Made by a program: the position numbers and the translations under genes. A stretch of DNA of 64,000 nucleotides. Origin: Patescibacteria group bacterium. GTDB taxonomy: Bacteria > Patescibacteriota > Patescibacteriia > Veblenbacterales > UBA10138. The stretch is taken from contig JBAZQK010000002.1 in NCBI GenBank assembly GCA_041645215.1, forward strand, positions 15,435 through 79,434, in the 5' to 3' direction. The notes beneath the pieces are model-generated. The model saw only the letters and a list, made by a program, of their open reading frames with translations, did not search any database and had not been told where the DNA came from. Shown here one piece after another: positions 1 to 64,000 of this stretch; the stretch's first letter is position 1, and each line of letters begins with the position of its first letter.

Positions 1-209
1 CCCTTATCTTTTATCCGGCCATTCACGCCCTCCAACCCTATGTTAGTTCGTTCTTTAGTGGTTTTGATTTTAGTTTGGTCGGCTATTACGCGGCTAATTG
101 GCACACTTTTTGGCCCAGTTTATTTGTCGGCGCCAGTCTGTTGAGCATTGTTGCCTCGGCCGTAGCTATGAGAAAATACTTAAAAACTTAACTGCGTATT
201 ATGTTTCAC

Positions 210-307
210 CCCGTTAGAAGCAGGATGCCCGCCGAATCGGCGGGGATGAATGCCCAATTCTCAACAGCGAACACGGGGTTTAATGCCCCGTGTGAGCTTC
301 TAACGGG
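210..307. mobile_element. Palindromic MITE-like element of the CCCGTTAG-TIR family (copy E1), flanked by direct repeat GTTTCAC (203-209 and 308-314)
   Basis: Seen in sequence: TIR CCCGTTAGAAGC/GCTTCTAACGGG; internal hairpins CCCGCCGAATCGGCGGG and CACGGGGTTTAATGCCCCGTG; 7-bp flanking duplication. Confidence 0.55.
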
Positions 308-330
308 GTTTCACTCGGATTAAATAACAG

Positions 331-690
331 TTGGCAATGGTAGATTTAGCCAAAAGTAAATGTAAACCTGGCGCCAGCGGAGCCAAGCCTTATGATGCCG
401 CCACCGCCCAGCAAATGCTGCCGCTGGTGCCATGGTGGCGTGTGAGCCATAATTCTTTGGTGCGCCACTTGGAATTCACTGATTTCGTTAATGCCATCGC
501 CTTTATTAATGCCCTAGCCAAGGTTGCGGAAGATGAGGGGCATCACCCCAATTTTAGCCTGTACTCCTGGAACAAGGTTGATATTGAGCTGTCTACGCAT
601 GCCACTCACGGCCTGACGGACAATGATTTTATAATGGCCGCTAAAATAAATAATTTGCTGGCTCAGCGTACGGACTGGCTCAAAGACTAA
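331..690 (+). CDS. Pterin-4a-carbinolamine dehydratase (PCD/DCoH family)
   Basis: EDEGHHP motif and overall ~100-aa PCD-like sequence. Confidence 0.6.
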   Translation: MAMVDLAKSKCKPGASGAKPYDAATAQQMLPLVPWWRVSHNSLVRHLEFTDFVNAIAFINALAKVAEDEGHHPNFSLYSWNKVDIELSTHATHGLTDNDFIMAAKINNLLAQRTDWLKD

Positions 691-704
691 CAGGTTATTT
701 TAAT

Positions 705-1190
705 ATGAATAAATATACTGTTGCCAGCATAATTGTACTGTTGATTTTAGCTGGCTATGGCTGGCAACGCTTGATTAGTTATCGCCCGGTTGACGACATC
801 ACGCAAGCGAAACTTAACTTAGGTAATAATATGGCGGCGGTAAAAGAACCGCCCGCCATCGGTGCTCCTTTACCGGCGGTTCCCAATGATTTAGAGCAGG
901 CTAAACAACTGTTAGTCGGCTTTTGGCAAAGCTCTGACGACCTCAAAACAGTGTTAAATTACCAGATTGATAACACGGTTATTGAATACACATCAAGTAA
1001 GCCAACTTCCACCGGGACTTGGAAAGTTGCCATAAGTTCTGATAAAAAAACCGGACAGCAAGCTCTAGTGCTTAGCCTTACAAAGCAGGATAAAACCGAC
1101 AACTATTTAATTGTTAATTTATCCAAGACTAACCTGGTGTATATTCAAAGCGGGCAGGGGGGTATGCATAGTTTTAATAAGATACCCTAG
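705..1190 (+). CDS. Hypothetical protein with N-terminal signal/anchor
   Basis: ORF with hydrophobic N-terminus; no recognisable domain. Confidence 0.4.
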   Translation: MNKYTVASIIVLLILAGYGWQRLISYRPVDDITQAKLNLGNNMAAVKEPPAIGAPLPAVPNDLEQAKQLLVGFWQSSDDLKTVLNYQIDNTVIEYTSSKPTSTGTWKVAISSDKKTGQQALVLSLTKQDKTDNYLIVNLSKTNLVYIQSGQGGMHSFNKIP

Positions 1191-1266
1191 TCCCTTAGTC
1201 ACTTGACCATTAATAGGCTAATAACTAGAATAATTAAGCATTATTATCGCTAGGCTTCGTGTGTTC

Positions 1267-1304
1267 GGCTGGGGGATAGTCTAAAAAGTTTCTGTTAAAA
1301 ACTG
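1267..1304 (+). repeat. tRNA-Gln 5-prime fragment (CTGGGGGATAGTCTAA) fused to a 21-nt copy of the leader of the distal tRNA-Gln(CUG) locus (AAAAAGTTTCTGTTAAAAAC)
   Basis: Direct sequence match to 1341-1357 and to the reverse complement of 61768-61788. Confidence 0.6.
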
Positions 1305-1340
1305 ACGCCATTTATTTGAGTGTTAATTCTCTGCCGGGCT

Positions 1341-1414
1341 GGGGGATCGTCTAATGGTAGGACTCAGGCCTTTGGAGCCTGCTATCATGGTTCGAATCCA
1401 TGTCCCCCAGCCAG
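1341..1414 (+). tRNA. tRNA-Gln (anticodon UUG), CCA encoded
   Basis: Manual fold: acceptor TGGGGGA/TCCCCCA, D-stem GTC/GAC, anticodon stem CAGGC/GCCTG with loop CTTTGGA, T-arm CATGG-TTCGAAT-CCATG, discriminator G then CCA. Confidence 0.85.
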
Positions 1415-1490
1415 GTAGAGAAAATGTAGTGGACTTCCCGCTGTAGCGGGACTATCATGCGTAGCCCCGTAGTTATGCGCTAGCATATAC

Positions 1491-1540
1491 TACTGGGGTT
1501 CGACTTGCCCCGCCATCGGCTTCGGATTCATGTCCCTTAG
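1491..1540 (+). repeat. Degenerate copy of tRNA-Gln 3-prime half (T-arm/acceptor-like TTCGGATTCATGTCCC)
   Basis: Similarity to TTCGAATCCATGTCCCCCAG of the upstream tRNA; pseudo attachment-site-like remnant. Confidence 0.4.
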
Positions 1541-1562
1541 AAACCACTTACTTATCTAAACC

Positions 1563-1976
1563 TTGCACTTAACTATGAAAGTTACAACGCGGGTAGTGGC
1601 AGTAATAATTCAAGACCATAAGCTACTCCTTGAAAAAGGTAAAGGCTATAATGAGTTATGGGTTCCAGGTGGAAAGATTGAGCCTCATGAATCCGAACTG
1701 GACTGTCTTAAAAGAGAGTTGGCGGAGGAGCTTAATATTGAATTAGTCTCGGCTAATTTTTTTAAAAAATATTTGAGTAAGCATTTTTACGACCATAACC
1801 GTTTAACTAAAGATAGGGTATACTTAACCACAGTTAACGGTGCGCCGCAGCCGCAAAATGAAATAGAATCAGTTGTGTGGTTTACTAAAGAAGACTTGGC
1901 TAGTAAAAAATATCAGCTGATTACCAATACTGAAGAAAACTTAATACCGGACTTAATTCAGGCGGGTTTACTTTAG
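1563..1976 (+). CDS. NUDIX hydrolase
   Basis: Nudix box GGKIEPHESELDCLKRELAEELNI. Confidence 0.7.
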   Translation: MHLTMKVTTRVVAVIIQDHKLLLEKGKGYNELWVPGGKIEPHESELDCLKRELAEELNIELVSANFFKKYLSKHFYDHNRLTKDRVYLTTVNGAPQPQNEIESVVWFTKEDLASKKYQLITNTEENLIPDLIQAGLL

Positions 1977-1980
1977 GCAT

Positions 1981-2904
1981 ATGAAAATAGCGACTTTCAA
2001 TTTACGCAACCTGTTTGCCGCCGGCGAGCATAAAATTTTTGATGAGTTGGTTACTTACACTAATGAGCTTCTTGAACAACGCCTAGAACAAGCCGCGGCT
2101 ACAATTAGTGAATTGGATGCCGATATAATCGTGGTAAACGAAATCGGCTCAGCTGAAGTGCTTAAAACCATTGCCGGCAAACTTCCGGGAAAGTATTATT
2201 CATTTATGGCCACGCCCGAGTCAAGAGGCATAGCCAACGGCATACTGTATCGCGATGAACAGGCTTCATGTAAATCTTTTTGTTTATCGCCAAGCTTACC
2301 GCTCTTCATAGCTTCCGCCAGCGAACCATATGTAGGGCAGTTAAAAAGTTATCGCGAAATTATCCACTTTATTACTATTTATGCCGGCAGACCTTTGCAC
2401 GTCTTGGGATTGCATTTAAAAAGTCCAGTTTTCACACCTTTAAAAAATAATCAAGAGGGCAAGGTTAATGAACCAACTAGTCAAACCGAAACTAGTGATG
2501 GAATTATCCGTTCTAACATAAGAAGACTGGCCGAAGCTAGAGCCTTGCGTTTAGTGCTTGACCAAATGTTCAGCGCTGATAATAACCTGCAGGTTATTGT
2601 AACTGGGGATTTTAATGATACTGAAACCAGCGCTACCTTGCGCGCGATAAAAGGGGAGTCAGACCTATTTCCAGAAAGGCTAACCAATGTATGCGAACGC
2701 ATACCCCAGGCTAAACGATATAGTATAGTAGAAGGCGACTATCAACGTTTAATTGACCACGTTTTAGTATCTAAATCACTCGTTGAGCAAGTATTGAGTG
2801 TGGAAATCAAAAATGATAACTTACAGGACCAGGATGCTGAACCAAATTCAGCCTATTTAATTGACAGTGACCACGCGCCGATAGTGGTTGAGTTGAAAGA
2901 CTAA
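1981..2904 (+). CDS. Endonuclease/exonuclease/phosphatase (EEP) family protein
   Basis: DADIIVVNEIG and C-terminal SDHAPIVVEL motifs typical of EEP fold. Confidence 0.6.
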   Translation: MKIATFNLRNLFAAGEHKIFDELVTYTNELLEQRLEQAAATISELDADIIVVNEIGSAEVLKTIAGKLPGKYYSFMATPESRGIANGILYRDEQASCKSFCLSPSLPLFIASASEPYVGQLKSYREIIHFITIYAGRPLHVLGLHLKSPVFTPLKNNQEGKVNEPTSQTETSDGIIRSNIRRLAEARALRLVLDQMFSADNNLQVIVTGDFNDTETSATLRAIKGESDLFPERLTNVCERIPQAKRYSIVEGDYQRLIDHVLVSKSLVEQVLSVEIKNDNLQDQDAEPNSAYLIDSDHAPIVVELKD

Positions 2905-2951
2905 AAATTCCATCCTCTACTAGTTTTAGTTACATACCTAGTTCTACCTGG

Positions 2952-2979
2952 CTCTAATTCGCACGAATAGGCGAATAGT
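2952..2979. promoter_or_regulatory. Candidate operator: 28-bp repeat containing near-palindrome ATTCGCACGAAT, upstream of the ArsR-family gene
   Basis: CTCTAATTCGCACGAATAGGCGAATAGT repeated at 3268-3295 with 1 mismatch. Confidence 0.45.
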
Positions 2980-2994
2980 ATCCGAGGACTATTA

Positions 2995-3273
2995 ATGCTA
3001 TATTATAAACATATGAATGAGCTAGAGCGTGCTCTTAAAGCTATAGCCAACAGGCGTCGCCTAGCCCTGATAAAATATCTCAATTCTCGTCGTGAAGCAT
3101 CAGTGGGGGAATTGGCCGAGGCCATCAAGCTTTCACTTAAAGCCACATCTAAACACTTGGTTATTTTGCATAGCGCGAGCATTGTGGAGCGTGAGCAACG
3201 TTCCCTCCTCATGTACTACCGTCTGGCCGAGCCTCTTCCTAGACCAGTCAAATTCATTCTCTCTTATCTCTAA
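2995..3273 (+). CDS. ArsR/SmtB-family HTH transcriptional regulator
   Basis: wHTH segment VGELAEAIKLSLKATSKHLVILHSASIV; ~90 aa. Confidence 0.65.
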   Translation: MLYYKHMNELERALKAIANRRRLALIKYLNSRREASVGELAEAIKLSLKATSKHLVILHSASIVEREQRSLLMYYRLAEPLPRPVKFILSYL

Positions 3274-3295
3274 TTCGCGCGAATAGGCGAATAGT
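3268..3295. promoter_or_regulatory. Second copy of the 28-bp repeat with perfect palindrome ATTCGCGCGAAT, between the ArsR gene and the downstream IMPase gene
   Basis: Direct repeat of 2952-2979; overlaps the regulator's stop codon. Confidence 0.45.
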
Positions 3296-3338
3296 TTAAA
3301 CCGCCAAAAGAAAAACTATAAAACGACAATATAATTTT

Positions 3339-4154
3339 ATGATAAATTTTAGCAAGCGGACAAAATTTTTACTGGAACTCTCCAAAAAAGCCTGCCGGAT
3401 AATGCTGAAATATTATAATCCGTGCGGGGTTGGTTATGTCATAAAAAATAAGAGCAGCGATTGGGGATTGGACGCCGTAACCAAAGCTGACATGGAGGTA
3501 AATAAAATGGTTTTGCGGGAAATAGAAAAACATTATCCAACTTATGACTTGCTAGGGGAGGAGATTAGCTCTTTTAAAAAAGGCCAAAAGCTGTTCGTGG
3601 TTGACCCGATTGACGGCACGCATATGTTTATAATCGGCGCGCCGTTGTTTGTTTTCTCCGCCGCGGTGGTTATAAATGGTAAACCAGTGGCTGGTGTGCT
3701 GGCTAACCCCTTAGCCAAAAGAACCCTACTGGCAGAATTGGACGGGGGCGCTTATTTGGTAGAACGTAATATTAAATTATCAGTTAGCAACCAGAAAACA
3801 TTCAATGGCTCGCTAATTCGTACTGGCTGGAAGGATTGCACTGCCGCTAAACTCCTGCACCGGCAAAATGCCCGTACACCTGAAGTTTATGCTGTTTGTG
3901 AATCTGCCTCGCTAATAGCTACCGGCGGGTTTGACGGTGACATCTTTATGGGTAATGCCGCCCATGATATCGCGGCGGTTAAAATAGTGGTGGAAGAGGC
4001 TGGTGGTAGAGTGACCAATCTTTGGGGACAAGAGCAAAAATACGACCGCGGCATTAAGGGCGCTATTATTACTAATGGCCATTTGCATAAAAAGTTAGTG
4101 GCGCTGGTAAAACAATCCGGCCTGCTAAAAACTTTTCAACCAGCCGCTAAATAA
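3339..4154 (+). CDS. Inositol monophosphatase family protein (IMPase/SuhB-like)
   Basis: VVDPIDGT motif and C-terminal AHDIAAVKIVVEEAGG. Confidence 0.7.
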   Translation: MINFSKRTKFLLELSKKACRIMLKYYNPCGVGYVIKNKSSDWGLDAVTKADMEVNKMVLREIEKHYPTYDLLGEEISSFKKGQKLFVVDPIDGTHMFIIGAPLFVFSAAVVINGKPVAGVLANPLAKRTLLAELDGGAYLVERNIKLSVSNQKTFNGSLIRTGWKDCTAAKLLHRQNARTPEVYAVCESASLIATGGFDGDIFMGNAAHDIAAVKIVVEEAGGRVTNLWGQEQKYDRGIKGAIITNGHLHKKLVALVKQSGLLKTFQPAAK

Positions 4155-4158
4155 TATC

Positions 4159-4186
4159 ATTCCTACATTCTGCAGAATGTAGGAAT
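4159..4186. promoter_or_regulatory. 28-bp perfect palindrome ATTCCTACATTCTGCAGAATGTAGGAAT, candidate operator upstream of the second ArsR-family gene
   Basis: Perfect dyad; core ACATTCTGCAGAATGT shared with 4524-4545. Confidence 0.45.
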
Positions 4187-4212
4187 AAATAAAATAGTGA
4201 TACAATGTACCA

Positions 4213-4512
4213 ATGACCACAAAACTAAAAACCGCTGAACAAATGGAACGTCACTTTAAGGGTATGGCCAATCACTACCGCATTGCGATACTTCTTTTGA
4301 TTGATAAAGAAAGTGGAATTACCGTTGAAGCTATTACTGAACATCTTAAAGCAAACTTCAAAACCATTTCACAACACACTCGCTATCTTATGAATGCCGG
4401 ACTTATCAAAAAACAGTACCAAGGGAGAATGGTCGCACACTATTTGTCGCCCTATGGCAAACACTTTGTCAGATTCATTAAGAACTTTCAGCGTTTAGGT
4501 AGTAAATACTAA
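4213..4512 (+). CDS. ArsR-family HTH transcriptional regulator (second paralogue)
   Basis: HTH-like HYRIAILLLIDKESGITVEAITEHLKANFKTISQHTRYL. Confidence 0.55.
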   Translation: MTTKLKTAEQMERHFKGMANHYRIAILLLIDKESGITVEAITEHLKANFKTISQHTRYLMNAGLIKKQYQGRMVAHYLSPYGKHFVRFIKNFQRLGSKY

Positions 4513-4523
4513 CTAACAACATT

Positions 4524-4545
4524 CTAACATTCTGCAGAATGTTAG
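4524..4545. promoter_or_regulatory. 22-bp perfect palindrome CTAACATTCTGCAGAATGTTAG immediately downstream of the second ArsR gene
   Basis: Same 16-bp core as the upstream palindrome; preceded by tandem AACATTCT AACATTCT. Confidence 0.45.
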
Positions 4546-4709
4546 AGTGATTAAGATGATAAAGTTTCGTGCGCCCAAGCGTGCCATTAAAGGAAAAATT
4601 GTTGTTTTAATTTGACTAATCCATAAAAGCCTAAAAACGAGCTTTTATGGTAAATAAAGAGACTACCTGAAATTTAGGTAGTCCCTAAAAAATAAACAAT
4701 TCTTTTTTG

Positions 4710-4964
4710 TTACCAGTAAGACGAATAACTATATTCCTTAGGCGGTATATACGCTCCGGACCTGCCTGACATAATATACTCTCTCCTTGATTCTTGGCGA
4801 ATCTGCTCACACTCAAGCGTTTTTTGCTGAAGCAATCTTTGTACTGTAATTCCCAATTTTTTAGCTTCCTCGGCTATTTTTAATAAATACTGCTGGCGTA
4901 ATTCTTGTTTACGCGCCCGTTTGCGCATAATTCGTTCAGTGGTTGATTGAACTATCTTTGTCAT
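4710..4964 (-). CDS. Hypothetical small basic (K/R/Q-rich) protein
   Basis: ORF with AGGAGG 9 nt upstream of the internal ATG (MTKIVQ...); no recognisable domain. Confidence 0.4.
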   Translation of the reverse strand: MTKIVQSTTERIMRKRARKQELRQQYLLKIAEEAKKLGITVQRLLQQKTLECEQIRQESRREYIMSGRSGAYIPPKEYSYSSYW

Positions 4965-5101
4965 TTTGTTAATCCTCCTAGCTGTGTTATTTGCCAATAA
5001 ATTACCTCAGTTATCCACAAAAGTCAAGTAATAATCCTACCGCAGAACACCTACCGCAGAACATTTGTCTATAAAACGGGTTACATCTACACTTAATAAA
5101 T

Positions 5102-5815
5102 ATGCCAAGGTTTAAAGATATATTAGCCTTGTTAATTTTACCGATTATTGTAGTCGGGGCTTACTTAATGGTGTATATTATCTGGCGAATGTTCAATCTG
5201 CCGACCAACGAAGCAGCCGCCAACCTGGTTATGGAAAAATTTTCGCAATACGGCTTATGGCTGGTGTTCGTGGGCGCTTTAATTGAAGGGTTTTTTGTAC
5301 TAGGTCAGTATTTTCCCGGAGGAGCGATTATATTCCTGGGGGTGATTTCCGCTGGTAAAGATATTCCCCGCGCTGCCGCGGTTGTCGGAGTGGTTTTTCT
5401 GGCGTTCGCGATTTCTTATACGCTTAATTATTTCCTGGGTAAATACGGCTGGTATAAGTTGTTTTTAAAATTCGGCTTGGGCAGTTCTCTGGCCACGGCT
5501 CAAAAAAAATTGATTAAGCAAGATACGGCGGCTATGTTTTTTAGCTACTGGGACCCGAACCTAGCCTCCCTGACCGCTACCGCGGCCGGCATTTTACAAA
5601 TACCTCTTAAACGCTTTGAAACTATATCTTTATTAAGTATAGCTTTTTGGAGTACGTTTTGGGGTATATTTGTTTACCAACTGGGTCAAAACGCCTTTAA
5701 AATAATGGGCTTAAAATATGTTCTAATAATCTTTGTTATTTGGTGCACAATCATTTTACTTAAACACTATCTTTACAGCAAAAATCGGCCTATAGTATCA
5801 ATTAATGAGCAATGA
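5102..5815 (+). CDS. DedA/SNARE-associated family membrane protein
   Basis: Multiple TM helices; motif GALIEGFFVLGQYFPGG resembling the DedA signature. Confidence 0.45.
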   Translation: MPRFKDILALLILPIIVVGAYLMVYIIWRMFNLPTNEAAANLVMEKFSQYGLWLVFVGALIEGFFVLGQYFPGGAIIFLGVISAGKDIPRAAAVVGVVFLAFAISYTLNYFLGKYGWYKLFLKFGLGSSLATAQKKLIKQDTAAMFFSYWDPNLASLTATAAGILQIPLKRFETISLLSIAFWSTFWGIFVYQLGQNAFKIMGLKYVLIIFVIWCTIILLKHYLYSKNRPIVSINEQ

Positions 5816-6509
5816 TATACTAAACAACATGACTGAATATAAAAAACTAGCTCTAAGTCTTGCCCGCCAAGCCGGTGATATTATGAAGGCCAACTTTGAG
5901 TTAGGCATGAAAAAAGAATGGAAAGAGGACAAATCACCCCTAACAGTTACTGATTTACAAATAAACGATTTAGTAATAAACCAAATAAAAGAACGCTTTT
6001 CTGAACATGATATTTTAGCGGAAGAACGTAGCAGTATAAGCGGTAAGAGTGAATACGTCTGGGTATGCGATCCCATCGATGGCACTATTATGTTTTCCCA
6101 CGGCATCCCGATTTGCACTTTTTCTTTGGCCTTAACCAAAGGCGGCGAGAGTATTTTGGGCGTCGCTTATGATCCTTTTTCTGACCGGCTCTTTACTGCC
6201 GAAAAGGGCCAGGGGGCATTTTTAAACGATAAAAAAATATCCGTCTCCACCGAATCCAGGCTGGACAAAGTAGTAGGCGAATATGAAATGTTTAAAAGAG
6301 CCAAGTATAACATTAACAGGCTGACCGAGCACTTGAATATGGTAGAGGAAGTTAAACTTATGCACTTTTGTTCCATTGTTTATCCATCGTGCTTAATAGC
6401 AACTGGTGATGTAGGTTTTACAATATTTCCGCACACCACGGCTCATGATATGGCGGCAGTTAAAATAATAGTAGAGGAAGCCGGCGGCAAAGTAACTGAT
6501 TTGTTCTAG
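5805..6509 (+). CDS. Inositol monophosphatase family protein (second paralogue)
   Basis: VCDPIDGT and AHDMAAVKIIVEEAGG motifs; paralogous to 3339-4154. Confidence 0.65.
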   Translation: MSNDILNNMTEYKKLALSLARQAGDIMKANFELGMKKEWKEDKSPLTVTDLQINDLVINQIKERFSEHDILAEERSSISGKSEYVWVCDPIDGTIMFSHGIPICTFSLALTKGGESILGVAYDPFSDRLFTAEKGQGAFLNDKKISVSTESRLDKVVGEYEMFKRAKYNINRLTEHLNMVEEVKLMHFCSIVYPSCLIATGDVGFTIFPHTTAHDMAAVKIIVEEAGGKVTDLF

Positions 6510-6744
6510 ACGCAATGGTACAATATGAAAATTTGGATAAAAATTTTAACGCATTTTTGGTTGGTATAGGAATGGTGTCGCCAGCTGTGCTTCAAAATTA
6601 TTTTTACAGCCACAACCATCATTTAAAAGGGCAATACTAAGATTTAACAAAGACTCAAATCTAACATTATATAAACAGTACTATAGGCCCAGCTGAGCTG
6701 GGTTTTGTGTTTATATAGCTAGTGTATTAAGCTGATAGTAGATT

Positions 6745-8016
6745 ATGTTCAAGGGTTTAAAGAAACTTTTCAAAATCGCCGGACCCGGGGTAATAACCGG
6801 CGCGGCCGGCGACGACCCCTCCGGCATCGCCACCTACACCCAAACCGGCGCCCAGTTTGGCTATGGCCAGCTTTGGACGGTGTTAATGATGTTGCCCTTT
6901 CTGGTGGCCATTCAGGAGGCTTGCGCCCGCATTGGCGCGGTTACCGGCAAAGGCATTGCCGCGGTTATTAAAGAAAATTACAGCAAGAAACTGTTATATT
7001 TTACCCTATTGCTTATTACGGTCGCCAATACCATAAATATTGGAGCTAATCTGGGAGCGATGGGAGCGGCCGCCAGTTTAATAATTCCGGTTGATTTTGC
7101 GGTTTTGACTTTGCTGTTCACGGCTCTAATTCTGATTTTGGAAATATTCACCAGCTATAAAGTTTATGCTCGCATTTTAAAATGGTTGGTGCTGGCGTTG
7201 TTGTCATACCCGATTACTTTGTTTTTAGTTAAACAACCCTGGCTGACATTGCTAAAAGCGACCTTTATCCCGCATATTGAACTAAGTTTTGCTTTCCTTT
7301 TTATAATCACCGGCGTGCTGGGAACCACCATTTCGCCTTATATGTTTTTTTGGCAAGCGGCGGAGGAGGTAGAAGAGGAAAAAGCAAAACATCGCATTAA
7401 AAAAGGCGTGCCTTCTATAACTAAGCGGTTTTTGCGGTCATTGCGGCTGGATAATTTTTTGGGTATGTTGTCGTCGCAAATTGCCACCTGGTGCATAATT
7501 GTGGTGGCGGCCACGGTTTTAAACGGCAACGGCATTACCGACGTGGCCACTGCCGCCGACGCCGCCAAAGCCTTGGAGCCTCTAGTGCAAACCTTCCCCA
7601 ATGCCGGTTTTTTGGCCAAGCTGATATTTTCCATTGGTATTGTCGGTCTGGGTTTGCTGGCGGTGCCGATTTTATCAGCCTCCGCCTCCTATGCCTTGTG
7701 TGAGACTTTAAATTGGAAAGCCGGCTTAAACCTAAAACTCAAACGAGCTCACGGTTTTTACGGCATTATCACCATCGCTACCTTAATTGGGCTCATAATT
7801 AATTTTATCGGCATCAATCCATTTAAGGCGTTGGTTTATACCGCCGTGTTCAACGGCGTGGCGGCGGTGCCATTGTTGTTCATAATTGCGCGGATTGCCC
7901 GCAACGAAAAAATAATGGGCCAATACAAGAGCGGCTCGTGGTCTAACTTTTTTGTGTGGACGACTTTTATTGTTATGGCCGCGGCGGCAGCGGCGATGTT
8001 TTTTACTTTAGGTTAA
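6745..8016 (+). CDS. NRAMP-family divalent metal transporter (MntH-like)
   Basis: N-terminal GPGVITGAAGDDPSGIATYTQTGAQFGY resembling the NRAMP DPGN signature; ~11 TM segments. Confidence 0.55.
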   Translation: MFKGLKKLFKIAGPGVITGAAGDDPSGIATYTQTGAQFGYGQLWTVLMMLPFLVAIQEACARIGAVTGKGIAAVIKENYSKKLLYFTLLLITVANTINIGANLGAMGAAASLIIPVDFAVLTLLFTALILILEIFTSYKVYARILKWLVLALLSYPITLFLVKQPWLTLLKATFIPHIELSFAFLFIITGVLGTTISPYMFFWQAAEEVEEEKAKHRIKKGVPSITKRFLRSLRLDNFLGMLSSQIATWCIIVVAATVLNGNGITDVATAADAAKALEPLVQTFPNAGFLAKLIFSIGIVGLGLLAVPILSASASYALCETLNWKAGLNLKLKRAHGFYGIITIATLIGLIINFIGINPFKALVYTAVFNGVAAVPLLFIIARIARNEKIMGQYKSGSWSNFFVWTTFIVMAAAAAAMFFTLG

Positions 8017-8019
8017 TTT

Positions 8020-8523
8020 ATGATTAAACTAGCACTGCAACGCACTGGCTTTACCCTGATTGAAGTTTTGGTAAGTGTGGCTATTGTAGCTATGCTGGCT
8101 ACGATCGTGGCGGTTTATTTGCTGCCCGCTCGCACCAAGGGGCGTGACGCCAAACGAAAGGTGGATATTTCGCAAATCGGGCGGTTCCTTTCAGCCGGTT
8201 GCTATATGCCTGACGCCGGCAGCGGTGAGTACGATATGGCTGATTTAGCAGGTGAATTAAAAGTTAAATATCCCGATTATGGAGGTTATTTGAGTAACTT
8301 GCCGTATGACCCTAAAACCGGCGATTCAATTAAAACCAACTATCGTTATGGTGTTACAACCGACGGCCGTAAATGCGCGTTATACGCGAATTTAGAAACT
8401 GATTCGGAGCCGATAACTTTGCCGAATCTAACAGCTCCCGCGCCGGGCGGCGGAAATGGCGTGCTGGCGGCGCCAGCTGTGGGTTGGAACGGAACTAATA
8501 AATATTTTCAATTTTCTAATTAG
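8020..8523 (+). CDS. Type IV pilin / pseudopilin
   Basis: Prepilin leader and cleavage motif G-FTLIEV followed by hydrophobic helix. Confidence 0.75.
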   Translation: MIKLALQRTGFTLIEVLVSVAIVAMLATIVAVYLLPARTKGRDAKRKVDISQIGRFLSAGCYMPDAGSGEYDMADLAGELKVKYPDYGGYLSNLPYDPKTGDSIKTNYRYGVTTDGRKCALYANLETDSEPITLPNLTAPAPGGGNGVLAAPAVGWNGTNKYFQFSN

Positions 8524-8541
8524 TAGAATTGTTGATTATCT

Positions 8542-9174
8542 ATGAATAGTTTAATTAAAGCCGTGTTGTTTGATTATAACGGGGTTATTGTTGATGATTT
8601 AGGCGCGTGTGGCCGAGCCGAGTGTGATGTAATACATAGTTTAGGTGGTCAAAAACTATCAATATCTTACTGGTTTAAAAATATTCACCAAGATTGGCAG
8701 AAATTTTATATGGCGCACGGTGTACCGCGTAAAAATCTCCGCCAAACCCATAAGTTAACGGCCAAATATTATCATAAATATGAAAAGTATATAAAATTAA
8801 CACCTGACGTAAAATTAATCTTACAAAGATTGACTGAGCGAAATATTAAGTTAGGAATCTTAAGTGCTGCTAGTAGAGATATTGTTAAAGAAGGTTTAAG
8901 ACGATTTGGTTTGGCAAATTATTTTTCTTTTATTATTGGTGGAGATGATGTTGCTAAACAAAAGCCACATCCACAAGGGTTGAGTAAGGCTGTAAGATTG
9001 TTTAAGGTAAAACCACAAGAGGTAATGTATGTGGATGACATGCCGTCGATTTTCGTAGCGGCTAAAAAAATGGGCGTCAAAACCGTAGGATTTTATTCCC
9101 GGGTCAGTGGCGATTTAAGTTTGGCTGAAGTGCGAATCAGAGATATTCGCAGTTTATTAAAATATATAAAATGA
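8542..9174 (+). CDS. HAD-superfamily hydrolase
   Basis: N-terminal LFDYNGVIVDD (DxD-type motif I). Confidence 0.6.
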   Translation: MNSLIKAVLFDYNGVIVDDLGACGRAECDVIHSLGGQKLSISYWFKNIHQDWQKFYMAHGVPRKNLRQTHKLTAKYYHKYEKYIKLTPDVKLILQRLTERNIKLGILSAASRDIVKEGLRRFGLANYFSFIIGGDDVAKQKPHPQGLSKAVRLFKVKPQEVMYVDDMPSIFVAAKKMGVKTVGFYSRVSGDLSLAEVRIRDIRSLLKYIK

Positions 9175-9833
9175 GCGCAATTTATTTTGACATTGGCGGA
9201 ACCTATGTTAGGACTGAAGTTATTAAAAATGGCCGAAGTTTATTTTATAAAAAAGTTCGTACAGCAAAAAATCGTATTAAATTTATTAGTCAACTAAAGA
9301 GCGTGATTAATAAGTTAGTTAAAAAATATAATTGTCAGCAAATTTGTTTTGGCGTGGCTGGTGTGGTTAGTGGTTCAAAGGTTATTTCTTGTGCTAATAT
9401 TAAATATTTAAGTAATTTTGATTTTAAAAAGATAGTTCCACCTCAAGTTAAAATTTTGGTGGATAATGACGCCCGAGCCTGGCTAAGTCAAATTGTGGTC
9501 AACAATCCGCAATTCCAAAATGGCACTATCTTAGGAATTACGGTCGGTACCGGTATCGGTCGGGCGGTGGCTCGGGATGGTAAAATTTTAAAAATAAAAA
9601 AGTTTGAACATCGGGAAAAATGGGAATCGGAATATCAACAGCGAAAATTTGAACCGAGTCCGAAATTAGCGCGTTGGTTTGCTGAAAAATTGCGGCCGAT
9701 TATCAATTTTTATAAACCTGATTTTATAGTCTTGGCTGGCGGTGTGATTGAGAAAAAACAGGGGTTTTATAGAGAGTTAGTAAATAGTCTAAGTAAAGGC
9801 AGTCCTAAGGTTAAAGTTGTTAAAGTGTTTTAG
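9171..9833 (+). CDS. ROK/BadF-type sugar kinase-like ATPase
   Basis: IYFDIGGTYVR N-terminal phosphate loop, VDNDARAW, GITVGTGIG. Confidence 0.45.
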   Translation: MSAIYFDIGGTYVRTEVIKNGRSLFYKKVRTAKNRIKFISQLKSVINKLVKKYNCQQICFGVAGVVSGSKVISCANIKYLSNFDFKKIVPPQVKILVDNDARAWLSQIVVNNPQFQNGTILGITVGTGIGRAVARDGKILKIKKFEHREKWESEYQQRKFEPSPKLARWFAEKLRPIINFYKPDFIVLAGGVIEKKQGFYRELVNSLSKGSPKVKVVKVF

Positions 9834-9873
9834 TCAATTTGCTTGAAATTAGTCAAATCGCTATACTGTTTTT

Positions 9874-11118
9874 ATGCTGCAATCTCAATTATTTTCCAAA
9901 ACCTCCCGCCAAGTGTCAGCCGATGAGGTGTCTATTAATGCCAAGCTCTTAATTCAAGCCGGTTTTGTTGATAAGCAAATGGCCGGGGCTTACAGCTATT
10001 TGCCTTTGGGTTACCGCGTATTTAAAAAAATAGAACAAATCATTCGTGAGGAAATGAATGCCATTGGCGGCGAGGAAATGATTATGACCGCCATGCAGCC
10101 CAAGGAATTATGGGAGGCAACCGGGCGCTGGGAGACCGACGAAAATATAATGTACAAATGCGAGGACAAGAACGGTCCAACCGTCGGGTTAGCTTGGACT
10201 CATGAGGAGGCGGTGACGGTTATTGCCAAGCGTTTTATCAGTTCTTATCGCGATTTACCGCGCTATGTCTATCAACTGCAAACTAAGTTCCGTAATGAGC
10301 CGCGAGCTAAATCAGGTATTATGCGCACGCGTGAGTTTATAATGAAGGATTTATACAGTTTTCACGCGGACGAGGCTGATTTGGATAAATATTATGAAGT
10401 GGTCAAGCTGGCTTATTTAAAGATATTTGCGCGTTGTGGACTGGAGGCTTTGGTAGTGGAGGCCTCCGGTGGAGCCTTTACCAAAAATTACTCTCATGAA
10501 TTTCAGGTTATAACTGAAGCCGGCGAGGATTACACGGTTTATTGCGCCGCTTGTAAGTACGCGCAAAATCGTGAAGTTGCCCAAGGTAAAGTCGGTGAAG
10601 CTTGCCCGGCTTGCGCCCAGGCTAAACTGCAAGAAGCCAAAAGTTCAGAGGTGGGTAATATTTTTAAACTCGGCACAAAATTTTCCGAAAGTCTTAAGCT
10701 TTATTACACCGCCAAGTCAGGTGAACAAAAGCCGGTTATTATGGCATCATATGGAATTGGTCCGGGTCGGATAATGGGAACAATCGTTGAGGTTCATCAC
10801 GATGATGCCGGTATGGTGTGGCCCCCAAGCGTGGCTCCCTATAAAATTCATTTGCTGGCGCTGGCGAGCAGTGAAACGGCGCTAAGTAAAGCTGACCAGG
10901 CTTATTCCAAACTGACAGCGATGGGAATAGAGGTGCTGTATGACGACCGTCAAGAATCAGCCGGCATAAAATTAAAAGACGCCGACTTAATCGGTCTGCC
11001 GTGGCGGGTAGTTGTCAGCGCCAAAACCGGTGATAATTTTGAGATTAAGGCCCGCCACCAACCGACCAGCCAGCTGTTATCATATTCGGAGCTATTGAAT
11101 AAATTTAGTGTTCAGTAA
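9874..11118 (+). CDS. proS: Prolyl-tRNA synthetase (short form lacking editing insertion)
   Basis: Class II aaRS motifs; strong ProS-like N-terminus (QAGFVDKQMAGAYSYLPLGYRV, RTREFIMKDLYSFH). Confidence 0.8.
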   Translation: MLQSQLFSKTSRQVSADEVSINAKLLIQAGFVDKQMAGAYSYLPLGYRVFKKIEQIIREEMNAIGGEEMIMTAMQPKELWEATGRWETDENIMYKCEDKNGPTVGLAWTHEEAVTVIAKRFISSYRDLPRYVYQLQTKFRNEPRAKSGIMRTREFIMKDLYSFHADEADLDKYYEVVKLAYLKIFARCGLEALVVEASGGAFTKNYSHEFQVITEAGEDYTVYCAACKYAQNREVAQGKVGEACPACAQAKLQEAKSSEVGNIFKLGTKFSESLKLYYTAKSGEQKPVIMASYGIGPGRIMGTIVEVHHDDAGMVWPPSVAPYKIHLLALASSETALSKADQAYSKLTAMGIEVLYDDRQESAGIKLKDADLIGLPWRVVVSAKTGDNFEIKARHQPTSQLLSYSELLNKFSVQ

Positions 11119-11159
11119 TTTACTGGACAACTTAGCGTTGTCAAGCTAAACTAGTATAT

Positions 11160-12203
11160 ATGTTTGGTATTTTTTTGCGCCGTTTTTCCAAAGACATGGG
11201 GATTGATTTAGGCACGGCTAACACTTTGGTCTACGTTAAAGATCGCGGTATTGTCGTGAACGAACCGTCCGTGGTTGCGATAAATTCTCGTACTGATCAA
11301 ATTGTCGCCGTGGGCGAAGAGGCTAAAAAAATGATCGGTAAAACTCCGGGCCACCTGGTAGTGAGTCGTCCTTTGGTCGGTGGCGTTATTTCTGATTTTG
11401 AGGTGACCGAAAAAATGCTTAAGTATTTTATTGATCGGGTACACCGTGAAACTTACACTATTTCGCCGCGACCGCGGGTGGTTATAGGAATTCCACTTGA
11501 TGTCACCGAGGTTGAACGAAAAGCGGTTGAAGACGCGGCTTTATCCGCCGGCGCCCGTGAGGTTTTGCTGATTGAGGAACCAATGGCGGCCGCCTTAGGC
11601 GCCCGTCTGCCGGTTAAAGAGGCGACTGGTCATATGATTGTTGATATTGGCGGTGGTACCACGGAGATTGCCGTGATTTCCTTGGGCGGCGTGGTAATGT
11701 CGCGTTCACTGCGACAGGGCGGCGACGATATGACGGAATCGGTCGTTCAATTTGTGCGCGATAATTTTAATTTATTATTAGGCGATCGTTCAGCTGAAGA
11801 CATTAAAATAAAAATCGGTTCGGCCGTGCCGTTGGATAAACCTTTGGAAATGCGGGTTCGGGGCCGTGATTTAATGACCGGTTTGCCCCGTGAGATTGTG
11901 GTGAATGACAGTCAGATTCGTGAGTCGCTGCAAAAGTTATTAAAGCTAATGATGGAGAATGTTAAAATCACCATTGAGAATACACCGCCTGAATTGGTAG
12001 CCGATATTTATGAGCGTGGTATATTATTGTCGGGTGGTGGTTCGCTGCTGCGCGGCTTAGATAAATTACTGGCGGGAGAATTGGCCATTCCGATTCAAGT
12101 GGTTGATGATCCGTTGACCGCGGTGGTACGCGGCACCGGGGTTATTTTGGAAGATTTAGAAAGTACGCGCGATTTATTATTGCCTTCAATCCAGCGATCT
12201 TAG
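11160..12203 (+). CDS. mreB: Rod shape-determining protein MreB
   Basis: MFG...GIDLGTANTLVYV actin-fold start, DIGGGTTEIAVIS. Confidence 0.9.
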   Translation: MFGIFLRRFSKDMGIDLGTANTLVYVKDRGIVVNEPSVVAINSRTDQIVAVGEEAKKMIGKTPGHLVVSRPLVGGVISDFEVTEKMLKYFIDRVHRETYTISPRPRVVIGIPLDVTEVERKAVEDAALSAGAREVLLIEEPMAAALGARLPVKEATGHMIVDIGGGTTEIAVISLGGVVMSRSLRQGGDDMTESVVQFVRDNFNLLLGDRSAEDIKIKIGSAVPLDKPLEMRVRGRDLMTGLPREIVVNDSQIRESLQKLLKLMMENVKITIENTPPELVADIYERGILLSGGGSLLRGLDKLLAGELAIPIQVVDDPLTAVVRGTGVILEDLESTRDLLLPSIQRS

Positions 12204-12213
12204 TAAATTATTT

Positions 12214-13023
12214 ATGCAAGGTCAGGCTCGTCGGCGATTGAGTAAAATATTAATACTGCTGGCGGCGCTGGTTATTTTAAGCCTCCGACCGGTGTGGCGG
12301 ACCACGCAACAACTTACTCAACCAGCCATTAATTACAGTCTTGAGCTGGTTGATAGGTTGGCGTCCGGTATGGCAACTTTTTTGAACGCTGGTCAGTGGC
12401 AACGCGAAAACGAGCAATTACGCAACCAAGTAGCCTTATTGCACGGTAAGCTAGGCAGTTATGCCGAGTTGGTAAATGAGAACGAGCAATTGCGTCAACT
12501 TAACGCCATGGTTGTTCCGCTTGGCTATAAAAAAATAGGCTCGCGGGTGGTGGGTCAGCAGATAGATGAGTCGGGCTCATATTATTTACTTGATCGCGGC
12601 TGGCGTGATGGACTGCAGGTCGGTATGCCGGTGGTAGTGGGTTTAGAGCAGAGCCAAGACGTTGTGTCAGCTACTATATTGGGCACTATTCAAACAGTTA
12701 GTGAACGAATGTCGTCTTTTAATTTAACTACCTCCAGCGCCAGCCAAATTATAATTCAAATTAATAACGAATCATATACCCAGACCTTAGCCGCGGGCGA
12801 GTATAATTTAGCTATTAGATTAAAATTTATTCCCCAAGATAATAAAATTGAAGCCGGCCAGTTAGTGTTCACCAGTAATTTAAATCCTTTAATTCCACCG
12901 GGCCTATTGGTCGGCGTGATTAGTGAGGTAAGTCAGATTGAAGGTGATTTTTTTAAGTCGGCTATAGTTACGCCGCCGCTGGAGATTACTAATTTAAATT
13001 ATGTTTACGTTTTGGCTAAGTAA
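12214..13023 (+). CDS. mreC: Rod shape-determining protein MreC
   Basis: Position after mreB; coiled-coil N-terminus; MreC-like beta domain. Confidence 0.55.
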   Translation: MQGQARRRLSKILILLAALVILSLRPVWRTTQQLTQPAINYSLELVDRLASGMATFLNAGQWQRENEQLRNQVALLHGKLGSYAELVNENEQLRQLNAMVVPLGYKKIGSRVVGQQIDESGSYYLLDRGWRDGLQVGMPVVVGLEQSQDVVSATILGTIQTVSERMSSFNLTTSSASQIIIQINNESYTQTLAAGEYNLAIRLKFIPQDNKIEAGQLVFTSNLNPLIPPGLLVGVISEVSQIEGDFFKSAIVTPPLEITNLNYVYVLAK

Positions 13024-13529
13024 TGCTCATGACAGTCTTAATCAATATTTTATTAGGATTAGTTTTAGTGGCCGGGCGTTGGTTACTGTTGGGCTGGTTT
13101 GGCCTAATAGCTGACGCTTTGTGGGTTAGCGGGGTTTTGTACTTTAATCGTCAAACCGGCTCGCAACGGGCTTTGTATTTGTTATTGGTTGGCAGTTTAG
13201 TGATTGATTTGGTATCATCAAAAACCTTTCCCCTATATACCGCCACGACTGGGATAGCCTGGTTTATTTACAGTGAATTTATTGGAGCTCATTTGTCATT
13301 TTTAGGCAGTTGGAACCGGTGGTTGTGTTTGACGGTTTGGTTGATTTTGTGGCGTGTCGTCCGTGTAATTCTAGTTTTATGGTTATGGTTTAGTGGCCTA
13401 GACGGCGCGGCACCGACCAATTTAGATTGGCTGACCTGGTTAATTTGGTTAGCGGGCGGAACCTTGGTTTGGTTGGTGGTGGAATGGTTAATTCGCATTA
13501 AACAGCTGCCTTATTATTTAGAACGGTAG
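13023..13529 (+). CDS. mreD: MreD-like membrane protein
   Basis: Small polytopic membrane protein in the mreBC-mrdA operon. Confidence 0.4.
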   Translation: MLMTVLINILLGLVLVAGRWLLLGWFGLIADALWVSGVLYFNRQTGSQRALYLLLVGSLVIDLVSSKTFPLYTATTGIAWFIYSEFIGAHLSFLGSWNRWLCLTVWLILWRVVRVILVLWLWFSGLDGAAPTNLDWLTWLIWLAGGTLVWLVVEWLIRIKQLPYYLER

Positions 13530-13530
13530 T

Positions 13531-15453
13531 ATGACCCGGCCAAAGGATCCATTTGTAATAAAGGAAACTGGCGGCGATATTAAAGATCGCTCAGTTAGTG
13601 GTTTTAGTTGGCGGGCCTTGGAAGGCACTACTTTGGGAGAAGTTGGAGTGGCCACCTTGCGCCGGGTGATATCTCAGACTGTGCCGTATTTTTGGTTGGG
13701 CGGCATTTTGCTGGTCTTACTGGTCTTAGCCGTAAGATTGCTGTATTTGCAAGGTATACAAGGACAATATTGGCGCAATGTCGCCGAGGGTAATCGTATT
13801 CGATTGGAATATTTGCCAGCCATTCGCGGTCCGATGGTGGATCGGGCTGGACGCCCCTTAACGCGGAATACCCCAAATTTTAGTCTAGTGGCGACGCCGT
13901 CTGATTTGCCAAAAAATGAAGTTGAGCGTCAGGCGTTGCTGAATGATTTGCTCGCCCAAGTGCCGCCTGAACTTATCCACCAAGAAGAAATCAGCGCTTT
14001 GTCCAAGGCGTCTTATTTGCCGCAAGTTATAGCCTCTAACATTTCGCGAGAGTTAGCCTTGGTTTTAATGGTTAAGACGGCTGGTAGTAAGGGCGTTAAA
14101 GTGGCGTTGATTAACCAGCGTGAATATTTACTTGGTTCGGCCGCCGCTCATATTTTAGGATATGTCGGGCAAGTTACGCCAGCTGACTTTGAGTCGCCCG
14201 GTGCCAACTATTTATTAAATGACAGTATCGGAAAAAGCGGCCTGGAGTACACCTACGACGGCGTCTTACGCGGTCAGGTTGGTCGTAAAGAAGTGGAAAT
14301 TGACGCCCTGGGCCGTGAACAAAAAGTCTATGCGACTCAAGCGCCGCAAGTCGGCGGTAAATTAATTTTGACGATTGACAGTGAATTGCAGCAGGCGGCC
14401 TATGAACAACTAACCAGCGTGGTTAGTCAAACCGGGAAAGGTGGCAGTGTAGTGGCGCTGGATCCGACAACCGGCGAGATTTTAGCATTAGTTAGTTATC
14501 CTAGCTTTGATCCAAATATTTTTACCCTCCGGCGCGATGCTTTGGCTATTAAAAGTGTTTTATCTGACCCGCGGCGGAGTATGTATAATCGCCCCGTAGC
14601 CGGCGAATACCCGCCGGGCTCAACCATCAAACCGTTATTAGCCGCGTCTGGTTTAGCAGATGGCATCATAACAACCGCGACTACCGTAATGAGTACGGGC
14701 GGACTAAGTTTGGGTGACCAGTTTTTCGCGGACTGGAAGTCGGGTGGACACGGCCTGACCAATGTCTATAAAGCGATAGCTGAATCAGTCAATACTTTTT
14801 TTTATTTATTAGGCGGTGGAGCCCAGGATCGACCGGGCTTAGGAATAAATCGCCTGGATTATTATTTTGATTTATTCGGCATCGGTTACAAAACCAATAT
14901 TGATTTGCCGGGAGAAAGAGTTGGTTTTGTTCCAACCCCAAAGTGGAAGTTGGCGTTAAGAGGTGATCGCTGGTATCTTGGTGATACCTACAATGTATCA
15001 ATCGGGCAAGGCAATTTGCTGGTAACGCCGCTGCGTTTGGCAGTTGCTTACGCGGCGTTGGCGACAGATGGAGTAATACGTTGGCCTCATTTGGTTAGAC
15101 AAATTTTATATTCCGACGGTCAGGTTGAGGAAATTAATCCGAAAGAACTGGGTAAACTATCTTTTAGTCCGGAGGTTTTGCGGGTGGTGCAGCAAGGTAT
15201 GCGTCAGACCGTGACCGAGGGCAGTGCGCGCTCGTTGCAGGCTGTGGCGTGGCCGGTGGCTGGTAAAACCGGAACCGCCCAAACTGGTACGCGAACCGCT
15301 CCCCATGCTTGGTTTGCCGGTTATATGCCAGCTGTCAATCCGCGTTTTTTGGTAGTTGTGATGTTAGAAAACGGCGGTGAGGGATCCAGCGCCGCGGTGC
15401 CAATAGCGCGTAAACTTTTTGACCGGTATTACAATACCTATAAACAAAAATGA
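13531..15453 (+). CDS. mrdA: Penicillin-binding protein 2 (transpeptidase)
   Basis: PBP dimerisation plus transpeptidase domains (STIKP, SIGQG-like, KTGTA). Confidence 0.8.
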   Translation: MTRPKDPFVIKETGGDIKDRSVSGFSWRALEGTTLGEVGVATLRRVISQTVPYFWLGGILLVLLVLAVRLLYLQGIQGQYWRNVAEGNRIRLEYLPAIRGPMVDRAGRPLTRNTPNFSLVATPSDLPKNEVERQALLNDLLAQVPPELIHQEEISALSKASYLPQVIASNISRELALVLMVKTAGSKGVKVALINQREYLLGSAAAHILGYVGQVTPADFESPGANYLLNDSIGKSGLEYTYDGVLRGQVGRKEVEIDALGREQKVYATQAPQVGGKLILTIDSELQQAAYEQLTSVVSQTGKGGSVVALDPTTGEILALVSYPSFDPNIFTLRRDALAIKSVLSDPRRSMYNRPVAGEYPPGSTIKPLLAASGLADGIITTATTVMSTGGLSLGDQFFADWKSGGHGLTNVYKAIAESVNTFFYLLGGGAQDRPGLGINRLDYYFDLFGIGYKTNIDLPGERVGFVPTPKWKLALRGDRWYLGDTYNVSIGQGNLLVTPLRLAVAYAALATDGVIRWPHLVRQILYSDGQVEEINPKELGKLSFSPEVLRVVQQGMRQTVTEGSARSLQAVAWPVAGKTGTAQTGTRTAPHAWFAGYMPAVNPRFLVVVMLENGGEGSSAAVPIARKLFDRYYNTYKQK

Positions 15454-15455
15454 AG

Positions 15456-15484
15456 CCTCTCCCTTTTGTACAAAAGGGAGGGTA
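15456..15484 (+). terminator. Hairpin CTCCCTTTTGTACAAAAGGGAG after mrdA
   Basis: Perfect 8-bp stem; weak U-tract. Confidence 0.35.
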
Positions 15485-15630
15485 TCTTCCGATACCCGCC
15501 TAACCGCTCGTGCGCCTGCTCGGCCCACGGTCCCGCTAAGCGGGGCGGGCCGGCCAAGATCAGCCTAGGGCTGACAAGTGTTAAGGTGTTCAGGAGGATT
15601 AAGTATTCATGAAGCTTCAGACTTAAGCGC

Positions 15631-15660
15631 TTGACAGGTGTTTAATTTGTCATTATCTTT
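15631..15660 (+). promoter_or_regulatory. Candidate sigma70-like promoter TTGACA-17 nt-TATCTT upstream of greA
   Basis: Hexamer spacing only; would give a long leader containing MITE copy C in antisense. Confidence 0.25.
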
Positions 15661-15725
15661 AGTTTGTTATCAAATTACCCCATTAGAACCTGTTTGTCGC
15701 CAATCCAAATTGGTACAGATAGTAA

Positions 15726-15890
15726 TAGGACTTACGCGCTGGCCGCTTGCCGGGCTGGCGGAGCCCGACCCCGCAAGCGGCTTTGGCCAATTTCTTCGTT
15801 AAAACCTCTGCTTGGCGTTCATCCCGCCAGGGCGGGACTCGCTCCAATGCTCGGTTTTGCCTCGAACTTGGCGCAAACGCGTAAGTCCTA
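15726..15890 (-). mobile_element. Structured MITE copy C (TAGGACTTACG TIR family), 165 bp, 5-bp TSD TTACT (plus-strand AGTAA at 15721-15725 and 15891-15895)
   Basis: 13-bp perfect TIR TAGGACTTACGCG/CGCGTAAGTCCTA; ~85-90% identical to copies at 27400-27565 and 53753-53919 with compensatory substitutions. Confidence 0.75.
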
Positions 15891-15903
15891 AGTAATTAAA
15901 CAA

Positions 15904-16377
15904 TTGTCAATTTATATGAGTAATCAGAGTTATATAACTAAACCAGGGTTGGACAAACTAGCACAAGAGCTAAAAGTGTTAAAAACTGATAAACGTAAAG
16001 CCATCGCCAGTCGTATCCAGGAAGCTAAAGAGTTGGGTGATTTATCGGAAAACGCCGAGTATGCTGAAGCAAAAAACGAACAGGCGTTTATTGAGGGCCG
16101 CATTATTGAGATTGAAAATTTGCTTAAGAACGCCATAATCATAAAGGCTGAAACCGGCAGTGAGGTGGTAAAAATTGGCTGTACGGTTATTTTTGATGGG
16201 CCCCACGGCGAAAAAAAATATACCATTGTCGGCTCCAACGAGGCCGACCCCAGCCGGGGTTTAATTTCTAACGAGTCGCCCATCGGCCAGGCTTTTTTGG
16301 GAAGTAAGGTGGGTGACACGGTTGAAGTAAAGTTACCCAAGGGCGTAGTTCACTATAGCGTAACAAGTATTAAATAG
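15904..16377 (+). CDS. greA: Transcription elongation factor GreA
   Basis: GreA coiled-coil and C-terminal FKBP-like domain; true start may be the ATG at 15916. Confidence 0.85.
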   Translation: MSIYMSNQSYITKPGLDKLAQELKVLKTDKRKAIASRIQEAKELGDLSENAEYAEAKNEQAFIEGRIIEIENLLKNAIIIKAETGSEVVKIGCTVIFDGPHGEKKYTIVGSNEADPSRGLISNESPIGQAFLGSKVGDTVEVKLPKGVVHYSVTSIK

Positions 16378-16564
16378 CCTCCTAAGTTATAACACTCCAC
16401 CCGAAGTACATTGGGGTGGTAGCCAAAACGTCCGTCCTCCGCTGTCCTCAAAAAGGTGAACGAAGGATAATAAATTATGAACGCTCGTTATTAGGCGGGC
16501 GTTTTAGTTTGTCAAAATGGCTAAAGTCCATTAAAATATAGTCACTTAATTAACCATCATATTT

Positions 16565-18097
16565 ATGTCGTCACGTGAAGAACAAGAATTAAAAAGCCGA
16601 TTAGATAAGTTGAAGCAATGGTCTAAGTTGGGAACCGAGTTATATCCGTCAATTTGTCGGCGTCAACATACTTCAATTGATATAATAAAGCTGGCGCAAG
16701 GGCAAAATTTGACTTTACTGGGCGAGGATTTAAGTCCGACAGCCTCAATGATGGTTTATACGGCCGGACGACTAATGACCCTGCGTCCGCACGGATCGCT
16801 GGTGTTTGCCACCTTGCAGGACCAGGCCGGGTTGATTCAGCTGGCGTGGCTGAAAAACAAGACGAAGCCGAAAGAGTGGGAGTTGGTGCAGGCGCTTGAC
16901 CGCGGTGATATTATTGCCGCCGCCGGGCCAATTGTAAAAACTAAAAGTGGCGAGGTAACAGTTTTGGTAAAGGAATTCACGCCGCTGGCTAAAGCCTTGC
17001 GGCCGTTACCGGAAAAATGGCACGGCCTAAAGGATGTCGAGGCCAGGCTTAGGCAACGCTATGTTGATTTAATGATGTCGGCGGAAAGTCGTGAACTTTT
17101 TATTAAAAAAAGCCGGTTTTGGCAGACGGTTCGTTCTTATTTAATGACCGCCGGTTTTATGGAGGTAGACACATCAGCCTTGGAGGTAATTGCCGGCGGG
17201 GCAGACGCCACGCCATTCGTAACGCACCACCAGGCCTTAGATAAAGATTTTTATCTGCGCATATCTTTGGAATTGCCCTTAAAGCGTTTGCTGGTAGGAG
17301 GTTATGAAAAAGTGTTTGAAATTGGCAAAGTTTTTCGCAATGAAGGTATAGATACCGAGCATTTGCAGGATTACACTATGTGCGAGTTTTATTGGGCTTA
17401 TGCCAATTATGAGGACCTAATGTCATTCACGCAAAAAATGTATCAAGAGATTGTGCAAGCCGTAACCCATGCACCAGAGTCACTGCGCGGCACGGTGCCG
17501 GGCGCAGCTGGTGGTCTTACCACCACGTATCAAGGCACGATGATTAATTGGGCAGGGGAGTGGCCGCGCCGAGACTATTTTGCTTTGATAAAAGAAATAT
17601 CGGGTGAGGATTTAGCCGGCGTTACTGAAGTAACAGCTTTGCGTAAATTGCTTGATAAGCATCATCTTAAATATGAAGCTAGTATGGGCGTGGGGCGTTT
17701 GATTGATTTGTGGTTTAAGAAAAAAGTGCGCCCACAAGTAACTGGTCCGATATTTTTGATTAATCATCCGGTGGAAGTGTCGCCCTTAGCTAAACGCGAC
17801 CCTAAAAATCCAGCGCGGGTGCAAAGGCTGCAGATTATCGCCGGCGGTTCGGAATTGGGCAATGGCTTTTCTGAACTTAATGACCCGTTTGACCAGCGCA
17901 GCCGTTTTGCCGAGCAGGCTAAATTGCGCGCCGCTGGTGACAGTGAGGCCATGATGCTGGACGAAGATTTTATTACCGCTTTGGAATATGGCATGCCGCC
18001 CGCCGCCGGCTTTGGCCTGTCCGAGCGGCTATTCAGTTTTATAGTTGACAAATCCATCCGCGAAACCACTCTTTTCCCGCCGATGAGGGATAATTAA
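16565..18097 (+). CDS. lysS: Lysyl-tRNA synthetase, class II
   Basis: OB anticodon-binding N-domain; class II motifs (FRNEG, GGSELGNGFSEL). Confidence 0.85.
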   Translation: MSSREEQELKSRLDKLKQWSKLGTELYPSICRRQHTSIDIIKLAQGQNLTLLGEDLSPTASMMVYTAGRLMTLRPHGSLVFATLQDQAGLIQLAWLKNKTKPKEWELVQALDRGDIIAAAGPIVKTKSGEVTVLVKEFTPLAKALRPLPEKWHGLKDVEARLRQRYVDLMMSAESRELFIKKSRFWQTVRSYLMTAGFMEVDTSALEVIAGGADATPFVTHHQALDKDFYLRISLELPLKRLLVGGYEKVFEIGKVFRNEGIDTEHLQDYTMCEFYWAYANYEDLMSFTQKMYQEIVQAVTHAPESLRGTVPGAAGGLTTTYQGTMINWAGEWPRRDYFALIKEISGEDLAGVTEVTALRKLLDKHHLKYEASMGVGRLIDLWFKKKVRPQVTGPIFLINHPVEVSPLAKRDPKNPARVQRLQIIAGGSELGNGFSELNDPFDQRSRFAEQAKLRAAGDSEAMMLDEDFITALEYGMPPAAGFGLSERLFSFIVDKSIRETTLFPPMRDN

Positions 18098-18098
18098 T

Positions 18099-18461
18099 AT
18101 GGTAGAGAATTTATTGATTCGTTTTGTTGATTCTGCAATCTCCGCGGAGTTACTTAAACAAGTAGCGGCGGAACGATTTGGTGATATGGTTAAAGCAGTG
18201 GTTGATGTGGAGCGCAAAGTAATGGCTATAGGCGGTGAGCTTCATGCCGACGAAGAGCAGTATCTTTTAGAGAATGGTTCTATCCCAACCGACTTGTGGG
18301 GTATTAACATTTATATTAACCAGCCCTTACCGCAAGCCGTAGAATTTGATTCCATGATTAACGTGCGTCCCAGCCAAGCCAATCGCTCGCGGGGTGTGGA
18401 TAATGAGGAGTTGCGGAAAAAGATTATTGGGGTTGTACAATCTTTAGTAGGCCAACCTTAA
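18099..18461 (+). CDS. Hypothetical protein (120 aa), translationally coupled to lysS
   Basis: ATG 2 nt after the lysS stop; no recognisable domain. Confidence 0.4.
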   Translation: MVENLLIRFVDSAISAELLKQVAAERFGDMVKAVVDVERKVMAIGGELHADEEQYLLENGSIPTDLWGINIYINQPLPQAVEFDSMINVRPSQANRSRGVDNEELRKKIIGVVQSLVGQP

Positions 18462-18539
18462 ACCGTATCGTCATTGCGAGCACGTTCACTACGTTCAGTG
18501 TAAACTCCGCGAAGCAATCTAATCTATATGTAATTACTT

Positions 18540-18905
18540 ATGCAACATCGTGATTTATCAGCTGGCAGGTGGAATGAGCTTTCGGTAAGCGCGCAGTTCG
18601 CGAACATCGGCAGCGAGGTAGGGCGAGCTATGTCCGCTCACGAGCAAGGCCTTATGGCGCGTCAAGAAGCAGCTCTTAGACGTGCGTTTGAACTGATTGA
18701 TATGACGCTAACCAATATGACTTTGCGTTCATCAGCCAGACGCGAGGCGGCGCGAGTGCGGGAGTTGGTGGCAGATTACTTTTATGGAGATAATAGTTAC
18801 CAGACTAATCGTCAACAATGGGACAGATACTTTAACCAGTTCGCGGTGGCCGCCAACGCCGCCCGCCGCGAGACCACTCCTTTCCCGCCGATGAGGGATA
18901 ACTGA
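18540..18905 (+). CDS. Hypothetical protein (121 aa) whose last 11 codons derive from a duplicated lysS 3-prime end
   Basis: C-terminus ETTPFPPMRDN matches the LysS C-terminus ETTLFPPMRDN. Confidence 0.4.
   Translation: MQHRDLSAGRWNELSVSAQFANIGSEVGRAMSAHEQGLMARQEAALRRAFELIDMTLTNMTLRSSARREAARVRELVADYFYGDNSYQTNRQQWDRYFNQFAVAANAARRETTPFPPMRDN
18872..18904 (+). repeat. 33-bp direct repeat of the lysS 3-prime end (first copy 18071-18103), bracketing an ~0.8-kb insertion
   Basis: CGAGACCACTCCTTTCCCGCCGATGAGGGATAA vs CGAAACCACTCTTTTCCCGCCGATGAGGGATAA (2 mismatches). Confidence 0.7.
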
Positions 18906-18937
18906 TATATCGAAATTTCGATATATTGATATATCAA
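18905..18937. promoter_or_regulatory. Perfect 22-bp palindrome ATATATCGAAATTTCGATATAT plus 12-bp palindrome TTGATATATCAA
   Basis: Seen directly; lies between the lysS-end duplicate and the four-helix-bundle gene. Confidence 0.4.
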
Positions 18938-18938
18938 T

Positions 18939-19379
18939 ATGGCATCAATCAAGAAATTTGAAGATTTGGTTTGTTGGCAGAGAGCTCGGCAACTGGCCAA
19001 TGAAGTATTTAACTTGACAGATAAAAGTCAATTTAAAGATTTTGACCTTAAACGACAAGTACGGCGAGCCGCAGTATCACCAATGTCCAATATAGCTGAA
19101 GGTTTTGACAGAGCAACCCGTAATGAATTCATAGACGCTTTATACATTGCCAAAGGAGAAGTTGGCGAAGTTAGGAGTCAGACTTACTTAGCTTTTGATA
19201 GAAAATATATCAATCAGTCCGAATTAGAATCTTTATTAAAACTGACTGATGAATGTTCTCGCTTAATTCAAAGCTTTGCCTATAAAGTTAAGGGCGGCTC
19301 TAGGCAAGGCATTCAGTTTAAAACAGTAAAGAAAGCTGATGATTTAGATGAACTGATTAATAGTTATATTGATAAATAA
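18939..19379 (+). CDS. Four-helix-bundle protein (23S rRNA intervening-sequence protein family)
   Basis: Signature LVCWQRARQLANEVFNLT...VRRAAVSPMSNIAEGF. Confidence 0.7.
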   Translation: MASIKKFEDLVCWQRARQLANEVFNLTDKSQFKDFDLKRQVRRAAVSPMSNIAEGFDRATRNEFIDALYIAKGEVGEVRSQTYLAFDRKYINQSELESLLKLTDECSRLIQSFAYKVKGGSRQGIQFKTVKKADDLDELINSYIDK

Positions 19380-19938
19380 AATTATGACGCGTGACGGTGC
19401 CTGGCAATTAGTACAAGAAAAGGTTAAAGGTGCGTTCTTAAGGAACCACCTTTTGGCATCCGAGGCCATAATGCGCGCGTTGGCCCGGCATTTCCAGCAA
19501 GACGAGGAAATTTGGGGACTGGCTGGTTTGGTGCATGATATAGATTGGGAAGTAACGGAAACAGAACCGCAGACGCATGGTTTAATTGGCGCGGGTTGGC
19601 TCTCCAGCGCTGGTTTTCCAGCCGAGGTAGTAGAGGCCGTTAAAGTACACAATCATATGACCGGCCTTGAACCCAAAACACTGTTGGAAAAAACTTTATG
19701 GTGCGCGGAGGAATTAACTGGTTTAATTGTGGCTTGCGCTTATGTTCAGCCGGATAAAAAACTGGCGAGCGTTAAACCGTCGTCAGTCAAGAAAAAATTT
19801 AAAGATAAAGCTTTTGCCGCCGGTGTGAATCGTGAAATTATTTTAAAATGCCAGGAAATGATTGGATTGAGTCTGGATGAATTAATTGACATTGAACTTA
19901 AGGCGATGCAAGAAATTGCTAATGATTTAGGAATGTAA
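19369..19938 (+). CDS. HD-domain (HDIG-type) phosphohydrolase
   Basis: LAGLVHDIDWE with upstream His; ~190 aa. Confidence 0.6.
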   Translation: MINKIMTRDGAWQLVQEKVKGAFLRNHLLASEAIMRALARHFQQDEEIWGLAGLVHDIDWEVTETEPQTHGLIGAGWLSSAGFPAEVVEAVKVHNHMTGLEPKTLLEKTLWCAEELTGLIVACAYVQPDKKLASVKPSSVKKKFKDKAFAAGVNREIILKCQEMIGLSLDELIDIELKAMQEIANDLGM

Positions 19939-19941
19939 TAT

Positions 19942-20355
19942 ATGAAACAGACTAATTTGATAGTGCAAGCCATAATTGAGCACCGGGGTAAGGTACTGGT
20001 TGGCAAAAGATTAAAAACATCTAAACATATGATATTTAGTTCGTGGCAAATTCCCGGTGGGCATCTTGAACCTGACGAAACTTTTGACCAGGCCGTCAAG
20101 CGTGAAATCGGCGAAGAAACCGGTTTGCGTATTAGGTTGATTAAATCATTTCCGTATTTTTTTAATCGCCCGTCGAAAGCAGGCGATCAGGTTTTATTGC
20201 TTTATTATGCCAGGGTAGTCGGTCGGCGGTTATTAAAGAGTAGCCAGGAGTATGGGGAGTTTGCTTGGATTATAAAAAAAGATTTAAAAAATATGGAATT
20301 TACCATTGGTACCAAGCGAGCCTTGACTTATTGGTTTAAATTGCGTAATAGGTAA
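19942..20355 (+). CDS. NUDIX hydrolase
   Basis: Nudix box GGHLEPDETFDQAVKREIGEETGL. Confidence 0.7.
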   Translation: MKQTNLIVQAIIEHRGKVLVGKRLKTSKHMIFSSWQIPGGHLEPDETFDQAVKREIGEETGLRIRLIKSFPYFFNRPSKAGDQVLLLYYARVVGRRLLKSSQEYGEFAWIIKKDLKNMEFTIGTKRALTYWFKLRNR

Positions 20356-20360
20356 ATTAT

Positions 20361-20636
20361 ATGAATATAGAAAAAATACTACCAATAAGAGAAGACGAGA
20401 GAGGAGCACGTTATGATTTGGAAATTATTAAAGTAGTTATACGCAAAAGCGGTACTATCAGCGCTGACCATCAGCACCCTGAAGCGGAAGTACTTTATTT
20501 CATAAGCGGTCAGGTTAAGTTAACAGTAGGCGAGGAAACTCAAATTATTACCGCGCCGGTTAAGGTTACTATACCGCCTAATACTTATCATAAGATTGAA
20601 GCTTTGACTGATTTTATTTTGCTTTACGAAAGATAG
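20361..20636 (+). CDS. Small cupin-like protein
   Basis: 91-aa beta-rich ORF with His pair (HQHPEAEV); weak. Confidence 0.3.
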   Translation: MNIEKILPIREDERGARYDLEIIKVVIRKSGTISADHQHPEAEVLYFISGQVKLTVGEETQIITAPVKVTIPPNTYHKIEALTDFILLYER

Positions 20637-20640
20637 TACT

Positions 20641-21120
20641 ATGTCTTACGAAAAATCTAATAAACTTCATATTGTGGCGGTAACGGCAGTTATTCGCAAT
20701 CGCGAAGGCAGATATTTATTGCTAAAGCGTCATCCCCGGGAGATTACTTTTCCTAACAGGTGGTGTTTTCCCGGCGGTAAAGTTGACGGCAATGATTCAG
20801 TTGAATACACCTTACGCAAAGAAGTTAAGGAGGAGGCTGGACTCAATTTGTTGCCGGGAAAAATATTGTTGCGGGATACGGTTTTTACCAGACCGGACGG
20901 GCAAACAGCCATGGTTTTTACCTATCTTTGTCAGGCCGACGACAAGCAAGAAGTTAAGCTAGATGTTAATGATTTTATTGATTATAAATGGGTGAGACTA
21001 GAAGATTTAAAAGATTTGGAACACGTTGGCGTGGACGAGGAAATAGCGCAGGCGGAAAAAATACTTAATTTAGGAATACCATTTGACCGTCTGATTACCC
21101 CGTCTGGACCGAAGGAATAA
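20641..21120 (+). CDS. NUDIX hydrolase
   Basis: Nudix box GGKVDGNDSVEYTLRKEVKEEAGL. Confidence 0.7.
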   Translation: MSYEKSNKLHIVAVTAVIRNREGRYLLLKRHPREITFPNRWCFPGGKVDGNDSVEYTLRKEVKEEAGLNLLPGKILLRDTVFTRPDGQTAMVFTYLCQADDKQEVKLDVNDFIDYKWVRLEDLKDLEHVGVDEEIAQAEKILNLGIPFDRLITPSGPKE

Positions 21121-21124
21121 ATTT

Positions 21125-21751
21125 ATGGCTAAGTTATTAATTGCCACCAAGAACCCGGCTAAGTTTAAAAACTTTGCCAGACTTTTAGCCGGTTATAATT
21201 TTGACATAGTATCGTTGGCTGATATTGGCGTAGCAGTCGGCGTAGTAGAAACCGGCACGACATTTGAAGAGAACGCCAAACTTAAGGCCAAGGCTTATTT
21301 TGACCTGACCCAATTGCCTACGCTGGTAGATGACAGTGGTCTGGCCATTGACGCGCTCGGCGGCTGGCCGGGTTTATACTCGCGACGGGTCTGGGGACCG
21401 GATAAACCCGAAGCCACGGATGAAGAAGCTCGGGCCGAAGTATTAAAGCGCCTGGCCGATATACCAGATGGTAAACGCCAAGCCCACTTCATAGTGGTGG
21501 CGGCACTGGCTATGCCAGACCGACAAGTATACACAGCCACTTTTAGCGTCGACGGAGTTATTTCACGTGAACCACGCGGGACGCTTTCTCCCGGTTTCCC
21601 TTATCGCACAATTTTTTACCTGCCTCAGTATGGTAAAACAGCAGCTGAGCTGGAAGCTGAAGGTAATCATGATAATTACCTAAACCACCGAAAAAACGCT
21701 ATAATGAAATTTGATAACTATTTAAAGCAGTTAGAAGATCATGCTCAGTAA
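21125..21751 (+). CDS. Non-canonical purine NTP pyrophosphatase (RdgB/Ham1, ITPase)
   Basis: N-terminal LLIATKNPAKFKNF (Ham1 motif) and overall length. Confidence 0.7.
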   Translation: MAKLLIATKNPAKFKNFARLLAGYNFDIVSLADIGVAVGVVETGTTFEENAKLKAKAYFDLTQLPTLVDDSGLAIDALGGWPGLYSRRVWGPDKPEATDEEARAEVLKRLADIPDGKRQAHFIVVAALAMPDRQVYTATFSVDGVISREPRGTLSPGFPYRTIFYLPQYGKTAAELEAEGNHDNYLNHRKNAIMKFDNYLKQLEDHAQ

Positions 21752-22030
21752 TACAACTTGGCTAGCACTCGCCCTAACCACCAGCTATTATAACTTTATG
21801 TCTTATCTAACATCATTTAATCATTTATTCTTGTCTAACCACGCTTCGTGTGTAAGGGTGGTTAAGCCAAGTTGATATACTGGGTATGCCCAGTAACAAA
21901 ACTTCACTATACTCGCAAAGGCACTTGATATTAATCCTCATTTATAAACCTATGATTTTAGTTTCAGCTAATTTAATTTCTCTTTCACTCGGCTCGTATA
22001 AAGTGCCTAGTGAAGTTATTGTTACTGGGT

Positions 22031-23254
22031 ATGCTTGATATTAAATTTATTCACGAAAACCCGGAGTTAGTCAAACAAGGTACAGCCGCCAAAGGCCGGC
22101 CGGCTGACGTGGCGGCGATTTTAAAATTGGATACTGAGCGTCGCGCTTTGCAAACTGAAGTTGATGGTTTGCGCCAGGGCCGGGGTGACAAAGTAGTAGA
22201 TATTGAGGCGGCTCGTGCTAAAAAGCAGCAGTTAAAAGTCAAAGAGGATGGGCTGAACACAATTTCTGAAAAGTTGGAGGCTTTACTGTCAGCTGTTACC
22301 AACCTACCACGGCCGGACGTTAAAGTCGGTAAGGATGAAACCGAGAATGAGGTCGTAGCTACTTGGGGTGAGCCGACTAAGTTTGATTTTAAACCGCTTG
22401 ATTATATGACGCTGGCGGCTAAGCATGATTTGATTGATATGGAGCGCGCCGGTAAAGTGTCAGGCTCCCGCTTTGGCTATTTAAAAAATGATTTGGTTCT
22501 GCTGGAGTTCGCTTTAGTTCAATATGGTTTAAGTAAAGTTTTGCCGCACGGCTTTACGCCGGTTATTCCGCCGGTCTTAATTGGCGAGCCAGCTATGCGC
22601 GGTATGGGTTATTTGGACCATGGCGGCGAAGACGAGACTTATCATTTTAAAGAAGAGAAAATGTATTTGGTCGGCACTTCGGAACAATCAATCGGGCCTA
22701 TGCATATGGATGAGGTCTTGGCCGAAACAGATTTACCCAAGCGTTATATTTCATTTTCCACTTGTTTTCGGCGCGAGGCTGGTTCTTATGGCAAAGATAC
22801 ACGCGGTATTTTGCGGGTGCACCAGTTTGATAAGCTGGAAATGGTAGTTTACGCCCAGCCGGAGGAATCGGACAAAGAGCATGAATTTTTAGTTAGTCTG
22901 GAGCAAGAAATTATGCAGGGTTTAGGCTTGCCCTATCGTTTGGTGCGTTTATGTACGGGCGATTTAGGCGACCCGTCAGCCCGAACTTATGATATTGAAA
23001 CTTGGCTGCCATCGGAAAATAAATACCGGGAGACTCATTCTTGTTCAACCACGACTGACTATCAGAGTCGGCGGCTTAATATTCGTTACAAAAATGCCGC
23101 CGGCAAGCTGGCTTTGGTTCACATGCTTAACGGTACGGTTTTTACTAATCGCGCCAGCATCGCAATCTTGGAAAATTATCAGCAGGCTGACGGGCGCATT
23201 ATGATTCCAATGGTGTTGCGGCCGTATATGGGTGGCCGGGAGTACATTGGTTAA
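22031..23254 (+). CDS. serS: Seryl-tRNA synthetase
   Basis: MLDIKFIHENPELV N-terminal coiled-coil arm; class II core (FRREAGS, GRIMIP); start moved to the internal ATG. Confidence 0.85.
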   Translation: MLDIKFIHENPELVKQGTAAKGRPADVAAILKLDTERRALQTEVDGLRQGRGDKVVDIEAARAKKQQLKVKEDGLNTISEKLEALLSAVTNLPRPDVKVGKDETENEVVATWGEPTKFDFKPLDYMTLAAKHDLIDMERAGKVSGSRFGYLKNDLVLLEFALVQYGLSKVLPHGFTPVIPPVLIGEPAMRGMGYLDHGGEDETYHFKEEKMYLVGTSEQSIGPMHMDEVLAETDLPKRYISFSTCFRREAGSYGKDTRGILRVHQFDKLEMVVYAQPEESDKEHEFLVSLEQEIMQGLGLPYRLVRLCTGDLGDPSARTYDIETWLPSENKYRETHSCSTTTDYQSRRLNIRYKNAAGKLALVHMLNGTVFTNRASIAILENYQQADGRIMIPMVLRPYMGGREYIG

Positions 23255-23258
23255 TATT

Positions 23259-24419
23259 ATGCCACAAAATATTTCACACCATTCTTGGGTGGAGGTTAGT
23301 GGCAGCGCTTTAATTCACAATTTAAAGCAGTATCGCCGCGCCTTAAAGCCGGGCGTGAGTTTACTGGTGGTGGTAAAAAGTAATGCTTATGGCCATGGTT
23401 TAACGCTGGCCAGTCAAGTGGCAGCCCAGTCCGGTTTAGTGGATTGGCTGGGAACAGCTTCACTCAGCGAAGCCTTAACCTTGCGCTCAGTTGGTTTTAA
23501 ATTGCCTATCTTAGTTTTGAGTTATTACCATCCTTTGCAAGTTGATGAACTTATTCGCGGTATTAAAACCAATATCTCTTTTGTGGTTTATGAAACTCAA
23601 GCTATTAAACAGTTGGCGGTGGCGGCCAGGAAAGCCCGGCAACGCGCCAAAGTGCACTTAAAAATTAATACGGGTATGGCGCGGCTCGGGATAGATTATC
23701 GGGAGGCCAGTCAATATCTTCGTTTGATTAAAGGTGATAAAAATTTATTACTGGAAGGTGTAGCTTCGCATTTTGCCACCGCTGAATCAAAGTTTACCGG
23801 TTTTTTGCAAACTCAATTGGAAAATTTTGACAAGTTCCTGGTGGAAAACAGTTCATTATTGGGTTCAAAGATTTATAAACACATCGCTTGTTCAGCAGCC
23901 ATTAATACGCAAACCGGTTCGCAATATAATTTAGTCAGGCTAGGTATAGGTTATTACGGTTTGTGGCCGTCGTTTGATAATAAGACCATGGTTAAAAAAA
24001 CGCAGCCATATTTTAAGCTGCAGCCGGCCTTAACTTGGAAAACAAATATTATTGAGTTGCAAAAACTGGCGGCTGGAGTGACCGTTGGTTATGGCCGCTC
24101 TTATTTAACTAAGCGGCCGTTAACCATGGCCGTCTTGCCTATTGGTTATTGGGATGGTTATGACAGAAAATTATCAAATCATGCTCAAGTTTTAGTGCAA
24201 GGGAAGTTGTGTTCTATTATTGGCCGTGTTTGTATGAATATAACTATGGTTGACGTCTCTCATGTAAAAAACGTTAAAGTCGGCGACGAAGTGGTGCTGC
24301 TGGGACGCCAGGGCAGGGGAGTTGTAGCGGCCGAGTATTTAGCTGAAAAATCTGCTACTATTAATTATGAGGTGGTCACGAGAATTAATCCGAACTTGCC
24401 TCGAGCATTAGTTGGTTAA
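23259..24419 (+). CDS. alr: Alanine racemase
   Basis: PLP site VVKSNAYGHG; start chosen just after the serS stop. Confidence 0.85.
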   Translation: MPQNISHHSWVEVSGSALIHNLKQYRRALKPGVSLLVVVKSNAYGHGLTLASQVAAQSGLVDWLGTASLSEALTLRSVGFKLPILVLSYYHPLQVDELIRGIKTNISFVVYETQAIKQLAVAARKARQRAKVHLKINTGMARLGIDYREASQYLRLIKGDKNLLLEGVASHFATAESKFTGFLQTQLENFDKFLVENSSLLGSKIYKHIACSAAINTQTGSQYNLVRLGIGYYGLWPSFDNKTMVKKTQPYFKLQPALTWKTNIIELQKLAAGVTVGYGRSYLTKRPLTMAVLPIGYWDGYDRKLSNHAQVLVQGKLCSIIGRVCMNITMVDVSHVKNVKVGDEVVLLGRQGRGVVAAEYLAEKSATINYEVVTRINPNLPRALVG

Positions 24420-24422
24420 TTT

Positions 24423-25559
24423 ATGAAAAAAGCTAAAAAAATTCGCGTGGGAGTTTTGTTGGGCGGCCGCTCGGCCGAACACGAAGTGTCGATTGTATCA
24501 GCCCGTTCGGTGATGGCCGCACTGGATAAAAAAAAGTACGAAGTCATTCCCATCGGCATATCAAAGGAAGGTCATTGGCTGGTAGGGGAGCGGGTAGTGA
24601 ATTTATTGGAGTCGGGAACTAAAATTCCGCGACAACTGGCGCAAATATTGCCGGCCGACCCCATGGTTAAATCGCTTGTTCCTCTGGTACGCAGTTCAAA
24701 GCGCGAAGCTAAGGGTACCGAGATTGACGTGATTTTTCCGGTTTTACACGGCACTTTTGGCGAAGACGGTACGGTGCAGGGGTTGTTGGAACTCGCTAAT
24801 ATTCCCTATGTTGGCGCCGGGGTTTTGGGTTCAGCCGTAGGCATGGATAAGATAGTCCAAAAAATGATTTTTCAGGCTAACCATTTGCCCACGCCTGATT
24901 TTGTTTATACCACCAGCCATTATTATAAGCGTGCGGCGATTAAGTTTCATAAACAAGTGGGTGCCCGGATAGGCTATCCTTGTTTTGTTAAACCGCCTAA
25001 TTTGGGTTCCTCGGTCGGTATTAGTAAAGCGCATAATCAAACAGAATTAGTAAAAGCTATTAAGCTGGCTCTCCAATACGACCGTCGGGTTATAGTGGAG
25101 CAAGGTATTGAACAGGCTTGGGAAATTGAATGTGCGGTTTTGGGTAATGAAGCTCCTAAGGCCTCAATCGCCGGACGAGTCATAACCTCAAATGAGTTTT
25201 ACGATTATGACGCTAAATACGTAGATGGCAAATCACAGTTAGTGATTCCGGCGCCTTTGCCTAAGGAAGTTATGGCTAAAGTCAGAAACTTGGCAGCGCA
25301 GGCTTTTACGACGCTGGATTTAGCCGGTATGGCGCGAGTTGATTTTTTGGTGCAGCCTAGGAAATGGAAAATTTATTTGAGTGAAGTTAATACTATTCCC
25401 GGATTCACCAGTATCAGTATGTATCCTAAATTATGGTCAGCCAGCGGGTTACCTTATCCTAAACTGCTTGACGAGCTGATTAAATTAGCCTTGGAACGTT
25501 TTAAAATTAAGAGCCGGCTTACTATCAGTTATCAGCCTAAATCCTTATGGTATCGTTAA
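24423..25559 (+). CDS. ddl: D-alanine--D-alanine ligase
   Basis: ATP-grasp Ddl motifs (GGRSAEHEVS, FVKPPNLGSSVGIS). Confidence 0.85.
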   Translation: MKKAKKIRVGVLLGGRSAEHEVSIVSARSVMAALDKKKYEVIPIGISKEGHWLVGERVVNLLESGTKIPRQLAQILPADPMVKSLVPLVRSSKREAKGTEIDVIFPVLHGTFGEDGTVQGLLELANIPYVGAGVLGSAVGMDKIVQKMIFQANHLPTPDFVYTTSHYYKRAAIKFHKQVGARIGYPCFVKPPNLGSSVGISKAHNQTELVKAIKLALQYDRRVIVEQGIEQAWEIECAVLGNEAPKASIAGRVITSNEFYDYDAKYVDGKSQLVIPAPLPKEVMAKVRNLAAQAFTTLDLAGMARVDFLVQPRKWKIYLSEVNTIPGFTSISMYPKLWSASGLPYPKLLDELIKLALERFKIKSRLTISYQPKSLWYR

Positions 25560-26434
25560 AGTTTTTTTCTCGTAAACGACGCCGCGAGCGACGACGTGAC
25601 TACTCAAGCCAGTACCATGGCCAGCCGGTAGTTATGAAGCAATTGACCCGGGCTTATCACCGGGGTGGTCGGCCAGCTCACAGTAAATGGTTGATCAAAT
25701 ATGGTCCGCCGATCGCAATGGCAATAATGATTGCAATTGCTTATTCTCCAATTTTTCGTATTCGTAATGTTATTATAAATAACATTCCTTTTCGACAAAC
25801 GGAGGAGCGTTTGCAGGCGACGATGCAGGATTATTTTACGAGTAGGCGTGGTTTTATTTTTCCGCAGTCTAACTTGCTTTTTTTTAGGGCCGAGTCGGCG
25901 CGTCAGGCGCTAAGCCGTGAGATTTACAGCGATAAGGTAGTATTTGAACGGCACTGGCCTAATGTTTTAAGGATCAATTATAATCCGGAGAATATCATTG
26001 CCCTGTGGCAGACCACCGGTAAACTTTTTGCCGTGGATCAGCGCGGCATTATGGTACAGGAACTGACTGGCGTAAAACTATACAATGTTGATTTGATTGT
26101 AGTTGATGAGGTTAACACGGTGGATCATAAGATCGGCGATCAGGTAGCCGGCCAGCAACTGGTTGATCTATTGGTCAATTTGCCCGGCGCCTGGGGCGGC
26201 AGCGTTGGTAAATTCAAGATTGAACGGGTGGCGGTGGATACTCAATTTTTACCAACTGTTGATATTTATACTGCTGACGGCTGGTATGTAATGGTCTCGG
26301 CCGAGGAGAGTATTGATAAGCAGATGCTAGTTTTAAAAAGATTGATAGATGAAAAAATTAAAAATGACATTAACCGCGTTCAATATATTGATGTCCGTTT
26401 TATTCAAAAGGCCAGTTATTCATTTAAGAATTAA
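25547..26434 (+). CDS. ftsQ: Cell division protein FtsQ/DivIB-like
   Basis: Basic N-terminus, one TM, POTRA-like region; position after ddl. Confidence 0.5.
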   Translation: MVSLKFFSRKRRRERRRDYSSQYHGQPVVMKQLTRAYHRGGRPAHSKWLIKYGPPIAMAIMIAIAYSPIFRIRNVIINNIPFRQTEERLQATMQDYFTSRRGFIFPQSNLLFFRAESARQALSREIYSDKVVFERHWPNVLRINYNPENIIALWQTTGKLFAVDQRGIMVQELTGVKLYNVDLIVVDEVNTVDHKIGDQVAGQQLVDLLVNLPGAWGGSVGKFKIERVAVDTQFLPTVDIYTADGWYVMVSAEESIDKQMLVLKRLIDEKIKNDINRVQYIDVRFIQKASYSFKN

Positions 26435-26562
26435 GCGGCGTTAATAAAACTTGGAAGCCGTAACGGCTTACTCCACCGTAGTCCTTAAAAAAGGTGAAGG
26501 AAGGCCGGAAGCTGTGGGGTATTATGGCGTAGTCCCGCAAAGCGGGACGAAGACGGATAAAT

Positions 26563-26767
26563 CCCGTTACATTTCCACGGGGTATTAGACGGACGCGGAA
26601 ATTGACCCCGTTAGAGATGCGGAACAAAGTGTAATTTGTAGGATGTTAATGTGTGCGGAGCGTATCTTACTATATGTTTCAGTACTGAGTGAATCTCTAA
26701 CGGGGTGAATCTGAATTTGCTGCGGTATCCCCGCGGCCAGACCGCGGGGTTTTTAAAATGTAACGGG
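26563..26767. mobile_element. Nested palindromic element (copy E2): outer TIR CCCGTTAC/GTAACGGG with flanking ATAAA(T/A); inner element 26606-26705 with TIR CCCCGTTAGAGAT/ATCTCTAACGGGG
   Basis: Seen directly; same architecture as 52174-52343. Confidence 0.55.
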
Positions 26768-26984
26768 ATAAAACTATCGTACATTTTGCGACACAAAGGA
26801 TGTTACCGGCAAAGTAGTTTGAGTGTGTAATAAATATTATTGACATAAAAATAATCATAATTGGCCGCAGAATTAAAAAATGAAGCCGGTGAGTTGGTAT
26901 AGTAATTGCATGTACCTGTGATTACTTATTACCGATTTTCCCAATTCAATTTACCAAACAGGATTTTATTATTCTCCAGTTATT

Positions 26985-27186
26985 CCCGCCTGCCTAAGCC
27001 TGTCTTAAGACAAGCGAAGTTAATAAAAAAGAAGATTTAAAACTAAATAATAAATAATCAATTATGCGAGGCATATGGCGGGCAGGCCCGCCTGCCTAAG
27101 CCTGTACAAAGTAAACGATGCTATTAAATAGAAAACTACAACACTAAATAATAATTATCGATTGCAAGAGGCCGATGGCGGGCAGG
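26985..27186 (+). repeat. Two tandem ~100-bp direct repeats, each beginning CCCGCCTGCCTAAGCCTGT and ending ATGGCGGGCAGG (complementary termini)
   Basis: Unit 1 26985-27086, unit 2 27087-27186; termini conserved, AT-rich interior diverged; terminus motif also at 50310-50323 (reverse). Confidence 0.65.
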
Positions 27187-27399
27187 TAAAAAATGGAAAA
27201 ATTATGCAGTTTTATGACGAAGTCATAGCTATCTTCATACCCCTGAAATCAACCTCGGGCCATATACGAGGTTGGTTTTTTGATAATATAAGGCCGCGGG
27301 GCTAATTTAAGTGTAACCCCGACAAATAAAGTGTCTGCTAATTATTACACAAAAAACTGTCCGGTTTTATAAAAAGCCACGACTTTATTGGTTTATAAT

Positions 27400-27565
27400 T
27401 AGGACTTACGGGTTTGAGCCAAGTTCGAGGCAAAACCGAGCATTTGAGCGAGCCGTAGTAAAACTACGGTGAGCGAAAAGCGGAGGTTTTAACAAAGAAA
27501 TTGGCCAAAGCCGCTTGAGGGGTCGGGCTGCGCCCGCCCTGCAAGCGGCAAGCCCGTAAGTCCTA
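27400..27565 (+). mobile_element. Structured MITE copy A (TAGGACTTACG TIR family), 166 bp, 5-bp TSD ATAAT (27395-27399 and 27566-27570)
   Basis: 13-bp perfect TIR TAGGACTTACGGG/CCCGTAAGTCCTA; internal hairpin CCGTAG/CTACGG covaries with CCCGCC/GGCGGG in copies B and C. Confidence 0.8.
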
Positions 27566-27717
27566 ATAATAACAAAAACATCAATTATAATGGGAGTAGC
27601 CGCTATTTAGGGATAATAAGAGTTTAAGCGGTATTTGCCTGATTTTAAAGACTATGTTAAACTGAGTATAATATCCCAAACGCTCAGTTATTTATACTAT
27701 AGACAAATATAGGTCAT

Positions 27718-28203
27718 ATGCCAAACTCCCCTGCAATAAATAGCATGACTGATGAGGCTAAAGCCTGGTTAGCAGGTTTTATTGATGGTGAAGGTTATAT
27801 CGGTTTAACCTTTCAAATAAAAAAAGCAACACCAACCTCGGCCCGCACGCCTCGTTATCACCCTTATTTGATAATAGCTAATACCAATAAAGCGGTTATT
27901 GAATATATTCAGACCATTTTGGGTGTGGGCAGAGTTTATAATTTTTTTCCAAAAAATATAAAATTCAAAGGTGCTTATCAAATTAAGATTAGTCAGAACA
28001 ATGATTTGCAGGCCGTTTTAACAGCCATACTCCCCTATTTGCGGGTTAAGTCTGAACAAGCTCGTATAGTTTTGGATTTTTTAGCCAGACGAAAAGACAT
28101 TAAACCTATTACTAGCCGCGGTCACAGAGGCGCGACTTCATTTGGTGAAGCCGATAAGGCTTTATATCAACGTTTATTGGATTTAAATAAGAAAGGACCA
28201 TAA
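27718..28203 (+). CDS. LAGLIDADG homing endonuclease (single-motif, homodimer type)
   Basis: AWLAGFIDGEGYIGL motif; ~160 aa. Confidence 0.7.
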   Translation: MPNSPAINSMTDEAKAWLAGFIDGEGYIGLTFQIKKATPTSARTPRYHPYLIIANTNKAVIEYIQTILGVGRVYNFFPKNIKFKGAYQIKISQNNDLQAVLTAILPYLRVKSEQARIVLDFLARRKDIKPITSRGHRGATSFGEADKALYQRLLDLNKKGP

Positions 28204-28205
28204 AT

Positions 28206-29141
28206 ATGCTGCCGCACTTTGATGATTTTCTGCTTTCATTGCAGGTGAATAATTATTCTAAAGAGACGGTCTATAATTACGAGCGCGACCTTAAGGTGTT
28301 TGAATTTTTTTTGGTTAATGACATAAAATTGAAAAATTTTGCCAAAATTAATAAAAAAACCATAGAACTTTATAAGGCTTATTTGGCCTCCAGAGACCGT
28401 GAGACGGCGACTGGCAAAAAAAGTCATGGCCAACTAACAAGTTTTTCAACTAATAGATTTTTATCTTCTTTGCGTCGCTATCTTAAATACTTGATTGAAA
28501 TGGACCTGCCTACTCCCCTGCCGCCCGAGGCGGTTAAGCTGGTAAAGACTGAGCGAAAGCACCCGCAGGTGGCGGAATTCACTGAACTGGTGCGCTTAAT
28601 TGAATCACCAACTTGGTTAGAAAAAAATAAGGTAGTTGGTTTGCGCAATCGGGTGATGTTGGAGGTTTTATTTGCCACTGGTATGCGGATTTCCGAATTA
28701 ACCGGACTTAATCGGGTACAAATCGACGACAGCGGCCGTATATTTATAACGGGTAAGGGTAAAAAACAGCGCTTTGTTTATTTGACCGAGCGGGCCAAAA
28801 AATATTTGAATATGTATTTAGCTAAACGTCCAGATACACACCCGGCCCTATTTATTCCCTACCGGGGAGGGAATGCCGGTAAGAATAACAGACGTTTATC
28901 AACTAATTATTTACAAATGAAAATCAAACAATACCGCGAGACTTTGCGCATAAATGTGCCAACCTCGGCCCACTCCCTGCGTCATGGCTTTGCCACTTAT
29001 TTGGCGGAAAGCGGCGCTAATCCGGCAGCTATTCAAGTTTTACTCGGTCACGAATCGCTTGATACCACTACCCGTTATGTCCACGCCTCCGATAAATATG
29101 CCGAAAGTACGCATAAAAAATTTCATCCGTTAAAAACTTGA
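28206..29141 (+). CDS. Tyrosine site-specific recombinase (XerC/XerD-like)
   Basis: N-terminal SAM-like core-binding domain; catalytic box HSLRHGFATYLAESG...LGHESLDTTTRYVH. Confidence 0.8.
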   Translation: MLPHFDDFLLSLQVNNYSKETVYNYERDLKVFEFFLVNDIKLKNFAKINKKTIELYKAYLASRDRETATGKKSHGQLTSFSTNRFLSSLRRYLKYLIEMDLPTPLPPEAVKLVKTERKHPQVAEFTELVRLIESPTWLEKNKVVGLRNRVMLEVLFATGMRISELTGLNRVQIDDSGRIFITGKGKKQRFVYLTERAKKYLNMYLAKRPDTHPALFIPYRGGNAGKNNRRLSTNYLQMKIKQYRETLRINVPTSAHSLRHGFATYLAESGANPAAIQVLLGHESLDTTTRYVHASDKYAESTHKKFHPLKT

Positions 29142-29196
29142 CATTATCCATTTTTATATGTAAGTTTTAAATTAAAATAACATATCAACCAAAAGA

Positions 29197-29706
29197 ATGG
29201 GAGCAAAAATGGAAACCTTAAAAAATATTTATCTTTTTTTGACTGGCCGTAAAAGCAGTAAATACATGGGATTTTTATCCCAACGTTTGCTCTGGATTTC
29301 GTCTAGTTTTTTTATTTCCGGCGTTGTATTAATAGTATGCATATTAGCCGTGGACCGGTTGGGTGCCAACGTGACCTATAAGGATTATGCGATTGTTGGC
29401 GCAATGTTTTTCGGTGTGGCCGCATCAGTTGTAGGATTTGTGGTGGTACCTGTGGCATTAAGGATGTTTTTGGCGTGGTTGTTTCCAAAAACTTCCGGGC
29501 TCGGTTTATTGCGCTGGCAGATAACTTCGGAGGCAGATGAAACAATTTGGTGGGTAGCAGTTATGGTTATTGGTTTAATTTTGTTTTGTTGGTTGTCCAC
29601 AACCTCTTTCTTATTGGCGCAAGTGATAAGTTATGTAGGCGGCGCTTTACTGCTTTTAATTTTCATATCTCATAATAGCAAGCCGGTCAAACCAACCAAA
29701 ACCTAA
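29197..29706 (+). CDS. Hypothetical polytopic membrane protein
   Basis: Four predicted TM helices; no domain recognised. Confidence 0.4.
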   Translation: MGAKMETLKNIYLFLTGRKSSKYMGFLSQRLLWISSSFFISGVVLIVCILAVDRLGANVTYKDYAIVGAMFFGVAASVVGFVVVPVALRMFLAWLFPKTSGLGLLRWQITSEADETIWWVAVMVIGLILFCWLSTTSFLLAQVISYVGGALLLLIFISHNSKPVKPTKT

Positions 29707-29726
29707 AAATAAAGTCTTAATAAAAG

Positions 29727-29758
29727 AAGCGTACCGAAATTCATAGGTACGCTTTTTA
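29727..29758. terminator. Bidirectional intrinsic terminator between convergent genes (AAGCGTACC...GGTACGCTT then TTTTAAT)
   Basis: 9-bp perfect stem followed by T-run on plus and A-run on minus. Confidence 0.55.
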
Positions 29759-29781
29759 ATATGTACATTTATATATCAAAT

Positions 29782-30222
29782 TTATATGTCAAAACGCATT
29801 TGCGCATCTCCAGAAGTTAGAACTCTGTCATTTTCTGGGTTATTGGTAAAATCTTTTTCTTTATTGAATTCGTTTTGCAAATTTTCAGAATCCAGCTGTG
29901 CGACCACAGATTTAATATCTGCGGCAGATTCAATAGACACCTTAACCGTGGGCCAGGTTGATTTAATGGTATTTATGAACCACTCATCAAGATTGCCCGA
30001 CAAAGCGCGGTCGTAAACCACTATCACCTCCTCTGTTAGCGTATTTTTAAATTGATGCAGGTACGCTCCTGTGCCTTTATCAGCCACTACGTATATACTT
30101 TGAGGGTCATCATTGCCCGACGGGTATTCAATATCAAAGTATTTAAGGCTAAGGGAGACTGGTTTAGGAATAGTTAATTTGTCTTTTAATAAATTTTGGA
30201 TTAAAACCAGAACCTTTTTCAT
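29782..30222 (-). CDS. Hypothetical protein (146 aa), AT-rich gene
   Basis: ORF only. Confidence 0.35.
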   Translation of the reverse strand: MKKVLVLIQNLLKDKLTIPKPVSLSLKYFDIEYPSGNDDPQSIYVVADKGTGAYLHQFKNTLTEEVIVVYDRALSGNLDEWFINTIKSTWPTVKVSIESAADIKSVVAQLDSENLQNEFNKEKDFTNNPENDRVLTSGDAQMRFDI

Positions 30223-30299
30223 TGTTAATTTCCTTTGTTTGTTTTAGATTTATTTGCCCAAATCTTAGCACAGATTGCTTATTAATTCAAGTATGGCGG

Positions 30300-30329
30300 T
30301 TGACAGAATTTAGAAAATGGTTTACAGTG
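30300..30329 (+). promoter_or_regulatory. Candidate promoter TTGACA-17 nt-TACAGT upstream of the NDK-like gene
   Basis: Hexamer match and spacing only. Confidence 0.25.
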
Positions 30330-30359
30330 GTATGCTAAAAACAAAAAGGTTATTTAAAA

Positions 30360-30791
30360 ATGGAAAAGTCAGTCTTTATTATTAAGCCTGATGCCATGAA
30401 ACGTTCTAGAAAAGTTAAGAATGTTTTGCTTCGGGCCGGGCTTAAGATTGTCAGCAGTAAAAAAATTCGACTTACCCCAAAAATGATTGATAGATTTTAT
30501 GATAATTTACGTCACAAAAGATCTATCCGTCAAGCTACTATGGATTATTTGTTGAATAAAACAGTGGAAATTGGAGTAGTAGAAGGTAAGTCAGCTATAT
30601 TGCGTTTAGTCGCTGTTTGCGGCCAGTGGACTAATCCGAAAAAATGCGAACCTAATACTATTAGGGCGCTACTTGGCGGTAAACAAGGCAAAAGAATTAA
30701 CCGCAGTTATACTTTTTGGCGGAATGCCATACATCGCTCGCGTAACAAAAGTGAGGCCAAAAGAGATCTTAAAATATTTTATACCATCTAA
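30360..30791 (+). CDS. ndk: Nucleoside diphosphate kinase-like protein (divergent)
   Basis: IIKPDA, NP, NTIRALLGG and a His in NAIHRS resembling the NDK active site. Confidence 0.5.
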   Translation: MEKSVFIIKPDAMKRSRKVKNVLLRAGLKIVSSKKIRLTPKMIDRFYDNLRHKRSIRQATMDYLLNKTVEIGVVEGKSAILRLVAVCGQWTNPKKCEPNTIRALLGGKQGKRINRSYTFWRNAIHRSRNKSEAKRDLKIFYTI

Positions 30792-30793
30792 TA

Positions 30794-30831
30794 CCCAAGC
30801 AAAATTTGTTAAATCAAGCTTGGGTTTTTTA
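30794..30831 (+). terminator. Intrinsic terminator CCCAAGC...GCTTGGG then TTTTTT
   Basis: 7-bp stem and T6 tract right after the ndk stop. Confidence 0.6.
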
Positions 30832-30857
30832 TAGATGAAAAATAGTTGGGTAGGTTT

Positions 30858-32060
30858 TTAGGGCAGATAATCCAACGGGTTGATTGGTATGCCGTTGGCG
30901 CGCAATTCAAAATGCAAATGCGGACCAGTGGTTAATGATCCGGCGCCACGGGTGCCGGGCGTGCCCCCCACCGCGCCAATTACTTGTCCTTTGGCAACGT
31001 AAGTATCCTCGGTCACATCAATACGGCTGACGTGTCCATAGACACTGGCAAAACCGTCTTTGTGGATTATCATAATGTAGCTGTAACCTAAGCCCGCGTC
31101 TTTAGCTCGCGCGACATAGCCGGCCGCGGCCGCTTTAATCGCGCTACCTTGAGGTTGGGGAATGTCTATGCCCGGATGTTCAAAATAACGGCGAAAGATA
31201 TAGTTGGGATCGTTAAAATAGGTTGATATGCCCTTATAAGGTTTAACTGACCAAATAAAGTTGGTATCAAGCTGATCAAGCCGGCCGCCCAATTGCAAGC
31301 GTTGCCGAACTTCCTGCTCCATTTTTCTGATGTCGCTATTGGCTCTCTCCTGCTCCAAAATTGTTTGCTGCAATAGTGACTGGTACTTGCTTTCCGACAA
31401 TTTAGTTTGACGCAGTAACGACTCCTTAGTATCTTGCTGAGCCGAAAATTGAGAACGCGCTGTCTCCAGTTCGGTTTTAACCTTAAGCAACTGGCTGCGA
31501 TAATTACCTAAATCTTGTTGACGGTGTTCCAGTTGAACTTTGGCTGACTGAACGTTATTTATATTAAGCTGGAGCGTCCGTTGCAGTTCGGCTAGATAAT
31601 TTAACTCCTCAAAATACTGCCCTAACGAGTTATTTAAGGCAATAACTTCTAAAATGCCGCGCTGATCCGACCGATTCAACTGGCGCAATATTTCGCTGAT
31701 TTTAATTTTTTTGTCGCTGAGGTCGCGTTCTTTGCCGCCGATATCAAGGCTGACTGCTTGTATTTCCAAACTTACGGTATTCAAATTAAGCTCTTTGGTT
31801 TTAATATCCAGCTCGGCCCGGGCAATTTGATCATCTAAAATATTTAATTGTTTTTTTAAAGTTGAGGCTTGAGCTTGCTTTTGGGCAATGGCGTTTTGAT
31901 AAGCGTCCATTTGTTTTTTTAAGTCGCTAATTTTATCCTGCTTTTGCTGAATCTGATTTTTCAAATCATCAATTGAGACAGCCTTAACGTCGGGCGTCAG
32001 ATAAAAGCTTACCAAAGCCAAAACAAAAAATACCGCTGCCATTTTGGTTAATTTAATCAT
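30858..32060 (-). CDS. M23-family peptidase with N-terminal coiled coil (EnvC-like murein hydrolase activator)
   Basis: Signal peptide, long coiled-coil, C-terminal HPGIDI...GHVS...GPHLHFE LytM motifs. Confidence 0.75.
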   Translation of the reverse strand: MIKLTKMAAVFFVLALVSFYLTPDVKAVSIDDLKNQIQQKQDKISDLKKQMDAYQNAIAQKQAQASTLKKQLNILDDQIARAELDIKTKELNLNTVSLEIQAVSLDIGGKERDLSDKKIKISEILRQLNRSDQRGILEVIALNNSLGQYFEELNYLAELQRTLQLNINNVQSAKVQLEHRQQDLGNYRSQLLKVKTELETARSQFSAQQDTKESLLRQTKLSESKYQSLLQQTILEQERANSDIRKMEQEVRQRLQLGGRLDQLDTNFIWSVKPYKGISTYFNDPNYIFRRYFEHPGIDIPQPQGSAIKAAAAGYVARAKDAGLGYSYIMIIHKDGFASVYGHVSRIDVTEDTYVAKGQVIGAVGGTPGTRGAGSLTTGPHLHFELRANGIPINPLDYLP

Positions 32061-33505
32061 GATAAGACGCCGTGAGCCATTGTCAGACGGCGGGTGGCCT
32101 CTTCTTGGCCTAAGGCAAATAATAAACTAGGGACATCGGGTGATTGTTTTTCCCCGCTTAGCGCCACTCGCACCGGCCACAAAAATTCTTGATTGGTAAA
32201 CTGGTTAGCTTGTTTAATTTGCTCAAGCCGCTTTTGAATGTTGCTTAAACTCCACTCCCCCAGCGCCGCCGTTGAATTTAGCATTGTCTGAATAGCAATT
32301 AATGTTTTACCGGCTGAACCGTCGGGCGGAATTAACAGCCCCGACGAGGGCGCCGCATCAGCTTTAAAAAACCAGACCGCCGAATTATTGACATCGCCTA
32401 AAATCACCAAGCGCGGCTGCAAAATTTGCGTTAAGTTAATGGTGTCTTGGCGACCGCAACCGTATTGTTGGCCGAGTTTAAGATAAAATGGCTTAAGCAG
32501 ATTATTCAATTCAAGCACCGGCAAATTCTTGATGTAGGCGCTGTTAAACCAATTCAGCTTAGTTATATCAAAAATCGCCCCGGCTTTTTGGACACGCTCA
32601 AGATTGAACGTTTTAATTAAATCGGCGGTGGAAAATATTTCCTGATTATCAACCGGATGCCAGCCCAGTAGCGCCAAAAAATTAACCAACGCCGCCGGCA
32701 GGTAACCTTGCTCAATATAGGTGGCGAGCCAAACTGATGCGCCGTCTTTTCGTTTGGATAGCTTGGCGCGATTGGCATTAAGCACGTTTGACAGGTGAGC
32801 AAATTTCGGAATATCCCAGCCCAAAGCTTGATAAATAATAATGTGTTTAACAGTTGACGGCAGCCACTCCTCGCCTCTTATAATATGGCTTATTTGCATT
32901 AAGTGATCATCCACTACGTTAGCCAAATGATAAGTCGGGTAGCCGTCTGATTTTAACAAAACTTGTTCATCCACTGTTTTATTAGCTATCGTCATTGGGC
33001 CGCGCACTATATCATTGAATTCAGTGTGGCCGGCGGGAATTCGTAAACGAACCACGTTAACTTCGGCCCGGTTAATTTTAGCCGTGATGGCGCGGTGTGA
33101 TAAATTGGCACACTTACCGTCATAGCGGGTAGGCAGAGAGTTGCTTTGCTGTTGTGTTCTCAATTCTGTAAGTCGCTCAGCGGAACAAAAACAATAATAA
33201 GCCGCGCCTTTAGCAATCAGTTCGCTGGCATATGCTTTGTATAACTTGGTTCGGTCGGACTGGACATAGGGCCCATATTTACCCCCAACATCAGGACCTT
33301 CATCCCAGGATAAACCCAGCCATTTCAGCCCGTTAAGTATTCTTTCAAGGCTACCCTCAACCAGGCGCGTCTGATCCGTATCTTCAATGCGAATCACAAA
33401 TTGACCCTGGTGCTGGCGGGCAAATAAAAAATTATACAGCGCGGTGCGGGCGCCGCCGATATGTAGTTCTCCGGTTGGCGAGGGGGCAAATCTAACTCTT
33501 ACCAT
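32057..33505 (-). CDS. gltX: Glutamyl-tRNA synthetase
   Basis: RFAPSPTGELHIGGARTALYNF (HIGH) and KLSKR (KMSKS-like). Confidence 0.85.
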   Translation of the reverse strand: MVRVRFAPSPTGELHIGGARTALYNFLFARQHQGQFVIRIEDTDQTRLVEGSLERILNGLKWLGLSWDEGPDVGGKYGPYVQSDRTKLYKAYASELIAKGAAYYCFCSAERLTELRTQQQSNSLPTRYDGKCANLSHRAITAKINRAEVNVVRLRIPAGHTEFNDIVRGPMTIANKTVDEQVLLKSDGYPTYHLANVVDDHLMQISHIIRGEEWLPSTVKHIIIYQALGWDIPKFAHLSNVLNANRAKLSKRKDGASVWLATYIEQGYLPAALVNFLALLGWHPVDNQEIFSTADLIKTFNLERVQKAGAIFDITKLNWFNSAYIKNLPVLELNNLLKPFYLKLGQQYGCGRQDTINLTQILQPRLVILGDVNNSAVWFFKADAAPSSGLLIPPDGSAGKTLIAIQTMLNSTAALGEWSLSNIQKRLEQIKQANQFTNQEFLWPVRVALSGEKQSPDVPSLLFALGQEEATRRLTMAHGVLS

Positions 33506-33523
33506 AAAATAACTATAAGTTAA

Positions 33524-33545
33524 TAATAACGACTTACGCGTTTGT
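33524..33545. repeat. Solo terminal fragment of the TAGGACTTACG MITE family (CGACTTACGCGTTTG)
   Basis: 14/15 nt match to the 5-prime end of copy C. Confidence 0.4.
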
Positions 33546-33731
33546 CATCCTGCTTGCCCCGCCAACGGCGGTGGCTTGCCCCGCATTTGCGGAGGAACCA
33601 CAGTACTAGAAACTTCGTTTCAGTACATGGCAGGTTTATTTCAGGATCTCGGCATTGTTAAAAAATGCTTAGAAAGCCTTCATTTAGTATCAACCTCGGT
33701 AAATCCTGTATTAATAATAACAAACTGCGGT

Positions 33732-34721
33732 TCAAGAGGCTAATCCGAGTCGTTTAATTTCAGCGAGAGCGATTTTTCCTACTTCGCGTCGCACTGGTGT
33801 TAATAATTTCAGCATATCTGAATGTTTAACCCATTTTAACGCCATAATTTCGCGGGCGTCAGGTTTGAGCGCGGAATAATTATTGGCTATCATTACGACA
33901 GCTAAACTTTGTTCCTGTCCGATAAAAGCACTCTTGGATTTGTCGGTCCCCTCGCGGCGCAGTTGGGCTGGCCAACGGTAGCGATGAATGCGATCCTTAA
34001 TTGACAGTATTTGAAAATTATTCAAATCCAACTCTTCTTTTAGTTCGCGACTTACCGCCTGCGCGGTAGTTTCAGCTGGTTCAATACCACCTTGCGGCAG
34101 CTGCCAAAGATTTGATTTGGATAAAGGATGTTTAACCAGCAACACCTGACTATTGTGGTTAACTAAACAAATAACTACATTAGCTCTAAATTTTACCGGA
34201 TTGGGCGCTAGCTTAAAATTCTTAAGAGTTTCATAAGTCGGGCCGCTAGCCGCTAAAGCACTATTAATAAGTTCTACGTTTGTAACCAGGAAGGAGTCAG
34301 TGAATTGAAAATTGAACGGATTTGACTTGGTTGATTTTGAACTCAAACGAATTACGGTAAGGTGTGGTTGATTGGCTGATGTATTTATTTTTAAATTGAG
34401 CAAGGCTAATTTTAACTTATACTGCAAATTGCTAAAGGCGGCAGAATCTTTGATATTAATTATCCCCAGTCGTGGTTGATTAACCGGCAGCCAACCGAAT
34501 TGACCAACGGTTAGGCTGAACTGGGGTATTAATTTTACGGTTTTGTCAATGGCCTTGGCTACGGCCGGCAATAAATCAGCCTTAATCTCGCCTAAAAAAT
34601 TAACCGTCAGGTGAATTTGTTCCGGTTTAACGGGCCGACCGGGCAGATTGACGGTGGTTGAAAAATCTAACCACGACTTAATTAGCCGCGGGGGCGGTAT
34701 AATAGCAATAAATAAGCGCAT
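33732..34721 (-). CDS. Fusion protein: N-terminal 2H phosphoesterase (LigT-like) plus C-terminal NUDIX hydrolase
   Basis: Two H-x-T-x motifs (HLTVNF, HLTVIR); Nudix box GGIEPAETTAQAVSRELKEELD. Confidence 0.6.
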   Translation of the reverse strand: MRLFIAIIPPPRLIKSWLDFSTTVNLPGRPVKPEQIHLTVNFLGEIKADLLPAVAKAIDKTVKLIPQFSLTVGQFGWLPVNQPRLGIINIKDSAAFSNLQYKLKLALLNLKINTSANQPHLTVIRLSSKSTKSNPFNFQFTDSFLVTNVELINSALAASGPTYETLKNFKLAPNPVKFRANVVICLVNHNSQVLLVKHPLSKSNLWQLPQGGIEPAETTAQAVSRELKEELDLNNFQILSIKDRIHRYRWPAQLRREGTDKSKSAFIGQEQSLAVVMIANNYSALKPDAREIMALKWVKHSDMLKLLTPVRREVGKIALAEIKRLGLAS

Positions 34722-34830
34722 AAGATTGATATAATTATAACATTTTTGAGCAGGCCCGGCTAATAAAAAATGCCCTTGGAATTATAGATTTATTCCAACG
34801 GCATGATAATGATTTGTTTGGCGACTATTC

Positions 34831-35415
34831 TCAATTGTTGAGATAGCTAAGCAGTTTTTCTACTTCCTTGTCTTGTTCTGGAGCAGAGCCAACAAGCCAC
34901 GGGGTGATTTCAAAATTTTTCTTAATCATCTGGACGACTAAGGCATAACTGTTATTGCCGGACAGTTTTTTGGCTAAAGGCAGCAGTCTGTTTTTAATTA
35001 CACAATTGGCTCTTGGGTCAATCAAGACTGGATTCATGGACAGGTTGACCAGCGCCAGCATGCACTTATCGATCTTACTTTCAATTTTAATAAGATCGTT
35101 GATTTTATTAAAGATAGCGTCTATTTTATGGATTAATCTGAATCCTATTACACCAGTAGTATTATCTTTATACTTAACTTTAATAACAAACGGTGTGGCG
35201 CGCTGGATCAGTTGTTTGGTAAACAACGCCATCGTTTCTTCAAACTCTGGGGTAGGAAATTCAGCATCAATCTTGCCATTGTCTTCGCATTCTTCAACAA
35301 TAATCGTATCCTGGTCTATTTTTATGCAGCGAAATAGTGGAATATTGTGTTTATTCTCGAGGAAATATTCTTCTATAAATAAACACAGCGCTTCTGCTTG
35401 TCTGGTTACGTCCAT
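34831..35415 (-). CDS. Hypothetical protein (194 aa), AT-rich
   Basis: ORF only. Confidence 0.35.
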   Translation of the reverse strand: MDVTRQAEALCLFIEEYFLENKHNIPLFRCIKIDQDTIIVEECEDNGKIDAEFPTPEFEETMALFTKQLIQRATPFVIKVKYKDNTTGVIGFRLIHKIDAIFNKINDLIKIESKIDKCMLALVNLSMNPVLIDPRANCVIKNRLLPLAKKLSGNNSYALVVQMIKKNFEITPWLVGSAPEQDKEVEKLLSYLNN

Positions 35416-35574
35416 GGCATTTCTCCTTGGTTTTCGTGTTATTTTTAGCCTATTTGTTAGGGGCCGAAAAAAATTATTTAGATAAACTAGATTGTTAAAG
35501 AAAAGGTAAGTTTATATCTCGAAGGGTCAATTGTCAAGTTGTGCAGCCGCTTAATTTGTGTTAAAATAATTTAT

Positions 35575-36972
35575 ATGTTTAAGCGTATAAAGCGCCTCTT
35601 TTTTATGTTAATCAGCGCCGTCTGGTTCACCAGCGCTACCTTGTGGCCGTTATTTTCCATATCAGCTCAAACTGATTTTAATTACAATTATATTTTGTCC
35701 GACAATGATATACTGGATTATCAAACAATGACGCCGGCTGAAATCCAGAATTTTTTGTTGTCAAAAAACAGCCCCTTGGCAAACTATTATGATTCAATAA
35801 CTAACTGGCGGGCTGACAAAATCATTTATCAATCGTCGCAGGATTGGCAAATAAATCCCAAGTTTTTGCTGGCGCTAATGCAAAAAGAGCAAAGTTTAAT
35901 TGATAATTCCACACCGGTGCAAACTAATTTTGATTGGGCTACGGGTTATGCGGTTTGCGACGATTGCAGTTATGATGACCTTTTAATTCAGAAATTTAAA
36001 GGTTTTTATAATCAGGTTTATAACGCCGCTAAAAAAATCCGATTAGGATATTTACCGGATTTGGACAAAAATGGTAAAACCAGCTCTGGTTTTGGGCCTG
36101 GTTTAGCTAAACAAGTGGATAACATAACGGTCGTGCCGGCTAATCGGGCAACCGCGATATTATATACTTATACGCCGCACTTAAAAGGTAATCGTCTAAT
36201 GTCCTTAGTTTGGAATAAATATTTTATGCGTAGTTATCCTGATGGTACTGTGGTTAATGTTGAGGGCGAGTCAGCGGTTTGGTTAATTGAAAGTGGTTGG
36301 CGCCGTCGTTTTGCCAACAAATCAGTTTATTTATCGCGTTATAATTCGTGGGACAAGGTTATAACCGTCAGCCAAACAGAGTTACTTAAATATCCCGAAG
36401 GCAAGATAATTAAGTTTCCTAACTATTCTTATCTTAGAAATGAACGAGGAACAGTATATTTATTGACTAACGATATGTTGCGCGGATTTAGTTCGAGCTC
36501 CGCCCTGCGCCAAATTGGAATTAATCCCGCCGAAATTGTTAACGTTACTACTGTTGATTTAATTGATTATGCCGAGAGTCAACCAATAACCACTAAGTCA
36601 GTTTACCCCTTAGGGACTTTGGCGCAAGATACTAAAACCGGTGGCGTTTATTGGGTACAAGACGGCGTCAAGCATCCAATTTTCTCGGTGGAAATACTAA
36701 AAGCTAATTTTGGGAAACGTCGAATTAATAAATTTAACGCCAAACAGTTAGCGGAGTATACTACCAGTACGCCGGTTTTATTTCCGGACGGTGAACTGGT
36801 GACGAGTCGCTCTGACAGCGCTGTCTATTTAATATCCAACAAACAGCGCCGCCCGTTTGTGTCGGCCAAGGCGTTTCTCGAGTTAGGGTTTGATTTTAAA
36901 AACGTCATAGTTACCGCTGAATCAGCCATGGGCGTTCATGAATTAGGTCAAATAATTGGTGAAACTTATTAA
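35575..36972 (+). CDS. Secreted protein with four tandem ~60-aa repeats (each V[YW]LI..G.rR.F)
   Basis: Signal peptide from MFKRIKRLFF; repeats AVWLIESGWRRRF, TVYLLTNDMLRGF, GVYWVQDGVKHPI, AVYLISNKQRRPF. Confidence 0.4.
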   Translation: MFKRIKRLFFMLISAVWFTSATLWPLFSISAQTDFNYNYILSDNDILDYQTMTPAEIQNFLLSKNSPLANYYDSITNWRADKIIYQSSQDWQINPKFLLALMQKEQSLIDNSTPVQTNFDWATGYAVCDDCSYDDLLIQKFKGFYNQVYNAAKKIRLGYLPDLDKNGKTSSGFGPGLAKQVDNITVVPANRATAILYTYTPHLKGNRLMSLVWNKYFMRSYPDGTVVNVEGESAVWLIESGWRRRFANKSVYLSRYNSWDKVITVSQTELLKYPEGKIIKFPNYSYLRNERGTVYLLTNDMLRGFSSSSALRQIGINPAEIVNVTTVDLIDYAESQPITTKSVYPLGTLAQDTKTGGVYWVQDGVKHPIFSVEILKANFGKRRINKFNAKQLAEYTTSTPVLFPDGELVTSRSDSAVYLISNKQRRPFVSAKAFLELGFDFKNVIVTAESAMGVHELGQIIGETY

Positions 36973-36975
36973 ATT

Positions 36976-37764
36976 ATGTCTATTGTCGCCGCTGCCATTT
37001 TACCACACTCCCCGCTCTTACTCCCGGGGTTAAACCAGGAAGTTAAGTCGCAAGTAACTAAGACGACGAGGGCGATTGCTGAACTTGGGCATGAGTTATA
37101 CGCTCGGCAAATTGATGTCGTCTTTTTTTTGGCTGCCCCGGGCCAAGGTAATGATCTGCCCAATCAGTTCAGTTTGTTGCCGGGTGCTGTCTTGGCCTAT
37201 TCATTTAGGGAATTTGGTGATTTAAAAACGGTTGGTGAAATTCAGATTGATATTGGCTTGACCCATAAAATTAAAGAACGCTGTGAATCACGTTTGTTAA
37301 TGCCGCTAATTACGGTCAAACAATTGTCTTATACTTTTGCCGTGCCCTGGGCGCTGTTAAGCCAGTTTTTGTTGGGAAAAAAAATCGTTTGTTTACAAAT
37401 ACCGCAATCGGCTAATTTTGATGATATGAGTTGGCTGGCGGAAACAGTTAAAGAAGTAATTGACAATCAGCCTGTTCGCGTAGCTTTGATAGCGGCTGGT
37501 GATTTAGCTCATTATACTCCAACCACTGACAGCAATTCAAGAATTTTTGATCAGTCTTACATAAAAGCGATTAAACTCGGCGCCATTGACAAGCTGTTGA
37601 ATTTAGATATTGAATTGAGAGAACGAGCGCGGGAATGTTTAGTCAATCCCACGATTTTTTTACATACGCTGTTGCGAGCCCATTTACTGCCAGCCGAAGT
37701 TTTATCGTATGCCAATAATCTGGGTACGGGAATGGTGGTGGCGCATTTGCCGGTTAATTCATAA
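36976..37764 (+). CDS. LigB/Memo-like (class III extradiol dioxygenase fold) family protein
   Basis: N-terminal AAILPHSPLL resembles the metal-binding start of LigB/YgiD-type proteins; weak. Confidence 0.3.
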   Translation: MSIVAAAILPHSPLLLPGLNQEVKSQVTKTTRAIAELGHELYARQIDVVFFLAAPGQGNDLPNQFSLLPGAVLAYSFREFGDLKTVGEIQIDIGLTHKIKERCESRLLMPLITVKQLSYTFAVPWALLSQFLLGKKIVCLQIPQSANFDDMSWLAETVKEVIDNQPVRVALIAAGDLAHYTPTTDSNSRIFDQSYIKAIKLGAIDKLLNLDIELRERARECLVNPTIFLHTLLRAHLLPAEVLSYANNLGTGMVVAHLPVNS

Positions 37765-37767
37765 TTA

Positions 37768-39618
37768 ATGGATCAAGCGAATAAAATTATTGAAGTTATT
37801 CCGCTGGTACGCCTGCCGCGTCATCAGCAGTTTTTTGATTATTCAGTGCCGGTTGAACTTAAACTTGAGCCAAGTATTGGTGATTTGGTAACCGTTCCGT
37901 GGCGCCGTCAAATTGTAGACGGCGTGGTGGTTGGCATTAAAAAACACTCAACCCTCAAAATAAAACTAAAAAATTTGCAAGCCATAGTGTTTAAAAATTA
38001 TATGCCCATAACCCAACTAAAGTTAGTCAAATGGGTAGCTGAATATTATGGAGTAGCTTTGAGTTCGGCCTTGCAGTTGGCTCTGCCCGTATTGCCCAAT
38101 AGGCGTTATCAACCAAACCTGAACATTTATAACGGTGTTGTAAAAAAAATTAAACCAAGTCGGCCTTATATTTTTGCCGGTGGCAGTGCCGGCGAACAAA
38201 CCACTGTAACCGCCTCGCTCATAAAAAAAGTTTTGCGGCGGCGGCAACAAGTTTTAGTTTTGGTTCCAACCAAATTTGAATTACGGGTTTGGCAACAACG
38301 GCTAGCTGATTATCCGGTCATTATATTTTCGCCGTCCTATAAAATAACCGAACAACGCGCGGTTTGGGAAGCCTGCCGATCAGGCCGCCCCGCCGTTATT
38401 ATTGGTTTGCGGTCGGCCTTATTTTTACCTTATGTTAATTTAGGCGGCATTATTATGACTTCGGCCGATGACGCAAGTTATAAACAATGGGATCAAAATC
38501 CCCGTTATCATGGCCTGGCGGTGGCCCGACAGCTTAGCCAGCTGACTGGAACTGGTCTGGCATTAATATCAGCGGCGCCGAGCGTGGAATTATGGCAGGC
38601 GGCTAACGCTGGCAATTTAATCTGGCGAAATTTAGCAGCCCCCGCGACTAAATTTACTTTAATTGATATGATAAAAAATCGAGCCGGCGGCGATAGCGGA
38701 GTTATTTCTAAATTATTGTGGCAAGCTATAAAACTAAAATTAGACCGAGGTGATAAAGTTTTTTTGTATCTTAACCGGCGCGGAACGGCCACGGCAGTTT
38801 TATGCCCTGATTGCGGTTTTGTTCCCATTTGTTTGGTTTGCCAACGTAATTTAGTGTGGGCGGAAAACTTAAAAAAATTATTTTGTTTTCATTGCAATGT
38901 TGGTCAGGATTTAATTATTCCTTGCGTTAAGTGCGGTGGTAGCAAGGTTGATTACAAAGGTATCGGTTTGGACCGATTAAATCAGGAAATTATCAGACTG
39001 TTGCCTGATTACCAGCCATTAATTATTGAGGGTGATGTCACAGACGCCGAAGTTAATCTTGAACATCATAATTTAATAATTGGCAGTCAAGCGGCCTGGT
39101 CAAAATTAGCTTGGTCGGACATTTCTTTAGTTGCTTTGGTGGCGCCCGATGGCGAGATGACTGTGCCCGAGTTCAGATCAACCGAAGAAGTTTGGCAAAA
39201 AATCAGGCGGCTGTTAAATTATAATGTGGAAGTTGTCGTCCAAACTTATCGGGCTGATAACCATATTTGGAAAAGTTTTTTAAAAAAGGATATGACCGTA
39301 TATTATAAAGCGGAATTGGAATTAAGAGAGAAATACGGCTATCCGCCGGCGGTGGAGTTGGCGCGCTTCACTTTTCAAAATCAGAATCAAGTTGAGGCTA
39401 AAAAACAGGCGCTTAAGGCCCGACAATCGTTAATGGCGGTGTTACCGGCGCAGTCTAGCTTATCCCCCGTTTATGTGGATTATTATCAAAGCGCGCGCGG
39501 GCGGTATCGCTATCATATCTTGCTTAAATATCAGTTTGGCACTAAAATCAATCAATTGTGGCAAGTTTTACCAACAGCGGCCATAATAGACCGTCAGCCG
39601 TTAACGGTTTTAAGTTGA
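37768..39618 (+). CDS. Primosomal protein N-prime (PriA)-like with degenerate ATPase motifs
   Basis: PriA-like N-terminus, VLVLVPT, DDASYKQWDQNPRYHGLAVA and Cys4-type zinc cluster; Walker A reads GGSAGEQT and DEEH is SADD. Confidence 0.55.
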   Translation: MDQANKIIEVIPLVRLPRHQQFFDYSVPVELKLEPSIGDLVTVPWRRQIVDGVVVGIKKHSTLKIKLKNLQAIVFKNYMPITQLKLVKWVAEYYGVALSSALQLALPVLPNRRYQPNLNIYNGVVKKIKPSRPYIFAGGSAGEQTTVTASLIKKVLRRRQQVLVLVPTKFELRVWQQRLADYPVIIFSPSYKITEQRAVWEACRSGRPAVIIGLRSALFLPYVNLGGIIMTSADDASYKQWDQNPRYHGLAVARQLSQLTGTGLALISAAPSVELWQAANAGNLIWRNLAAPATKFTLIDMIKNRAGGDSGVISKLLWQAIKLKLDRGDKVFLYLNRRGTATAVLCPDCGFVPICLVCQRNLVWAENLKKLFCFHCNVGQDLIIPCVKCGGSKVDYKGIGLDRLNQEIIRLLPDYQPLIIEGDVTDAEVNLEHHNLIIGSQAAWSKLAWSDISLVALVAPDGEMTVPEFRSTEEVWQKIRRLLNYNVEVVVQTYRADNHIWKSFLKKDMTVYYKAELELREKYGYPPAVELARFTFQNQNQVEAKKQALKARQSLMAVLPAQSSLSPVYVDYYQSARGRYRYHILLKYQFGTKINQLWQVLPTAAIIDRQPLTVLS

Positions 39619-40817
39619 TGACGGTGGTGGAAAAAATTTTATCCAACGTAAAGAAATTTTATTGGTTCAGCTTTTTTAGCGAATGGGTTTTTTGGATACC
39701 GGTCGTAGTTTTGTTCTGGCAAAAGAACGGTTTAAACTTGACGCAGATAATGGTTTTGCAAGCTATTTTCGCTTTGGCCGTGGTAATTCTGGAAGTGCCG
39801 ACCGGCGTGGTGGCGGACAGGCTCGGACGAAAAAAGAGTTTACTCCTCGGAGCAGCCTTTAGAATTACCGGTTTCACCGCTTACGCTTTGGGTTTTAATT
39901 TTGGGCAGTTTATGGTTGCCGAAATAATCCTGGCCTTTGGCGCCAGTTTTATCTCCGGCGCTGATACGGCTTTTTTGTATGACAGCCTAAAACAGGTTAA
40001 TAAGGAGAGTCAGTTTAAAAAAGTGCGGGGACACAGCAATTCTTTAGGATACTTAGCCGCCGCCTTAACCAGCATGGCTGGCGGCTTTATAGCCGTTTAC
40101 AGTTTAAGGCTGACGTGGTGGTTTAGCGTAGTTGGCATGATTTGTCTTTTCCTGGTAGCGCTGACCTTCGTTGAGGCTAAACATTCAGACGAGCCAGCGG
40201 TCAAGGACGGTTATTTAAAGCACTTGGCTGATTGTTTTAAAGAATCGCTTCATAATAAAAATTTTCTTTTTCTCTTGCTTTTTTATTCAATCCTGACGCT
40301 GTTCGCCAGAGTTAGCCTATGGTTTTATCAGCCTTATATGAAGCTCTCCGGCTTAGACATAGTTTATTTTGGCATAGTTTGGGCCAGTTTTAATTTGTTT
40401 GCCATCAGCGGCGGTAAGGCGGCGGATAGAATTGAACGATATTTAGGCGAACGTAGGAGTCTGTGGCTGATAGTTATGATAATACCGCTGTCTTTAGTGT
40501 TTATGAGTCAGTGGTTTGTAATTTGGGGACTAATTTTTATTTTTTTGCAGCAATTTGTCAGAGGGTTTGCCGCGCCGGTACTTGAAGACTTCACTCACCA
40601 TCATTTGTCCACGGCCAAAAGAGCCACGCTGATGTCCATTAGGAACATGGCCGGCAGTTTAGTGTTTGCAATTTTAGGGCCGGCGTTCGGTTATCTGGCG
40701 GATACTTATTCATTAAGCACAGCTTTGGCAGTGGCGGGAGTGAGTTGTTTTATTTTATTCGCGGCGCTCTTAATTTGGAACCGGTATAGAGATAATTTTA
40801 AAAATGTTGTAAGCTAG
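39618..40817 (+). CDS. MFS transporter
   Basis: 12 TM helices; GVVADRLGRKK-type loop motif; TGATG overlap with upstream stop. Confidence 0.65.
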   Translation: MTVVEKILSNVKKFYWFSFFSEWVFWIPVVVLFWQKNGLNLTQIMVLQAIFALAVVILEVPTGVVADRLGRKKSLLLGAAFRITGFTAYALGFNFGQFMVAEIILAFGASFISGADTAFLYDSLKQVNKESQFKKVRGHSNSLGYLAAALTSMAGGFIAVYSLRLTWWFSVVGMICLFLVALTFVEAKHSDEPAVKDGYLKHLADCFKESLHNKNFLFLLLFYSILTLFARVSLWFYQPYMKLSGLDIVYFGIVWASFNLFAISGGKAADRIERYLGERRSLWLIVMIIPLSLVFMSQWFVIWGLIFIFLQQFVRGFAAPVLEDFTHHHLSTAKRATLMSIRNMAGSLVFAILGPAFGYLADTYSLSTALAVAGVSCFILFAALLIWNRYRDNFKNVVS

Positions 40818-40852
40818 ACAGTAGTAGTGTAAAATAGTTTGACTGTAAGTTT

Positions 40853-41383
40853 ATGTTGCCTTTAATTATTGCTCCCCATCCCCTGTTGCGTCAGGTAGCC
40901 GCTCCGATTGACCTTTCAGCCGGTGGGCTTAAGCTGCGTTCTTTTGTAAAAAAAATGTATAAAGCCATGCTGCATTACGATGGCATTGGTTTGGCAGCCC
41001 CGCAAGTTGGGCAGAGCGTCCGTTTAATGGTGATGAATACTCCGGGAGAACCGACAGTTTATTTTAATCCGGAAATTTTAAAAACCTCCTGGCGTAAAAT
41101 TGTGATAGAAGAAGGTTGCTTGTCGGTACCTGATGTTTACGGTTTAGTAAAACGGCCAGCCAGAATTCAGGTGCGCTACCAAACCTTGATGGGTGAAATA
41201 AAACAAGAATGGCTGGATGATTTATGGGCGCGAGTTTATCAACATGAGGTTGATCACCTTAATGGGGTGTTATTTATTGATTTAACGCGTGATTTTCTCC
41301 AAGGTAAGGAATTGCTTAATCACTACCTCGGCGCTAGCGCGGGTACTAACAAGAACGTCAAAAGTTATACGCGTCGGCGGTAA
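40853..41383 (+). CDS. def: Peptide deformylase
   Basis: GIGLAAPQ, EGCLSVP, HEVDHLNG motifs. Confidence 0.85.
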   Translation: MLPLIIAPHPLLRQVAAPIDLSAGGLKLRSFVKKMYKAMLHYDGIGLAAPQVGQSVRLMVMNTPGEPTVYFNPEILKTSWRKIVIEEGCLSVPDVYGLVKRPARIQVRYQTLMGEIKQEWLDDLWARVYQHEVDHLNGVLFIDLTRDFLQGKELLNHYLGASAGTNKNVKSYTRRR

Positions 41384-41414
41384 ATTTAGCAGAATTTTAC
41401 AAAAATTTTAAGGT

Positions 41415-42338
41415 ATGGATTACAAATTTACCTATTATGGAACCAGTGATTTTTCCGCTCAAATTTTACAAGGGTTGGTACAATCCGGTTTGACTCCGCA
41501 ATTAGTAATTTCAACGCTAGCCAAACCGGCCGGACGGAATTTAACAGTTCATTCAACCCCAGTTAGTCAGCTGGCGGCTAGTTTAGGCATTGAGATTTGG
41601 GAGGTTAGCAATTTAAAGTCAGTTGAACAGCCGGCTAAAATTGCGGCCCGGGCGCATCAATTCGCAATTTTAGCCGCTTTTGGCAAAATTATCCCAGCCG
41701 CCGTCTTGGGCTGTTATCCGGGGGGCATAATTAATGTTCATCCATCGTTACTGCCGCTTTATCGAGGGCCATCACCCATTCAGTATGCCATTAAAGATGG
41801 AGCGGCCGAAACCGGCGTTAGTTTAATAGTTTTAGATAATGAAATTGACCATGGGCCGATTATTGCCCAAAGCGCCTGCGCGCTAATGCCAGTTGATGAT
41901 GCGGTAACTTTGGCTAATAAATTGGCACCCCTGGCAGTTAAACTTTTACTTGATAATTTGCCCGGTTATCTAAATGGATTGATAACACCCAAGCCGCAGA
42001 ATCACCTTCAGGCAACATTCAGCAAAATGATATCGCGCGCCGACGGCCAAGCTGATTTCAACAAAACCGCGCTGGCAATTGGGCGGCAACGACGCGCCTT
42101 TACCCCCTGGCCCGGGCTTTGGACTTATTGGCGGGAAAAGCGTTTAAAGTTGATAGATGTTGCGGTGTTTGATTATCAAGATACTCCAGGTAAAGTGTCA
42201 TTGATTAATAATCAGGTCGTCATTAGTTGTGGTCAAGGCAGTTTAGCAGTTAAATTACTGCAATTGGAAGGTGGCAAACAATTAACTGCCGCTGATTTCA
42301 GCCGCGGACATAAAGATTTTATTGGCAGTACCTTATAA
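41415..42338 (+). CDS. fmt: Methionyl-tRNA formyltransferase
   Basis: IINVHPSLLPLYRG formyltransferase motif; def-fmt order. Confidence 0.8.
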   Translation: MDYKFTYYGTSDFSAQILQGLVQSGLTPQLVISTLAKPAGRNLTVHSTPVSQLAASLGIEIWEVSNLKSVEQPAKIAARAHQFAILAAFGKIIPAAVLGCYPGGIINVHPSLLPLYRGPSPIQYAIKDGAAETGVSLIVLDNEIDHGPIIAQSACALMPVDDAVTLANKLAPLAVKLLLDNLPGYLNGLITPKPQNHLQATFSKMISRADGQADFNKTALAIGRQRRAFTPWPGLWTYWREKRLKLIDVAVFDYQDTPGKVSLINNQVVISCGQGSLAVKLLQLEGGKQLTAADFSRGHKDFIGSTL

Positions 42339-42431
42339 TAAATAACACTGTGCTGTACGGTCTAATTCCCCGAAGAAGTAAGAACTCTACGGGGCGCAGC
42401 GTACGAATAAGGCGAAGGATAAAAAATAATT

Positions 42432-43487
42432 GTGAAAAAGCAGTTACAAAAATATAGTTTATTATGGTTGCCAATTTTATTAGTTGGCTTATTATGGTTG
42501 CCAAGTAAGTCTAACAGTGCCGTGATTCCAATTAGTAACAAAGTTACAATTTTAGCCGTGGGCGATATTATGCTGTCACGCAATGTGGCCGCTAAAATTG
42601 CTAAAGCTAAAAATCCCTTGCTCCCTTTTCAACAGGTTAAAGATTTATTACTGGCGACTGATTTTAATATAGGTAATTTGGAGTCGCCCTTTTCCGGTAA
42701 AGATACTTATCCTAAAACCGGCAGTTTGGTGTTCAACGCGCCGCGGTGGTCAGTTCAGGGTTTGGTTAAATATAATTTTAAAGTTTTAAGTTTGGCCAAC
42801 AATCACGTCCTTGATCAAGGGCTTAAGGGACTTATTTATACTAAGAATTATTTAGCGCAAAATAATATTCAAGCCATTGGCGCAGGCCAAAATTTAAGCG
42901 AAGCTTGGCAGCCCGCTATTATTGAAGCCAAGGGAGTTAAAATAGGTTTTATAGCCGCTTCTTACGCTTCGCTTAATGATAATGGTAAAAAGAAGAATGA
43001 ATACGTGGCTCGTCTTGAGGATTTGGATAATTTAAAAAAATCCATTGCGCAGGCCAAAGATAAGGCTGACTTAGTAATAGTCAGTCTACATGCCGGTACA
43101 GAATATAAACATCAGCCTAACAATGCGCAAATTAAATTTGCTCACGCCGCCATAGACAACGGCGCGGATTTGGTAATTGGCCATCACCCGCATTGGGCGC
43201 AGACTATAGAAAAGTATAAAGGCAAATATATTTTTTACTCCTTAGGCAACTTTATTTTTGACCAAATGTGGAGTACCAAGACACGGCAAGGTTTGGCTGT
43301 TAAATTTACAGTAAACGTTAATAATCAAACTAGCGGCGCTAAGGCCGCTTTTGCTCAAGCCGAGTTAATTCCCGTTATAATTGACAACTACTCCACTCCC
43401 CGCTTGACTAATTCCAAAGAGTCCACGATTATATTGAAATCAATTGGTGTGGTTGATAATGTAATTGATTTAAATTCAGAAAATTAA
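42432..43487 (+). CDS. CapA-family metallophosphatase (poly-gamma-glutamate synthesis/capsule-like)
   Basis: ILAVGDIMLSR and LANNHVLDQG motifs. Confidence 0.65.
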   Translation: MKKQLQKYSLLWLPILLVGLLWLPSKSNSAVIPISNKVTILAVGDIMLSRNVAAKIAKAKNPLLPFQQVKDLLLATDFNIGNLESPFSGKDTYPKTGSLVFNAPRWSVQGLVKYNFKVLSLANNHVLDQGLKGLIYTKNYLAQNNIQAIGAGQNLSEAWQPAIIEAKGVKIGFIAASYASLNDNGKKKNEYVARLEDLDNLKKSIAQAKDKADLVIVSLHAGTEYKHQPNNAQIKFAHAAIDNGADLVIGHHPHWAQTIEKYKGKYIFYSLGNFIFDQMWSTKTRQGLAVKFTVNVNNQTSGAKAAFAQAELIPVIIDNYSTPRLTNSKESTIILKSIGVVDNVIDLNSEN

Positions 43488-43560
43488 ATTGTTTCTTTAG
43501 GCTAGAGATTTGTTTATTTCACGCAATGTTTGCTGATATGAGAAGTAGTGAACGAAGCGA

Positions 43561-43634
43561 GGAAGGTTTTTTCCTGCGAGCGTTCATTCTTTTTTGAGGA
43601 AGGTTTTTTCCTGCGAGCGTTCATTCTTTTTTAA
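43561..43634. repeat. Tandem 37-bp repeat x2 (GGAAGGTTTTTTCCTGCGAGCGTTCATTCTTTTTT) forming imperfect hairpins
   Basis: Seen directly; second unit overlaps the 3-prime end of the minus-strand methyltransferase gene. Confidence 0.6.
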
Positions 43635-44349
43635 TGATGGCGATATAAATTGATTTATCAGAATCAATAAAATTTCTGACTCTCCAACCAGTATTTTTCA
43701 AAATATTTTTCATTTGGTTTTTAGAAACAAGTAAGTAATCAAACCAATCTCCAATATATTTCTTGAATCTAATTCTAATGCGAAGTTGCCCAGGCATTCT
43801 TCCTCTTTTTTCGTTGAACTTATGATAAGAGAGGTGTACCGGATCGTCTGTTTTATAAACATCATTGCTTTCAGCGAGTATCAAGGCGTTAGAGCTGGTT
43901 ATTTTGTGAAGTTTCTTGAGTAAGGATTTGGCTTTCTTAAAACTACCAAATAAACCAAAGTTGTTGCCGAACATGATAACAGTATCAAAAGTTTTTGGTT
44001 TGAATGTGCCGATTTTTTCAATAGGTAAAACTTTGGCGTTCTTTACACCACGCTTTTTACAGACTTTTATAGCAAGTGGTGAATTGTCTATGGCAATCAC
44101 ATCAAAATTTCTTTTCTGAAGATAAAGAGAATTGCGTCCAGCCCCAGCACCGATATCAAGGATTTTACCTTTGGCTAACTTGATTGCTTGTTTTTCAATT
44201 TTCGGCCAATCTTTAAAATTCGCAAAATAAGCCGATGCACCTCCCGACAGACCAATGAAACCGTCATCTCTTTCAACGACTTCATAAGAATCTTTTTTGA
44301 GGAAGAATGCCCATACCTCTTGTCCGTAAGCATCTTTGTTTGTATCCAT
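43621..44349 (-). CDS. Class I SAM-dependent methyltransferase
   Basis: Motif I ILDIGAGAGRNSLYL. Confidence 0.7.
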   Translation of the reverse strand: MDTNKDAYGQEVWAFFLKKDSYEVVERDDGFIGLSGGASAYFANFKDWPKIEKQAIKLAKGKILDIGAGAGRNSLYLQKRNFDVIAIDNSPLAIKVCKKRGVKNAKVLPIEKIGTFKPKTFDTVIMFGNNFGLFGSFKKAKSLLKKLHKITSSNALILAESNDVYKTDDPVHLSYHKFNEKRGRMPGQLRIRIRFKKYIGDWFDYLLVSKNQMKNILKNTGWRVRNFIDSDKSIYIAIIKKE

Positions 44350-44372
44350 ATTGGTTTGATTATGACTGGGAT

Positions 44373-44768
44373 TTATTCCTTAAAAAGTTTTATCCAGCCT
44401 AATTTTAACCACAAAACTATTTCATCGTAGGATTGGACACTCTTATCAGGCATTTGCAAAAGTATCACTTCAATATTTTTATTATAAATCAAATTTTGAG
44501 CAATGCCAAAGCCTATTTCAGCAAAGGTTTCAGCGCCGATGTATCCGGTGATGGCGTTTTTATCTTCATTCATAACAAAAAGAATATCCGTTTCGGTTAT
44601 GTTTTTAAAAAATTCCGTATGCACCTTTGGATATTCTTCTAAGAAAGTTTTCTTGGGAACTGGCAATGGGTAGCCGGTAACTAAATAGCCATTATCTTCC
44701 CAAAACTTTTTCCAATGTTGAACTTTTTCTTGCGGTCCGGCGCTGCCGACAATAACAACTTTTTTCAT
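44373..44768 (-). CDS. LOG/SLOG/nucleoside 2-deoxyribosyltransferase-fold protein (short)
   Basis: VVIVGSAG N-terminal and ITGYIGAETFAEIGFGIAQ resembling the LOG PGGxGTxEE / NDT glycine-rich motifs. Confidence 0.4.
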   Translation of the reverse strand: MKKVVIVGSAGPQEKVQHWKKFWEDNGYLVTGYPLPVPKKTFLEEYPKVHTEFFKNITETDILFVMNEDKNAITGYIGAETFAEIGFGIAQNLIYNKNIEVILLQMPDKSVQSYDEIVLWLKLGWIKLFKE

Positions 44769-44826
44769 AATGAGTAATGATTGTAAAATAGTGTGATTTG
44801 AGCTGAAGACGAAAAGGCAAAAAACA

Positions 44827-45273
44827 TTACTTTAAAAAGCTATCATACAGTTCAAAAGCTTTTAAGCATTCGTTTTTTACATTAACGGGAATGTGTTCTT
44901 TGTTTAAATCATTTTTAGTAAACCACCCAAAATTCTTTAACTCATTATTTATTTTTAGTCGTTCTGGATTTATGGCCTTGCAAACATAATACAGCGAACA
45001 ATGGTCATGGTCGCCAACTGAATGGACATTTACATAAAAAGGCGTAGCCAGATTATATTTGACATTTCCTTCTTCGGGTAAATCACTGACGTTGAGAATT
45101 TCTACGTCAATTCCGATTTCTTCTTTAATCTCACGAAGCAAGGCCTGGTCAGGAGTTTCGTTTTCGTCAATATGACCTCCCACAGCCAGCCATAAATCCA
45201 AACTTTTATGGTGAATTAGTAAAACCTTGTTTTCATGAATAATATATCCTGTAACGACTAAATCCGTTTTCAT
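44827..45273 (-). CDS. NUDIX hydrolase
   Basis: Nudix box GGHIDENETPDQALLREIKEEIGI. Confidence 0.7.
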   Translation of the reverse strand: MKTDLVVTGYIIHENKVLLIHHKSLDLWLAVGGHIDENETPDQALLREIKEEIGIDVEILNVSDLPEEGNVKYNLATPFYVNVHSVGDHDHCSLYYVCKAINPERLKINNELKNFGWFTKNDLNKEHIPVNVKNECLKAFELYDSFLK

Positions 45274-45398
45274 ATTGTGGCTTGAGTCTAATATGTTAAA
45301 TTTTGATAAATTGACGTTGAGATAATTATCAGTATCAGAAATAAGATAATGTTTGTAATTGCCGGATTAAGGAATTTTTTCCAGTTCATAGGTTTAAT

Positions 45399-45659
45399 TT
45401 ATTGATAAATATCATGGTCGCCGACTGAATGAAAAAATACTGCGTCTTTGTCCTTGGAAAACTCAAAAATTATTCTATATTTATAGCCAATAGAAAAAGA
45501 TAAAAACCCACTTAACTTACCTTTAAGCTTGTGGGTTTTTAGTTTAGAATCAAAAGGATTTTGTCTAAATATCTTTTCCTGCTGTTCAGCGATATCTTTG
45601 ATATTGTCCGGCAGCCTTTTGTATTCCCGGGCGAATTTTGAACTATAGATTACCTCCAT
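45399..45659 (-). CDS. RelE/ParE-family toxin
   Basis: 86 aa; KTHKLKGKLSGF...YRIIFEF...VGDHDIY pattern typical of RelE/ParE. Confidence 0.6.
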   Translation of the reverse strand: MEVIYSSKFAREYKRLPDNIKDIAEQQEKIFRQNPFDSKLKTHKLKGKLSGFLSFSIGYKYRIIFEFSKDKDAVFFHSVGDHDIYQ

Positions 45660-45671
45660 AAAAGGCAGTGA

Positions 45672-45887
45672 TTATCTCAAAGCTTTTAAAGATTTTAAAA
45701 CCTTACCATTGCCGGAGTTAATTTCTTGACGGCTTTGGTTAAGCTCGCTTAAGAGCTTACCCTCTTGCCACTCTCTTAAAATATGGCGAAAAAATTCGCT
45801 GGTAGAGGAATAATTTCCGGTTTTGACCATGTCTTTTACGGTTTTAGCCATTGGGGATGGCAGTGAAATGTTAATTACTTTACGCAT
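45672..45887 (-). CDS. Antitoxin (RHH/ParD/RelB-like) partner of the RelE/ParE toxin
   Basis: 71-aa ORF directly upstream of the toxin; STSEFFRHILREW motif. Confidence 0.55.
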   Translation of the reverse strand: MRKVINISLPSPMAKTVKDMVKTGNYSSTSEFFRHILREWQEGKLLSELNQSRQEINSGNGKVLKSLKALR

Positions 45888-45995
45888 ATGTTTAAATATT
45901 AATTGTAATAGTTTGTATTACAATATTATCAAATCTTAAAAACATTGTCAAATGCTATAAAATAAGCGGCATTTTCTTTAACTGTATACGCTGTG

Positions 45996-46478
45996 TTAGG
46001 CGATGTTAATTTTACTTTTTATGATTTTTTCCTCTATTAATGATGTTCTGATTTTATTTACACCAGAGGATAAAAAAATTGTTTTAATTCCTGGAAATTT
46101 GCTTTCGACATTCTTTGCAATATCTTTTCTTCGTTTTATTTTGTCTTTTTCATTTGAAAAAACCAAAAAATTCGGTTTTATTTTCTTTAAATTTTCATCG
46201 TCATATAAGGCCCTATTTGTCACAAATACATAATCAACAGCTTTTAATCCTAATAATAATTCAGCACGTTGTTTTTCTGGAATTATAGGACGATGATTTC
46301 CTTTGGTTTTTTTAATAAATCTATCACCGTTAATTCCAATAACTAAAATATCGCCGAATTTTTTGGCTTTTTCAATAAAACGAAGGTGTCCTATGTGTAA
46401 AATGTCGAAACACCCACCCAATAAAACAATTTTTTTTAGTCTGTTCAGATCGTTACCTAGTATATCTAAAGAAGTCAT
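45996..46478 (-). CDS. Cytidylyl/adenylyltransferase (HxGH nucleotidyltransferase; RfaE domain II / TagD-like)
   Basis: LLGGCFDILHIGH motif; ~160 aa. Confidence 0.65.
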   Translation of the reverse strand: MTSLDILGNDLNRLKKIVLLGGCFDILHIGHLRFIEKAKKFGDILVIGINGDRFIKKTKGNHRPIIPEKQRAELLLGLKAVDYVFVTNRALYDDENLKKIKPNFLVFSNEKDKIKRRKDIAKNVESKFPGIKTIFLSSGVNKIRTSLIEEKIIKSKINIA

Positions 46479-46504
46479 AAAAAGTAAAATTAATTTCGTT
46501 TAAC

Positions 46505-46680
46505 GTTCCAGAATATGCGATATTTGCCATTGCTATAATATCGCGAAGCGGTAGCAGTGGCAAATATGGGTGTAGCGAGGTGCAACCGAGCGAAACCGCA
46601 TATTCTGTGTTAAGTGAGGCGTAGGCCGAGCCCGAGGGCAACGTCCCGAAGGGCTGGCGAGAGTTACAATTTTTTTCTTA
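46505..46680 (+). ncRNA. Candidate small structured RNA ending in an intrinsic terminator (nested inverted repeats, then hairpin plus T7)
   Basis: Stems CAGAATATGCG/CGCATATTCTG and ATATTTGCCATTGC/GCAGTGGCAAATAT; GC hairpin at 46624-46660 followed by TTTTTTT on plus strand only. Confidence 0.3.
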
Positions 46681-47131
46681 TAAAAGATTGAACGATATTT
46701 AACTCGAGATACTTTTTTTGTAAATCAGGGGGGAGATGTCGGAAATCCCCAATAGTATGTCGGCAGTTTTGGCCCTTACATTCACATTGAAGGGTCCAAT
46801 TATCTTCATCCATTGTTGTTGAATAATCATAAAAAATTTCTTGACCTGGTGAAATATCTTCAATTGCCACAAGAAACCGATCATCCTTAATACCGGCATT
46901 TGGCGAGCATGAATGGTTGACTAAAACACCAGGCTCTTGAATATCAATATACTCTGTTGACCCAATTTGAAGCGGACAACTTAATTTATCTAATGGTTTT
47001 TGCAGTGCCTGTTCAGGAGAGATAACTGGACCTGTAAATTCAAGCATGCACTCGCCTTTGAGTATTGGCTTTGTTGCAAATACACCTCTGCCAAAATTGC
47101 CGCTATCCATAATTTCAATTTTTCCCGACAT
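46664..47131 (-). CDS. SET-domain protein lysine methyltransferase
   Basis: NHSCSPN, EIFYDY and post-SET CECKGQNCRH motifs. Confidence 0.75.
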   Translation of the reverse strand: MSGKIEIMDSGNFGRGVFATKPILKGECMLEFTGPVISPEQALQKPLDKLSCPLQIGSTEYIDIQEPGVLVNHSCSPNAGIKDDRFLVAIEDISPGQEIFYDYSTTMDEDNWTLQCECKGQNCRHTIGDFRHLPPDLQKKYLELNIVQSFIRKKL

Positions 47132-47186
47132 CGTTTTAATGGTTAAAATTACTGGCGAATTTTGCCTAACTGGTTGCTATGCGAAC

Positions 47187-47468
47187 CCCGTTAGAAATTT
47201 TGAAGAAAAGATTTTAGTCTATTTTTCAAATATCGCCTTCCCATCCCCGATTTTAAATACTTTTCTCAACTTTTGGCATCAGTCTCATTTATACATGCTT
47301 CATAGTAGACAAGCTTCCATGGTCTTTTCCCTTTGGTGGAACGATTGATTCCTTTATTATGTTCAGAAAATCTTTTCTTCAAATTATTGGTATAGCCAAT
47401 ATACAAGAGTAATCTTTTAAACTTTAAAGAAGATAAACGCAACAAAATGGCATATAATTTCTAACGGG
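47187..47468. mobile_element. CCCGTTAG-TIR element (copy E3) carrying a degenerate GIY-YIG ORF; TIR CCCGTTAGAAATT/AATTTCTAACGGG; 6-bp direct repeat GCGAAC (47181-47186 and 47469-47474)
   Basis: Seen directly. Confidence 0.65.
47266..47452 (-). pseudogene. Truncated GIY-YIG nuclease-domain ORF inside element E3 (no ATG, lacks C-terminal helix)
   Basis: Translation ...LLLYIGYTNNLKKRFSEHNKGINRSTKGKRPWKLVYYEA... contains the GIY-YIG core; opens right after a TAG inside the TIR. Confidence 0.5.
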
Positions 47469-47545
47469 GCGAACTTAAGTTAATTATTTTGCAAAAATTG
47501 TCCTGCCTAAATTCTATAATAAACGCCGAATTAAGCAAACACCAA

Positions 47546-49054
47546 TCAATCAACGGCTTGTTTCTTTTCCGTCACCCAAAAACCCAGATATTTGCCCAGC
47601 ATCAGGCGGGTTTGGGCGTCAGTCGCCGGTATAGCGCCAAATACGATCATAGTAATAGGAAAAAGGAACCACTGCATTACCATGGGAATGTATTTGTACC
47701 AGGGTTGTTTAGTGTCGCGCGACGGCAGCATAGCGGTTGACAAAATCGCGCTTAACACCAAACCTATCATGGCCAGCGTCATTATCCACTGCAACGCCAT
47801 GGGAGCATTATGGGCGAGCAAGTTGGATTTAACCGCGTCATCGGCGGTCCAGAGCGGCAAACGACCAAGAATAAAAATAATTAACGGCGCCGTGGCCCAA
47901 GAATAAACCCCTTCCAATTGATTCCATAAATAGCGAATTTTCCGATTAAAAGGAATGGTGCGCGAGCGCCAAAAATGCCAGGCCATGTAGGGAAAATTTT
48001 CTACGCCGTAGGCCCAGCGACGTTGCTGTTTGTACTGATTGACAACGCTGCGCCACAAAGATCCGGCATAAACCGTATCCATTGAAATTGGTATGTACAT
48101 GGGGGTTACGCGATAGTTTCCGTTGTAACGTATAAAGCATTGCAAAAAAATCCGCGAATCCTCGGTCACAATGTCATTTTGCCAAAAACCGACATCTACC
48201 AGGGCGGTGAACGGCATGGAGTGCGAGGAAAATGTAAATAATCTTTCGGGCCGCGCCAAGTCCGTCAACAGCCAAAACGTGGTTGAGTTGGCCACAATTC
48301 GGTTAATGGCCGGCGATTCCCAAATATTATTATTATAAACGGCTAACGGCTGATAGCTGGTATGCAACGGGTCGGGCACGGTCAGATATTTATAGGTTAA
48401 ATAAGCGAAATATTGAGGATGGGCGCAGGAATCAACGTCAAAAGTTGATACCACCACATTTTTGTACGGTATTTTTAAATTATCAATTAATTTTTGGGCT
48501 TGATGCCCGGCCCAATTAGTATTGGCCCCCTTGCCGGCCATTTCGCCGATAATGTTGCCCGGATGGAGCGTAATTAAAAAATAACCAAAGCGATCGCCGT
48601 ATTGTTGTTTGATGCTGGTTGAGATTAATTCAAAATTTGCTTGATCACGCTCCTCGCCGGCTAACACCACAATTAATTTATCAAGCGGATACTTGATTTG
48701 AGTTAAAGATTCTATTGATTTAACCACGACTTCATAAGGCTCGCGAAAAGTGGGCAGAAAAATTAAGTGGTAAATGTCATTATAATGCGGAAGTACTTTC
48801 ACTTTTTCAAACCAATCAGCGCGCAGAGTTACGCGATATTGTTTCCAGGAAGATAACAGGTAAATAATCAGATAAGCCACTCGGAGCAGCCAATATAAAT
48901 CAAATATTATGATTACGTATATCGCCCACAATGGTTTAACAAATGATAAAACAACGGCTCCGATAAGAGTCGTCCATACTAAAACTCCGGGTATAATCTC
49001 TAAAAAGCGGTAAACCTTTTTTTTGTCCAAATTATCAATATAATCACGCAGCAT
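47546..49054 (-). CDS. Membrane-embedded family 2 glycosyltransferase of the processive type (cellulose/hyaluronan-synthase-like)
   Basis: DxD region (STFDVDS) and QQRRW (QxxRW) motif flanked by TM helices. Confidence 0.65.
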   Translation of the reverse strand: MLRDYIDNLDKKKVYRFLEIIPGVLVWTTLIGAVVLSFVKPLWAIYVIIIFDLYWLLRVAYLIIYLLSSWKQYRVTLRADWFEKVKVLPHYNDIYHLIFLPTFREPYEVVVKSIESLTQIKYPLDKLIVVLAGEERDQANFELISTSIKQQYGDRFGYFLITLHPGNIIGEMAGKGANTNWAGHQAQKLIDNLKIPYKNVVVSTFDVDSCAHPQYFAYLTYKYLTVPDPLHTSYQPLAVYNNNIWESPAINRIVANSTTFWLLTDLARPERLFTFSSHSMPFTALVDVGFWQNDIVTEDSRIFLQCFIRYNGNYRVTPMYIPISMDTVYAGSLWRSVVNQYKQQRRWAYGVENFPYMAWHFWRSRTIPFNRKIRYLWNQLEGVYSWATAPLIIFILGRLPLWTADDAVKSNLLAHNAPMALQWIMTLAMIGLVLSAILSTAMLPSRDTKQPWYKYIPMVMQWFLFPITMIVFGAIPATDAQTRLMLGKYLGFWVTEKKQAVD

Positions 49055-49070
49055 AATAAGTTTCCGAATT

Positions 49071-49508
49071 TTAGTTTGGTTCCGGTCGGTAGATAAAAGT
49101 TAACACCGCCACCGCCGCAAAAACCAAGAAACCCCACACGCAGGCCGGCACCGCCAACATCGAAAAGGTTTCCCAATAGTAGGCGCCTTTAGTTATAATG
49201 GGCAAGCCGATTTCACGCCAGCCAACCCAGCCCGAGAATATTACCCCGGCCACGGCAAATAATCGCATTAGCCAAGAGCCATAGTGATGGTTGATTGTTT
49301 GCTTTAAAGTTAAAAATGACAGTACGGTCAAAATGGTAAATAAGGCTAAACCATAAGGGCAGGGCGAGTAACCTAAAATTTTAAAACCGACGCAAGAAAA
49401 TATACCCGGTTGGGTCGCGGGAGCGATAAATTGGCGCGCCGTCACCAAGCCGGCAAACAATGTTCCCAGCAGCGATAAGTAAAAAATAGCTCGAATTTTA
49501 TTAAGCAT
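49071..49508 (-). CDS. Small polytopic membrane protein with paired cysteines (DsbB/VKOR-like?)
   Basis: 4 TM; Cys pair in FSCVGFKILGYSPCPYG. Confidence 0.3.
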   Translation of the reverse strand: MLNKIRAIFYLSLLGTLFAGLVTARQFIAPATQPGIFSCVGFKILGYSPCPYGLALFTILTVLSFLTLKQTINHHYGSWLMRLFAVAGVIFSGWVGWREIGLPIITKGAYYWETFSMLAVPACVWGFLVFAAVAVLTFIYRPEPN

Positions 49509-49522
49509 AATTGAACAATTCC

Positions 49523-50218
49523 CTATTTAAGTTCAATTGCTTGAATTACAATATCCGACAACGGATGATCATTGGCATTGGTGGGGGCCGATTCAATTTC
49601 AGCCAGAATTTCTTGTCCTTCAATCAACTCCCCAAAATTAGTGTGTTTGCCGTCTAACCACGGTGTCGCGGCGGCGGTAACAATAAAAAATTGACTGCCA
49701 TTGGTGTTGGGGCCGGCGTTCGCCATGGCAAGTGAACCTCTAACCAGTTTGTTATTATTAATTTCATCGGCAAATTGGTAGCCCGGACCGCCTTGGCCGT
49801 CATTTGACCAATCATCGTCCTTAGAATTTGGGTCGCCGGTTTGAACCATAAAACCCTTAATAACACGATGAAATTTAACCCCATTATAAAAACCGCTGTT
49901 AGCCAATTTAACAAAATTGGCCACCGTGTTGGGTGATGCGGGGTAAAATTTAAAAACCAAATCGCCCCGATTGGTTTTTATGACGGCTTTGGTTACTGGC
50001 GGCATTTGGTAATTGTTTCCAGCGGCGGCGGACTCGGTTGGATTGGCGGCGGCGGGATTAACCGGGGTATTTTTTAGCGTTGACTTAGAGGCTTGGGCGG
50101 CGGCATCAAATTCAGTCATAGTTGGTTGGATAGAGGGCGAACGAAAGATACAACCGCTTAGGGTTAATACGAAAAATATTAGTGCGATTACGATTGAAAA
50201 TTTATTAATCTTGCGCAT
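49523..50218 (-). CDS. Cyclophilin-type peptidyl-prolyl cis-trans isomerase (secreted/lipoprotein)
   Basis: [18 protein letters not shown] ... [18 protein letters not shown]. Confidence 0.85.
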
Positions 50219-50343
50219 AATTGGATCAAATAATATCTAATTACCCGTCTGCCCACGGTCCCGCTACGGCGGAACCCCGGCCTTTTGGCGGGGTGTGACC
50301 GGCAGGCCCCGCTCAAGCTTAGGCAGGCAGGGATTTAGAAATT

Positions 50344-51948
50344 CTAATACATTTCGTCCTTTTTGTCTTTAAGGAATTGAAACCAGTCTTCAATAATTTT
50401 TAAAGCGGTTTTGAAAGGAACTTCAAATAAAAAGTCAAGCACAAAAACAAAAACATTGACTCGGTCAAAAGTTTGCGATAACCATTTACCGACGGCTATA
50501 ACCGGCACCGCAAAAAAATCAAGCAAAAAAGCCACTATGGTTTCACGGCTGCGCACCACTTTGAGCTGGCGGGCGTGCTGACGCAGAGAAATTCCAAAAA
50601 AACTTACCAGACTGACAAAGAATATAAATATTATGCCCGAGATAAAATTAAAGTCTAACCGCCATAACAAATAAATCACTCCTCCAAACGATCCCACAAA
50701 GGTCGCAACGTATAAAAAGGTATAAGCAATTTTTTTTACCAATCCCATCTTAGGCTTGGTTACCGGCTGGGGCCGGTAAAAGTTCGGCTCGTAACCCAAA
50801 ACTAATTCGTTGACACCCATGGCTACCATATCGGCATCAGCCTGACTGGGAGATTTTATCATTACCGTTATGATACCCATTAAAACTGGCGGCACCAGCA
50901 AGTTGATAATCACTGATAAATAGTTAATTGATCCCAGCATTAACCGTTCATAAGGTATCTCCAACAGCAAAGCTAAAACCATTTTAGTCAAAAAAATGTA
51001 TATTATAGCGTGCCAACCGCGCCGGCGCAGCTTACGACTGGTCGTTTTCCAATATTTCTGGTAGGTTTGTCTAACCGTTGACTCTAATTGATGGGCGTTG
51101 GTGAGAAGGCCGCGCCAATTATCCAGGCGGTCTCGTAAAATATCCTGCAAAATGATTACCGGCACCAATAGCCGGCGGACACGAGTTAAAAGTCGCCGGC
51201 CCAGCTCGTGGTCGTTTAAATTTTTAAAATTTAATAAAATCTCATCTACTGAATTGGCCAACGCCGGCACCGCCACCGCCGGTTCATTGTTAAACCAATA
51301 TGGGTAGTAATGGACTAATAGGTAATAATTGATAATATCGCTGTCGGCGCGCTCCAACGCCCGTTGAATATCAATTATTAATTGAACATTCTTGGGCTCG
51401 GCCTCGGTGTCGTTATCAGGCAAAATCAGTACGTCTTTTAATATTTTATAGGCAAAAGAAATGTAGGCGTTGCGAAAGTCTGGCGATACTAATTGATTAT
51501 CACATTCAACGGCCGCCAGTCCCAAAAGCTGTTCGCGCCATTTAGGTATGTTTGACTTATGGTCAGCCAGCAAATTGAACAATGCGTAATATTTACTTAA
51601 GATTGCCGCCACGGCCGTAATTTTAGTTTCGGGTATTGCGTTGTTGGCCAGATAGCGCGCTAAAATAAGTTCGCGTATTAATGCTTGGGCGGCGATTTGC
51701 GGCTGGTGATTGAATTGCGGCAGCCAAAATTTACGTTTCAAAAAACGTCTGATGGCATTTTTACGCAATAAAAATTCGTCTTTGTAATCAATAAAATTAC
51801 GAATCTTTTCGTAGGCAAAAGCCGGTAAGCTGGTTAGCTCGGAAACGCGGATTTTGGTTAGGTCTTCAGGATAATGACTAAGTTTGCTCGCCTCTTCCAA
51901 CTCATGAACTAAATCGCTTGTAACTTTCGTCAGATTTGACTGGGGCAT
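50344..51948 (-). CDS. Hypothetical protein (534 aa) with C-terminal polytopic membrane region
   Basis: ORF; helical N-domain; 5-6 TM at C-terminus. Confidence 0.4.
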   Translation of the reverse strand: MPQSNLTKVTSDLVHELEEASKLSHYPEDLTKIRVSELTSLPAFAYEKIRNFIDYKDEFLLRKNAIRRFLKRKFWLPQFNHQPQIAAQALIRELILARYLANNAIPETKITAVAAILSKYYALFNLLADHKSNIPKWREQLLGLAAVECDNQLVSPDFRNAYISFAYKILKDVLILPDNDTEAEPKNVQLIIDIQRALERADSDIINYYLLVHYYPYWFNNEPAVAVPALANSVDEILLNFKNLNDHELGRRLLTRVRRLLVPVIILQDILRDRLDNWRGLLTNAHQLESTVRQTYQKYWKTTSRKLRRRGWHAIIYIFLTKMVLALLLEIPYERLMLGSINYLSVIINLLVPPVLMGIITVMIKSPSQADADMVAMGVNELVLGYEPNFYRPQPVTKPKMGLVKKIAYTFLYVATFVGSFGGVIYLLWRLDFNFISGIIFIFFVSLVSFFGISLRQHARQLKVVRSRETIVAFLLDFFAVPVIAVGKWLSQTFDRVNVFVFVLDFLFEVPFKTALKIIEDWFQFLKDKKDEMY

Positions 51949-52173
51949 ATTTAAGTAAACCGCTATAACCTGATTAAATATTTAAGACTGCCAAAGTTTA
52001 ACATTTTTTAATATTTTTGGCAAGGCTAAATTGGTTTACCGCCTAAATAACCCTGAATTACGAAATACTTTTTCCCGTCATTCTTCAGCCGATTCCGCCA
52101 GCCGGCGGACAGCGGGAGGTATCCGCCGCCGTTCGCCGCAGCGAGCGGCGGCGGATAAAAAAAGACTATTTAC

Positions 52174-52343
52174 CCCGTTACACCCAGAATGCCCCACCCT
52201 TCAGGGTGGGGATGAACCCCGTTAGAAGTAATTCCAATGGCTGTCGGGATACTCCACCACCGGTGGAGACTTCTAACGGGGTGAATGGGAAATTAAAAAT
52301 CTTCCCCAAAAATGCCCCGTCCTTCAGGACGGGGCGTAACGGG
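52174..52343. mobile_element. Nested palindromic element (copy E4): outer TIR CCCGTTAC/GTAACGGG with flanking TTTAC; inner 65-bp element 52217-52281 with TIR CCCCGTTAGAAGT/ACTTCTAACGGGG
   Basis: Seen directly; arms carry hairpins GCCCCACCCTTCAGGGTGGGG and GCCCCGTCCTTCAGGACGGGGC. Confidence 0.6.
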
Positions 52344-53724
52344 GTTTACTAAGAGCGGCGCTGTAAATAACATTGGGGGCTTTTAGTAAATCATAGATTA
52401 AATTGTATTTTACAATATAGTAGGCGGTTTCGTTTTTAAGAGCGTAGCGATTGACTAGATTGTAAAATTGATCGGCGGCGGTCGCATGTTGTTTGTAAAT
52501 TTTAAGCTGCTGTTTGAGTTTAGCTTTTTCCAAGGTGGTTATTTGTTTGCCAGTCAGCTGTTGTTTTAATGATTTGACTCCGGCTAAATACGTGTTTTTT
52601 TCTTGTTGATAGAATTTTTTTAAAGTAACTCGGCTGGCTGACCAGTTATCCCCCCACTTTTCAAAAGCTTTAATGACACGGGCTAATCCACCGTTATAAC
52701 TAGCGGCCAAATAGGCGCCCAGTTTTTTATCGTCGGCCGCGCCGGCGTTCTTAATTGTCTGCGGCAAATGACTAAGGATATCGTCTAAATAGCCGATTTC
52801 CGCCTTAATCGCGTTATAAGGGTCGGTCATCCCCTGTTCAAAATTAGGATTAAGAACCAGTTCGGGGCGCCGCTTGACCATCAGTTTATAAGTTGATGGT
52901 ATAAACTGGGCCAGGCCGCGGGCCGAGGCGGTAGACTTGGAATAAGCAAAGGAAAAATGCCGGTTAGTCGCCAGCGTTACAAAAAAACGATCTAAAAATT
53001 CGGCCGGCTGACTGCTGGTGCGGCTGATATTGTCAGCATGCTCAATCGCGATAATTGATTTTACCAAAATTGGATCTATGACATCAATCAATAATTTATC
53101 GGGGTAAGCTTGCGATTTCACCCCTAAGGCGGCGATTTCGTCATAAACCGCGGTAATTTTAGTGGCAAAAAAACGCTTGCCCTCGTCAATAATCGCCGCG
53201 GTTTTTAAATAATCATGATAGGGCACGTAAACGGTGTTTTGTAATTTATATTGGGAGCGCGTTTTAGCGCCAAGGCTAAGGTAAATTGGATGAATAACCG
53301 CCACCACCAAAGCCTTGGGTTCGCCCGCCACTATATACTGTGAATTCACGCCGTTGTCATACTTAACTTTGATGTCATAGTTCCGGTTGTCATTAAGCGT
53401 TACCCGCCGACCTGATTTTAAACCGTTGACAAATACGATTTGATCTGCGACGGGCTGCCACAAAGCTAAAGTAACCGGTATGGGAGTGTTTTTACTTTTG
53501 ACCACAACCGGTTTAAATTTTGGATTGGTCAATTCATCGTTAACCCGGGCTTGCAATGTCATTTTGGCCGATAATATGGCTTGATATAACAAATTATCCG
53601 GCTCAACTTGCGCTGGCTTTGAATCAAGAATGTCTGAATTGTCAGCTTTAACCGCCAGCGGGCTAAGTGCTAACAAACCAATTGCCCAGCTTAGGCCGGC
53701 TATTTTTAAACTATGTAACATCAT
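52324..53724 (-). CDS. Lytic transglycosylase (SLT domain), secreted
   Basis: Signal peptide; SASARGLAQFIPSTY and AYNGG motifs. Confidence 0.7.
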   Translation of the reverse strand: MMLHSLKIAGLSWAIGLLALSPLAVKADNSDILDSKPAQVEPDNLLYQAILSAKMTLQARVNDELTNPKFKPVVVKSKNTPIPVTLALWQPVADQIVFVNGLKSGRRVTLNDNRNYDIKVKYDNGVNSQYIVAGEPKALVVAVIHPIYLSLGAKTRSQYKLQNTVYVPYHDYLKTAAIIDEGKRFFATKITAVYDEIAALGVKSQAYPDKLLIDVIDPILVKSIIAIEHADNISRTSSQPAEFLDRFFVTLATNRHFSFAYSKSTASARGLAQFIPSTYKLMVKRRPELVLNPNFEQGMTDPYNAIKAEIGYLDDILSHLPQTIKNAGAADDKKLGAYLAASYNGGLARVIKAFEKWGDNWSASRVTLKKFYQQEKNTYLAGVKSLKQQLTGKQITTLEKAKLKQQLKIYKQHATAADQFYNLVNRYALKNETAYYIVKYNLIYDLLKAPNVIYSAALSKPRYAPS

Positions 53725-53752
53725 ATTTATAATAACAAAATATAATTATAAG

Positions 53753-53919
53753 TAGGACTTACGGGGTTGAGCCAAGTTCGAGGCAAAACCGAGCAAGTGG
53801 TACGAGTCCCGCCATGGCGGGATGAACGAAAAGCGGAGGTTTTAACGAAGAAATTAGCCAAAGCCGCTTGCGGGGTCGTCCCTGCGCCAGCCCTGCAAGC
53901 GGCAAGCGCGTAAGTCCTA
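53753..53919 (+). mobile_element. Structured MITE copy B (TAGGACTTACG TIR family), 167 bp, 5-bp TSD ATAAG (53748-53752 and 53920-53924)
   Basis: TIR TAGGACTTACG/CGTAAGTCCTA; internal hairpin CCCGCC/GGCGGG. Confidence 0.8.
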
Positions 53920-53930
53920 ATAAGATTAAT

Positions 53931-55373
53931 TTACAATTCAATTGTTTGGTTAAGAGACGGCACAAACACTTGGACTTGCGGCAACTCGGTTCTAATAGCT
54001 TGCGCCAAGGCCTGGGCCTGACTGGTTTCACCATGCACCAAAAAAATCTTTTGTAAGTCAGCTATCTGTTTAGCGTAATTAATCAGAGTGGGCTGGTCAG
54101 CGTGCGCGCTTAATTCGTGTAACACCACCACTTGGGCCTTGACGCTGTAATTTTTGCCAAACAATTTTATAGCTCTCGCGCCGTCCATCAAGCGCCGTCC
54201 GACTGTCTGCGCGGCCTGGAAACCGGTTATAAGTATGGTATTTTTTGGATTGCCGATGTTATTTATTAAATGATGGATGATGCGGCCGGCCTCGGCCATG
54301 CCGGAGGATGAAATTATCATTAACGGACCAGGCATCGCATTAAGAGCTTTGGACTCCTCAACCGATGACACCAGGCGCAAATTTTTAAATGACAACGGCA
54401 CCTCACCGAATTGCCCAAAATCCACCCAGCTCTCGCGGTCGTAAATTTCACGGTGATTTTTAAAGACCGTTGTTATTTCCAAGGCTAAGGGGCTGTCAAC
54501 ATAAATCGGCATATTGGCCAGTTCGCCTTCGTCGCTAATTTGGTGCAGCATATAAACTAATTCCTGGGTGCGTCCCAGGGCAAAGGCGGGTACGATAATT
54601 TTACCCCGGTTAGCCAAAGTTGCTTTAATCACGTTATCCAGCATGGCTTTGGCTTGGGCAATCGGTTCATGGGTACGATTGCCATAAGTTGATTCCATTA
54701 GTAATACCGGAACTTGATCGCGGATAAAGGCTGGACTTTTTAGTAAAGGGGCGTCGTTGCGTCCCAGATCGCCGGTAAAGGCAATACGCGCTCTCTGACC
54801 GTTGGCTTGACCCTCAAGCACGATCGCCGCCGAACCAAGTATGTGCCCAGCCTCATAAAGTTTTATTCTAAGATCGGGAAAAATTTCAAACCACTGATTT
54901 GAATTATCAACATAAGGAACAGCTACAAATTTAGCCATAGTGCTATCAACATCATCAATCGTAAACAACGGTTCAGCCAGTTCACTGCCCTCAATATGAT
55001 GCTTACGCATGTATTGTAAATCGGCCAATTGAATATGAGCCGAGTCTTTCAGCATCCATCGGGTTATGTCGCGGGTGGCGGCGGTGGCAAAAATTTGACC
55101 TTGATAACCGTGTTTAAGCAACATTGGCAACGAACCGCAATGGTCCAAGTGACCATGCGATAAAATCACCGCTGTTAAATCCTCGGCCGCAAATGGCAGT
55201 TTACTGTTTAGTTCGCGGGTTAAGCGGCGACGGCCCTGAAACGAGCCGCAATCAAGTAAAACTTTATACTTGCCTATTTCCACTAAATGTTTAGAACCAG
55301 TAACACCCTCGGCCGCACCATAAAATGTAACACGCATAGTGAGTGAAAGTTTAATTTGCCAACCAACCGCCAT
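53931..55373 (-). CDS. MBL-fold beta-CASP ribonuclease (RNase J-like)
   Basis: HGHLDHCGSLP (HxHxDH), beta-CASP region; ~480 aa. Confidence 0.65.
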   Translation of the reverse strand: MAVGWQIKLSLTMRVTFYGAAEGVTGSKHLVEIGKYKVLLDCGSFQGRRRLTRELNSKLPFAAEDLTAVILSHGHLDHCGSLPMLLKHGYQGQIFATAATRDITRWMLKDSAHIQLADLQYMRKHHIEGSELAEPLFTIDDVDSTMAKFVAVPYVDNSNQWFEIFPDLRIKLYEAGHILGSAAIVLEGQANGQRARIAFTGDLGRNDAPLLKSPAFIRDQVPVLLMESTYGNRTHEPIAQAKAMLDNVIKATLANRGKIIVPAFALGRTQELVYMLHQISDEGELANMPIYVDSPLALEITTVFKNHREIYDRESWVDFGQFGEVPLSFKNLRLVSSVEESKALNAMPGPLMIISSSGMAEAGRIIHHLINNIGNPKNTILITGFQAAQTVGRRLMDGARAIKLFGKNYSVKAQVVVLHELSAHADQPTLINYAKQIADLQKIFLVHGETSQAQALAQAIRTELPQVQVFVPSLNQTIEL

Positions 55374-56112
55374 CCACGTAAAAAGTCGCGCCGGTGATGT
55401 AACTGGATTCAGCCGACGCTAAAAATACTACCAGCGGCGCGACTTCTTCCGGCTGACCAATACGGCGCAACGGCACTCGCGCCAGCAATGCCGCCAATAC
55501 GTCTTGGGGCATAGCCGAAAAATTGGCCATTGGCGTATCAATAGCTCCAGGAGCGATGGCATTAACTGTAATGCCAAATTGTCCCCACTCAATCGCTAAG
55601 GTTTCAGTTAAAGCGATTACGCCGCCTTTAGAAGCCGTATAATGGGCGGCATTCGGATAACCGACGCCAACTTGGCCGGACGCAATTGAGGAAATATTTA
55701 TAATCCGTCCCCATTTTTGTTTAATCATTTCTCGCGCCGCGCGCTGGGCGCACAAGAATTGGCCTTTGAGGTTTATGTTAAGCGTTTTATCCCAATCGGC
55801 TGCAGTCAGTTCCAGGGCTGGTTTAGGTAAAAACACGCCGGCATTGTTTACTAATATATCTAACCGGCCAAATTCAGCGATCACCGCTGAAATTACTTGG
55901 TCCACCTCGGCGGCGTTGGCAACATCAAGTTGGAACGCTTGGGCCCGTCCGTTGCCAGATTTTATTTCCTTAACCACAACTTCGCATTCAGCCAGGTTAA
56001 TGTCAGTTACAACTACAATCGCGCCCTGTTTAGCCAATGCCAACGCGTGCGCCCGGCCCATACCGCGCCGCGCCCCAGTCACCAAAGCGACTTTATCTTT
56101 AAGTTCAAACAT
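55351..56112 (-). CDS. SDR-family oxidoreductase (FabG-like)
   Basis: LVTGARRGMGRA (TGxxxGxG), NNAG, YTASKGGV (YxxxK). Confidence 0.85.
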   Translation of the reverse strand: MFELKDKVALVTGARRGMGRAHALALAKQGAIVVVTDINLAECEVVVKEIKSGNGRAQAFQLDVANAAEVDQVISAVIAEFGRLDILVNNAGVFLPKPALELTAADWDKTLNINLKGQFLCAQRAAREMIKQKWGRIINISSIASGQVGVGYPNAAHYTASKGGVIALTETLAIEWGQFGITVNAIAPGAIDTPMANFSAMPQDVLAALLARVPLRRIGQPEEVAPLVVFLASAESSYITGATFYVDGGWLAN

Positions 56113-56225
56113 ATAACCGCAGTTAGAGTTAATATTGATAGTTGAATTATAGCATATTAGTGGCGCTTTTAACTATGGCACTGGTGCTAAAATGGACTAC
56201 GGCCGTAAGTGATGCCGTTTAATTT

Positions 56226-56861
56226 TTAAACTAAAGTTGTTATCAGTTCAGGTAACCTGCTGAATAAAGGCGTGCACGCATCAGCTTCATCAAATTTATT
56301 TTTGGAATAAATAATAACTTTCATTCCCGCCGCTCTCGCCGCCTTGATGTCGTTCACCACATCCCCTATGTAAACGCATTCTTCGGGTTTAACTTTCAAC
56401 TTGTCCGCCGCCAAGAGTAGCGGTTCGGGATGTGGTTTGTGGTTAGTGGTGTCTTGATAGGAAACTGCAACCTTAAAATACTTTTCCAACTTTGCGAGTC
56501 GCGGAAATTCGTAAACACTTTCCTTTACGCGACTCGTAACAATTCCAAGAAGATAATTTTTAGCCAATGTCTCTGTAACTTTTTCTGCGTTCTCGGGCAT
56601 AGTCAATAATTTAAACTCGTATCCTACTTCGCGGCTCCGCCCCATTTCCCAGATTCTTTTAATTTCTTCCTCGGCGATGGATTTAGTAAGAACTTTTATG
56701 GCATCGAGCATGCTCAAATGAAAAATTGCCGGAAATTCTTTTCGCGTCGGTGGTCTATAACCAGTTCTTGTCATGAGGTCCTGAAAAAATTTCAAATTTG
56801 CCTCGAACGAATCGAGTAAGACACCATCAATATCAAAAATAACAGCTTTAATCATATTCAT
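56226..56861 (-). CDS. HAD-superfamily hydrolase
   Basis: VIFDIDGVLLDS motif I; GDVVNDIKAA motif IV. Confidence 0.7.
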   Translation of the reverse strand: MNMIKAVIFDIDGVLLDSFEANLKFFQDLMTRTGYRPPTRKEFPAIFHLSMLDAIKVLTKSIAEEEIKRIWEMGRSREVGYEFKLLTMPENAEKVTETLAKNYLLGIVTSRVKESVYEFPRLAKLEKYFKVAVSYQDTTNHKPHPEPLLLAADKLKVKPEECVYIGDVVNDIKAARAAGMKVIIYSKNKFDEADACTPLFSRLPELITTLV

Positions 56862-57011
56862 TTCAATAATTCATCATCTGATACGCCCCCAGCGTTCGCT
56901 AGTCGCTCTAAGGCAGGCGAGTTCAGAGCCGGCACTGAGGAGTTCGGCTGCGGCTCACTCGCAGCCCTCATGGCCGAAGTGTTGGACTGCGGTGATGACA
57001 GCACGTTAGTG

Positions 57012-57028
57012 GGCAAACGGGTAAGTCC
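57012..57028. repeat. Terminal remnant of the TAGGACTTACG MITE family (GGGTAAGTCCTAAT) inside a 300-bp noncoding gap
   Basis: 14/15 match to the MITE 3-prime terminus; ORFs 56858-57133(-) and 56970-57170(+) here look spurious. Confidence 0.35.
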
Positions 57029-57166
57029 TAATGGAGACAAAATTATCTGTCTGATGTTGAAGTGTTTTAGTGATCCAGTGATTAATAGTTTATTATCCTT
57101 CGCCCCGCTTAGCCGGGCTTCGCTTAAAACCACTACCCTAACGCCCCCGGAGCATCATAACTTAAA

Positions 57167-58030
57167 TTAACGCTTTTTTGCCCAATTAGATATAATTTTA
57201 ACCACTTTATAGCCTAAACCGTCAAAGTTGTGTAATGCGTCCTTAACCACGGCAAATGAGGCGTCAGCGGCCCTTATATGGCCTTTAAACCAGTCTAACA
57301 TAGCACTTGGCTGAATATCGCCATGCTCGTCCTTTTCGGCCAATACAGTGAGAATTGGTACCTTAATCTGGTGTAGTGTTTTAGGTATTACATTCGGTCG
57401 CGCGTAAGTGAACATTTCCTCTTTACTGTCAGGTGTGTGCAGGCTTAAGAAGCGTTGCGCGTCTATGATATAGGGCCAGGCGTTACCGGGCAATAATTCG
57501 TGCGGTCGTTTTTGCTTAACCAATTCGCGAGCAATTTTGGTCGCCCGCCCTAAAACACGCGGGTTAGTAAATTTCTTGGCAGACGAATAATCGCTAAGTG
57601 GGCACAACAGCACTGCGCCCTTAATAGCCGATTGCGGTTTGGCGCGCGCCAGATAATAAATTATTTTTTGACAACCGGTGGAATGCCCGACCAGATAAAT
57701 ATTCTTTACTCCCCGGCTCCGGGCAAAATTAACCGCGCCCTGGATATCGTCCACGCAGTCCGTAAACACCTCGTGCGCCATACCGGCGATTATTGATTTG
57801 CAGCCTTTTTTACTTTTTTTATCAACTGGGTATATCGTGGCGATGATATCATGCCCGCGATTGCTAAAAGTCATCGCCGCCGTACCCTTCCCCACTAACG
57901 GAACTACCAGGTCGTGATTGGAAAAGGCGTTAGCTGTTAAGCCGTGAACAAAAATAAAAAGTTTCTGGGGTTGGCCTGAACCAAACCATAAACCATTTAA
58001 AATATATTTTTTGGGAGTAATTATGTTCAT
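57167..58030 (-). CDS. Alpha/beta-hydrolase (esterase/lipase-like)
   Basis: Nucleophile elbow LVGHSTGCQ (GxSxG). Confidence 0.7.
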   Translation of the reverse strand: MNIITPKKYILNGLWFGSGQPQKLFIFVHGLTANAFSNHDLVVPLVGKGTAAMTFSNRGHDIIATIYPVDKKSKKGCKSIIAGMAHEVFTDCVDDIQGAVNFARSRGVKNIYLVGHSTGCQKIIYYLARAKPQSAIKGAVLLCPLSDYSSAKKFTNPRVLGRATKIARELVKQKRPHELLPGNAWPYIIDAQRFLSLHTPDSKEEMFTYARPNVIPKTLHQIKVPILTVLAEKDEHGDIQPSAMLDWFKGHIRAADASFAVVKDALHNFDGLGYKVVKIISNWAKKR

Positions 58031-58304
58031 AGCGGGATTATAGCAAAATGAAACATATTTACAACCCCGATGTAACCCGACGTAACATTGGGGTATCTGA
58101 TTTTCATTCTCCCAAGCTGTCCGCCCTCGTCCCGCTTAGCGGGACTTCCGCGGATTATGCTCCACGTCATTCATCCCCGCCGAATCGGCGGGGTATTCTA
58201 GCGAAAAATTCCGAGCTTGGCTAAGGGTTGACTTATTTAAATGTTGTGCTAAACTAGTACAAAATAAAAAAAGTATTATTTAAAACTGAATTAAGAGGCA
58301 AACC

Positions 58305-59027
58305 ATGAATCTACCACAATTAATGAAGCATTTTTTTGAACTTTACGGCAAAAGAAACCGTATTTTTCTGGAAAGTCTGCTTAAGCGCATTGTGTTTTTG
58401 AACCTAGCGATTGCTGATTTAGAAGACGCCATTCGTAAACAAGCCGACTTACCCGACTTGGAAACAGCCTTGGCTAGAGTAGTGGCCAGAATTTTTTGTA
58501 TCGCTGATTATTTTGGCGAACTACCCATAAACTTACCGCTGGCGCAGAAATATCCCCAAACTCATTGCAGTTACTGTAAAACTTCCCCTTGCAGTTGTCC
58601 TGAACGAAGGCCTGATTACACACTGGAGAAAATTGAAGCCACCAACGAACAATTATTATGGTCTTTAGGGAAGTGGTGCGAACACTTTAAAAAAGTATAC
58701 GGTTCAAAAAACAAAGCCGAGGGAATAGAAAATTTAATTAGCCGCCTGTTTAAAGAAATAAGCGAACTACTTACTCTAGCCATGAAAACACCCAGCAGGT
58801 TTTCAGCCAATACCACAATTGACGATGTGGAAACGGAATTTTCTAAAGAACTATGCGACGCGTTGGCCTGGACAATAGCCATAGCAAACTATTGGGAAAT
58901 TGATCTTGAAAATTCAGTAATTAAGCGCTATGGCGAAGTGTGCTGGAAATGCCGCAAAAAACCATGTGATTGCACTGAATTCAGTATGGATCAAATTGTC
59001 TGGCCGTCAACAAAAAATTTTTCATAA
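58305..59027 (+). CDS. Tandem all-alpha MazG-like NTP-pyrophosphatase-fold protein with two C-x2-C-x5-6-C-x-C knuckles
   Basis: Two similar halves, each MazG-like helices then Cys cluster (CSYCKTSPCSCP; CWKCRKKPCDCTEF). Confidence 0.35.
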   Translation: MNLPQLMKHFFELYGKRNRIFLESLLKRIVFLNLAIADLEDAIRKQADLPDLETALARVVARIFCIADYFGELPINLPLAQKYPQTHCSYCKTSPCSCPERRPDYTLEKIEATNEQLLWSLGKWCEHFKKVYGSKNKAEGIENLISRLFKEISELLTLAMKTPSRFSANTTIDDVETEFSKELCDALAWTIAIANYWEIDLENSVIKRYGEVCWKCRKKPCDCTEFSMDQIVWPSTKNFS

Positions 59028-59245
59028 AAATAATAAAGCTGAACTTAACGGTTCAGTTTTTTATTATGAAAATCATAACTGTGGCGAAAACCACGGCGGC
59101 CTATACCGGTATATATGAAAAAAACAACAAACCTTGGCCCGATGTTTTTCCATGGCTGTGTGTCTCGATCTAGGGTGGGCATTTCAGGGGGAATTGAAGA
59201 ATTATTAGTGTCCTAAAATGACACACCTTGGTAAAATTAAGTTAT

Positions 59246-59881
59246 CTAATTTTTCCCAAAATATTTTAGATACGCTCCCCAAAACAACCTTAAGTATTCT
59301 TGAAATTTTATTCTAATATCACCAAGATATTCGGTATACGTTCCATCTTTATTTCTATGCTTTATAAGACTTAAAGAAGCAAATGCTCCTGAATCTTGAT
59401 CTATTAAATTAAACCAATGTGCGTCGTGAATAAATCCGTTTCTCATATCATATAATATTTCCCAAAATTCTAATCGAATAGAAACTCCGTTTAAAGGTTG
59501 TACCATTATCGCCTCATTTAAAGTGCTTATATCATTAGATGAAAAATATTTTATAAAATCTTTTATTCTTTCTACTGACTTTGTTTTATCGTTGTTCAGA
59601 TGTTCTATTATAGAAAGAGTTATTTGATACATGAAACCATCAATATTTACAATCGCTTTGTCTCCAGTAATTCTGTAAAGATCATGAACGTAATAAAAAT
59701 AAATCGTATAAAGGAAATCTTCAAATTTATCTTTTGAAATATTCTCTAAAAAAGTGAAGTATTGATCTTCATTAGTAAAATATGCTGCTAAATATCTCCA
59801 ACCTTCTTCTAATATTCTTGGAATTCTACCTATAAATATAGCTCTATCGGTTTTTTCCAATAAAATTTGGGGAACTATCAT
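59246..59881 (-). CDS. Abi_2 (AbiD/AbiF)-like HEPN-motif protein, candidate abortive-infection factor
   Basis: C-terminal MRNGFIHDAHW matching the HEPN Rx4-6H / Abi_2 RNxxAH signature; AT-rich gene. Confidence 0.35.
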   Translation of the reverse strand: MIVPQILLEKTDRAIFIGRIPRILEEGWRYLAAYFTNEDQYFTFLENISKDKFEDFLYTIYFYYVHDLYRITGDKAIVNIDGFMYQITLSIIEHLNNDKTKSVERIKDFIKYFSSNDISTLNEAIMVQPLNGVSIRLEFWEILYDMRNGFIHDAHWFNLIDQDSGAFASLSLIKHRNKDGTYTEYLGDIRIKFQEYLRLFWGAYLKYFGKN

Positions 59882-59955
59882 ATATTAAATCATTAATGCT
59901 GTCACCGCGTCTCCCGCACAAGGCTCGAAAATTTGCTCATGAATTGAGTGATTTT

Positions 59956-60576
59956 TTATGGTTGAACACCTCGGTCAACTAGGATTGCCAAAGATACAAA
60001 CCTTCCAATTAAATCTTCATAGTCCTTAAAAAGGACTGGATAAAAACCAATTTCTTGTGAAAGACGGAGACTTTGTTCACTATCATCGATAAATATCAGT
60101 TCGCTTGGACTAACCCCAAGCTTTTTTATAAACAAATTAAATATTTCGGAACTCGGTTTTTGATAACCAACCTCCGCCGATATAACCACAACATCAAAAT
60201 GCTGGCCAAGTACGTCTTGGCGAATTTTTGACCAATTTTCTGGACTATTGTTACTTAAGAGGCCGGTCTTGTAGCCTAGCGTTCGCAAACGATCAACCAG
60301 TTCCACCATCTTGGGATCAATGTTAGTTTTTTGTTCAGAAGCAATATACTTTAAGACTTCTGCCGACTTTTTTTCTTTTTTCAGTTTTTCAAGTATAATT
60401 CCCCAAAACTTATCATAAGGAACTCCATCAACATTTACTAGACTGTTGTGGTGGAAATACACTTTTTTCAATTCGTCTAAAGGTACTCCAAGAATCTCAG
60501 CGATGCCCGCCATAAATCCAGGTGGTTGGTCGTCTATAACACCTCCGTAATCAAAACCGATCGCACGAATGTTCAT
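59956..60576 (-). CDS. HAD-superfamily hydrolase
   Basis: IGFDYGGVIDD motif I; IFIDDSEQ motif IV. Confidence 0.6.
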   Translation of the reverse strand: MNIRAIGFDYGGVIDDQPPGFMAGIAEILGVPLDELKKVYFHHNSLVNVDGVPYDKFWGIILEKLKKEKKSAEVLKYIASEQKTNIDPKMVELVDRLRTLGYKTGLLSNNSPENWSKIRQDVLGQHFDVVVISAEVGYQKPSSEIFNLFIKKLGVSPSELIFIDDSEQSLRLSQEIGFYPVLFKDYEDLIGRFVSLAILVDRGVQP

Positions 60577-60750
60577 AAAAAAGTATTAACGTATTCAGGT
60601 TTCTTAAGATAACAAGAATTGATGCCTATCCACTCGGGTTAGGTACCCCCATGCTACAGTGTGTTGAGAGGTTTTTCAAGCGTCGTCCAGGGGTTTAATT
60701 TTAGGTACGATGGTCAGGTGATTTTTTGAACGAATCAAAAAGTTTTGAGA

Positions 60751-61284
60751 TCAATTCTGCGAGAGCTGCGAAAGATTGAGGCCAAAGAAAATAAAAATTA
60801 TATAAATAATAATCAAAAGTAGTAGCCCACCAACTATAATAGCAAAGGTTTGATTATTAGTGAGCCTCTCTAAGTGGTTCATTGGAGGCCTTTTAACAGT
60901 ACTCGTTTCTTTTGCAATATTCATCCTCTTATATCTATTATAGATTTCATCAAATTTTGGTTGTACGACTTTCAAATTTAAATATTGAGTAGCTATGCCA
61001 CCATTTTTATAAAGAACAAAAATCTCATCAATACTATAATTAGGATCGTCTATTTGGGGTAACTTAGCTAGTACGCCGACACCTGTTTTTATTTCTATTG
61101 CTTTCATCCCTTCAATTTTATCCAAAACAGCCTTTTCTCCCTTATCAAAAACAAAAGCTTTATGATCTGAATTGTATTTTGATTCTTTCCAATTAATCTC
61201 TTGTGTATTATTAAATAAAAGCCCCTCCTTTATTTTTTGAAGGATTTCCCAAATTTTATTATCGAATTTTTCTTCAGGAGTCAT
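60751..61284 (-). CDS. Hypothetical protein with C-terminal TM anchor
   Basis: ORF; single C-terminal hydrophobic helix. Confidence 0.35.
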   Translation of the reverse strand: MTPEEKFDNKIWEILQKIKEGLLFNNTQEINWKESKYNSDHKAFVFDKGEKAVLDKIEGMKAIEIKTGVGVLAKLPQIDDPNYSIDEIFVLYKNGGIATQYLNLKVVQPKFDEIYNRYKRMNIAKETSTVKRPPMNHLERLTNNQTFAIIVGGLLLLIIIYIIFIFFGLNLSQLSQN

Positions 61285-61320
61285 TTTATTTATATACCTC
61301 GGTCTCTCGATAACATATAT

Positions 61321-61497
61321 TCAAATCTGGGGGACATGGATTCTCCCTCGCTCCGACTCGGGCACCTGGGCGCTATGCACCATCCCGCCATAGCGGGACT
61401 CTCGCGCCCTTCGAATCCATTGTACTACCAATAGATATAAAAAAACAACAGACCAAGGCCTGATGCTTTTTTATGGCTGGGGGACATGGATCCCCGC
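61321..61497 (-). repeat. Two degenerate copies of the tRNA-Gln 3-prime end (CTGGGGGACATGGAT at 61327-61341 and 61483-61497) plus tRNA-like debris downstream of tRNA-Gln(CUG)
   Basis: 15-nt identity with the tRNA 3-prime end at 61698-61712; CATGATTACCGCGTC also recurs three times (61511, 61609, 61719). Confidence 0.6.
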
Positions 61498-61673
61498 CTA
61501 GCGGACGGGGTAAGTCAACTCATGATTACCGCGTCTCCCACACAAGGCTCGGGGGCTTGGATTCGAACCCCCGCAGTAGTCCCGCGGTGCGGGACACTAC
61601 GGGGCAAGCATGATTACCGCGTCCACCCCGCCACAGGCGGGGCAAGGCGCTCGCGTCCTATTCACCCCGCCAA

Positions 61674-62012
61674 TTATATCTGGCTTCTGTTAAAAACTGG
61701 GGGACATGGATTCGAACCATGATTACCGCGTCCAGAGCGCGGCGTCCTACCATTAGACGATCCCCCAGTTTTTAACAGAAACTTTTTAAAGGCGTTACCA
61801 CTATGCCAACTTTTAATTTGTTTTTCTCTTTGACGGGCATCTGTATAGCTTAAGTATTTTTCCGTATAAATCAAGTGCCATGGTCTAAATAATTTTGTCG
61901 ACGTAACTAAACCTTTATTATGTCTAGTTAAACGTAACTTGGGTTCTAACTTAGTTATTCCTATATAGTACCTACCAAAATTATTTCGTAGTATATATAA
62001 ATGACAAATCAT
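61674..62012 (-). CDS. Stand-alone small GIY-YIG nuclease (YhbQ-like); ORF has no stop before reading through the downstream tRNA-Gln
   Basis: YILRNNFGRYYIGITKLEPKLRLTRHNKG...RPWHLIYTEKY...REKQIKSW; domain ends ~61772, C-terminal 30 codons overlap the tRNA. Confidence 0.55.
   Translation of the reverse strand: MICHLYILRNNFGRYYIGITKLEPKLRLTRHNKGLVTSTKLFRPWHLIYTEKYLSYTDARQREKQIKSWHSGNAFKKFLLKTGGSSNGRTPRSGRGNHGSNPCPPVFNRSQI
61698..61767 (-). tRNA. tRNA-Gln (anticodon CUG), no encoded CCA; 13-bp leader/trailer helix
   Basis: Manual fold of reverse complement; anticodon stem CCGCG/CGCGG loop CTCTGGA; flanks TTCTGTTAAAAAC / GTTTTTAACAGAA complementary. Confidence 0.85.
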
Positions 62013-62156
62013 ATAATTGGCGGGACAAGTTAGACCTGTCCCGCTAAGCGGGACGATCTCCCAACACTACCAAAAATTTTAAAAAATGACGCCATAACTA
62101 AAATTAGTGCACCAAATCAATAACGACGCTTATTGTAAATGTTCGCCTATATAAAA

Positions 62157-63707
62157 TCAAACCTCCTCCACCACTCGCCCACCCAAAGTATTAACCACGC
62201 TCGACAATAAATCTCCGGTCGTGCCGCTAGCATTGCTACTAGCCTCCGGTACCACCGGCTCAATTATAAGCTGGGCGCCTAAAATTTCATTAACGACATT
62301 CTCAATCGTCAGTTTTATCTTTTTTTCTTTAACGCGCTCCTGGTGCAACTTATATTGAAACTGAACATAAAGCTTATTCTTTTCCAATTTTATCGGTTTG
62401 GCCACGCTTAAAATAAACGACAACGAGTGGTTGTATTCTTTAATTTTATTTACCACTGTGTCCCATTTGTCAATAATTTCTTGAACGCTCATCTTGCCGC
62501 TAATTTTAGAATCTGCCTCGGTGGCGGCAATTTTAATACCGGTCGCTGGCGGGGGCGGGGCCGCGGGAATTAATGGGGGCTTGAAAGGTACTTGAATTTC
62601 CGCCTCGTTCTTAGTTAGTTCGCACATTTTAATAACCGCTATTTCCAGCGGCAGCTGATAAACTTCGGCCTGGCGCCATTGGCCCTCTATTTCTAACCAG
62701 TCGCTTAACAAATTTTGCAGGCGCAAATAGCTTAATGGCGGCACTAAATTCATTAATTCATCGGCTATTTCATCCTCATATTCCACATTGGCTCCGGTAG
62801 CGGTTTTACCGCCGAGCTTTACCAGCAACAAATGGCGCAGCAATTCCAAAACCTGCTTATAAAAATAATTTATTTCGCCACCGGCGGATAAAAACTTGTT
62901 TATTAATTCAATGGCGGGGCCGGCTTTTTTATTGACAATGTCGGTTACAAATTCCAGCGCGATTTTGATATTGGAGTGAGGTAAAACTATCTGCGCCGCC
63001 TCGGCGGTAATTTTCTTAATACCCAAGCCCAACAGCTTGCCTAAATAACTTTCGGCGTCGCGGCTGGAACCGTTGGCCAAATAAGCCATATCGGTCAAAA
63101 CCGAGTCGGCAATCTCCACTTTTTCCTGACTGGCGATTTCGGCCAAACGTTTTTTTAACAGCGTTACCGATAACCGCTGAAAATCAAACCGCTGACAACG
63201 CGAGACGATGGTGGCGGGCAACTTGTGCGCTTCGGTGGTCGCCAAAATAAAAAAAACGTGAGCCGGCGGCTCCTCCAAAGTTTTTAATAGCGCGTTAAAA
63301 GCTTCGGTGGTAAGCATATGCGCCTCGTCAATAATCACTACCTTGTAGCGCGAGCGGGCCGTGCCATAAGGAACCTTGTCGCGAATTTCGCGAATATCAT
63401 CAATCCGGCGGTTAGAGGCGGCGTCCAGCTCAATTAAATCCAATGATCGGCCAGCCGTAATTTCAACACATGACAAACACTTATTGCAGGGCTCAAAATC
63501 ACCGTCTTGGCGATTTTCACAATTTATCGCCTTAGCGAGTAGCCTGGCCAAGGTGGTTTTACCCACCCCGCGCGTACCGCAAAACAAATAAGCGTGCGCT
63601 AATTTATTCAATTTAAGCTCATTTTCCAGGGTTTGCTTAATATGCTCTTGGCCCGCCACGGCTGCGAATGTTTGCGGACGATATTTACGATAAATAGTTT
63701 CGGTCAT
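62157..63707 (-). CDS. dnaX: DNA polymerase III subunit gamma/tau
   Basis: AAA+ Walker A GTRGVGKTTLARLLA, zinc module CNKCLSC, clamp-loader boxes. Confidence 0.85.
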   Translation of the reverse strand: MTETIYRKYRPQTFAAVAGQEHIKQTLENELKLNKLAHAYLFCGTRGVGKTTLARLLAKAINCENRQDGDFEPCNKCLSCVEITAGRSLDLIELDAASNRRIDDIREIRDKVPYGTARSRYKVVIIDEAHMLTTEAFNALLKTLEEPPAHVFFILATTEAHKLPATIVSRCQRFDFQRLSVTLLKKRLAEIASQEKVEIADSVLTDMAYLANGSSRDAESYLGKLLGLGIKKITAEAAQIVLPHSNIKIALEFVTDIVNKKAGPAIELINKFLSAGGEINYFYKQVLELLRHLLLVKLGGKTATGANVEYEDEIADELMNLVPPLSYLRLQNLLSDWLEIEGQWRQAEVYQLPLEIAVIKMCELTKNEAEIQVPFKPPLIPAAPPPPATGIKIAATEADSKISGKMSVQEIIDKWDTVVNKIKEYNHSLSFILSVAKPIKLEKNKLYVQFQYKLHQERVKEKKIKLTIENVVNEILGAQLIIEPVVPEASSNASGTTGDLLSSVVNTLGGRVVEEV

Positions 63708-63781
63708 AACAAAAATATTGTAGCAACTTAACAGAGTTTAGCAAATAGCCAGCTAGCATGAAGCCGGTAATTTAAGGAGAA

Positions 63782-63826
63782 TTTCAATGAAGCTCCCCCG
63801 CCCCCGCCAAGGCGGGGGCGGGGTAT
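63782..63826. other. Perfect GC-rich palindrome CCCCGCCCCCGCC-AAG-GCGGGGGCGGGG upstream of dnaX
   Basis: Seen directly; 13-bp stems. Confidence 0.5.
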
Positions 63827-64000
63827 AAAGGCGAAATTCTCCTTTAGCCGCTACCTTCCTTACTTAGCTTTGAATTACGAAATACCTTTTTCGCGTCATT
63901 CTGAGGGAGTCGGCGACCGAAGAATCTCGGTATTTTGAGATCCTTCATTGCGTTCCGCTCCGCTACACTTCATTCAGGATGACAGAAAGGTCGCATTTCG

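Follow-up and report, generated by a model that had tools for sequence, protein, structure and literature searches.

Three copies of a structured element in the window

The window (the whole 64,000-nt stretch of DNA that was analysed) contains three full copies of a short non-coding element, here designated copies A, B and C (Table 1). Copy A lies in the same orientation as its flanking + strand genes (sense). Copy B is antisense to both neighbouring − strand genes, and is located 11 nt past the stop codon of a beta-CASP RNase gene and 28 nt ahead of the start of an SLT-domain gene. Copy C is antisense to its flanking + strand genes and sits in the spacer that separates the PBP2 gene from greA, 25 nt upstream of the greA ATG at 15916. 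The coordinates of the three copies had been predicted exactly from the sequence, and the different perfect 5-bp direct repeats described in that prediction are present at all three copies (ATAAT, ATAAG and AGTAA, or TTACT on the element strand). The copies are related as claimed, with pairwise identities slightly below the proposed 85–90%: 83.3% between A and B, 83.9% between A and C, and 89.2% between B and C. A covariance model of the family recovers them at 139–202 bits (E-values of 1e-33 to 1e-49), and a search of the window with this model yields no full copy beyond these three.

The perfect terminal inverted repeats (TIRs) of the window copies span 11–13 bp and begin with TAGGACTTACG. 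Exact matches to TAGGACTTACG occur six times in the window, and all six are element termini. When at most one mismatch is allowed, eight matches are found (the two extras lie at 9532 and 57020), while dinucleotide shuffles of the window contain a mean of 0.6 matches with one mismatch, with none of 100 shuffles reaching eight. In copy B, a G faces a G at position 12 of the closing helix (the covarying position that had originally been numbered 10), leaving a perfect repeat of 11 nt. The element has no coding capacity; the only ORFs that overlap it are two of 31 aa with TTG starts on the − strand.

Table 1. Positions of the element copies, their parts and related sequences in the window (TSD, target-site duplication)
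Feature	Position	Strand	Description or support
Copy A, full element	27400..27565	+	166 bp; covariance model 201.8 bits
Copy A, left TSD ATAAT	27395..27399		
Copy A, left TIR (P1 5′ half) TAGGACTTACGGGT	27400..27413	+	helix 1: 11/14 pairs changed on both sides
Copy A, long arm P2	27414..27508 (positions 15–109)	+	irregular hairpin; holds both core blocks and hairpin 2
Core block 1 CCAAGTTCGAGGCAAAACCGAGCAT	27419..27443	+	alignment
Hairpin 2 GCCGTAGT-AAA-ACTACGGT	27452..27470	+	helix 7: 7/8 pairs changed on both sides, 97.5% paired
Core block 2 AAGCGGAGGTTTTAACAAAGAAATTGG	27478..27504	+	near-invariant; alignment
Copy A, arm P3	27510..27549 (positions 111–150)	+	GC-rich hairpin; helix 8: 11/12 pairs changed on both sides
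Copy A, right TIR (P1 3′ half) GCCCGTAAGTCCTA	27552..27565	+	fold, covariation
Copy A, right TSD ATAAT	27566..27570		
Copy B, full element	53753..53919	+	167 bp; covariance model 139.4 bits
Copy B, left TSD ATAAG	53748..53752		
Copy B, right TSD ATAAG	53920..53924		
Copy C, full element	15726..15890	−	165 bp; covariance model 175.1 bits
Copy C, TSD AGTAA on the + strand (element strand TTACT)	15721..15725		
Copy C, second TSD AGTAA	15891..15895		
Decayed relative	33531..33710	+	terminus GACTTACGCGTTTG (33531–33544), then TCATCCTG, as in the 142-bp family
Solo right terminus GGCAAACGGGTAAGTCCTA	57012..57030	+	intergenic

Distribution among Patescibacteria

Searches with a 20-mer from the core of the element reveal ~70 further copies, every one of which lies in a genome of Patescibacteria (CPR) or on a metagenome contig from groundwater. 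Against a set with one genome per species, a core 23-mer is found at six loci, all in CPR MAGs: one each in Doudnabacteria and Yanofskybacteria, two in Kerfeldbacteria and two in an unclassified Patescibacteria bin. Against metagenomes, the core 20-mer is found at 60 loci, which are groundwater contigs for the most part, and the dataset names of the copy-bearing contigs point to several regions. Several individual contigs of 20–190 kb carry two or three seed matches. The density of the family is roughly one copy per 20–50 kb. Copies within one genome differ by 11–17% and are mosaics of modules.

Outside this group, the core 20-mer is absent from the viral contigs of IMG/VR. The 14-nt terminus has 12 single matches there, none with a nearby inverted partner, which is consistent with chance. 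Plasmid and phage sequences give no blastn match in 'distant' mode. An Rfam scan of the window at gathering thresholds places no known RNA family at the element, and a scan of the element itself at E-values of up to 10 returns only noise. Literal strings of the element sequence have no match in the literature, and a full-text literature search found no paper on a MITE in CPR/Patescibacteria. These bacteria have streamlined genomes of ~1 Mb and seldom feature in discussions of active transposable elements. For this group, the family could serve as a strain-level marker, as a handle for tracing a transposase and as the source of a covariance model that describes a structured module with good support; it is also a recurrent source of contig breaks in CPR assemblies.

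Insertion and mobility

The element is a transposed DNA element, as had been predicted, and is mobile between near-identical strains. Perfect 5-bp duplications flank 30 of the 51 unique copies (where a unique copy is the element plus its flanks), against ~0.26 expected by chance at 0.005 per site from flank composition. The duplications are AT-rich throughout and nearly all differ between copies. Insertion takes place into AT-rich intergenic DNA with duplication of 5 bp. Among the copies without a perfect 5-mer, several have 4-bp or 6-bp repeats or chimeric-looking flanks. At three loci (L017, L024 and L064; L numbers denote related loci), the right flank is common and the left flanks differ, so that they look chimeric at the repeat.

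The test set beforehand was whether related strains hold an empty site that restores a single 5-bp target, and two sister strains do so at copy C. Relatives of this locus were found on contigs of other samples through a GreA of identical sequence, with a further one found through a relative of the neighbouring LysRS that falls in its 90% cluster. In two near-identical strains, L067 (ERZ27249422) and L077 (ERZ27247322), copy C is missing and the spacer between the PBP2 gene and greA is 170 bp shorter. Both assemblies read ...CAGATAGTCATTAAAC... at the empty site, where the window reads ...CAGATAGTAA[165 bp]AGTAATTAAAC..., i.e. a single AGTCA stands in place of AGTAA-[165 bp]-AGTAA. The occupied and empty sites thus differ by exactly one element plus one 5-mer, with one SNP inside the pentamer. 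Copy B is present in the same sister strain (L070) that has the empty copy C site, showing that occupancy varies site by site, and this presence/absence polymorphism indicates that single copies are dispensable. For copy A, the contigs of the sister strain end inside the element; a clean empty site was not found among its relatives, and the distant relatives without the element have a non-homologous upstream region of ~1 kb. The same insertions are found again in independent assemblies.

Shared termini and a second family

Weak palindromic hits of the covariance model brought a second family to light, with a length of ~142 bp and four copies (L025:40-181, L036:9031-9172, L013:9745-9885 and L050:12312-12459). 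Its members have the TAGGACTTACGCG...CGCGTAAGTCCTA termini of the 166-bp family around an unrelated interior, and perfect 5-bp duplications flank three of the four. A mini-element of ~90 nt at L038:2692 and several solo ends in related loci share these termini as well. Across the 166-bp family, the inverted repeat extends to 13–17 nt. Because an unrelated interior is carried on the same termini and is likewise flanked by 5-bp duplications, the ends form a separable module by which a transposase acting in trans recognises the element. That a single set of ends carries two interiors is typical of MITEs and implies that the transposase is trans-acting. The original prediction had left a MITE mobilised in trans and a dispersed ncRNA gene family as alternatives; since the second family shares the termini, this choice is resolved towards the former.

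The second family also accounts for two remnants that had been assigned to the 166-bp family. Both exist, yet neither is a decayed copy of that family, as their extended termini match those of the second one. The terminus at 33531 continues as ...GTTTG-TCATCCTG, as in the second family; the stretch that it opens is bounded by an 11-bp perfect direct repeat, TTAATAATAAC (33520–33530 and 33711–33721), and has lost its fold-back (z −2.4). The other is a solo end with GCAAACGGGTAAGTCCTA at 57013–57030, next to which no interior of the 166-bp family is found.

The transposase, which we infer to be of the DDE type with 5-bp staggered cuts, was sought in several places. As had been noted from the sequence, none is evident: Pfam scans of the named ORFs of the window, including all of at least 200 aa, contain no transposase domain, and the related loci (~0.55 Mb) contain no pair of termini 0.4–6 kb apart that would mark an autonomous parent. 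The isolated termini in these loci are solo ends, second-family copies or the 90-nt mini-element. In a sister strain, ~20 kb flanking the window has no transposase among its gene calls and no further copy by the covariance model. Copy A lies upstream of a LAGLIDADG/tyrosine-recombinase gene pair, and this proximity had been pointed out. It is coincidental, because three related strains carry the gene pair without the element.

A fold maintained by compensatory changes

As RNA, copy A is predicted to fold at −93.4 kcal/mol (z −9.75) into two arms, P2 and P3, and a closing helix, P1, in which the inverted repeats pair with each other. The covariation of this fold was assessed with a model (R1) built from 39 typical copies and the copy A structure, with which 70 hits from all loci, 61 of them distinct, were re-aligned. 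Standard pairs occupy 93.2% of cells, against 31–42% when the 3′ partners are slid by 1–3 columns, and 43 of the 64 pairs are changed on both sides. In 500 column shuffles, the observed value was not reached for any of five measures. These figures are to be read with the alignment being fitted to the model, the cells not being independent events and many copies being mosaic. An alignment made by MAFFT only, used with RNAalifold, recovered a partial fold because it misaligned hairpin 2 and P3, and was replaced by the model-guided one. The interior is thus under structural selection, in line with the original prediction.

The strength of covariation differs between the parts of the fold. Covariation in P1 is expected for any pair of inverted repeats bound by one transposase and is not evidence for an RNA. 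The covariation predicted for the second hairpin is borne out in nearly all of its pairs (Table 1), and its stems comprise CCGTAG/CTACGG, CTGTAG/CTACAG, CCATAG/CTATGG, CCATAA/TTATGG, GCGCAG/(C/T)TGCG, TCATAT/ATATGA and CCCGCC/GGCGGG. In the most divergent copies, the core helices are swapped as well: AAAACC/GGTTTT becomes AAAATC/GATTTT, GCCAA/TTGGC becomes GTCAA/TTGAC, and TTC/GAA becomes ATT/AAT. The third hairpin (P3), which is more variable and more modular than any other part, had also been predicted to change sequence while staying paired; this holds for its lower stem and not for its tip, where only one of five pairs has a compensatory change.

A nearly invariant core

The long arm contains two almost invariant blocks, cAAGuUcGAGGCAAAAccGAGcAU and AAgcggAGgUUUUAACGAAgAaaUUgg, together ~50 near-invariant nucleotides. 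Block 1 is mostly fixed by the search seed, while block 2 lies outside it. Both blocks are kept even where divergence makes the closing helix and P3 of a copy hard to align (L002, L005, L006, L008, L014, L034 and L063). The unpaired core residues form purine-rich symmetric internal loops, and the tandem G-A/A-G mismatch of typical copies is replaced by Watson–Crick pairs in the subfamilies represented by L015 and L023 (UUUGACC/GGUCAAA). An ordinary MITE keeps its ends while its middle drifts, whereas here blocks inside the element stay almost invariant, which is unusual. This conservation exceeds what a transposase site needs. Core block 2 contains a GGAGG, which is unlikely to be a ribosome-binding site, as no start codon lies at a workable distance from it and the organism rarely uses Shine–Dalgarno sites (they precede 8 of 56 genes, with a background rate of 8%).

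Strand and orientation

Several fixed positions bear on which strand is read. At the base of hairpin 2, 47 copies have a G-U pair, nine a G-C pair and five an A-U pair, and no copy is unpaired there, while a junction pair is U-G in 40 copies and U-A in eight. The + strand RNA folds more stably than its complement in 52 of 52 unique copies, with a mean gain of 10.7 kcal/mol. If the three fixed G-U positions are set aside, the sporadic mismatches comprise 62 A-C cells and 38 G-U cells, so that the mismatch count does not favor the + strand, and counting G-U against A-C is equivocal as a strand assignment. Copies located between co-directional genes are antisense in 25 cases and sense in seven (by crude ORF calls), which means that read-through RNA usually carries the opposite strand. 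The original argument that a G-T wobble favors one strand is therefore sustained at the fixed pair, which alternates among G-U, G-C and A-U, and finds no backing in the sporadic mismatches or in the antisense excess. The window as a whole has a strong polarity of gene strand and GC skew.

A consensus scan finds no promoter-like or terminator-like site inside the element, and the upstream flanks are different at every site. At copy B, a promoter-like TTTAAA-17-TATAAT site ends 20 nt upstream of its 5′ end. Divergent, apparently older copies are found in sense orientation, 0–7 nt ahead of genuine start codons: those of DnaK (L005, MAKVLGIDLGTTN), a TypA-like GTPase (L014, MEIRNIAIIAHVDHGKTT), TsaD (L034, MKILGIETSCDETA) and an HU-like protein (L007). 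Even those divergent copies that have no recognisable duplication retain the core, which lies at fixed positions beside start codons.

Relation to known elements

The family consists of dispersed non-coding copies of less than 400 bp with TIRs, variable duplications of fixed length and a precise empty site, as MITEs do; a further MITE feature, an autonomous element or transposase whose termini match, was not found in the sequences searched, and is missing for bcr1 too. We regard it as an undescribed MITE family of CPR bacteria, noting that MITEs with compensatory changes are already known in the form of bcr1. This element of Bacillus cereus is the closest precedent, and is treated here as an analogue. 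According to the summary in PMC3184786 (of Okstad 2004; Klevan 2007; Kristoffersen 2011), it is a non-coding, transcribed element of ~155 bp in which compensatory changes keep a two-arm, 'cruciform-like' fold. The same summary (PMC3184786) gives it short TIRs, 5-bp direct repeats, positions that are not conserved between close strains and no identified transposase, all of which resemble the present case. The hosts differ, the B. cereus group belonging to an unrelated phylum, while the CPR element comes only from Patescibacteria MAGs and groundwater contigs. Target choice differs too, as bcr1 duplicates a preferred TTTAT and the CPR element varied AT-rich pentamers. Furthermore, the CPR core is almost invariant across class-level lineages, whereas bcr1 has repeatedly lost stability.

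The Correia (NEMIS) elements of Neisseria are likewise intergenic MITEs of 100–160 bp that form long hairpins when co-transcribed with genes and alter the expression of their neighbours. They have promoter, RNase III and IHF roles, and the CPR element may work in a comparable way. They differ from it in their 26-bp inverted repeats, TA duplication and unrelated sequence, and interior covariation is not reported for them. ERIC/IRU, RUP, RPE and YPAL sequences are intergenic imperfect palindromes of 100–170 bp that are often transcribed and affect mRNA stability; these have other hosts and sequences, mostly without clear duplications or documented internal covariation.

Tn3-derived TIMEs and IMU duplicate 5 bp on insertion and depend for their mobility on a transposase that acts in trans on matching termini (PMC4133298; PMC3184786). 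The present families share with them the 5-bp duplication and the use of one terminus for different interiors. Tn3-family termini are ~38 bp long and start with GGGG, whereas those of the CPR element start with TAGGAC and are 13–17 bp long, complementarity stopping after 13–17 nt; no Tn3-type transposase was found among the window ORFs scanned. REP/BIME-RAYT and IS200/IS605-derived elements are also structure-dependent mobile or repeated DNA, and their orientation is biased with respect to replication or transcription. They are hairpins of 20–40 bp, or lack inverted repeats and duplications, and insert beside a fixed tetra- or pentanucleotide; the 166-bp CPR element, with its inverted repeats and variable 5-bp duplications, is not of this type. 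Eukaryotic SINEs (derived from tRNA, 7SL or 5S RNA) resemble it in being non-autonomous with a conserved structured-RNA module as their body, and differ in moving through RNA and reverse transcription, in having no inverted repeats and in making duplications of variable length. A parent RNA for the CPR core, of the kind from which SINEs derive, did not emerge from Rfam.

What the conserved fold may do

We consider it probable that the family is a trans-mobilised MITE whose conserved fold acts in cis as + strand RNA; the part of this reading that concerns the use of the fold as RNA of the + strand is held with moderate confidence. The element would be co-transcribed with neighbouring genes, and the + strand fold would then serve in cis as a module that binds a protein or affects processing, stability or translation. 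Selection would usually remove sense insertions from operons and would occasionally leave one in place as the leader of a gene. The antisense excess of young copies fits such selection, and the old sense copies abutting the start codons of dnaK, the typA-like gene, tsaD and the HU gene fit leader retention. If the fold does work as RNA, it would be among very few candidate regulatory RNAs of the uncultivated CPR.

A bolder form of the RNA reading, which we hold to be doubtful, concerns the long arm (~90 nt). This arm might be a new functional RNA, for instance a protein-binding platform or a small ribozyme- or aptamer-like fold, for which the MITE is the vehicle. It would have spread horizontally across class-level CPR lineages and repeatedly been domesticated as the immediate 5′ leader of the housekeeping genes dnaK, typA-like, tsaD and HU, in organisms where Shine–Dalgarno sites are scarce.

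Alternatively, the element could be a purely selfish MITE whose fold matters as DNA, either as a foldback or cruciform or as a single-stranded intermediate, for transposition. The fold and the invariant loops might act in the synapsis of ends, or might bind the transposase or a DNA-bending protein of the host subterminally, and the selection behind the conservation would have acted on master copies able to transpose and not on any RNA. Since only lineages that still transpose leave descendants, features required for transposition stay conserved under this explanation. The absence of a G-U excess among sporadic mismatches (38 G-U against 62 A-C) is what would be seen if the pairing were read as DNA. 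The mostly antisense orientation of young copies relative to transcription and the lack of a promoter or terminator in the element also speak for this explanation. A replication-coupled, strand-asymmetric step could also bias orientation, and the skew polarity of the window is strong. Against this stand the ~50 invariant loop nucleotides, which a DNA foldback does not need, and the second family, which carries another interior on the same termini, so that the family-1 core is not required by the transposase. The fixed positions switch only among G-U, G-C and A-U, 52 of 52 copies are more stable as + strand RNA, and the divergent copies that have no duplications retain the core at fixed positions by start codons. 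On this evidence, we find the purely selfish explanation possible, although rather unlikely.

It is improbable that the copies are stand-alone sRNA genes, i.e. ~165-nt trans-acting ncRNAs with promoters of their own that were dispersed by transposition. Strong covariation and a conserved core would suit such genes, an orientation opposite to the neighbours is common for independent sRNA genes, and copy B has the promoter-like site described above. However, no promoter moves with the element, the upstream flanks being site-specific, no terminator lies within it and no Rfam match appears up to an E-value of 10. The sister strains moreover differ in copy number, and a within-genome divergence of 11–17% with mosaic modules is unlike an RNA gene under selection for dosage. 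Chance similarity or an assembly artefact can practically be dismissed, given the covariance-model E-values of 1e-33 to 1e-49, the identical insertions in independent assemblies and the recovery of copies from groundwater datasets that, by name, come from several regions.

Elements related to, or nested within, the 165-167 bp family

The inverted-repeat termini of the 165-167 bp MITE family (family 1) also occur on other elements. A second MITE family of ~142 bp carries the same termini, TAGGACTTACGCG, around a wholly different interior, and three of its four full copies are flanked by perfect 5-bp duplications. A mini-element (TAGGAGTTACGGGTTTGAGCCGAATTCGACC...CCCGTAAGTAG) retains little beyond these termini and the initial few bases of the core. 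In the window, a decayed element that shares these termini lacks the initial TAG at its left end.

Family-1 copies are themselves interrupted at three loci, where a further palindromic repeat of ~150 nt, CCCCGTTACACCC...GGGTGTAACGGGG, sits within the loop of hairpin 2, with two nested inserts in L064. These nested insertions imply that no fewer than three repeat families are active in these genomes.

Features by location (window coordinates, or locus:positions for L-numbered loci and contigs from CPR genomes, groundwater metagenomes, or sister or related strains)
Feature	Location	Detail
Second MITE family	L025:40-181	full copy
Second MITE family	L036:9031-9172	full copy
Second MITE family	L013:9745-9885	full copy
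Second MITE family	L050:12312-12459	full copy
Second MITE family	L013:11982 (end)	partial copy
Mini-element	L038:2692-2785	~90 nt
Decayed element	window 33531-33710	bracketed by perfect 11-bp direct repeat
Direct repeat TTAATAATAAC	window 33520-33530 and 33711-33721	11 bp
Nested palindromic repeat	L057 ~5400 to 5550	in family-1 copy
Nested palindromic repeat	L064 ~3110 to 3400	in family-1 copy
Nested palindromic repeat	L061 ~650 to 850	in family-1 copy
GC-rich hairpin repeats	window 228-252 / 58168-58192	
GC-rich hairpin repeats	window 26531-26557 / 58120-58146	
GC-rich hairpin repeats	window ~15530-15550	
GC-rich hairpin repeats	L065 and L025	flanks
Palindrome centred on CATTCTGCAGAATG	window 4147-4195 and 4509-4557	copies of 49 nt
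Tandem duplication	window 43559-43632	37-nt unit, perfect
tRNA-Gln genes	window 1282-1410 and 61697-61788	anticodons TTG and CTG

Orientation and genomic surroundings of family-1 copies

Between co-directional genes, family-1 copies at all loci are antisense in 25 cases and sense in 7, as counted with simple ORF calls. Divergent copies are sense, and end 0-7 nt upstream of the start codons of dnaK, a typA-like gene, tsaD and HU.

Directly to the left of copy A (window 27400-27565, + strand), the ~1 kb downstream of ftsQ (26435-27399) lacks any ORF that reaches 100 aa, and gives no Rfam match above noise. This region is non-homologous in related strains: its equivalent in L074 spans ~2.1 kb and carries a 176-aa ORF with no Pfam match, and the two short assemblies L072 and L073 stop ~130-150 nt past ftsQ. 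It may represent a variable or recombination-prone spot.

Other repeats and organization of the window

Several intergenic stretches carry a small, GC-rich repeated hairpin, either (G)TCCCGC-NNNN-GCGGGA(C) or CCCGCCGAATCGGCGGG, which may constitute a REP-like family. The two 49-nt palindromes, 78% identical and spaced 362 nt apart, were both also picked up by the covariance model, as generic hairpins.

The 37-nt tandem duplication lies at the junction between + strand genes on its left and - strand genes on its right, near the maximum of the cumulative GC skew (~44 kb); this site may mark a replication terminus region. The two tRNA-Gln genes are mutually inverted, 60 kb apart, and share a 23-nt perfect inverted flank. 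Beside the second gene (61320-61734), CTGGGGGACATGGATTC and CATGATTACCGCGTC recur as three to four fragments.

Finally, a GGAG, GAGG or AGGA motif precedes the start codon in only 8 of the 56 window genes, against a baseline of 8% of random 17-mers. This organism therefore starts translation essentially without recourse to Shine-Dalgarno sites.

Follow-up and report, generated by a model that had tools for sequence, protein, structure and literature searches.

Locus and gene content

The analysed stretch of a Patescibacteria group bacterium genome (64 kb; "the window") carries a small islet at 43488..47545, between the stop codons of two core genes: a PGA_cap gene on the plus strand (42432-43487) and a gene for a 502-aa membrane protein on the minus strand (47546-49054). 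The first-pass annotation had listed, all on the minus strand, a methyltransferase, an NDT-fold protein, a Nudix hydrolase, a toxin with its antitoxin, an HxGH nucleotidyltransferase, and a SET-domain protein, and all of these were recovered. The sharp drop in base composition noted at 43561-47500 was also reproduced, as GC content is 0.343 there compared to 0.426 for the whole 64-kb window, the minimum of 601 sliding windows (3.94 kb each). Mean ORF GC is 0.345 in the islet (n = 7) and 0.431 in the rest of the window (n = 67; Mann-Whitney p = 5e-6). The depression in the seven islet ORFs relative to the other 67 extends to each codon position (GC1, GC2, and GC3). Further low-GC patches of smaller size are found at 8.5-9.8 kb and 59.2-61.3 kb of the window.

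The islet is missing in four syntenic relatives (L009, L011, L013, and L023), in which Def-Fmt-PGA_cap directly abuts the membrane-protein gene with a gap of about 1-190 bp; the ~4.06 kb is thus an insertion. The sibling strain L088 has the islet with cassette-level differences. No direct repeats bracketing the islet as a whole were found. The islet is accessory, horizontally acquired, and strain-variable.

The class I SAM-dependent methyltransferase (43621..44349, minus strand; 242 aa; Pfam Methyltransf_11, _25, and _31) has its best PDB sequence match in 9khp/9klx, named "class I SAM-dependent methyltransferase" (E 2e-39). At the end of the gene lies an exact 37-bp × 2 tandem duplication (43559..43632, plus strand; TRF score 148, 100% identity), which occurs once within the window and is seen again in L007, an independent assembly. 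The repeat unit takes in the last three methyltransferase codons (KKE) with their stop codon and extends over the 5' half of a downstream hairpin. Of the two bounds initially proposed for the islet, this repeat and a GIY-YIG gene, both are real, but the repeat was rejected as an island-boundary repeat and is instead a local duplication of the methyltransferase gene end plus half a hairpin. The small GIY-YIG nuclease gene (47191..47445, minus strand; PF01541) is interrupted by an in-frame TGA at 47266-47268, where the 84-aa ORF of L088 has Arg, and is bracketed by perfect 14-bp inverted repeats (47186-47199 and 47456-47469). It occupies the position at which an integrase would be expected.

The 131-aa NDT-fold protein (o131; 44373..44768, minus strand) belongs to a tight uncharacterised family (58-86% identity) whose members with a named source are all Patescibacteria. 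Sequence searches detected no match of o131 to PF05014 or PF15891, a PDB sequence search gave no match, and a search of IMG/VR viral contigs returned no member of the family. Relative to the nucleoside 2-deoxyribosyltransferase/DNPH1 (Rcl)/MilB superfamily, o131 stands as a separate and very tight clade. The adjacent Nudix hydrolase (44827..45273, minus strand; 148 aa; Pfam NUDIX E 2e-15) retains an intact Nudix box, GHIDENETPDQALLREIKEEIGI, and its nearest solved structures are proteins with no known substrate. A Nudix gene immediately adjoins the o131 homologue in ~12 of 72 o131 loci. The two genes occur in both orders, the stop codon of one often overlapping the start codon of the next, and this adjacency is enriched (Fisher OR 8.3, p 7e-5). 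The neighbours at most of the 72 loci are unrelated, and the hairpin element described below is absent at ~64 of them, which indicates that in most cases o131 is an ordinary gene of the chromosome. It often lies among nucleotide enzymes (DHHA1, HD, histidine phosphatase, a cytidylate-kinase-like protein, and an NDT paralogue). The Nudix hydrolase followed by the NDT-fold protein is the sole plausible two-gene module of the islet: the former may convert a (d)NTP or nucleotide derivative to an NMP, from which o131, as an NDT/DNPH1/MilB-like N-glycosidase, would release the base in a housecleaning or base salvage role.

The RelE/YafQ-type toxin (45399..45659, minus strand; 86 aa) passes the TIGR02385 RelE_StbE model (30.5 bits, cut-off 27.9), with Pfam YafQ/ParE matches under cut-offs, and the ribbon-helix-helix (ParD/CopG-type) antitoxin (45672..45887, minus strand; 71 aa) passes Pfam RHH_1 (25.7 bits, cut-off 20.5), with a TIGR02606 ParD-family match under cut-off. 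The antitoxin gene lies 12 bp upstream of the toxin gene, and a homologous pair occurs in an unrelated locus (L080; 68-70% aa identity). Sequence and folding identify a perfect palindrome with a 9-bp stem, ATTGTAATA-GTTTG-TATTACAAT (45902..45924), lying upstream of the antitoxin gene at 15-37 nt from its start codon; the palindrome is probably the operator, judging from how RHH antitoxins autoregulate. Type II RelE/ParD modules are known as stabilisers of integron arrays (PMC10661359). The islet pair has the same antitoxin-then-toxin order, 12-bp gap, RHH antitoxin behind an upstream palindrome, and placement within a row of cassettes; it differs in lacking a flanking element, and its status as a cassette is for that reason presumptive.

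The HxGH cytidylyl/adenylyltransferase-like protein (45996..46478, minus strand; 160 aa; PF01467) is nearest to ethanolamine-phosphate, glycerol-3-phosphate, and heptose-1-phosphate cytidylyl/adenylyltransferases, with an ethanolamine-phosphate cytidylyltransferase as best PDB match and 101 bits to RfaE domain II, under the cut-off of 181. A signal-making Pol-beta/CD-NTase identity was rejected for this enzyme. The SET-domain methyltransferase (46664..47131, minus strand; 155 aa; PF00856 E 4e-15) has a post-SET CxCx4C motif and PDB matches to KMT2/ASH1L SET domains. Its homologues include those from Uhrbacteria (60-82% identity) and, by name, Woesearchaeota (66%), Cytophagaceae (70%), and cyanobacteria (49-54%).

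An attC-like hairpin element

Between the SET and nucleotidyltransferase genes lies a full attC-like hairpin element of 146 nt (46485..46630, plus strand), running in gene sense from an R''-like ACTTAAC (46615-46609) to an R'-like GTTAAAC (46504-46498). No other RYYYAAC...GTTRRRY site within the 64 kb has paired flanks. The element scores 134.9 bits (model R1) and 106.3 bits (model R2), and folds better as single-stranded DNA on the plus strand (z -5.1) than on the minus strand (z -3.7). There are also two weak remnants. The first, internally deleted and 3' of the methyltransferase gene (43508..43556, plus strand), is individually weak evidence at 14.5 bits with model R2 (E 0.035 when 7 kb were searched unfiltered), has the same orientation as the full element, and has ends (ATTTCAC...GCGAGG) that by eye resemble the element consensus. 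The second, GCCTAACACAGCGTATACAG (45963..46018, plus strand), is truncated and weak alone (model R2 11.6 bits, E 0.2); it retains only the half that, in gene sense, comes after the stop codon of the nucleotidyltransferase on its 3' side, and it is homologous (alignment A4) to the start of the full element after the nucleotidyltransferase gene of an Azambacteria array (L161). No recognisable element was found in the toxin-antitoxin, Nudix-o131, or o131-methyltransferase junctions (125, 58, and 23 bp).

Members of the element family range from ~105 to 225 nt and have a large one-sided bulge, conserved AAC and GTT end triplets, and R boxes that match RYYYAAC/GTTRRRY loosely. In a 15-member alignment, 89.9% of cells pair compared to 72% in shuffles, compensatory changes occur in 20 of 37 pairs, and covariation is 0.442 versus 0.147 in shuffles (0 of 500 shuffles; slid controls 31-47%). 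Fitting of this alignment to the model inflates the pairing figure. There are 62 G·T wobbles versus 7 A·C on the strand that was modelled, which is antisense to the ORFs. Element matches number 26 in 0.48 Mb of o131/nucleotidyltransferase loci as opposed to 1 in 1.24 Mb of control loci, and all 26 are co-oriented (p = 3e-8). Five contigs end at an element (L007, L099, L106, L092, and L166), as expected of a dispersed repeat.

Strain variation and functional coherence

Comparison with L088 reveals a mosaic. Nucleotide identity is 99-100% for SET and GIY-YIG, about 98-99% for PGA_cap, and 93-96% for o131, Nudix, and the toxin-antitoxin pair, while the nucleotidyltransferase ORF is only 68-79% identical between flanks of 99-100% (SET side) and about 96% (antitoxin side). 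L088 also has an 84-bp GC-rich insertion after its nucleotidyltransferase gene, an in-frame GC-rich insertion of ~180 bp in its toxin orthologue, and a 159-aa internally repeated ORF in place of the entire methyltransferase segment (43491-44370). Cassette and allele swaps are among these differences. The breakpoints of the methyltransferase/159-aa-ORF swap lie at stop codons, at conserved gene ends, a pattern more consistent with homologous recombination than with site-specific exchange.

The first-pass annotation had suggested a defence or nucleotide-modification theme, which the present results do not support. Under this proposal, the NDT/SLOG-like protein, Nudix hydrolase, and nucleotidyltransferase, optionally joined by the methyltransferase, SET protein, and toxin-antitoxin pair, would form a single nucleotide-signal defence system or nucleoside hypermodification pathway. 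The genes are co-oriented and tightly packed, the Nudix-o131 linkage recurs, deaminases and CYTH occur among neighbouring cassettes elsewhere, and PADLOC returned weak matches to mad2 (methyltransferase) and PDC-S07 (Nudix). However, these matches are to generic domains with no system model matched, the nucleotidyltransferase is of the small-molecule class rather than a signalling enzyme, and the o131 family was not found in the viral contigs and has mostly unrelated neighbours. The trio occurs together only in the sibling strain, leaving the NDT-fold/Nudix pair as the part of the proposed linkage that recurs; L088 apart, the nucleotidyltransferase never adjoins NDT-fold or Nudix genes, and it occurs without either in L161, L163, and L165. 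Moreover, near-identical strains swap the components independently. Without conserved linkage, such a single system is already largely refuted, and we regard it as highly improbable. Of the outcomes that the first-pass annotation itself named as refuting, only part is seen: the trio lacks conserved linkage, although relatives do not have the islet and its composition is non-native. The islet genes are functionally unrelated accessory enzymes.

Another explanation is a native nucleotide-salvage locus of ordinary housekeeping genes, whose low GC would be gene-specific and not foreign. CPR/Patescibacteria are presumed to depend on scavenged nucleotides, and the strong conservation of o131 and its frequent location among nucleotide enzymes would suit such a locus. 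On the other hand, the islet is missing from four syntenic relatives, all three codon positions are depressed across seven unrelated genes, gene content varies between strains that are 93-100% identical, and a decayed nuclease of the homing type and a toxin-antitoxin module are part of the islet. A native salvage locus is very improbable.

A generic flexible-genome islet is a more serious, if still unlikely, alternative. Piecemeal horizontal transfer and homologous recombination would have filled a permissive site between convergent genes, with the hairpin being a REP/MITE-like repeat or terminator present by chance and no site-specific cassette system ever involved. This explanation accommodates the swap at conserved gene ends, the two GC-rich insertions in L088 (which show activity of other small mobile repeats), the GIY-YIG element at the islet edge, which is separate and bracketed by inverted repeats of its own, and the single full element in a window lacking an integrase. 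The arrays found elsewhere in Patescibacteria argue against it.

Arrays and recombinases in other Patescibacteria

In other Patescibacteria the element follows single ORFs in one orientation, beside a divergently transcribed IntI-like tyrosine recombinase. There are six elements in the L161 array and four in that of L093, and L094 and L092 have the same layout. A one-per-ORF, unidirectional family clustered by a dedicated recombinase in four independent loci is difficult to reconcile with a chance repeat. The element-bounded ORFs include the NDT-fold, Nudix, nucleotidyltransferase, and SET families of the islet, which also speaks against a generic islet. The nucleotidyltransferase gene with ~25-bp flanks (45971-46507) is 86% identical at the nucleotide level to an L161 array cassette; this homology begins at AAC|GTTA of the full element and stops at 45971, and the gene is carried as a mobile single-gene cassette. 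The same element flanks SET homologues in L167 and L166. The cassette pool at large has a nucleotide-enzyme flavour (deaminases, Nudix, NDT-fold, and CYTH), but these appear to be independent cassettes and not a pathway.

The four array recombinases (~271 aa) share 54-63% identity with one another and 25-28% with the Xer-like gene of the window. Their best PDB match is VchIntIA (158 bits), with XerA and XerD ranking lower, and their best NCBIfam match is "tyrosine recombinase/integron integrase", above its cut-off; they also score 221-228 bits against the NCBIfam XerA model (cut-off 220). They lack the additional domain specific to IntI (residues about 201-241 of VchIntIA) that classical integron recombination needs. 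No integrase or integrase pseudogene was found in or beside the islet.

The o131 cassettes of five arrays begin their similarity exactly at the invariant GTT, including that of L092, where integrase-proximal DNA lies upstream. Homology breakpoints that coincide with the element's GTT are not expected of a generic islet. Immediately upstream of SET is a candidate attI-like motif, CGCATAGCAACCAG|TT (47168..47183, minus strand). It agrees with the L092 integrase-proximal junction (2029-2044) if N may be any base, L093 and L094 have close variants in the corresponding position, and its chance expectation is 0.1 per window even with two mismatches allowed. Such a match to integrase-proximal junctions is likewise hard to explain by piecemeal transfer.

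Comparison with integrons and Xer systems

The related arrays resemble integrons in their divergent tyrosine recombinase, with the integron integrase VchIntIA as nearest solved homologue, and in the small cassettes, mostly with a single ORF, that make up their unidirectional rows. Behind each ORF comes an imperfect palindrome with structure conserved above sequence, AAC...GTT ends, and a best fold on the antisense strand of the ORFs. Cassette identity starts at G|TT, a common junction motif lies beside the integrase, the cassettes include toxin-antitoxin and GNAT types, and both kinds of array show integrase-less relics and assembly breaks at repeats. Crossover at the elements is putative. Chromosomal (sedentary) integrons and CALINs have been extended to Archaea, whose IntIs also have the additional domain that is a defining feature (PMC9668308); the array recombinases differ in this respect. 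The elements, at roughly 105-225 nt, exceed canonical attC sites in length and asymmetry, with a large one-sided bulge and loose R boxes. These differences count against the integron-like reading of the islet, as do the single complete element, the lack of an integrase in or beside the islet, the three islet junctions with no element, the stop-codon breakpoints of the methyltransferase swap, and the many o131 loci without an element. IntegronFinder (PMC9024848) defines a CALIN as a cluster of attC sites without an integrase, usually at least two; with one full site and two weak remnants, the window falls short of that number.

Xer/dif systems, such as archaeal XerA, share with the array recombinases their size, passage of the XerA cut-off, and absence of the IntI insertion. 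The pdif modules of Acinetobacter plasmids are Xer-mobilised and similarly comprise small accessory genes and toxin-antitoxin pairs. However, dif/pdif sites are ~28-bp duplex sites in alternating orientation around modules and not 100-200-nt single-strand hairpins, whereas the Patescibacteria arrays have one hairpin per ORF, all co-oriented, and the Xer-like gene of the window is distant from the array recombinases.

Taken together, the islet consists of strain-variable, independent small-gene cassettes of horizontal origin and is probably a decayed integron-like gene-capture array that has lost its recombinase. In related Patescibacteria, an IntI-like recombinase would exchange cassettes, each an ORF and its structured hairpin, by crossover at G|TT, and the islet would once have had its own integrase. 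In minus-strand order, the survivors would be the attI-like junction, SET (presumably the first cassette) with the complete element, the nucleotidyltransferase cassette with its truncated element, the RelE/ParD module, the Nudix and NDT-fold pair, and the methyltransferase with a degenerate element remnant. As a self-promoted addiction module, RelE/ParD would stabilise the array. An integron-like platform in the ultra-small CPR/Patescibacteria has apparently not been described before.

Composition, Insertion, and Gene Content of the Islet

The region at 43561-47500 has a GC content of 0.343 compared with 0.426 for the window, the lowest value among 601 equally sized sliding windows, which bears out the drop in base composition noticed in the first-pass annotation. 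The seven ORFs of the islet lie below the other 67 ORFs of the window in GC, GC1, GC2, and GC3 (GC: Mann-Whitney p = 5e-6). All genes are encoded on the minus strand, and the identities proposed for them agree with the ORFs and their Pfam/NCBIfam profile matches: a class I SAM methyltransferase (43621-44349), a 131-aa NDT-fold protein (o131; 44373-44768), a Nudix hydrolase (44827-45273), a RelE/YafQ-type toxin (45399-45659), an RHH/ParD antitoxin (45672-45887), an HxGH cytidylyltransferase-like enzyme (hereafter the nucleotidyltransferase; 45996-46478), and a SET-domain protein (46664-47131). The GIY-YIG gene placed at the islet edge is also real (47191-47445). The 37-bp tandem repeat thought to bound the other side exists and is exact (43559-43632), but it duplicates the end of the methyltransferase gene and was ruled out as a boundary signal.

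The closest relatives by flanking genes are Kerfeldbacteria- and Doudnabacteria-type MAGs. As expected of an accessory region, the islet is missing from four relatives (L009, L011, L013, and L023) that keep the Def-Fmt-PGA_cap gene order; in these, PGA_cap abuts the convergent gene for a 502-aa membrane protein with gaps of ~1-190 bp, and in L023 the next two window genes also follow. Because the flanking genes abut in all four, the ~4.06 kb at 43488-47545 represents an insertion in this lineage. No att sites or target duplications were found around the whole islet, as its flanking repeats are short and at chance level only. A prophage or ICE remnant was ruled out since the islet has no phage, conjugation, or integrase genes, and a viral origin was set aside because the o131 family was not found in IMG/VR viral contigs.

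Toxin and antitoxin match TIGR02385 (30.5, cut-off 27.9) and RHH_1 (25.7, cut-off 20.5), respectively, and the antitoxin gene comes first with the toxin 12 bp on, as in a predicted Type II RelE/ParD module. The SET protein (PF00856, 56.4 bits) aligns to KMT2/ASH1L SET domains and carries the post-SET cysteine motif CECKGQNC in its translation, and is thus a putative SET-domain methyltransferase. Its homologues occur in MAGs labelled Woesearchaeota (66% identity), Cytophagaceae (70%), and cyanobacteria (49-54%), which hints that this cassette may have spread across phyla and possibly across domains. For the methyltransferase, nothing usable was found in the literature on its best PDB relatives, 9KHP and 9KLX.

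The islet occupies the same site in a sibling strain (L088; a 4882-bp JGI contig), where it is a mosaic. Nucleotide identity between the window and this strain is ~98-99% for PGA_cap, 99-100% for the SET and GIY-YIG genes, and 93-96% for o131, the Nudix gene, and the toxin-antitoxin pair, and falls to only 68-79% for the nucleotidyltransferase ORF (76% in protein). Together with ~25 bp on each side (45971-46507), the window nucleotidyltransferase is 86% identical in nucleotides to a gene in an Azambacteria MAG (L161/L162), and thus resembles this gene, from a Patescibacteria lineage of another name, more closely than the sibling's allele. The sibling strain also has a SET gene with a frameshifted C-terminus and, in place of the whole methyltransferase segment (43491-44370), an internally repeated ORF of 159 aa.

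Two further insertions are seen in the sibling contig. An in-frame, GC-rich insertion of ~180 bp (contig positions 2300-2481) lies within the RelE toxin gene, is rich in hairpin-forming sequence, and in short pieces matches window 15480-15514; a possible explanation is a small MITE-like repeat whose insertion inactivates the toxin. Another GC-rich insertion of 84 bp (1752-1836), not present in the window, lies just after the truncated hairpin element downstream of the nucleotidyltransferase.

An attC-Like Hairpin Element

The spacer between the SET and nucleotidyltransferase genes is 185 bp long, GC-richer than its surroundings, and folds as single-stranded DNA into a long imperfect hairpin (z of -5.1 for the plus strand and -3.7 for the minus strand). 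The ends of this element (46485-46630), GTTTAAC...GTTAAGT, fit the attC box consensus RYYYAAC/GTTRRRY and adjoin an 11-bp paired "L" stem. A scan for the RYYYAAC/GTTRRRY architecture returned this single site in 64 kb, and nothing in 29 of 30 shuffles. In Rfam, no family reached the gathering threshold in the islet, and the only match, a sub-threshold miRNA-like one, reflects the inner hairpin.

Sequence searches identified four homologous copies in other loci encoding o131, with compensatory changes at 15 of the 37 predicted pairs, and a covariance model (R1) was followed by a second (R2) built from 15 copies. In the resulting alignment, which is itself fitted to the model, 89.9% of cells are paired (shuffles, 72%; slid controls, 31-47%), double changes are seen at 20 of 37 pairs, and the covariation of 0.442 (against 0.147) was reached by none of 500 shuffles. 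Matches number 26 in 0.48 Mb of o131 and nucleotidyltransferase loci, all in one orientation relative to the genes (p = 3e-8), versus one in 1.24 Mb of control loci. Moreover, G.T wobbles outnumber A.C (62 vs 7) on the strand that was modelled, the one antisense to the ORFs, and this places the hairpin on the "bottom" strand, as for integron attC sites, rather than in an mRNA. The AAC and GTT triplets are conserved across the family while the remainder of each box is loose, and the elements exceed canonical attC sites in both length and asymmetry.

The one control locus with a strong match (L080, 82 bits; positions noted, 860-984 and 2953-3438) is also the only one with close RelE/ParD homologues (68-70% amino acid identity), and there too the pair directly follows PGA_cap. 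Several contigs start or end in or beside an element (L007 4-149; L099 1-115; L106 28-154; L092 2496-2631; L166 33-153), which suggests that it is multi-copy in these genomes and breaks short-read assemblies; such arrays may consequently be under-represented in MAGs.

A search of the islet with filters off gave one full element (106 bits) and two weak remnants on the same strand: a truncated second element retaining the first half (GCCTAACACAGCGTATACAG; 45963-46018, 11.6 bits, E 0.2 with R2) and a degenerate remnant beside the 37-bp duplication (43508-43556, 14.5 bits, E 0.035). A CALIN comprises at least two clustered attC sites (within ~4 kb) and no integrase; having one full element and two remnants too weak to stand alone, the window falls short of one. 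A 36-nt inverted repeat around the nucleotidyltransferase ORF could be taken for MITE-type terminal repeats. Both arms belong to elements, one being the end of the upstream element on its R' side and the other the start, on its R'' side, of the truncated element downstream, and the repeat is reinterpreted accordingly; an equally strong inverted repeat inside the ORF means that the raw inverted-repeat statistic is not special.

Integron-Like Arrays in Other Patescibacteria

Elsewhere, the same element is found in arrays next to a recombinase. The Azambacteria locus (L161) has six elements alternating with single ORFs (nucleotidyltransferase, two unknowns, CYTH, and DUF488), adjoining a divergent 272-aa tyrosine recombinase. 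Three further loci begin with a recombinase: in L093 it is followed by four ORFs, each with an element after it, two being cytidine/dCMP deaminase-like and the fourth o131; in L094 by GNAT, element, o131, Peptidase_S51, element, and Nudix, with a weaker third element match after the Nudix gene; and in L092 by o131 and an element. All four are unidirectional rows of short cassettes, with a site per cassette and a divergent recombinase, as in integron-type arrays. Elements also flank SET homologues in Uhrbacteria-type contigs.

The four recombinases share 54-63% mutual identity and only 25-28% with the Xer-like gene of the window. Their best solved homologue is VchIntIA (158 bits), followed by XerA (148 and 137) and XerD (87), and among NCBIfam models they score best, and above the cut-off, with "site-specific tyrosine recombinase/integron integrase", while TIGR02249 gives 207-217 bits (cut-off 265). 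Their alignment to VchIntIA covers residues 7-200 and 242-317 but not the region of about 201-241, and they therefore lack the IntI-specific additional domain. This domain is a defining feature of integron IntI, in which the array recombinases differ, and it is retained in archaeal IntIs (PMC9668308).

Five o131 cassettes from different arrays can be aligned exactly from an invariant GTT (GTTRTCTGAAATTTCA...), and this start of homology also holds in L092, where the upstream DNA is integrase-proximal and not another element. Likewise, homology between the window and L161 nucleotidyltransferases begins at AAC|GTTA, inside the upstream element. Cassette boundaries of both o131 and the nucleotidyltransferase thus fall at G|TT, and in this respect the Patescibacteria arrays behave like integrons.

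A Probable Relic Array in the Window

A candidate attI-like junction in the islet, CGCATAGCAACCAG|TT (47168-47183), matches the integrase-proximal junction of L092 with one N position free and has close variants in L093 and L094. Followed in the direction of its genes (minus strand), the islet then consists of: attI-like junction, SET, full element, nucleotidyltransferase, half element, palindrome, antitoxin-toxin, Nudix, o131, methyltransferase, and the degenerate remnant by the 37-bp duplication. Based on these sequence features, we judge that the islet is probably, though by no means securely, a relic integron-like cassette array that carries a Nudix and NDT-fold housecleaning pair and a stabilizing toxin-antitoxin module. 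The array would have lost its integrase and been partly eroded, and its cassettes would be independent accessory genes from a pool common to Patescibacteria.

This reading has several weak points. Compared with the four arrays, the window shows only gene co-orientation and the attI-like motif, and no recombinase lies in or beside the islet, which is thus not a complete integron. No element was found at the toxin-antitoxin, Nudix-o131, and o131-methyltransferase junctions, and most o131 genes elsewhere are outside arrays. The window has a single full element, and in the related arrays the recombinases depart from IntI in a defining feature and the elements from canonical attC sites in length and symmetry. 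In addition, the replacement of the methyltransferase segment in the sibling strain looks like homologous recombination between conserved flanks.

The position expected for a recombinase is occupied only by the GIY-YIG gene, which is decayed: its frame is interrupted by a TGA (47266-47268) at a codon that reads Arg in the sibling strain L088. The gene has inverted repeats of its own, which are 14 bp long and perfect (CCCCGTTAGAAATT / AATTTCTAACGGGG), with CGAAC outside both, and the unit they enclose (47186-47469) looks like a compact mobile unit.

Elsewhere in the window, a second GIY-YIG ORF (61674-62012, minus strand; 51% identity over 53 aa to the islet copy) overlaps tRNA-Gln (61696-61768) with its 3' end and borders another low-GC patch with unannotated ORFs (59246-61284; gene GC 0.28-0.38). 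Two neighbouring ORFs of 210 and 220 aa at 8542-9833 (GC 0.35, GC3 0.29) interrupt a gene row otherwise at 0.45-0.48, and are a possible further foreign insert. A 1.3-kb stretch with no convincing ORF and no Rfam match (26434-27718) precedes a LAGLIDADG-type homing-endonuclease-like ORF (27718-28203; motif LAGFIDGEGY), which is followed by a Xer-like tyrosine recombinase (28206-29141).

Nudix and NDT-Fold Proteins

To place o131 in context, 72 loci with a homologue were gathered and their neighbours clustered. A Nudix gene lies directly beside o131 in ~12 of the 72, either gene coming first and the stop codon of one frequently overlapping the start codon of the next, and the Nudix box occurs in 11 of 127 o131-neighbour slots compared with 5 of 442 other ORFs (odds ratio 8.3, p = 7e-5; loci not phylogenetically independent). 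Further recurrent neighbours are nucleotide enzymes, namely a PF05014 NDT paralogue, a histidine phosphatase, an HD protein, DHHA1, and a cytidylate-kinase-like protein. Because of this recurrent adjacency and these neighbours, the Nudix and NDT-fold proteins form the most sensible functional unit of the islet. The Nudix protein carries the box GX5EX7REUXEEXGU as GHIDENETPDQALLREIKEEIGI in its translation (PF00293, 57.5 bits, cut-off 21.1).

The o131 protein has the characteristic alpha/beta fold of the NDT/DNPH1/MilB superfamily. Sequence searches of PDB and Pfam returned nothing for it, PF05014 and PF15891 match none of 34 family members, and hhalign of the family against a PF05014 neighbour gives a weak, partial alignment. 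The family is close-knit, with identities of 58-86%, and has 293 representatives at the 50% level. An invariant E84 (FAEIG; FAE(I/M)) is found where the Glu of (I/Y)E(L/I)G is expected: it opens the helix that follows strand 3, the position of the catalytic Glu in the superfamily. E84 is accordingly a candidate catalytic residue with E80 as the alternative, the profile comparison being too weak to fix the residue. In such a pair, the Nudix enzyme would yield a nucleoside monophosphate from which o131, as a DNPH1/MilB-like N-glycosidase, would remove the base.

The gene content had also been read as a possible defence or nucleotide-modification system centred on a LOG-like/Nudix/nucleotidyltransferase trio. 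Searches of PADLOC-DB v2 found matches to generic domains and to no system-specific model: the methyltransferase domain to mad2, the N-terminal Nudix segment to PDC-S07, and the GIY-YIG domain marginally to PDC-S14 (E 0.008), with none for the NDT-fold protein, toxin, antitoxin, nucleotidyltransferase, or SET protein. A nucleotide-signal role would call for the CD-NTase/Pol-beta fold and motifs, which the nucleotidyltransferase does not have. It is a PF01467 enzyme (HxGH, Rossmann-like) with ethanolamine-phosphate (ECT) and glycerol-3-phosphate (TagD) cytidylyltransferases, RfaE domain II, and PPAT as its best relatives, and as judged by homology it belongs with enzymes that activate small molecules rather than with the Pol-beta class, which produces signals for defence. 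Among the 72 o131 loci the trio occurs together only in the sibling strain, and nucleotidyltransferase homologues are found in unrelated contexts without o131 or Nudix. The accessory islet is thus supported, and a defence or hypermodification system is not. For annotation, the islet is a caution that a co-oriented row of "nucleotide-flavoured" genes can be independent cassettes rather than a pathway or a defence system.

Implications for Gene Capture in Patescibacteria

More broadly, Patescibacteria (CPR) may have their own class of integron-like gene-capture platforms, of which the window islet would be an integrase-less relic, a tentative proposal to which we give somewhat less than an even chance. 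Such a platform would combine an IntI-related tyrosine recombinase without the IntI-specific domain with sites formed by long, asymmetric bottom-strand hairpins, AAC/GTT crossover points, and a conserved attI-like junction. Its cassette pool would include many small nucleotide-acting enzymes (NDT-fold, Nudix, cytidine/dCMP deaminases, CYTH, and cytidylyltransferase) as well as SET, GNAT, and toxin-antitoxin cassettes. No relevant report of integrons in CPR/Patescibacteria was found in an incomplete literature search, and the novelty is uncertain.

The islet alone would be an ordinary piece of flexible genome, and its interest lies in the integron-like CPR platform and the uncharacterized NDT-fold family. 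The latter, very conserved, not in Pfam, and repeatedly paired with Nudix, is a tractable candidate for a CPR-specific nucleotide sanitizing or salvage step. If the platform is real, integron-type recombination would extend to a recombinase without the domain considered essential for attC recognition, and the recombinase family, hairpin model, and GTT junctions would provide a searchable signature for mapping the flexible gene pool of CPR. Members of the CPR have tiny genomes and are thought to live by scavenging from hosts, and little is understood of how their accessory genes come and go; a platform dedicated to cassette capture would offer a concrete mechanism for this flux.

Follow-up and report, generated by a model that had tools for sequence, protein, structure and literature searches.

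Very small inverted-repeat elements with a GIY-YIG nuclease gene as their only coding form: candidate autonomous transposons of uncultured bacteria

The stretch of DNA analyzed here (64,000 nucleotides, referred to below as the window) contains several short repeats with palindromic ends, one of which encloses a damaged GIY-YIG nuclease reading frame. The question raised by this arrangement is whether the repeats are mobile and, if so, which enzyme moves them. The original prediction, made from the sequence alone, saw in them either a MITE family whose progenitor may have used a GIY-YIG nuclease or a GIY-YIG homing cassette framed by palindromes.

The octamer CCCGTTAS has 12 exact matches in the window against 3.53 expected, a number reached in none of 100 shuffles. 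All 12 matches fall in six convergent pairs, compared with a mean of 0.015 such pairs in shuffled windows. Thus, the predicted pairing of CCCGTTA(G/C) with (C/G)TAACGGG is real; the true ends lie one base further out and read YCCCGTTA...TAACGGGR. In an exact-match scan, the arms of all six copies were exact inverted repeats of 10-14 bp. The short flanking direct repeats described earlier are also real, with a length of 4 bp (5 bp in copy A) rather than 5-7 bp: GTTTCAC, GCGAAC and TTTAC were too long because the terminal C or G counted in them belongs to the inverted repeat. The duplication is exact and 4 bp long at four copies, 5 bp long at one and imperfect at one.

Five copies are non-coding and are given here without a strand. 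Copy A (209-308, 100 bp, arms CCCCGTTAGAAGC) is flanked by the 5-bp duplication TTTCA (204-208 and 309-313), and its interior contains two GC hairpins and an unoccupied GGGGATGAATG site. The outer shell of copy B (26562-26768, 207 bp, arms TCCCGTTACATTT) is flanked by the 4-bp duplication TAAA (26558-26561 and 26769-26772) and carries a terminator-like hairpin, CCCCGCGGCCAGACCGCGGGGTTTTT, in its right part. Copy B inner (26606-26705, 100 bp, arms CCCCGTTAGAGAT), whose flanks TTGA and TGAA match imperfectly, sits 44 nt into this shell. The outer shell of copy C (52173-52344, 172 bp, arms CCCCGTTAC) has the 4-bp duplication TTTA (52169-52172 and 52345-52348), and a minus-strand SLT-domain ORF (52324-53724) takes its final codons and its stop from the right end of this shell. 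Copy C inner (52217-52281, 65 bp, arms CCCCGTTAGAAGT) landed in this shell at GGGGA/TGAA, where the slash marks the junction, and duplicated TGAA. As can be seen from the paralogous pair formed by two of these copies, the site that is unbroken in copy A, GGGGATGAATG, reads GGGGATGAA, inner element, TGAATG in copy C. Both nested copies had been recognized in the original prediction, and the small GC hairpins that it placed inside the copies do fold.

One hairpin module was expected to recur elsewhere, and it does: CCCCGCCGAATCGGCGGGG followed by ATGAATG is found on the minus strand at about 58160-58195, where it matches the module within copy A and has no element ends around it. In a scan of the window with Rfam at gathering score, only two tRNAs passed and the elements matched no RNA family; an E-value scan of 46900-52600 gave a single match of 24 bits, with 88 required.

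The sixth copy (47186-47469, 284 bp, minus strand) bears the gene, in decayed form. Its 14-bp arms, CCCCGTTAGAAATT (47186-47199 and 47456-47469), are bordered by the unstranded 4-bp target duplication CGAA (left, 47182-47185; right, 47470-47473), and a minus-strand GIY-YIG frame occupies the whole copy, from an ATG (47453-47451) a few bases inside the left arm to a TAA (47193-47191) inside the right arm. The frame is broken by a 1-nt deletion near 47405 and by an in-frame TGA at 47268-47266. Once repaired, it scored 63 bits against the Pfam GIY-YIG profile (PF01541, cut-off 22.6), which confirms the degenerate GIY-YIG frame suspected between these terminal repeats. The gene-bearing copy of the window (47186-47469) is dead: it contains the pseudogene of a GIY-YIG nuclease of the Slx1/UPF0213 type, 87 aa long when intact. 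The window therefore holds six palindrome-ended repeats, namely five MITEs, which are non-coding and include two nested ones, and a single dead GIY-YIG parent.

A search of 5.8 billion proteins for intact relatives of this nuclease found 87-aa proteins with 84-85% identity, encoded in 13 loci. In all 13, the gene is framed by CCCCGTTAGAAATT ends and by the tetramer TTCG, which, read on the coding strand, is the CGAA of the window (loci L002-L014). Copies with an intact ORF and window-type ends thus exist; the unit in locus L008 is 90.1% identical to the 47.2-kb copy at the nucleotide level.

A scan in which each species was represented by a single genome gave more than 561 relatives, of which 80 loci were kept. 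These come mainly from Patescibacteria, with further loci in Omnitrophota, Planctomycetota, Proteobacteria, Desulfobacterota, Nitrospirota, Clostridia, relatives of Bacteroidota and one Woesearchaeote. A profile search of 1.84 billion representatives of 50% identity clusters gave 4,499 matches at E <= 1e-10. The GIY-YIG unit is present in hundreds of species, mostly uncultured bacteria, and according to a 2025 study, GIY-YIG genes are among those that Patescibacteria have passed on by horizontal transfer (PMC12455944). About 70 of 83 GIY-YIG genes (54 under a strict end pattern) are framed by a common-core inverted repeat, in units of 275-312 bp. The family ends are inverted repeats of 13-14 bp with the core YCCCGTTAGAR...YTCTAACGGGR. 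No match to the end-pair pattern was found in the viral contigs scanned for a phage vehicle, and none by protein in PLSDB, which was searched for a plasmid vehicle. The PADLOC (defence) and PHROGs (phage) libraries gave nothing past generic homing-endonuclease similarity.

With this collection, the flanking repeats could be compared with chance across many copies, as the original prediction had proposed. Of the 93 distinct elements, 44 had the same tetramer on both sides, compared with 6.8 expected from permutation (at most 17 in 2000 permutations), so that only 47% of elements retain a perfect duplication. The duplicated tetramers are diverse, most often TGAA or TTTA/TAAA. Counted outward from the element, the first position of either flank favours T and the third and fourth favour A, which amounts to a symmetric T-N-N-A preference. 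Element sizes are bimodal, with one class of 41-214 bp and another of 275-314 bp, and non-coding copies as short as 41-130 bp carry the 4-bp duplication too.

Comparison of occupied and empty sites in related loci yielded three pairs, each resolved to the base and each with a 4-bp duplication. In the first, a 104-bp non-coding copy is present in three of the 13 loci with intact relatives of the window nuclease and absent from four otherwise collinear loci, the filled site reading CTC-TAAA-element-TAAA-TATTC and the empty one CTC-TAAA-TATTC. In the second, a 97-bp copy with a TTTA duplication interrupts a tyrosine-recombinase ORF that is intact at the empty loci. Where units sit in recombinase genes, removal of a unit and one tetramer restores the reading frame. 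The tyrosine recombinase, the one recurrent neighbour, was also considered as a partner gene of the family and rejected, being a repeated insertion target. The third pair concerns a unit with its gene. In L184, a lineage of Candidatus Lloydbacteria, this unit lies with a TGAA duplication between DUF268 and methyltransferase genes that are directly adjacent in three sister lineages. At the window locus itself, relatives found through the neighbouring glycosyltransferase keep the gene order and do not have the element; their proteins are 72-74% identical, a divergence too great for empty sites to be read base by base. We conclude that the family is almost certainly a mobile inverted-repeat element that generates a 4-bp duplication.

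The relationship between the short copies and the gene-bearing units was examined in two ways. First, alignment places the 104-bp copy of the first pair on the 3' third of the unit that bears the gene, of which it is therefore a deletion derivative. Second, short copies occur near units at 6.3 per 100 kb and in a control of 734 kb of related CPR DNA at 0.14 per 100 kb, an approximately 46-fold difference (Fisher P = 1.3e-5). The single short copy in the control lies in the one control locus that also has two GIY-YIG matches. The distribution is patchy and lineage-specific, with six copies in the 64-kb window versus one in the 734 kb of related DNA. It is highly probable that the GIY-YIG unit is the parent form. 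The predicted MITE family with a GIY-YIG-using progenitor is thus supported by ends common to distant phyla, duplications, empty sites, a deletion derivative and copy density, from which we infer the role of the nuclease.

The position of the units relative to host genes is not random. The unit's start codon lies a few bases inside the left end, and its stop lies in or just beyond the right end. A host ORF with 80 or more codons begins at the right junction of 31 of 57 units, compared with 15% at random positions, and a host ORF ends at the left junction of 12 of the 57, compared with 1.6%. Judged by sequence, the units often land on the host start codon, at A/TGAA. At the left junction, A/TGAA/TCCCGTTAGA then reads ATG AAT CCC GTT AGA, i.e., MNPVR, the duplication providing the unit ORF with its ATG. 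At the right junction of units with T-type ends, the terminal A and the right TGAA together form ATGA, by which the host ATG is rebuilt and the TGA stop of the unit overlaps the rebuilt start of the host gene. The filled and empty states in L184 display this reuse of the start codon base by base. The unit would in this way be read as an extra, translationally coupled cistron with little damage to the host gene. Translation of the ends explains why many database proteins start with MNPVR and end with LSLTG. By a pattern too crude to carry weight, such end-peptide footprints were seen in 18 of the 150 best cluster representatives.

Several insertions lie beside sequences that resemble the element's own end. 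Tandem arrays have one tetramer in common (L089, L029 and L025); tRNA-Pro was struck repeatedly (L039 and L052), with the right end rebuilding the first five bases of the tRNA; and an end-like sequence adjoins 16 of 93 insertions, compared with about 1-3% in controls. One unoccupied target reads ATGAA followed by TCCGCTAAAA. Taken together, the arrays, the tRNA-Pro landings and the end-like neighbours point to an enzyme that reads the end and cuts just outside it. Adjacency to tRNA genes as a general rule for the family was considered and rejected, since it applies to only a few loci (L039, L052, L085 and L092).

The sole gene of the unit codes for a GIY-YIG nuclease of about 85 residues (84-95 aa) that belongs to the Slx1/UPF0213 branch. 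The catalytic residues Y7, Y18, G20, R28, H32 and E64 are invariant in 31 relatives. Profile searches matched UPF0213 proteins (1zg2, 1ywl) and Slx1, and a structure model with a pLDDT of 91 had its best PDB fold matches in 1zg2 and Slx1 (TM 0.62-0.68; comparison structures 1zg2, 1ywl, 4xlg, 6sei and 7cq2), with far weaker matches to I-TevI and UvrC. The proteins consist of the catalytic core only, and no DNA-binding domain is joined to it. The ORF is under purifying selection, with a median dN/dS of 0.10 and a maximum of 0.19. Slx1 cuts branched DNA and, with its partner Slx4, serves genome maintenance; it is a reasonable guess by analogy that the ends of the element may be read as an extruded hairpin or cruciform.

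Proceeding from these data, we favour, with a probability of about 0.6, the view that all these loci belong to one family of very small cut-and-insert elements, whose full form of about 280 bp is moved by its own nuclease. The nuclease, probably as a dimer, would recognize the conserved ends, possibly extruded as a hairpin or cruciform, and would bind both ends and cut at their outer edge. It would then cut the target, a T-N-N-A site and preferably an end-like sequence, with a stagger of 4 nt, and host ligation and repair would close the joint and leave the duplication. For the nuclease itself as the mobilizing enzyme, we see the chances as even or slightly better. The most specific version of the proposal stands at even odds: the Slx1-like nuclease of about 85 residues would be the sole protein of an autonomous transposon of about 280 bp that cuts DNA, leaves ligation to the host, lands on start codons and has reached hundreds of species, from many phyla of bacteria and with at least one archaeon among them.

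Beyond the invariant core, the two arms co-vary (0.72 within a unit versus 0.54 between units), part of the conservation of the right arm possibly being protein constraint since this arm overlaps the coding sequence. The ends also correlate with the protein (Mantel r = 0.57), a value that could stem from physical linkage alone. Among the points against movement by the nuclease, the window has five MITEs but its sole family-1 nuclease gene is dead, and the protein is a bare catalytic domain, yet would have to read a 13-bp end.

The principal alternative is a conventional transposon family, in which an unlinked transposase (for example, of the DDE type) moves both the MITEs and the units of about 280 bp and the GIY-YIG gene is a passenger. 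Terminal inverted repeats with a short duplication of fixed length are the signature of DDE transposases, and the window has MITEs but no live nuclease gene. To our knowledge, no GIY-YIG enzyme transposes; the activity known for the group is DNA hydrolysis, and strand joining is not known among its members. The gene-bearing units also look fixed in populations: two of them (P0110 and P0120), each found at one site in 20-22 contigs, appeared fixed and single-copy, and no unit was seen at two sites in one genome.

Against this reading, in 1.25 Mb of element-rich DNA no pair of family ends lies more than 420 bp apart, except for one shell around a tandem pair. An all-against-all comparison of the flanking ORFs of the 80 loci revealed no recurrent partner gene. 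The unit has no room for a second gene, its only ORF being that of the GIY-YIG nuclease; it encodes none of the known transposase classes (DDE, DEDD, HUH, serine, tyrosine or Cas1), and no Y1-HUH RAYT gene of the REP/RAYT system lies between or beside the ends. A passenger gene is also hard to reconcile with an end-ORF-end form that is kept exactly in distant phyla and whose ends contain the start and the stop, or with purifying selection on the ORF. Finally, one MITE is derived from the unit itself, and MITE density follows the presence of units. We therefore consider an unlinked transposase rather unlikely and retain movement by the element's own nuclease as the preferred reading.

A second possibility is homing, i.e., that an unoccupied site is cut and the unit copied into it by recombinational repair, the ends serving expression or RNA/DNA structure rather than being recognized for excision. 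GIY-YIG nucleases are classical homing endonucleases, some targets of the family resemble its own end, and the window holds a cassette that behaves in just this manner. This second GIY-YIG gene lies in a cassette (61666-62024, minus strand; family 2) with exact 14-bp arms, CCCGCCAATTATAT, and an intact-looking 82-aa GIY-YIG ORF that continues into a tRNA-Gln(ctg) (61696-61768). The cassette interrupts an older tRNA-Gln gene within its D-loop; a 5' fragment and a 3' fragment of that gene flank the cassette, and no target duplication is found. All 15 family 2 homologues read into a translated tRNA, and most go on into a translated right arm; the other tRNA-Gln locus of the window, at about 1267-1560, is a decayed version of the same arrangement. 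From its sequence, 61666-62024 appears to be a homing cassette that interrupts a gene and brings its own replacement copy of it. As to whether this GIY-YIG gene lies within termini similar to those of the palindromic elements, its ends differ and it lacks the duplication. The earlier notion of a homing cassette framed by palindromes consequently suits the GIY-YIG gene at 61666-62024, with its one target, and fails for the palindrome family, the targets of which are many and duplicated. The family occupies many unrelated sites with differing tetramers and no common flanking homology, its non-coding copies of 41-130 bp have spread with the same duplication, and its protein is devoid of the DNA-binding domains of homing enzymes. 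Homing thus has slim prospects as an explanation of the family.

It is highly improbable that the repeats are immobile palindromes with a host role (terminators, REP-like sequences or structured RNA) flanking a small repair nuclease gene, as the terminator-like hairpins in some copies and the 2006 view of standalone prokaryotic Slx1-like proteins as vertical repair enzymes (PMC1564403) might suggest, since three filled/empty pairs with exact 4-bp duplications contradict this, one insertion disrupts a recombinase ORF, the distribution is patchy and lineage-specific and no Rfam family is matched.

If the nuclease does drive movement of the family, it would represent a new enzyme class among transposases, and the unit would be the smallest self-sufficient DNA transposon, setting the lower size limit for autonomy at about 280 bp. 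The proposal offers a testable account of the many tiny genes annotated as "GIY-YIG nuclease family protein" in uncultured bacteria. It also describes a parasitic design: by inserting at a start codon, the element gains a start for its own ORF and restores one to the host gene. A systematic annotation artefact comes to light as well, in that database proteins of the family include the left end translated as MNPVR..., the right end translated as ...LSLTG, or a stretch read through a tRNA. A very small nuclease with defined end and target preferences could be of practical interest.

The non-coding copies are similar to known bacterial MITEs (Correia of Neisseria, Nezha of cyanobacteria and RUP of pneumococcus) in being 40-210 bp long and non-coding, with terminal inverted repeats and a short duplication; they are likewise hairpin-forming, intergenic, nested, arranged in tandem and expanded in particular lineages. 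Known MITEs are derived from insertion sequences with DDE-type transposases, whereas here the only coding relative with common ends is the 280-bp GIY-YIG unit. With IS200/IS605 elements (about 0.7 kb, with an HUH/Y1 TnpA of ~150 aa), the unit shares a single gene, a tiny enzyme, the importance of end hairpins and a tetranucleotide target. IS200/IS605 elements have neither terminal inverted repeats nor a duplication; the GIY-YIG unit, in contrast, has inverted ends and a duplication, is less than half their size and encodes a protein of unrelated fold.

Insertion beside existing ends and tandem units with a spacer of duplication length are also known for IS30, the IS3 family and piggyBac, the last of which duplicates 4 bp. 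They differ from the GIY-YIG unit in that each relies on a DDE transposase with strand-transfer chemistry. The GIY-YIG homing endonucleases (I-TevI and the Seg proteins of phage T4) are alike in being selfish, in consisting of one GIY-YIG gene and in that some targets resemble the element boundary; they differ in having added DNA-binding domains (about 250 aa), one cognate site, no duplication and no inverted ends. Slx1 and UPF0213 proteins are the best sequence and fold match and have the same minimal GIY-YIG core, but neither is reported to be mobile or framed by inverted repeats. In a 2006 survey of the superfamily, the Slx1-like proteins that stand alone in prokaryotes were taken to be minimal enzymes of repair type, inherited vertically for the most part (PMC1564403).

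The literature searched, outside of which fell most subscription journals and ISfinder, contained neither an account of these ends nor one of a transposon with a GIY-YIG enzyme, and the family of tiny GIY-YIG elements appears to be undescribed. A related observation in the same host group is that of Tsurumaki et al. (2024), who reported a GIY-YIG ORF in short non-intron insertions at scattered sites of CPR rRNA genes, judged these not to be spread by homing and gave no inverted ends, duplication or mechanism (PMC11270868). Compared by description, these insertions are very likely the same kind of unit, and the element proposed here would account for their hitherto unexplained presence in CPR rRNA genes (PMC11270868).

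Family-1 elements, i.e., the ca. 280-bp GIY-YIG units and their short non-coding copies (MITEs), recur within tyrosine-recombinase genes at loci L015, L021, L041, L051 and L067, as well as at L002/L003/L006, of other genomes. These insertions are located in the catalytic region of the recombinase at differing positions, and removal of the element together with one tetramer restores the reading frame. Since recombinase genes ride on mobile DNA, the recurrence may reflect tolerance; alternatively, it may reflect a functional link. Units were also found at the 5′ end of tRNA-Pro in L039 (3255), L052 (3493), L085 and L092. Here, the first five bases of the tRNA gene are replaced and rebuilt by the right end of the unit, ...AACGGG(G/C), and in L052 three successive insertions are present at this one spot.

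The second GIY-YIG clade, family 2, is represented by a cassette on the minus strand of the window (61666-62024) and by loci L175-L183. The cassette is organized as CCCCGCCAA(A/T)TT-ORF-tRNA-Gln-AA(A/T)TTGGCGGGG. It interrupts an older tRNA-Gln within the D-loop, with the 5′ and 3′ fragments of this gene on either side, and the insertion shows no target duplication. Read-through into the tRNA was observed in all family-2 homologues (15/15). Family 2 looks like a homing cassette that has a replacement copy of its own target gene on board.

A decayed form of the family-2 signature was observed at the tRNA-Gln(ttg) locus of the window (1267-1560), where an old 5′ tRNA fragment, GGCTGGGGGATAGTCTAA, is directly followed by the 3′ end of a family-2 ORF, AAAGTTTCTGTTAAAAACTG, and then by an intact tRNA and hairpin-split 3′ remnants. 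Separately, in L176, L177 and L183 (about 2024-2307), the family-2 cassette is followed, after ca. 170 nt, by a third GIY-YIG gene, which encodes 86 aa; no inverted ends could be recognised at this gene in the three loci.

Small GC hairpins that start with YCCCG and end with CGGGR are enriched (9 versus about 0.5 in shuffles) and were found at window positions 26533, 26729, 61383, 61580, 61626 and 63795, as well as within the non-coding family-1 copies A and C. The old tRNA-Gln fragments are riddled with hairpins of the type CCCCGCC-loop-GGCGGGG that are flanked by CTTG/TGAA; these appear to be remnants of family-2 cassettes in which only the ends persist.

Called ORFs of database proteins (P0005, P0032, P0038, P0061, P0110, P0121-P0135 and others) include element ends or tRNA. 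Because gene callers carry ORFs through these sequences, public protein sequences contain translated repeat or tRNA tails (MNPVR..., ...LSLTG, ...KISNGV, ...AGSSNGRT...GSNPSPAAL).

A third repeat family is present in the window in three copies (15726-15890, 27398-27567 and 53753-53919) of 165-170 bp, which terminate in inverted repeats of 11 bp, TAGGACTTACG, and are bordered by duplications of 5 bp (AGTAA, ATAAT and ATAAG). Two copies contain a TCCCGCC...GGCGGGA mini-hairpin, and no Rfam match was found for the family, which is probably another MITE. One TAGGACTTACG element and the family-1 copy B are located just upstream of a LAGLIDADG endonuclease ORF (27718-28203), which itself immediately precedes a Xer-like tyrosine recombinase (28206-29141).

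At 4165-4542, a 16-bp palindrome, ACATTCTGCAGAATGT, flanks a 99-aa ArsR-type HTH ORF (4213-4512) on both sides and may constitute operator sites. The low-GC stretch at about 43600-47500 (0.34-0.38 versus about 0.43) contains genes for a methyltransferase, a NUDIX protein, a YafQ/ParE-type toxin, a cytidylyltransferase and a SET-domain protein. The cytidylyltransferase-like ORF (45996-46478) is spanned in its entirety by an exact 19-bp inverted repeat, TTAATTTTACTTTTTATGA (46006-46493), both ends of which show an identical, inwardly oriented upstream-plus-ATG sequence, and several further inverted repeats are nested within the pair. The low-GC stretch, at whose edge the dead GIY-YIG unit of family 1 is located, may be an acquired island.

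Follow-up and report, generated by a model that had tools for sequence, protein, structure and literature searches.

A rare candidate HEPN clade carried as a single mobile gene near restriction-modification and other defence loci of Patescibacteria-type bacteria

Introduction

In a 64,000-nucleotide stretch of a Patescibacteria group bacterium (hereafter the window), a short gene at positions 59246-59881 of the minus strand encodes a protein that is labelled “hypothetical protein” in NCBI (MFA4818471.1, from a Patescibacteria group bacterium MAG; the dnaX gene of the window encodes MFA4818474.1). Here we ask what kind of protein this is, and how its gene came to lie in an AT-rich islet beside an array of tRNA fragments. 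A preliminary description had read it as an Abi_2 (AbiD/AbiF-type) abortive-infection protein and as integrated defence cargo. Our analysis partly supports that reading, in that HEPN-like defence cargo is retained and Abi_2 is not. It is probable, in our judgement, that the protein belongs to a new and very rare HEPN clade, a mobile latent RNase encoded by a single gene and found near restriction-modification (R-M) and other defence loci, of which the window carries a solo, horizontally acquired copy.

A conserved protein of a very small family

The open reading frame has an ATG start and encodes 211 amino acids, including the motif YDMRNGFIHDAH (residues 144-155), as had been described. One source calls a protein of 204 amino acids, but we favour the 211-residue version because its homologs begin at the identical MxIP..LL N-terminus in the alignment. 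The predicted HEPN RNase motif, R147-N-G-F-I-H152, is encoded at 59426-59443 (minus strand) and falls at the C-terminal end of a helix predicted at residues 139-153. It has the Rx4-6H form that had been proposed for it, but it lies about 70% of the way along the protein and is not strictly C-terminal. Taken alone, the Rx4-6H motif is not beyond chance, as 55% of shuffles of the protein contain it (RNx3H occurs in 1.4%). It is meaningful because it is the sole copy in the protein, and because R147, F150 and H152 are invariant among 21 sequences down to about 31% identity, with N148 conserved in at least 90%. In this extended alignment no polar residue besides E93, R147 and H152 is invariant; the codon for E93 is at 59603-59605 (minus strand), within predicted helix-2 (residues 80-95).

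The family is tiny. Searches recovered 19 and then 30 proteins among 5.8 billion clusters (19-35 homologs overall) and 15 representatives among 1.84 billion, and so far it has been seen only in uncultured, mostly small-genome (Patescibacteria-type) bacteria. The dN/dS ratio is about 0.2 for the family, unsaturated pairs included, which indicates a functional protein under purifying selection; the gene encodes a real, selected protein. The GC content of family members is always 26-36%, whatever the GC content of the host, consistent with recent horizontal movement. The window copy is strongly AT-rich, as the preliminary description had noted, with a GC of 0.277 and a GC3 of 0.193 against a window GC of 0.426. 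It is the most AT-rich gene of its neighbourhood, and the flanking SDR and dnaX genes have GC3 values of 0.48-0.52 (0.515 for dnaX).

Predicted structure

An AF2 model of the 211-residue protein (pLDDT 89.5) places H1 at residues 50-66, H2 at 80-95 (with E93), a helical insert at 102-129, H3 at 139-153, a beta-hairpin at 169-189 and H4 at 193-207, preceded by two to three extra N-terminal helices (20-47) that are particular to this family. The model thus predicts a four-helix HEPN-type core in which H3 ends in the invariant R147-N-x-F-x-H152. In canonical HEPN domains, Rx4-6H closes helix-3 and a polar residue (N, D or H) follows the arginine, a conserved acidic residue is typical in helix-2, usually as Ex3[KR], and in Csx1 a beta-hairpin comes after the motif (Anantharaman et al. 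2013, PMC3710099). The order of elements in the AF2 secondary structure agrees with this description point by point: there are two alpha-hairpins (H1 and H2), R147-H152 ends the third helix with the polar N148 after the arginine, and the beta-hairpin that follows the motif, as in Csx1 and also in the pEK499_p136 alignment discussed below, leads into a final helix-4. E93 is itself invariant and predicted to lie in helix-2, but its +4 position is Asn in the window protein and otherwise variable, not K or R. We infer the active-site geometry of E93, R147 and H152 from this model.

Foldseek searches of the model against the PDB and BFVD returned only noise, and we compared it with a library of 48,164 chains. 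The matches, with scores in brackets, were YutE/DUF86 1ylm (5.0, over 104 aa), HepT SO_3166 5yep (4.8), the HEPN toxin 7ae2 (4.6), 4nqf (4.5), the KNTase C-terminal domain (4.5), HI0074 (4.3), two RnlA entries (4.0-4.1), 8xdj, TTHA0636, the sacsin HEPN domain, Cas13b and Cas13h (4.0 each), and AbiV, PbAbiF (over 70 aa) and Csm6 (3.9 each). Judged from the model, the enrichment of one superfamily among these matches, out of 48,164 chains, appears very large. We consider it likely that the protein belongs to the HEPN superfamily.

Profile searches and the closest known family

When the window protein and about 33 family members were scanned singly, nothing in Pfam, PADLOC, NCBIfam or PHROGs scored above threshold, and single-sequence phmmer and profile searches of PDB sequences gave 0 matches. 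Current models in Pfam, PADLOC and NCBIfam do not detect the family. A search against Abi_2 and HEPN profiles, the check proposed in the preliminary description, yielded no Abi_2 match and only sub-threshold HEPN matches. One of the roughly 33 members, P0018, matched PF18736 (“HEPN pEK499_p136”) over residues 118-203 with 17.6 bits, below the cutoff of 26.6 (E = 0.0032). The PADLOC CARF_HEPN model gave sub-threshold matches of 15 bits in three of 21 members, and on P0013 the match (residues 38-161, E = 0.0024) corresponds to the HEPN part of the model up to the motif.

The closest known proteins are the R-M-associated solo HEPN clades (Anantharaman et al. 2013), especially the pEK499_p136-like family PF18736. 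Both are small single-domain proteins with a Y-x-Y-x-[LI]-T-L helix upstream of the motif, [LM]RN-x-[VF]-x-H at a helix end, and then a beta-hairpin and an aromatic C-terminal helix, the region covered by the sub-threshold PF18736 match of P0018; some members are in operons with R-M genes. In contrast, our family is about 45 residues longer, with two to three extra N-terminal helices, the conserved acidic position differs, and it occurs on uncultured Patescibacteria-type contigs, whereas pEK499_p136 proteins are mainly from Proteobacteria and Bacteroidota. We collected the family of the founding “HEPN family nuclease” from plasmid pEK499, aligned 22 diverse members and compared the two alignments with hhalign. 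The similarity was statistically undetectable (probability 0.18%, E = 0.33), with 46.5% of 200 column-shuffled null alignments scoring at least as high, and the RN-x3-H motifs are in register in this non-significant alignment. As the hhalign score equals that of shuffled nulls, we do not claim membership in PF18736.

Genomic contexts of the family

We compared 10 independent loci of family members, including the window (whose own contig is locus L014). Known defence genes are adjacent in seven of the 10, and in four loci the family gene is in tight operonic linkage with methyltransferases or restriction endonucleases. In L006/L007 it lies 33 nt after a Type III mod and res pair, with S24, DUF2726 and GmrSD genes downstream. 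In L013 it is 6 nt after an MmeI-like Type IIG enzyme, which is preceded by a PLD-SNF2 helicase; NERD and Mrr genes follow, and Fic and MazE genes are upstream. In L098 (788-5384) the order is a C5-methyltransferase, a 498-aa unknown protein, Vsr, HEPN_AbiU2 (217 aa) and then the family member (208 aa). In two further loci, L012 (4215-11846) and L096 (8001-14944), members of a distant subfamily overlap by 4 bp an N6/N4 methyltransferase of about 594 aa, followed by an ABC/SMC-type ATPase and a ResIII/SNF2 helicase. This four-gene operon is conserved, and its two copies are inserted at different sites on the chromosome. In L096, where the ATPase has an OLD-like TOPRIM, it follows the rpoC-rpsL-rpsG-fusA cluster by a few genes. 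The operon could be a composite, R-M-like defence system that has yet to be described. Elsewhere, the family gene precedes a Shedu gene (SduA_C, L005) or a 1018-aa KAP NTPase, the latter after a LexA-S24-methyltransferase fusion and Endonuclease VII (L002). In the window, L001 and L009 the neighbours are ordinary (HAD, ClpB, proteases, GrpE/DnaK).

In an all-versus-all BLAST of flanking ORFs, Type III-like DNA methyltransferases were the sole recurrent neighbour class, no small partner ORF recurred across the 10 contexts, and the window shared no neighbour with other family loci. Between loci, DNA similarity begins and ends at the borders of the coding sequences, which align at 65-78%, and the 250-nt upstream and downstream flanks show no similarity among the 10 loci. 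It is this one gene that moves from genome to genome, and relatives are found repeatedly within or abutting R-M and other defence loci. Linkage to R-M systems is on record for at least 16 further clades of HEPN proteins (PMC3710099). The lack of conserved synteny, together with the occurrence of the family locus in one of 185,579 GTDB species genomes, shows that this is not a core gene, and the features of defence-island cargo are all present: a variable position, foreign composition (GC3 in the window) and adjacent defence genes in seven of 10 contexts. No homologs of the co-occurring R-M and defence genes are found within the 64-kb window, and the window copy is therefore solo.

Some observations on individual loci are recorded here. 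The L098 locus carries two different HEPN genes in tandem behind a Type II-like module. Directly 3' of the family member in L013, a gene for a 132-aa protein (8652-9050) has an R-N-K-S-I-H of its own (FRIERNKSIHDIF) and no Pfam match; this could be another cryptic HEPN-like protein. A serine protease (Trypsin_2, about 230 aa) adjoins, or lies two genes from, family members in L001 (7137-7838) and L009 (2353-3045), loci that are otherwise unrelated. Finally, a conserved downstream antitoxin ORF was considered and rejected, as the ORFs of 42-45 aa in the window, L002 and L009 bear no relation to one another.

Proposed mode of action

Every tested HEPN protein that keeps Rx4-6H is a metal-independent endoribonuclease leaving 2',3'-cyclic phosphate ends, with the His and Arg being essential (PMC3710099). 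By analogy, the protein described here would be a metal-independent endoribonuclease, probably acting as a homodimer in which two RNx3H motifs are brought side by side. It would be held latent until phage infection or the failure of a DNA-level defence, and would then cleave cellular and/or phage RNA (tRNA, rRNA or mRNA), causing growth arrest and abortive infection. For the R-M-linked copies, the trigger may be that the R-M system has been neutralised, in line with the PrrC paradigm, in which a latent HEPN RNase genetically coupled to R-M is released once the DNA-level defence has been countered (PMC3710099). The likeness to PrrC and RloC, anticodon nucleases linked to Type I and Type III R-M systems, lies in this proposed logic of a second line behind R-M. 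In those proteins the HEPN domain is preceded by a fused N-terminal ABC ATPase, whereas members of our family are solo, and no sequence similarity between the two was detected; in L012 and L096 an ABC/OLD-type ATPase is encoded by a separate gene two positions downstream, unlike the PrrC/RloC fusion. Since there is no R-M partner within 64 kb, the window copy would be either self-contained and activated by a trigger, or dependent on an unlinked partner. We picture it as having arrived by horizontal transfer in an AT-rich islet that expanded at a tRNA-Gln hotspot for integration.

A bolder version, which we think rather unlikely, is that this CPR/Patescibacteria-type clade is a portable “fail-safe” RNase module for unrelated DNA-level defences, the four-gene system of L012 and L096 included, and that it travels as a gene-sized cassette whose window copy was inserted into a tRNA-Gln-derived repeat unit.

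On this reading the protein adds a further branch to a familiar superfamily, in a familiar kind of context. Both the linkage of HEPN genes to R-M and the existence of solo HEPN Abi genes were already well established, and concepts are unchanged. If RNase activity were confirmed, the HEPN defence repertoire would gain one more clade, missed by the Pfam, PADLOC and NCBIfam models, and there would be a handle on antiviral defence in Patescibacteria/CPR bacteria. Catalogues of immune systems in this group are poor because profile-based annotation misses the proteins concerned, and the family has some cataloguing value in this regard. Its repeated coupling to different R-M types also provides natural test cases for the long-standing but rarely tested model of HEPN proteins as a back-up to restriction.

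Alternative explanations

The alternatives are taken here in descending order of probability. It is unlikely that the protein is a non-catalytic helical accessory of R-M systems (a regulator, scaffold, or specificity or adaptor factor) in which the conserved Arg and His serve binding or structure. The tight operonic linkage in four loci, the lack of a significant HEPN sequence match and the existence of HEPN-fold domains that are non-catalytic binding modules (PMC3710099) speak for such a role. However, non-catalytic HEPN domains typically lose Rx4-6H, and here the Arg, the Asn, the His and the upstream Glu are the most conserved polar positions. The gene is also found beside unrelated defence genes (Shedu, KAP, AbiU2) or alone (the window, L001, L009), and therefore does not depend on one R-M type, and Pfam scans of the family detected no HTH or other DNA-binding domain.

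We regard it as distinctly unlikely that the gene belongs to a phage, plasmid or integrative element and serves that element, for example in anti-defence or addiction. Its foreign base composition, tRNA-adjacent site and gene-sized mobility would fit such an origin, and defence islands gather anti-defence and addiction genes too. Against this, neither a PHROG family match nor a BFVD structural match was obtained, the neighbours of the homologs examined included no integrase, capsid or other phage gene, and placement inside R-M operons points to host defence.

A lineage-specific CPR housekeeping role without any part in genetic conflict would suit the ordinary neighbours in the window, L001 and L009, but is improbable given the extreme rarity of the family in GTDB species genomes and among the 1.84 billion searched, the absence of synteny, the foreign base composition and the frequency of defence neighbours.

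The Abi_2 reading of the preliminary description would make the protein a divergent relative of AbiD, AbiD1 or AbiF, a HEPN toxin checked by an upstream ncRNA antitoxin in the manner of a type III toxin-antitoxin system. It shares with Abi_2 (PF07751; PbAbiF 8vz6) the HEPN superfamily, an RN-x3-H style motif, a single-gene phage-defence logic and occasional R-M embedding. However, it is smaller, its structural match to PbAbiF is weak and short, and neither the window protein nor any of the roughly 33 members matched PF07751 or the PADLOC AbiD/F models at E ≤ 1 (or ≤ 0.1). In Abi_2 systems an ncRNA antitoxin is conserved upstream, and the sequence there is better conserved than the gene itself (PMC13064643). 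In our family there is no flank conservation, no tandem repeat and no Rfam family but tRNA that would indicate an AbiF-like ncRNA, and in several loci the upstream gap of just 6-33 nt leaves no room for one. Abi_2 membership is therefore largely refuted, and we consider it highly improbable.

Least probable of all is a HepT/DUF86-type toxin of a HEPN-MNT toxin-antitoxin pair (compare SO_3166 5yep and 7ae2): no MNT nucleotidyltransferase gene is adjacent in any of the 10 contexts, there is no recurrent small partner ORF, Pfam scans gave no DUF86 match for the protein or its family, the protein is about 70 residues longer with its extra N-terminal helices and beta-hairpin, and Ala154 occupies the H+2 position of the Tyr in RX4HXY, a residue (Y109 in 7ae2, an H107A-Y109F construct) that we take to be the AMPylation site.

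The islet and the tRNA-Gln array

We return to the favoured reading, a horizontally acquired solo HEPN gene, and to its surroundings in the window. Immediately upstream of the gene is a HAD-family hydrolase (59956-60576, minus strand; PF00702, E = 5.5e-19; GC3 0.32) that does not accompany the family at other loci, followed by a gene for a 177-aa hypothetical protein with a C-terminal hydrophobic anchor (60751-61284, minus strand; GC3 0.26). Together with the target gene (GC3 0.19) they form a low-GC3 islet directly downstream of tRNA-Gln(CTG) and its array. Both neighbours had been correctly named before, as had the Cys-knuckle character of the 240-aa product of the convergent gene at 58305-59027, which has two Cys clusters (CSYCKTSPCSC and CWKCRKKPCDC), but the MazG likeness of that product is weak (PF03819, E = 0.057, below cutoff), and it has no homolog in the loci compared except in the contig of the window itself. 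A bidirectional terminator-like hairpin (59035-59060; 3' UTR fold z = -2.78) separates the two convergent genes.

The intact tRNA-Gln(CTG) at 61696-61768 (minus strand, 62.7 bits) heads the array and is the probable integration target. The array itself (61320-61642, minus strand) consists of degenerate fragments, in which the 3' end recurs three times and the anticodon-arm/variable region twice. The 3' end of the tRNA, GAATCCATGTCCCCCAG, is repeated at 61327-61343, 61477-61493 and 61548-61564, and its five matches in the window against 0.04 expected indicate that the array, which the preliminary description had placed near the gene, is real. No Rfam family besides tRNA was found near the target gene.

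A single array unit (61426-61551) is represented by two pieces on either side of the target coding sequence, the left end upstream and the right end downstream. A 24-nt copy (23/24 identical) of the left end, 61528-61551, lies at 59904-59927 (minus strand; 0 expected by chance, E = 2.6e-5) and ends 22 nt upstream of the start codon. A copy of about 54 nt (about 83% identical) of the right end, 61426-61479, lies at 59104-59158 (minus strand) and starts 87 nt downstream of the stop codon; it is weaker evidence (E = 0.4 for a 41-nt core) because the sequence is T-rich. This arrangement suggests that a copy of the unit has been interrupted and that the target gene sits inside it. Neither an integrase nor a relative with an empty site was found, the best dnaX matches being 50-60% identical and none of them accompanied by islet genes. 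The simplest reading would be that repeated rounds of integration and decay at tRNA-Gln gave rise to this stretch.

Several further observations concern the surrounding sequence. On the other side of the tRNA, an ORF with a GIY-YIG domain (61674-62012; PF01541, E = 3.5e-13; GC3 0.25) reads into tRNA-Gln(CTG), so the true end of its coding sequence is uncertain. The 23 nt directly upstream of this tRNA (61766-61788) recur identically on the opposite strand at 1282-1304, about 36 nt upstream of tRNA-Gln(TTG), and the two tRNAs are 86% identical. A first AT-rich islet, at 43621-47131 (GC 0.34-0.37), holds five small minus-strand genes, none of them obviously a defence gene, which by eye from their translations look like a SAM-methyltransferase, a nucleoside deoxyribosyltransferase-like protein, a NUDIX hydrolase, a cytidylyltransferase and a SET-domain protein. 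Finally, the GC-rich palindrome TCCCGC-N3-4-GCGGGA, which looks like a REP-like or terminator-like element, occurs eight times in the window against 0.02 expected (at 1436, 15822, 26533, 53807, 58130, 61383, 61580 and 62039), with four copies at 58-62 kb around the islet and array and one after the other tRNA-Gln.
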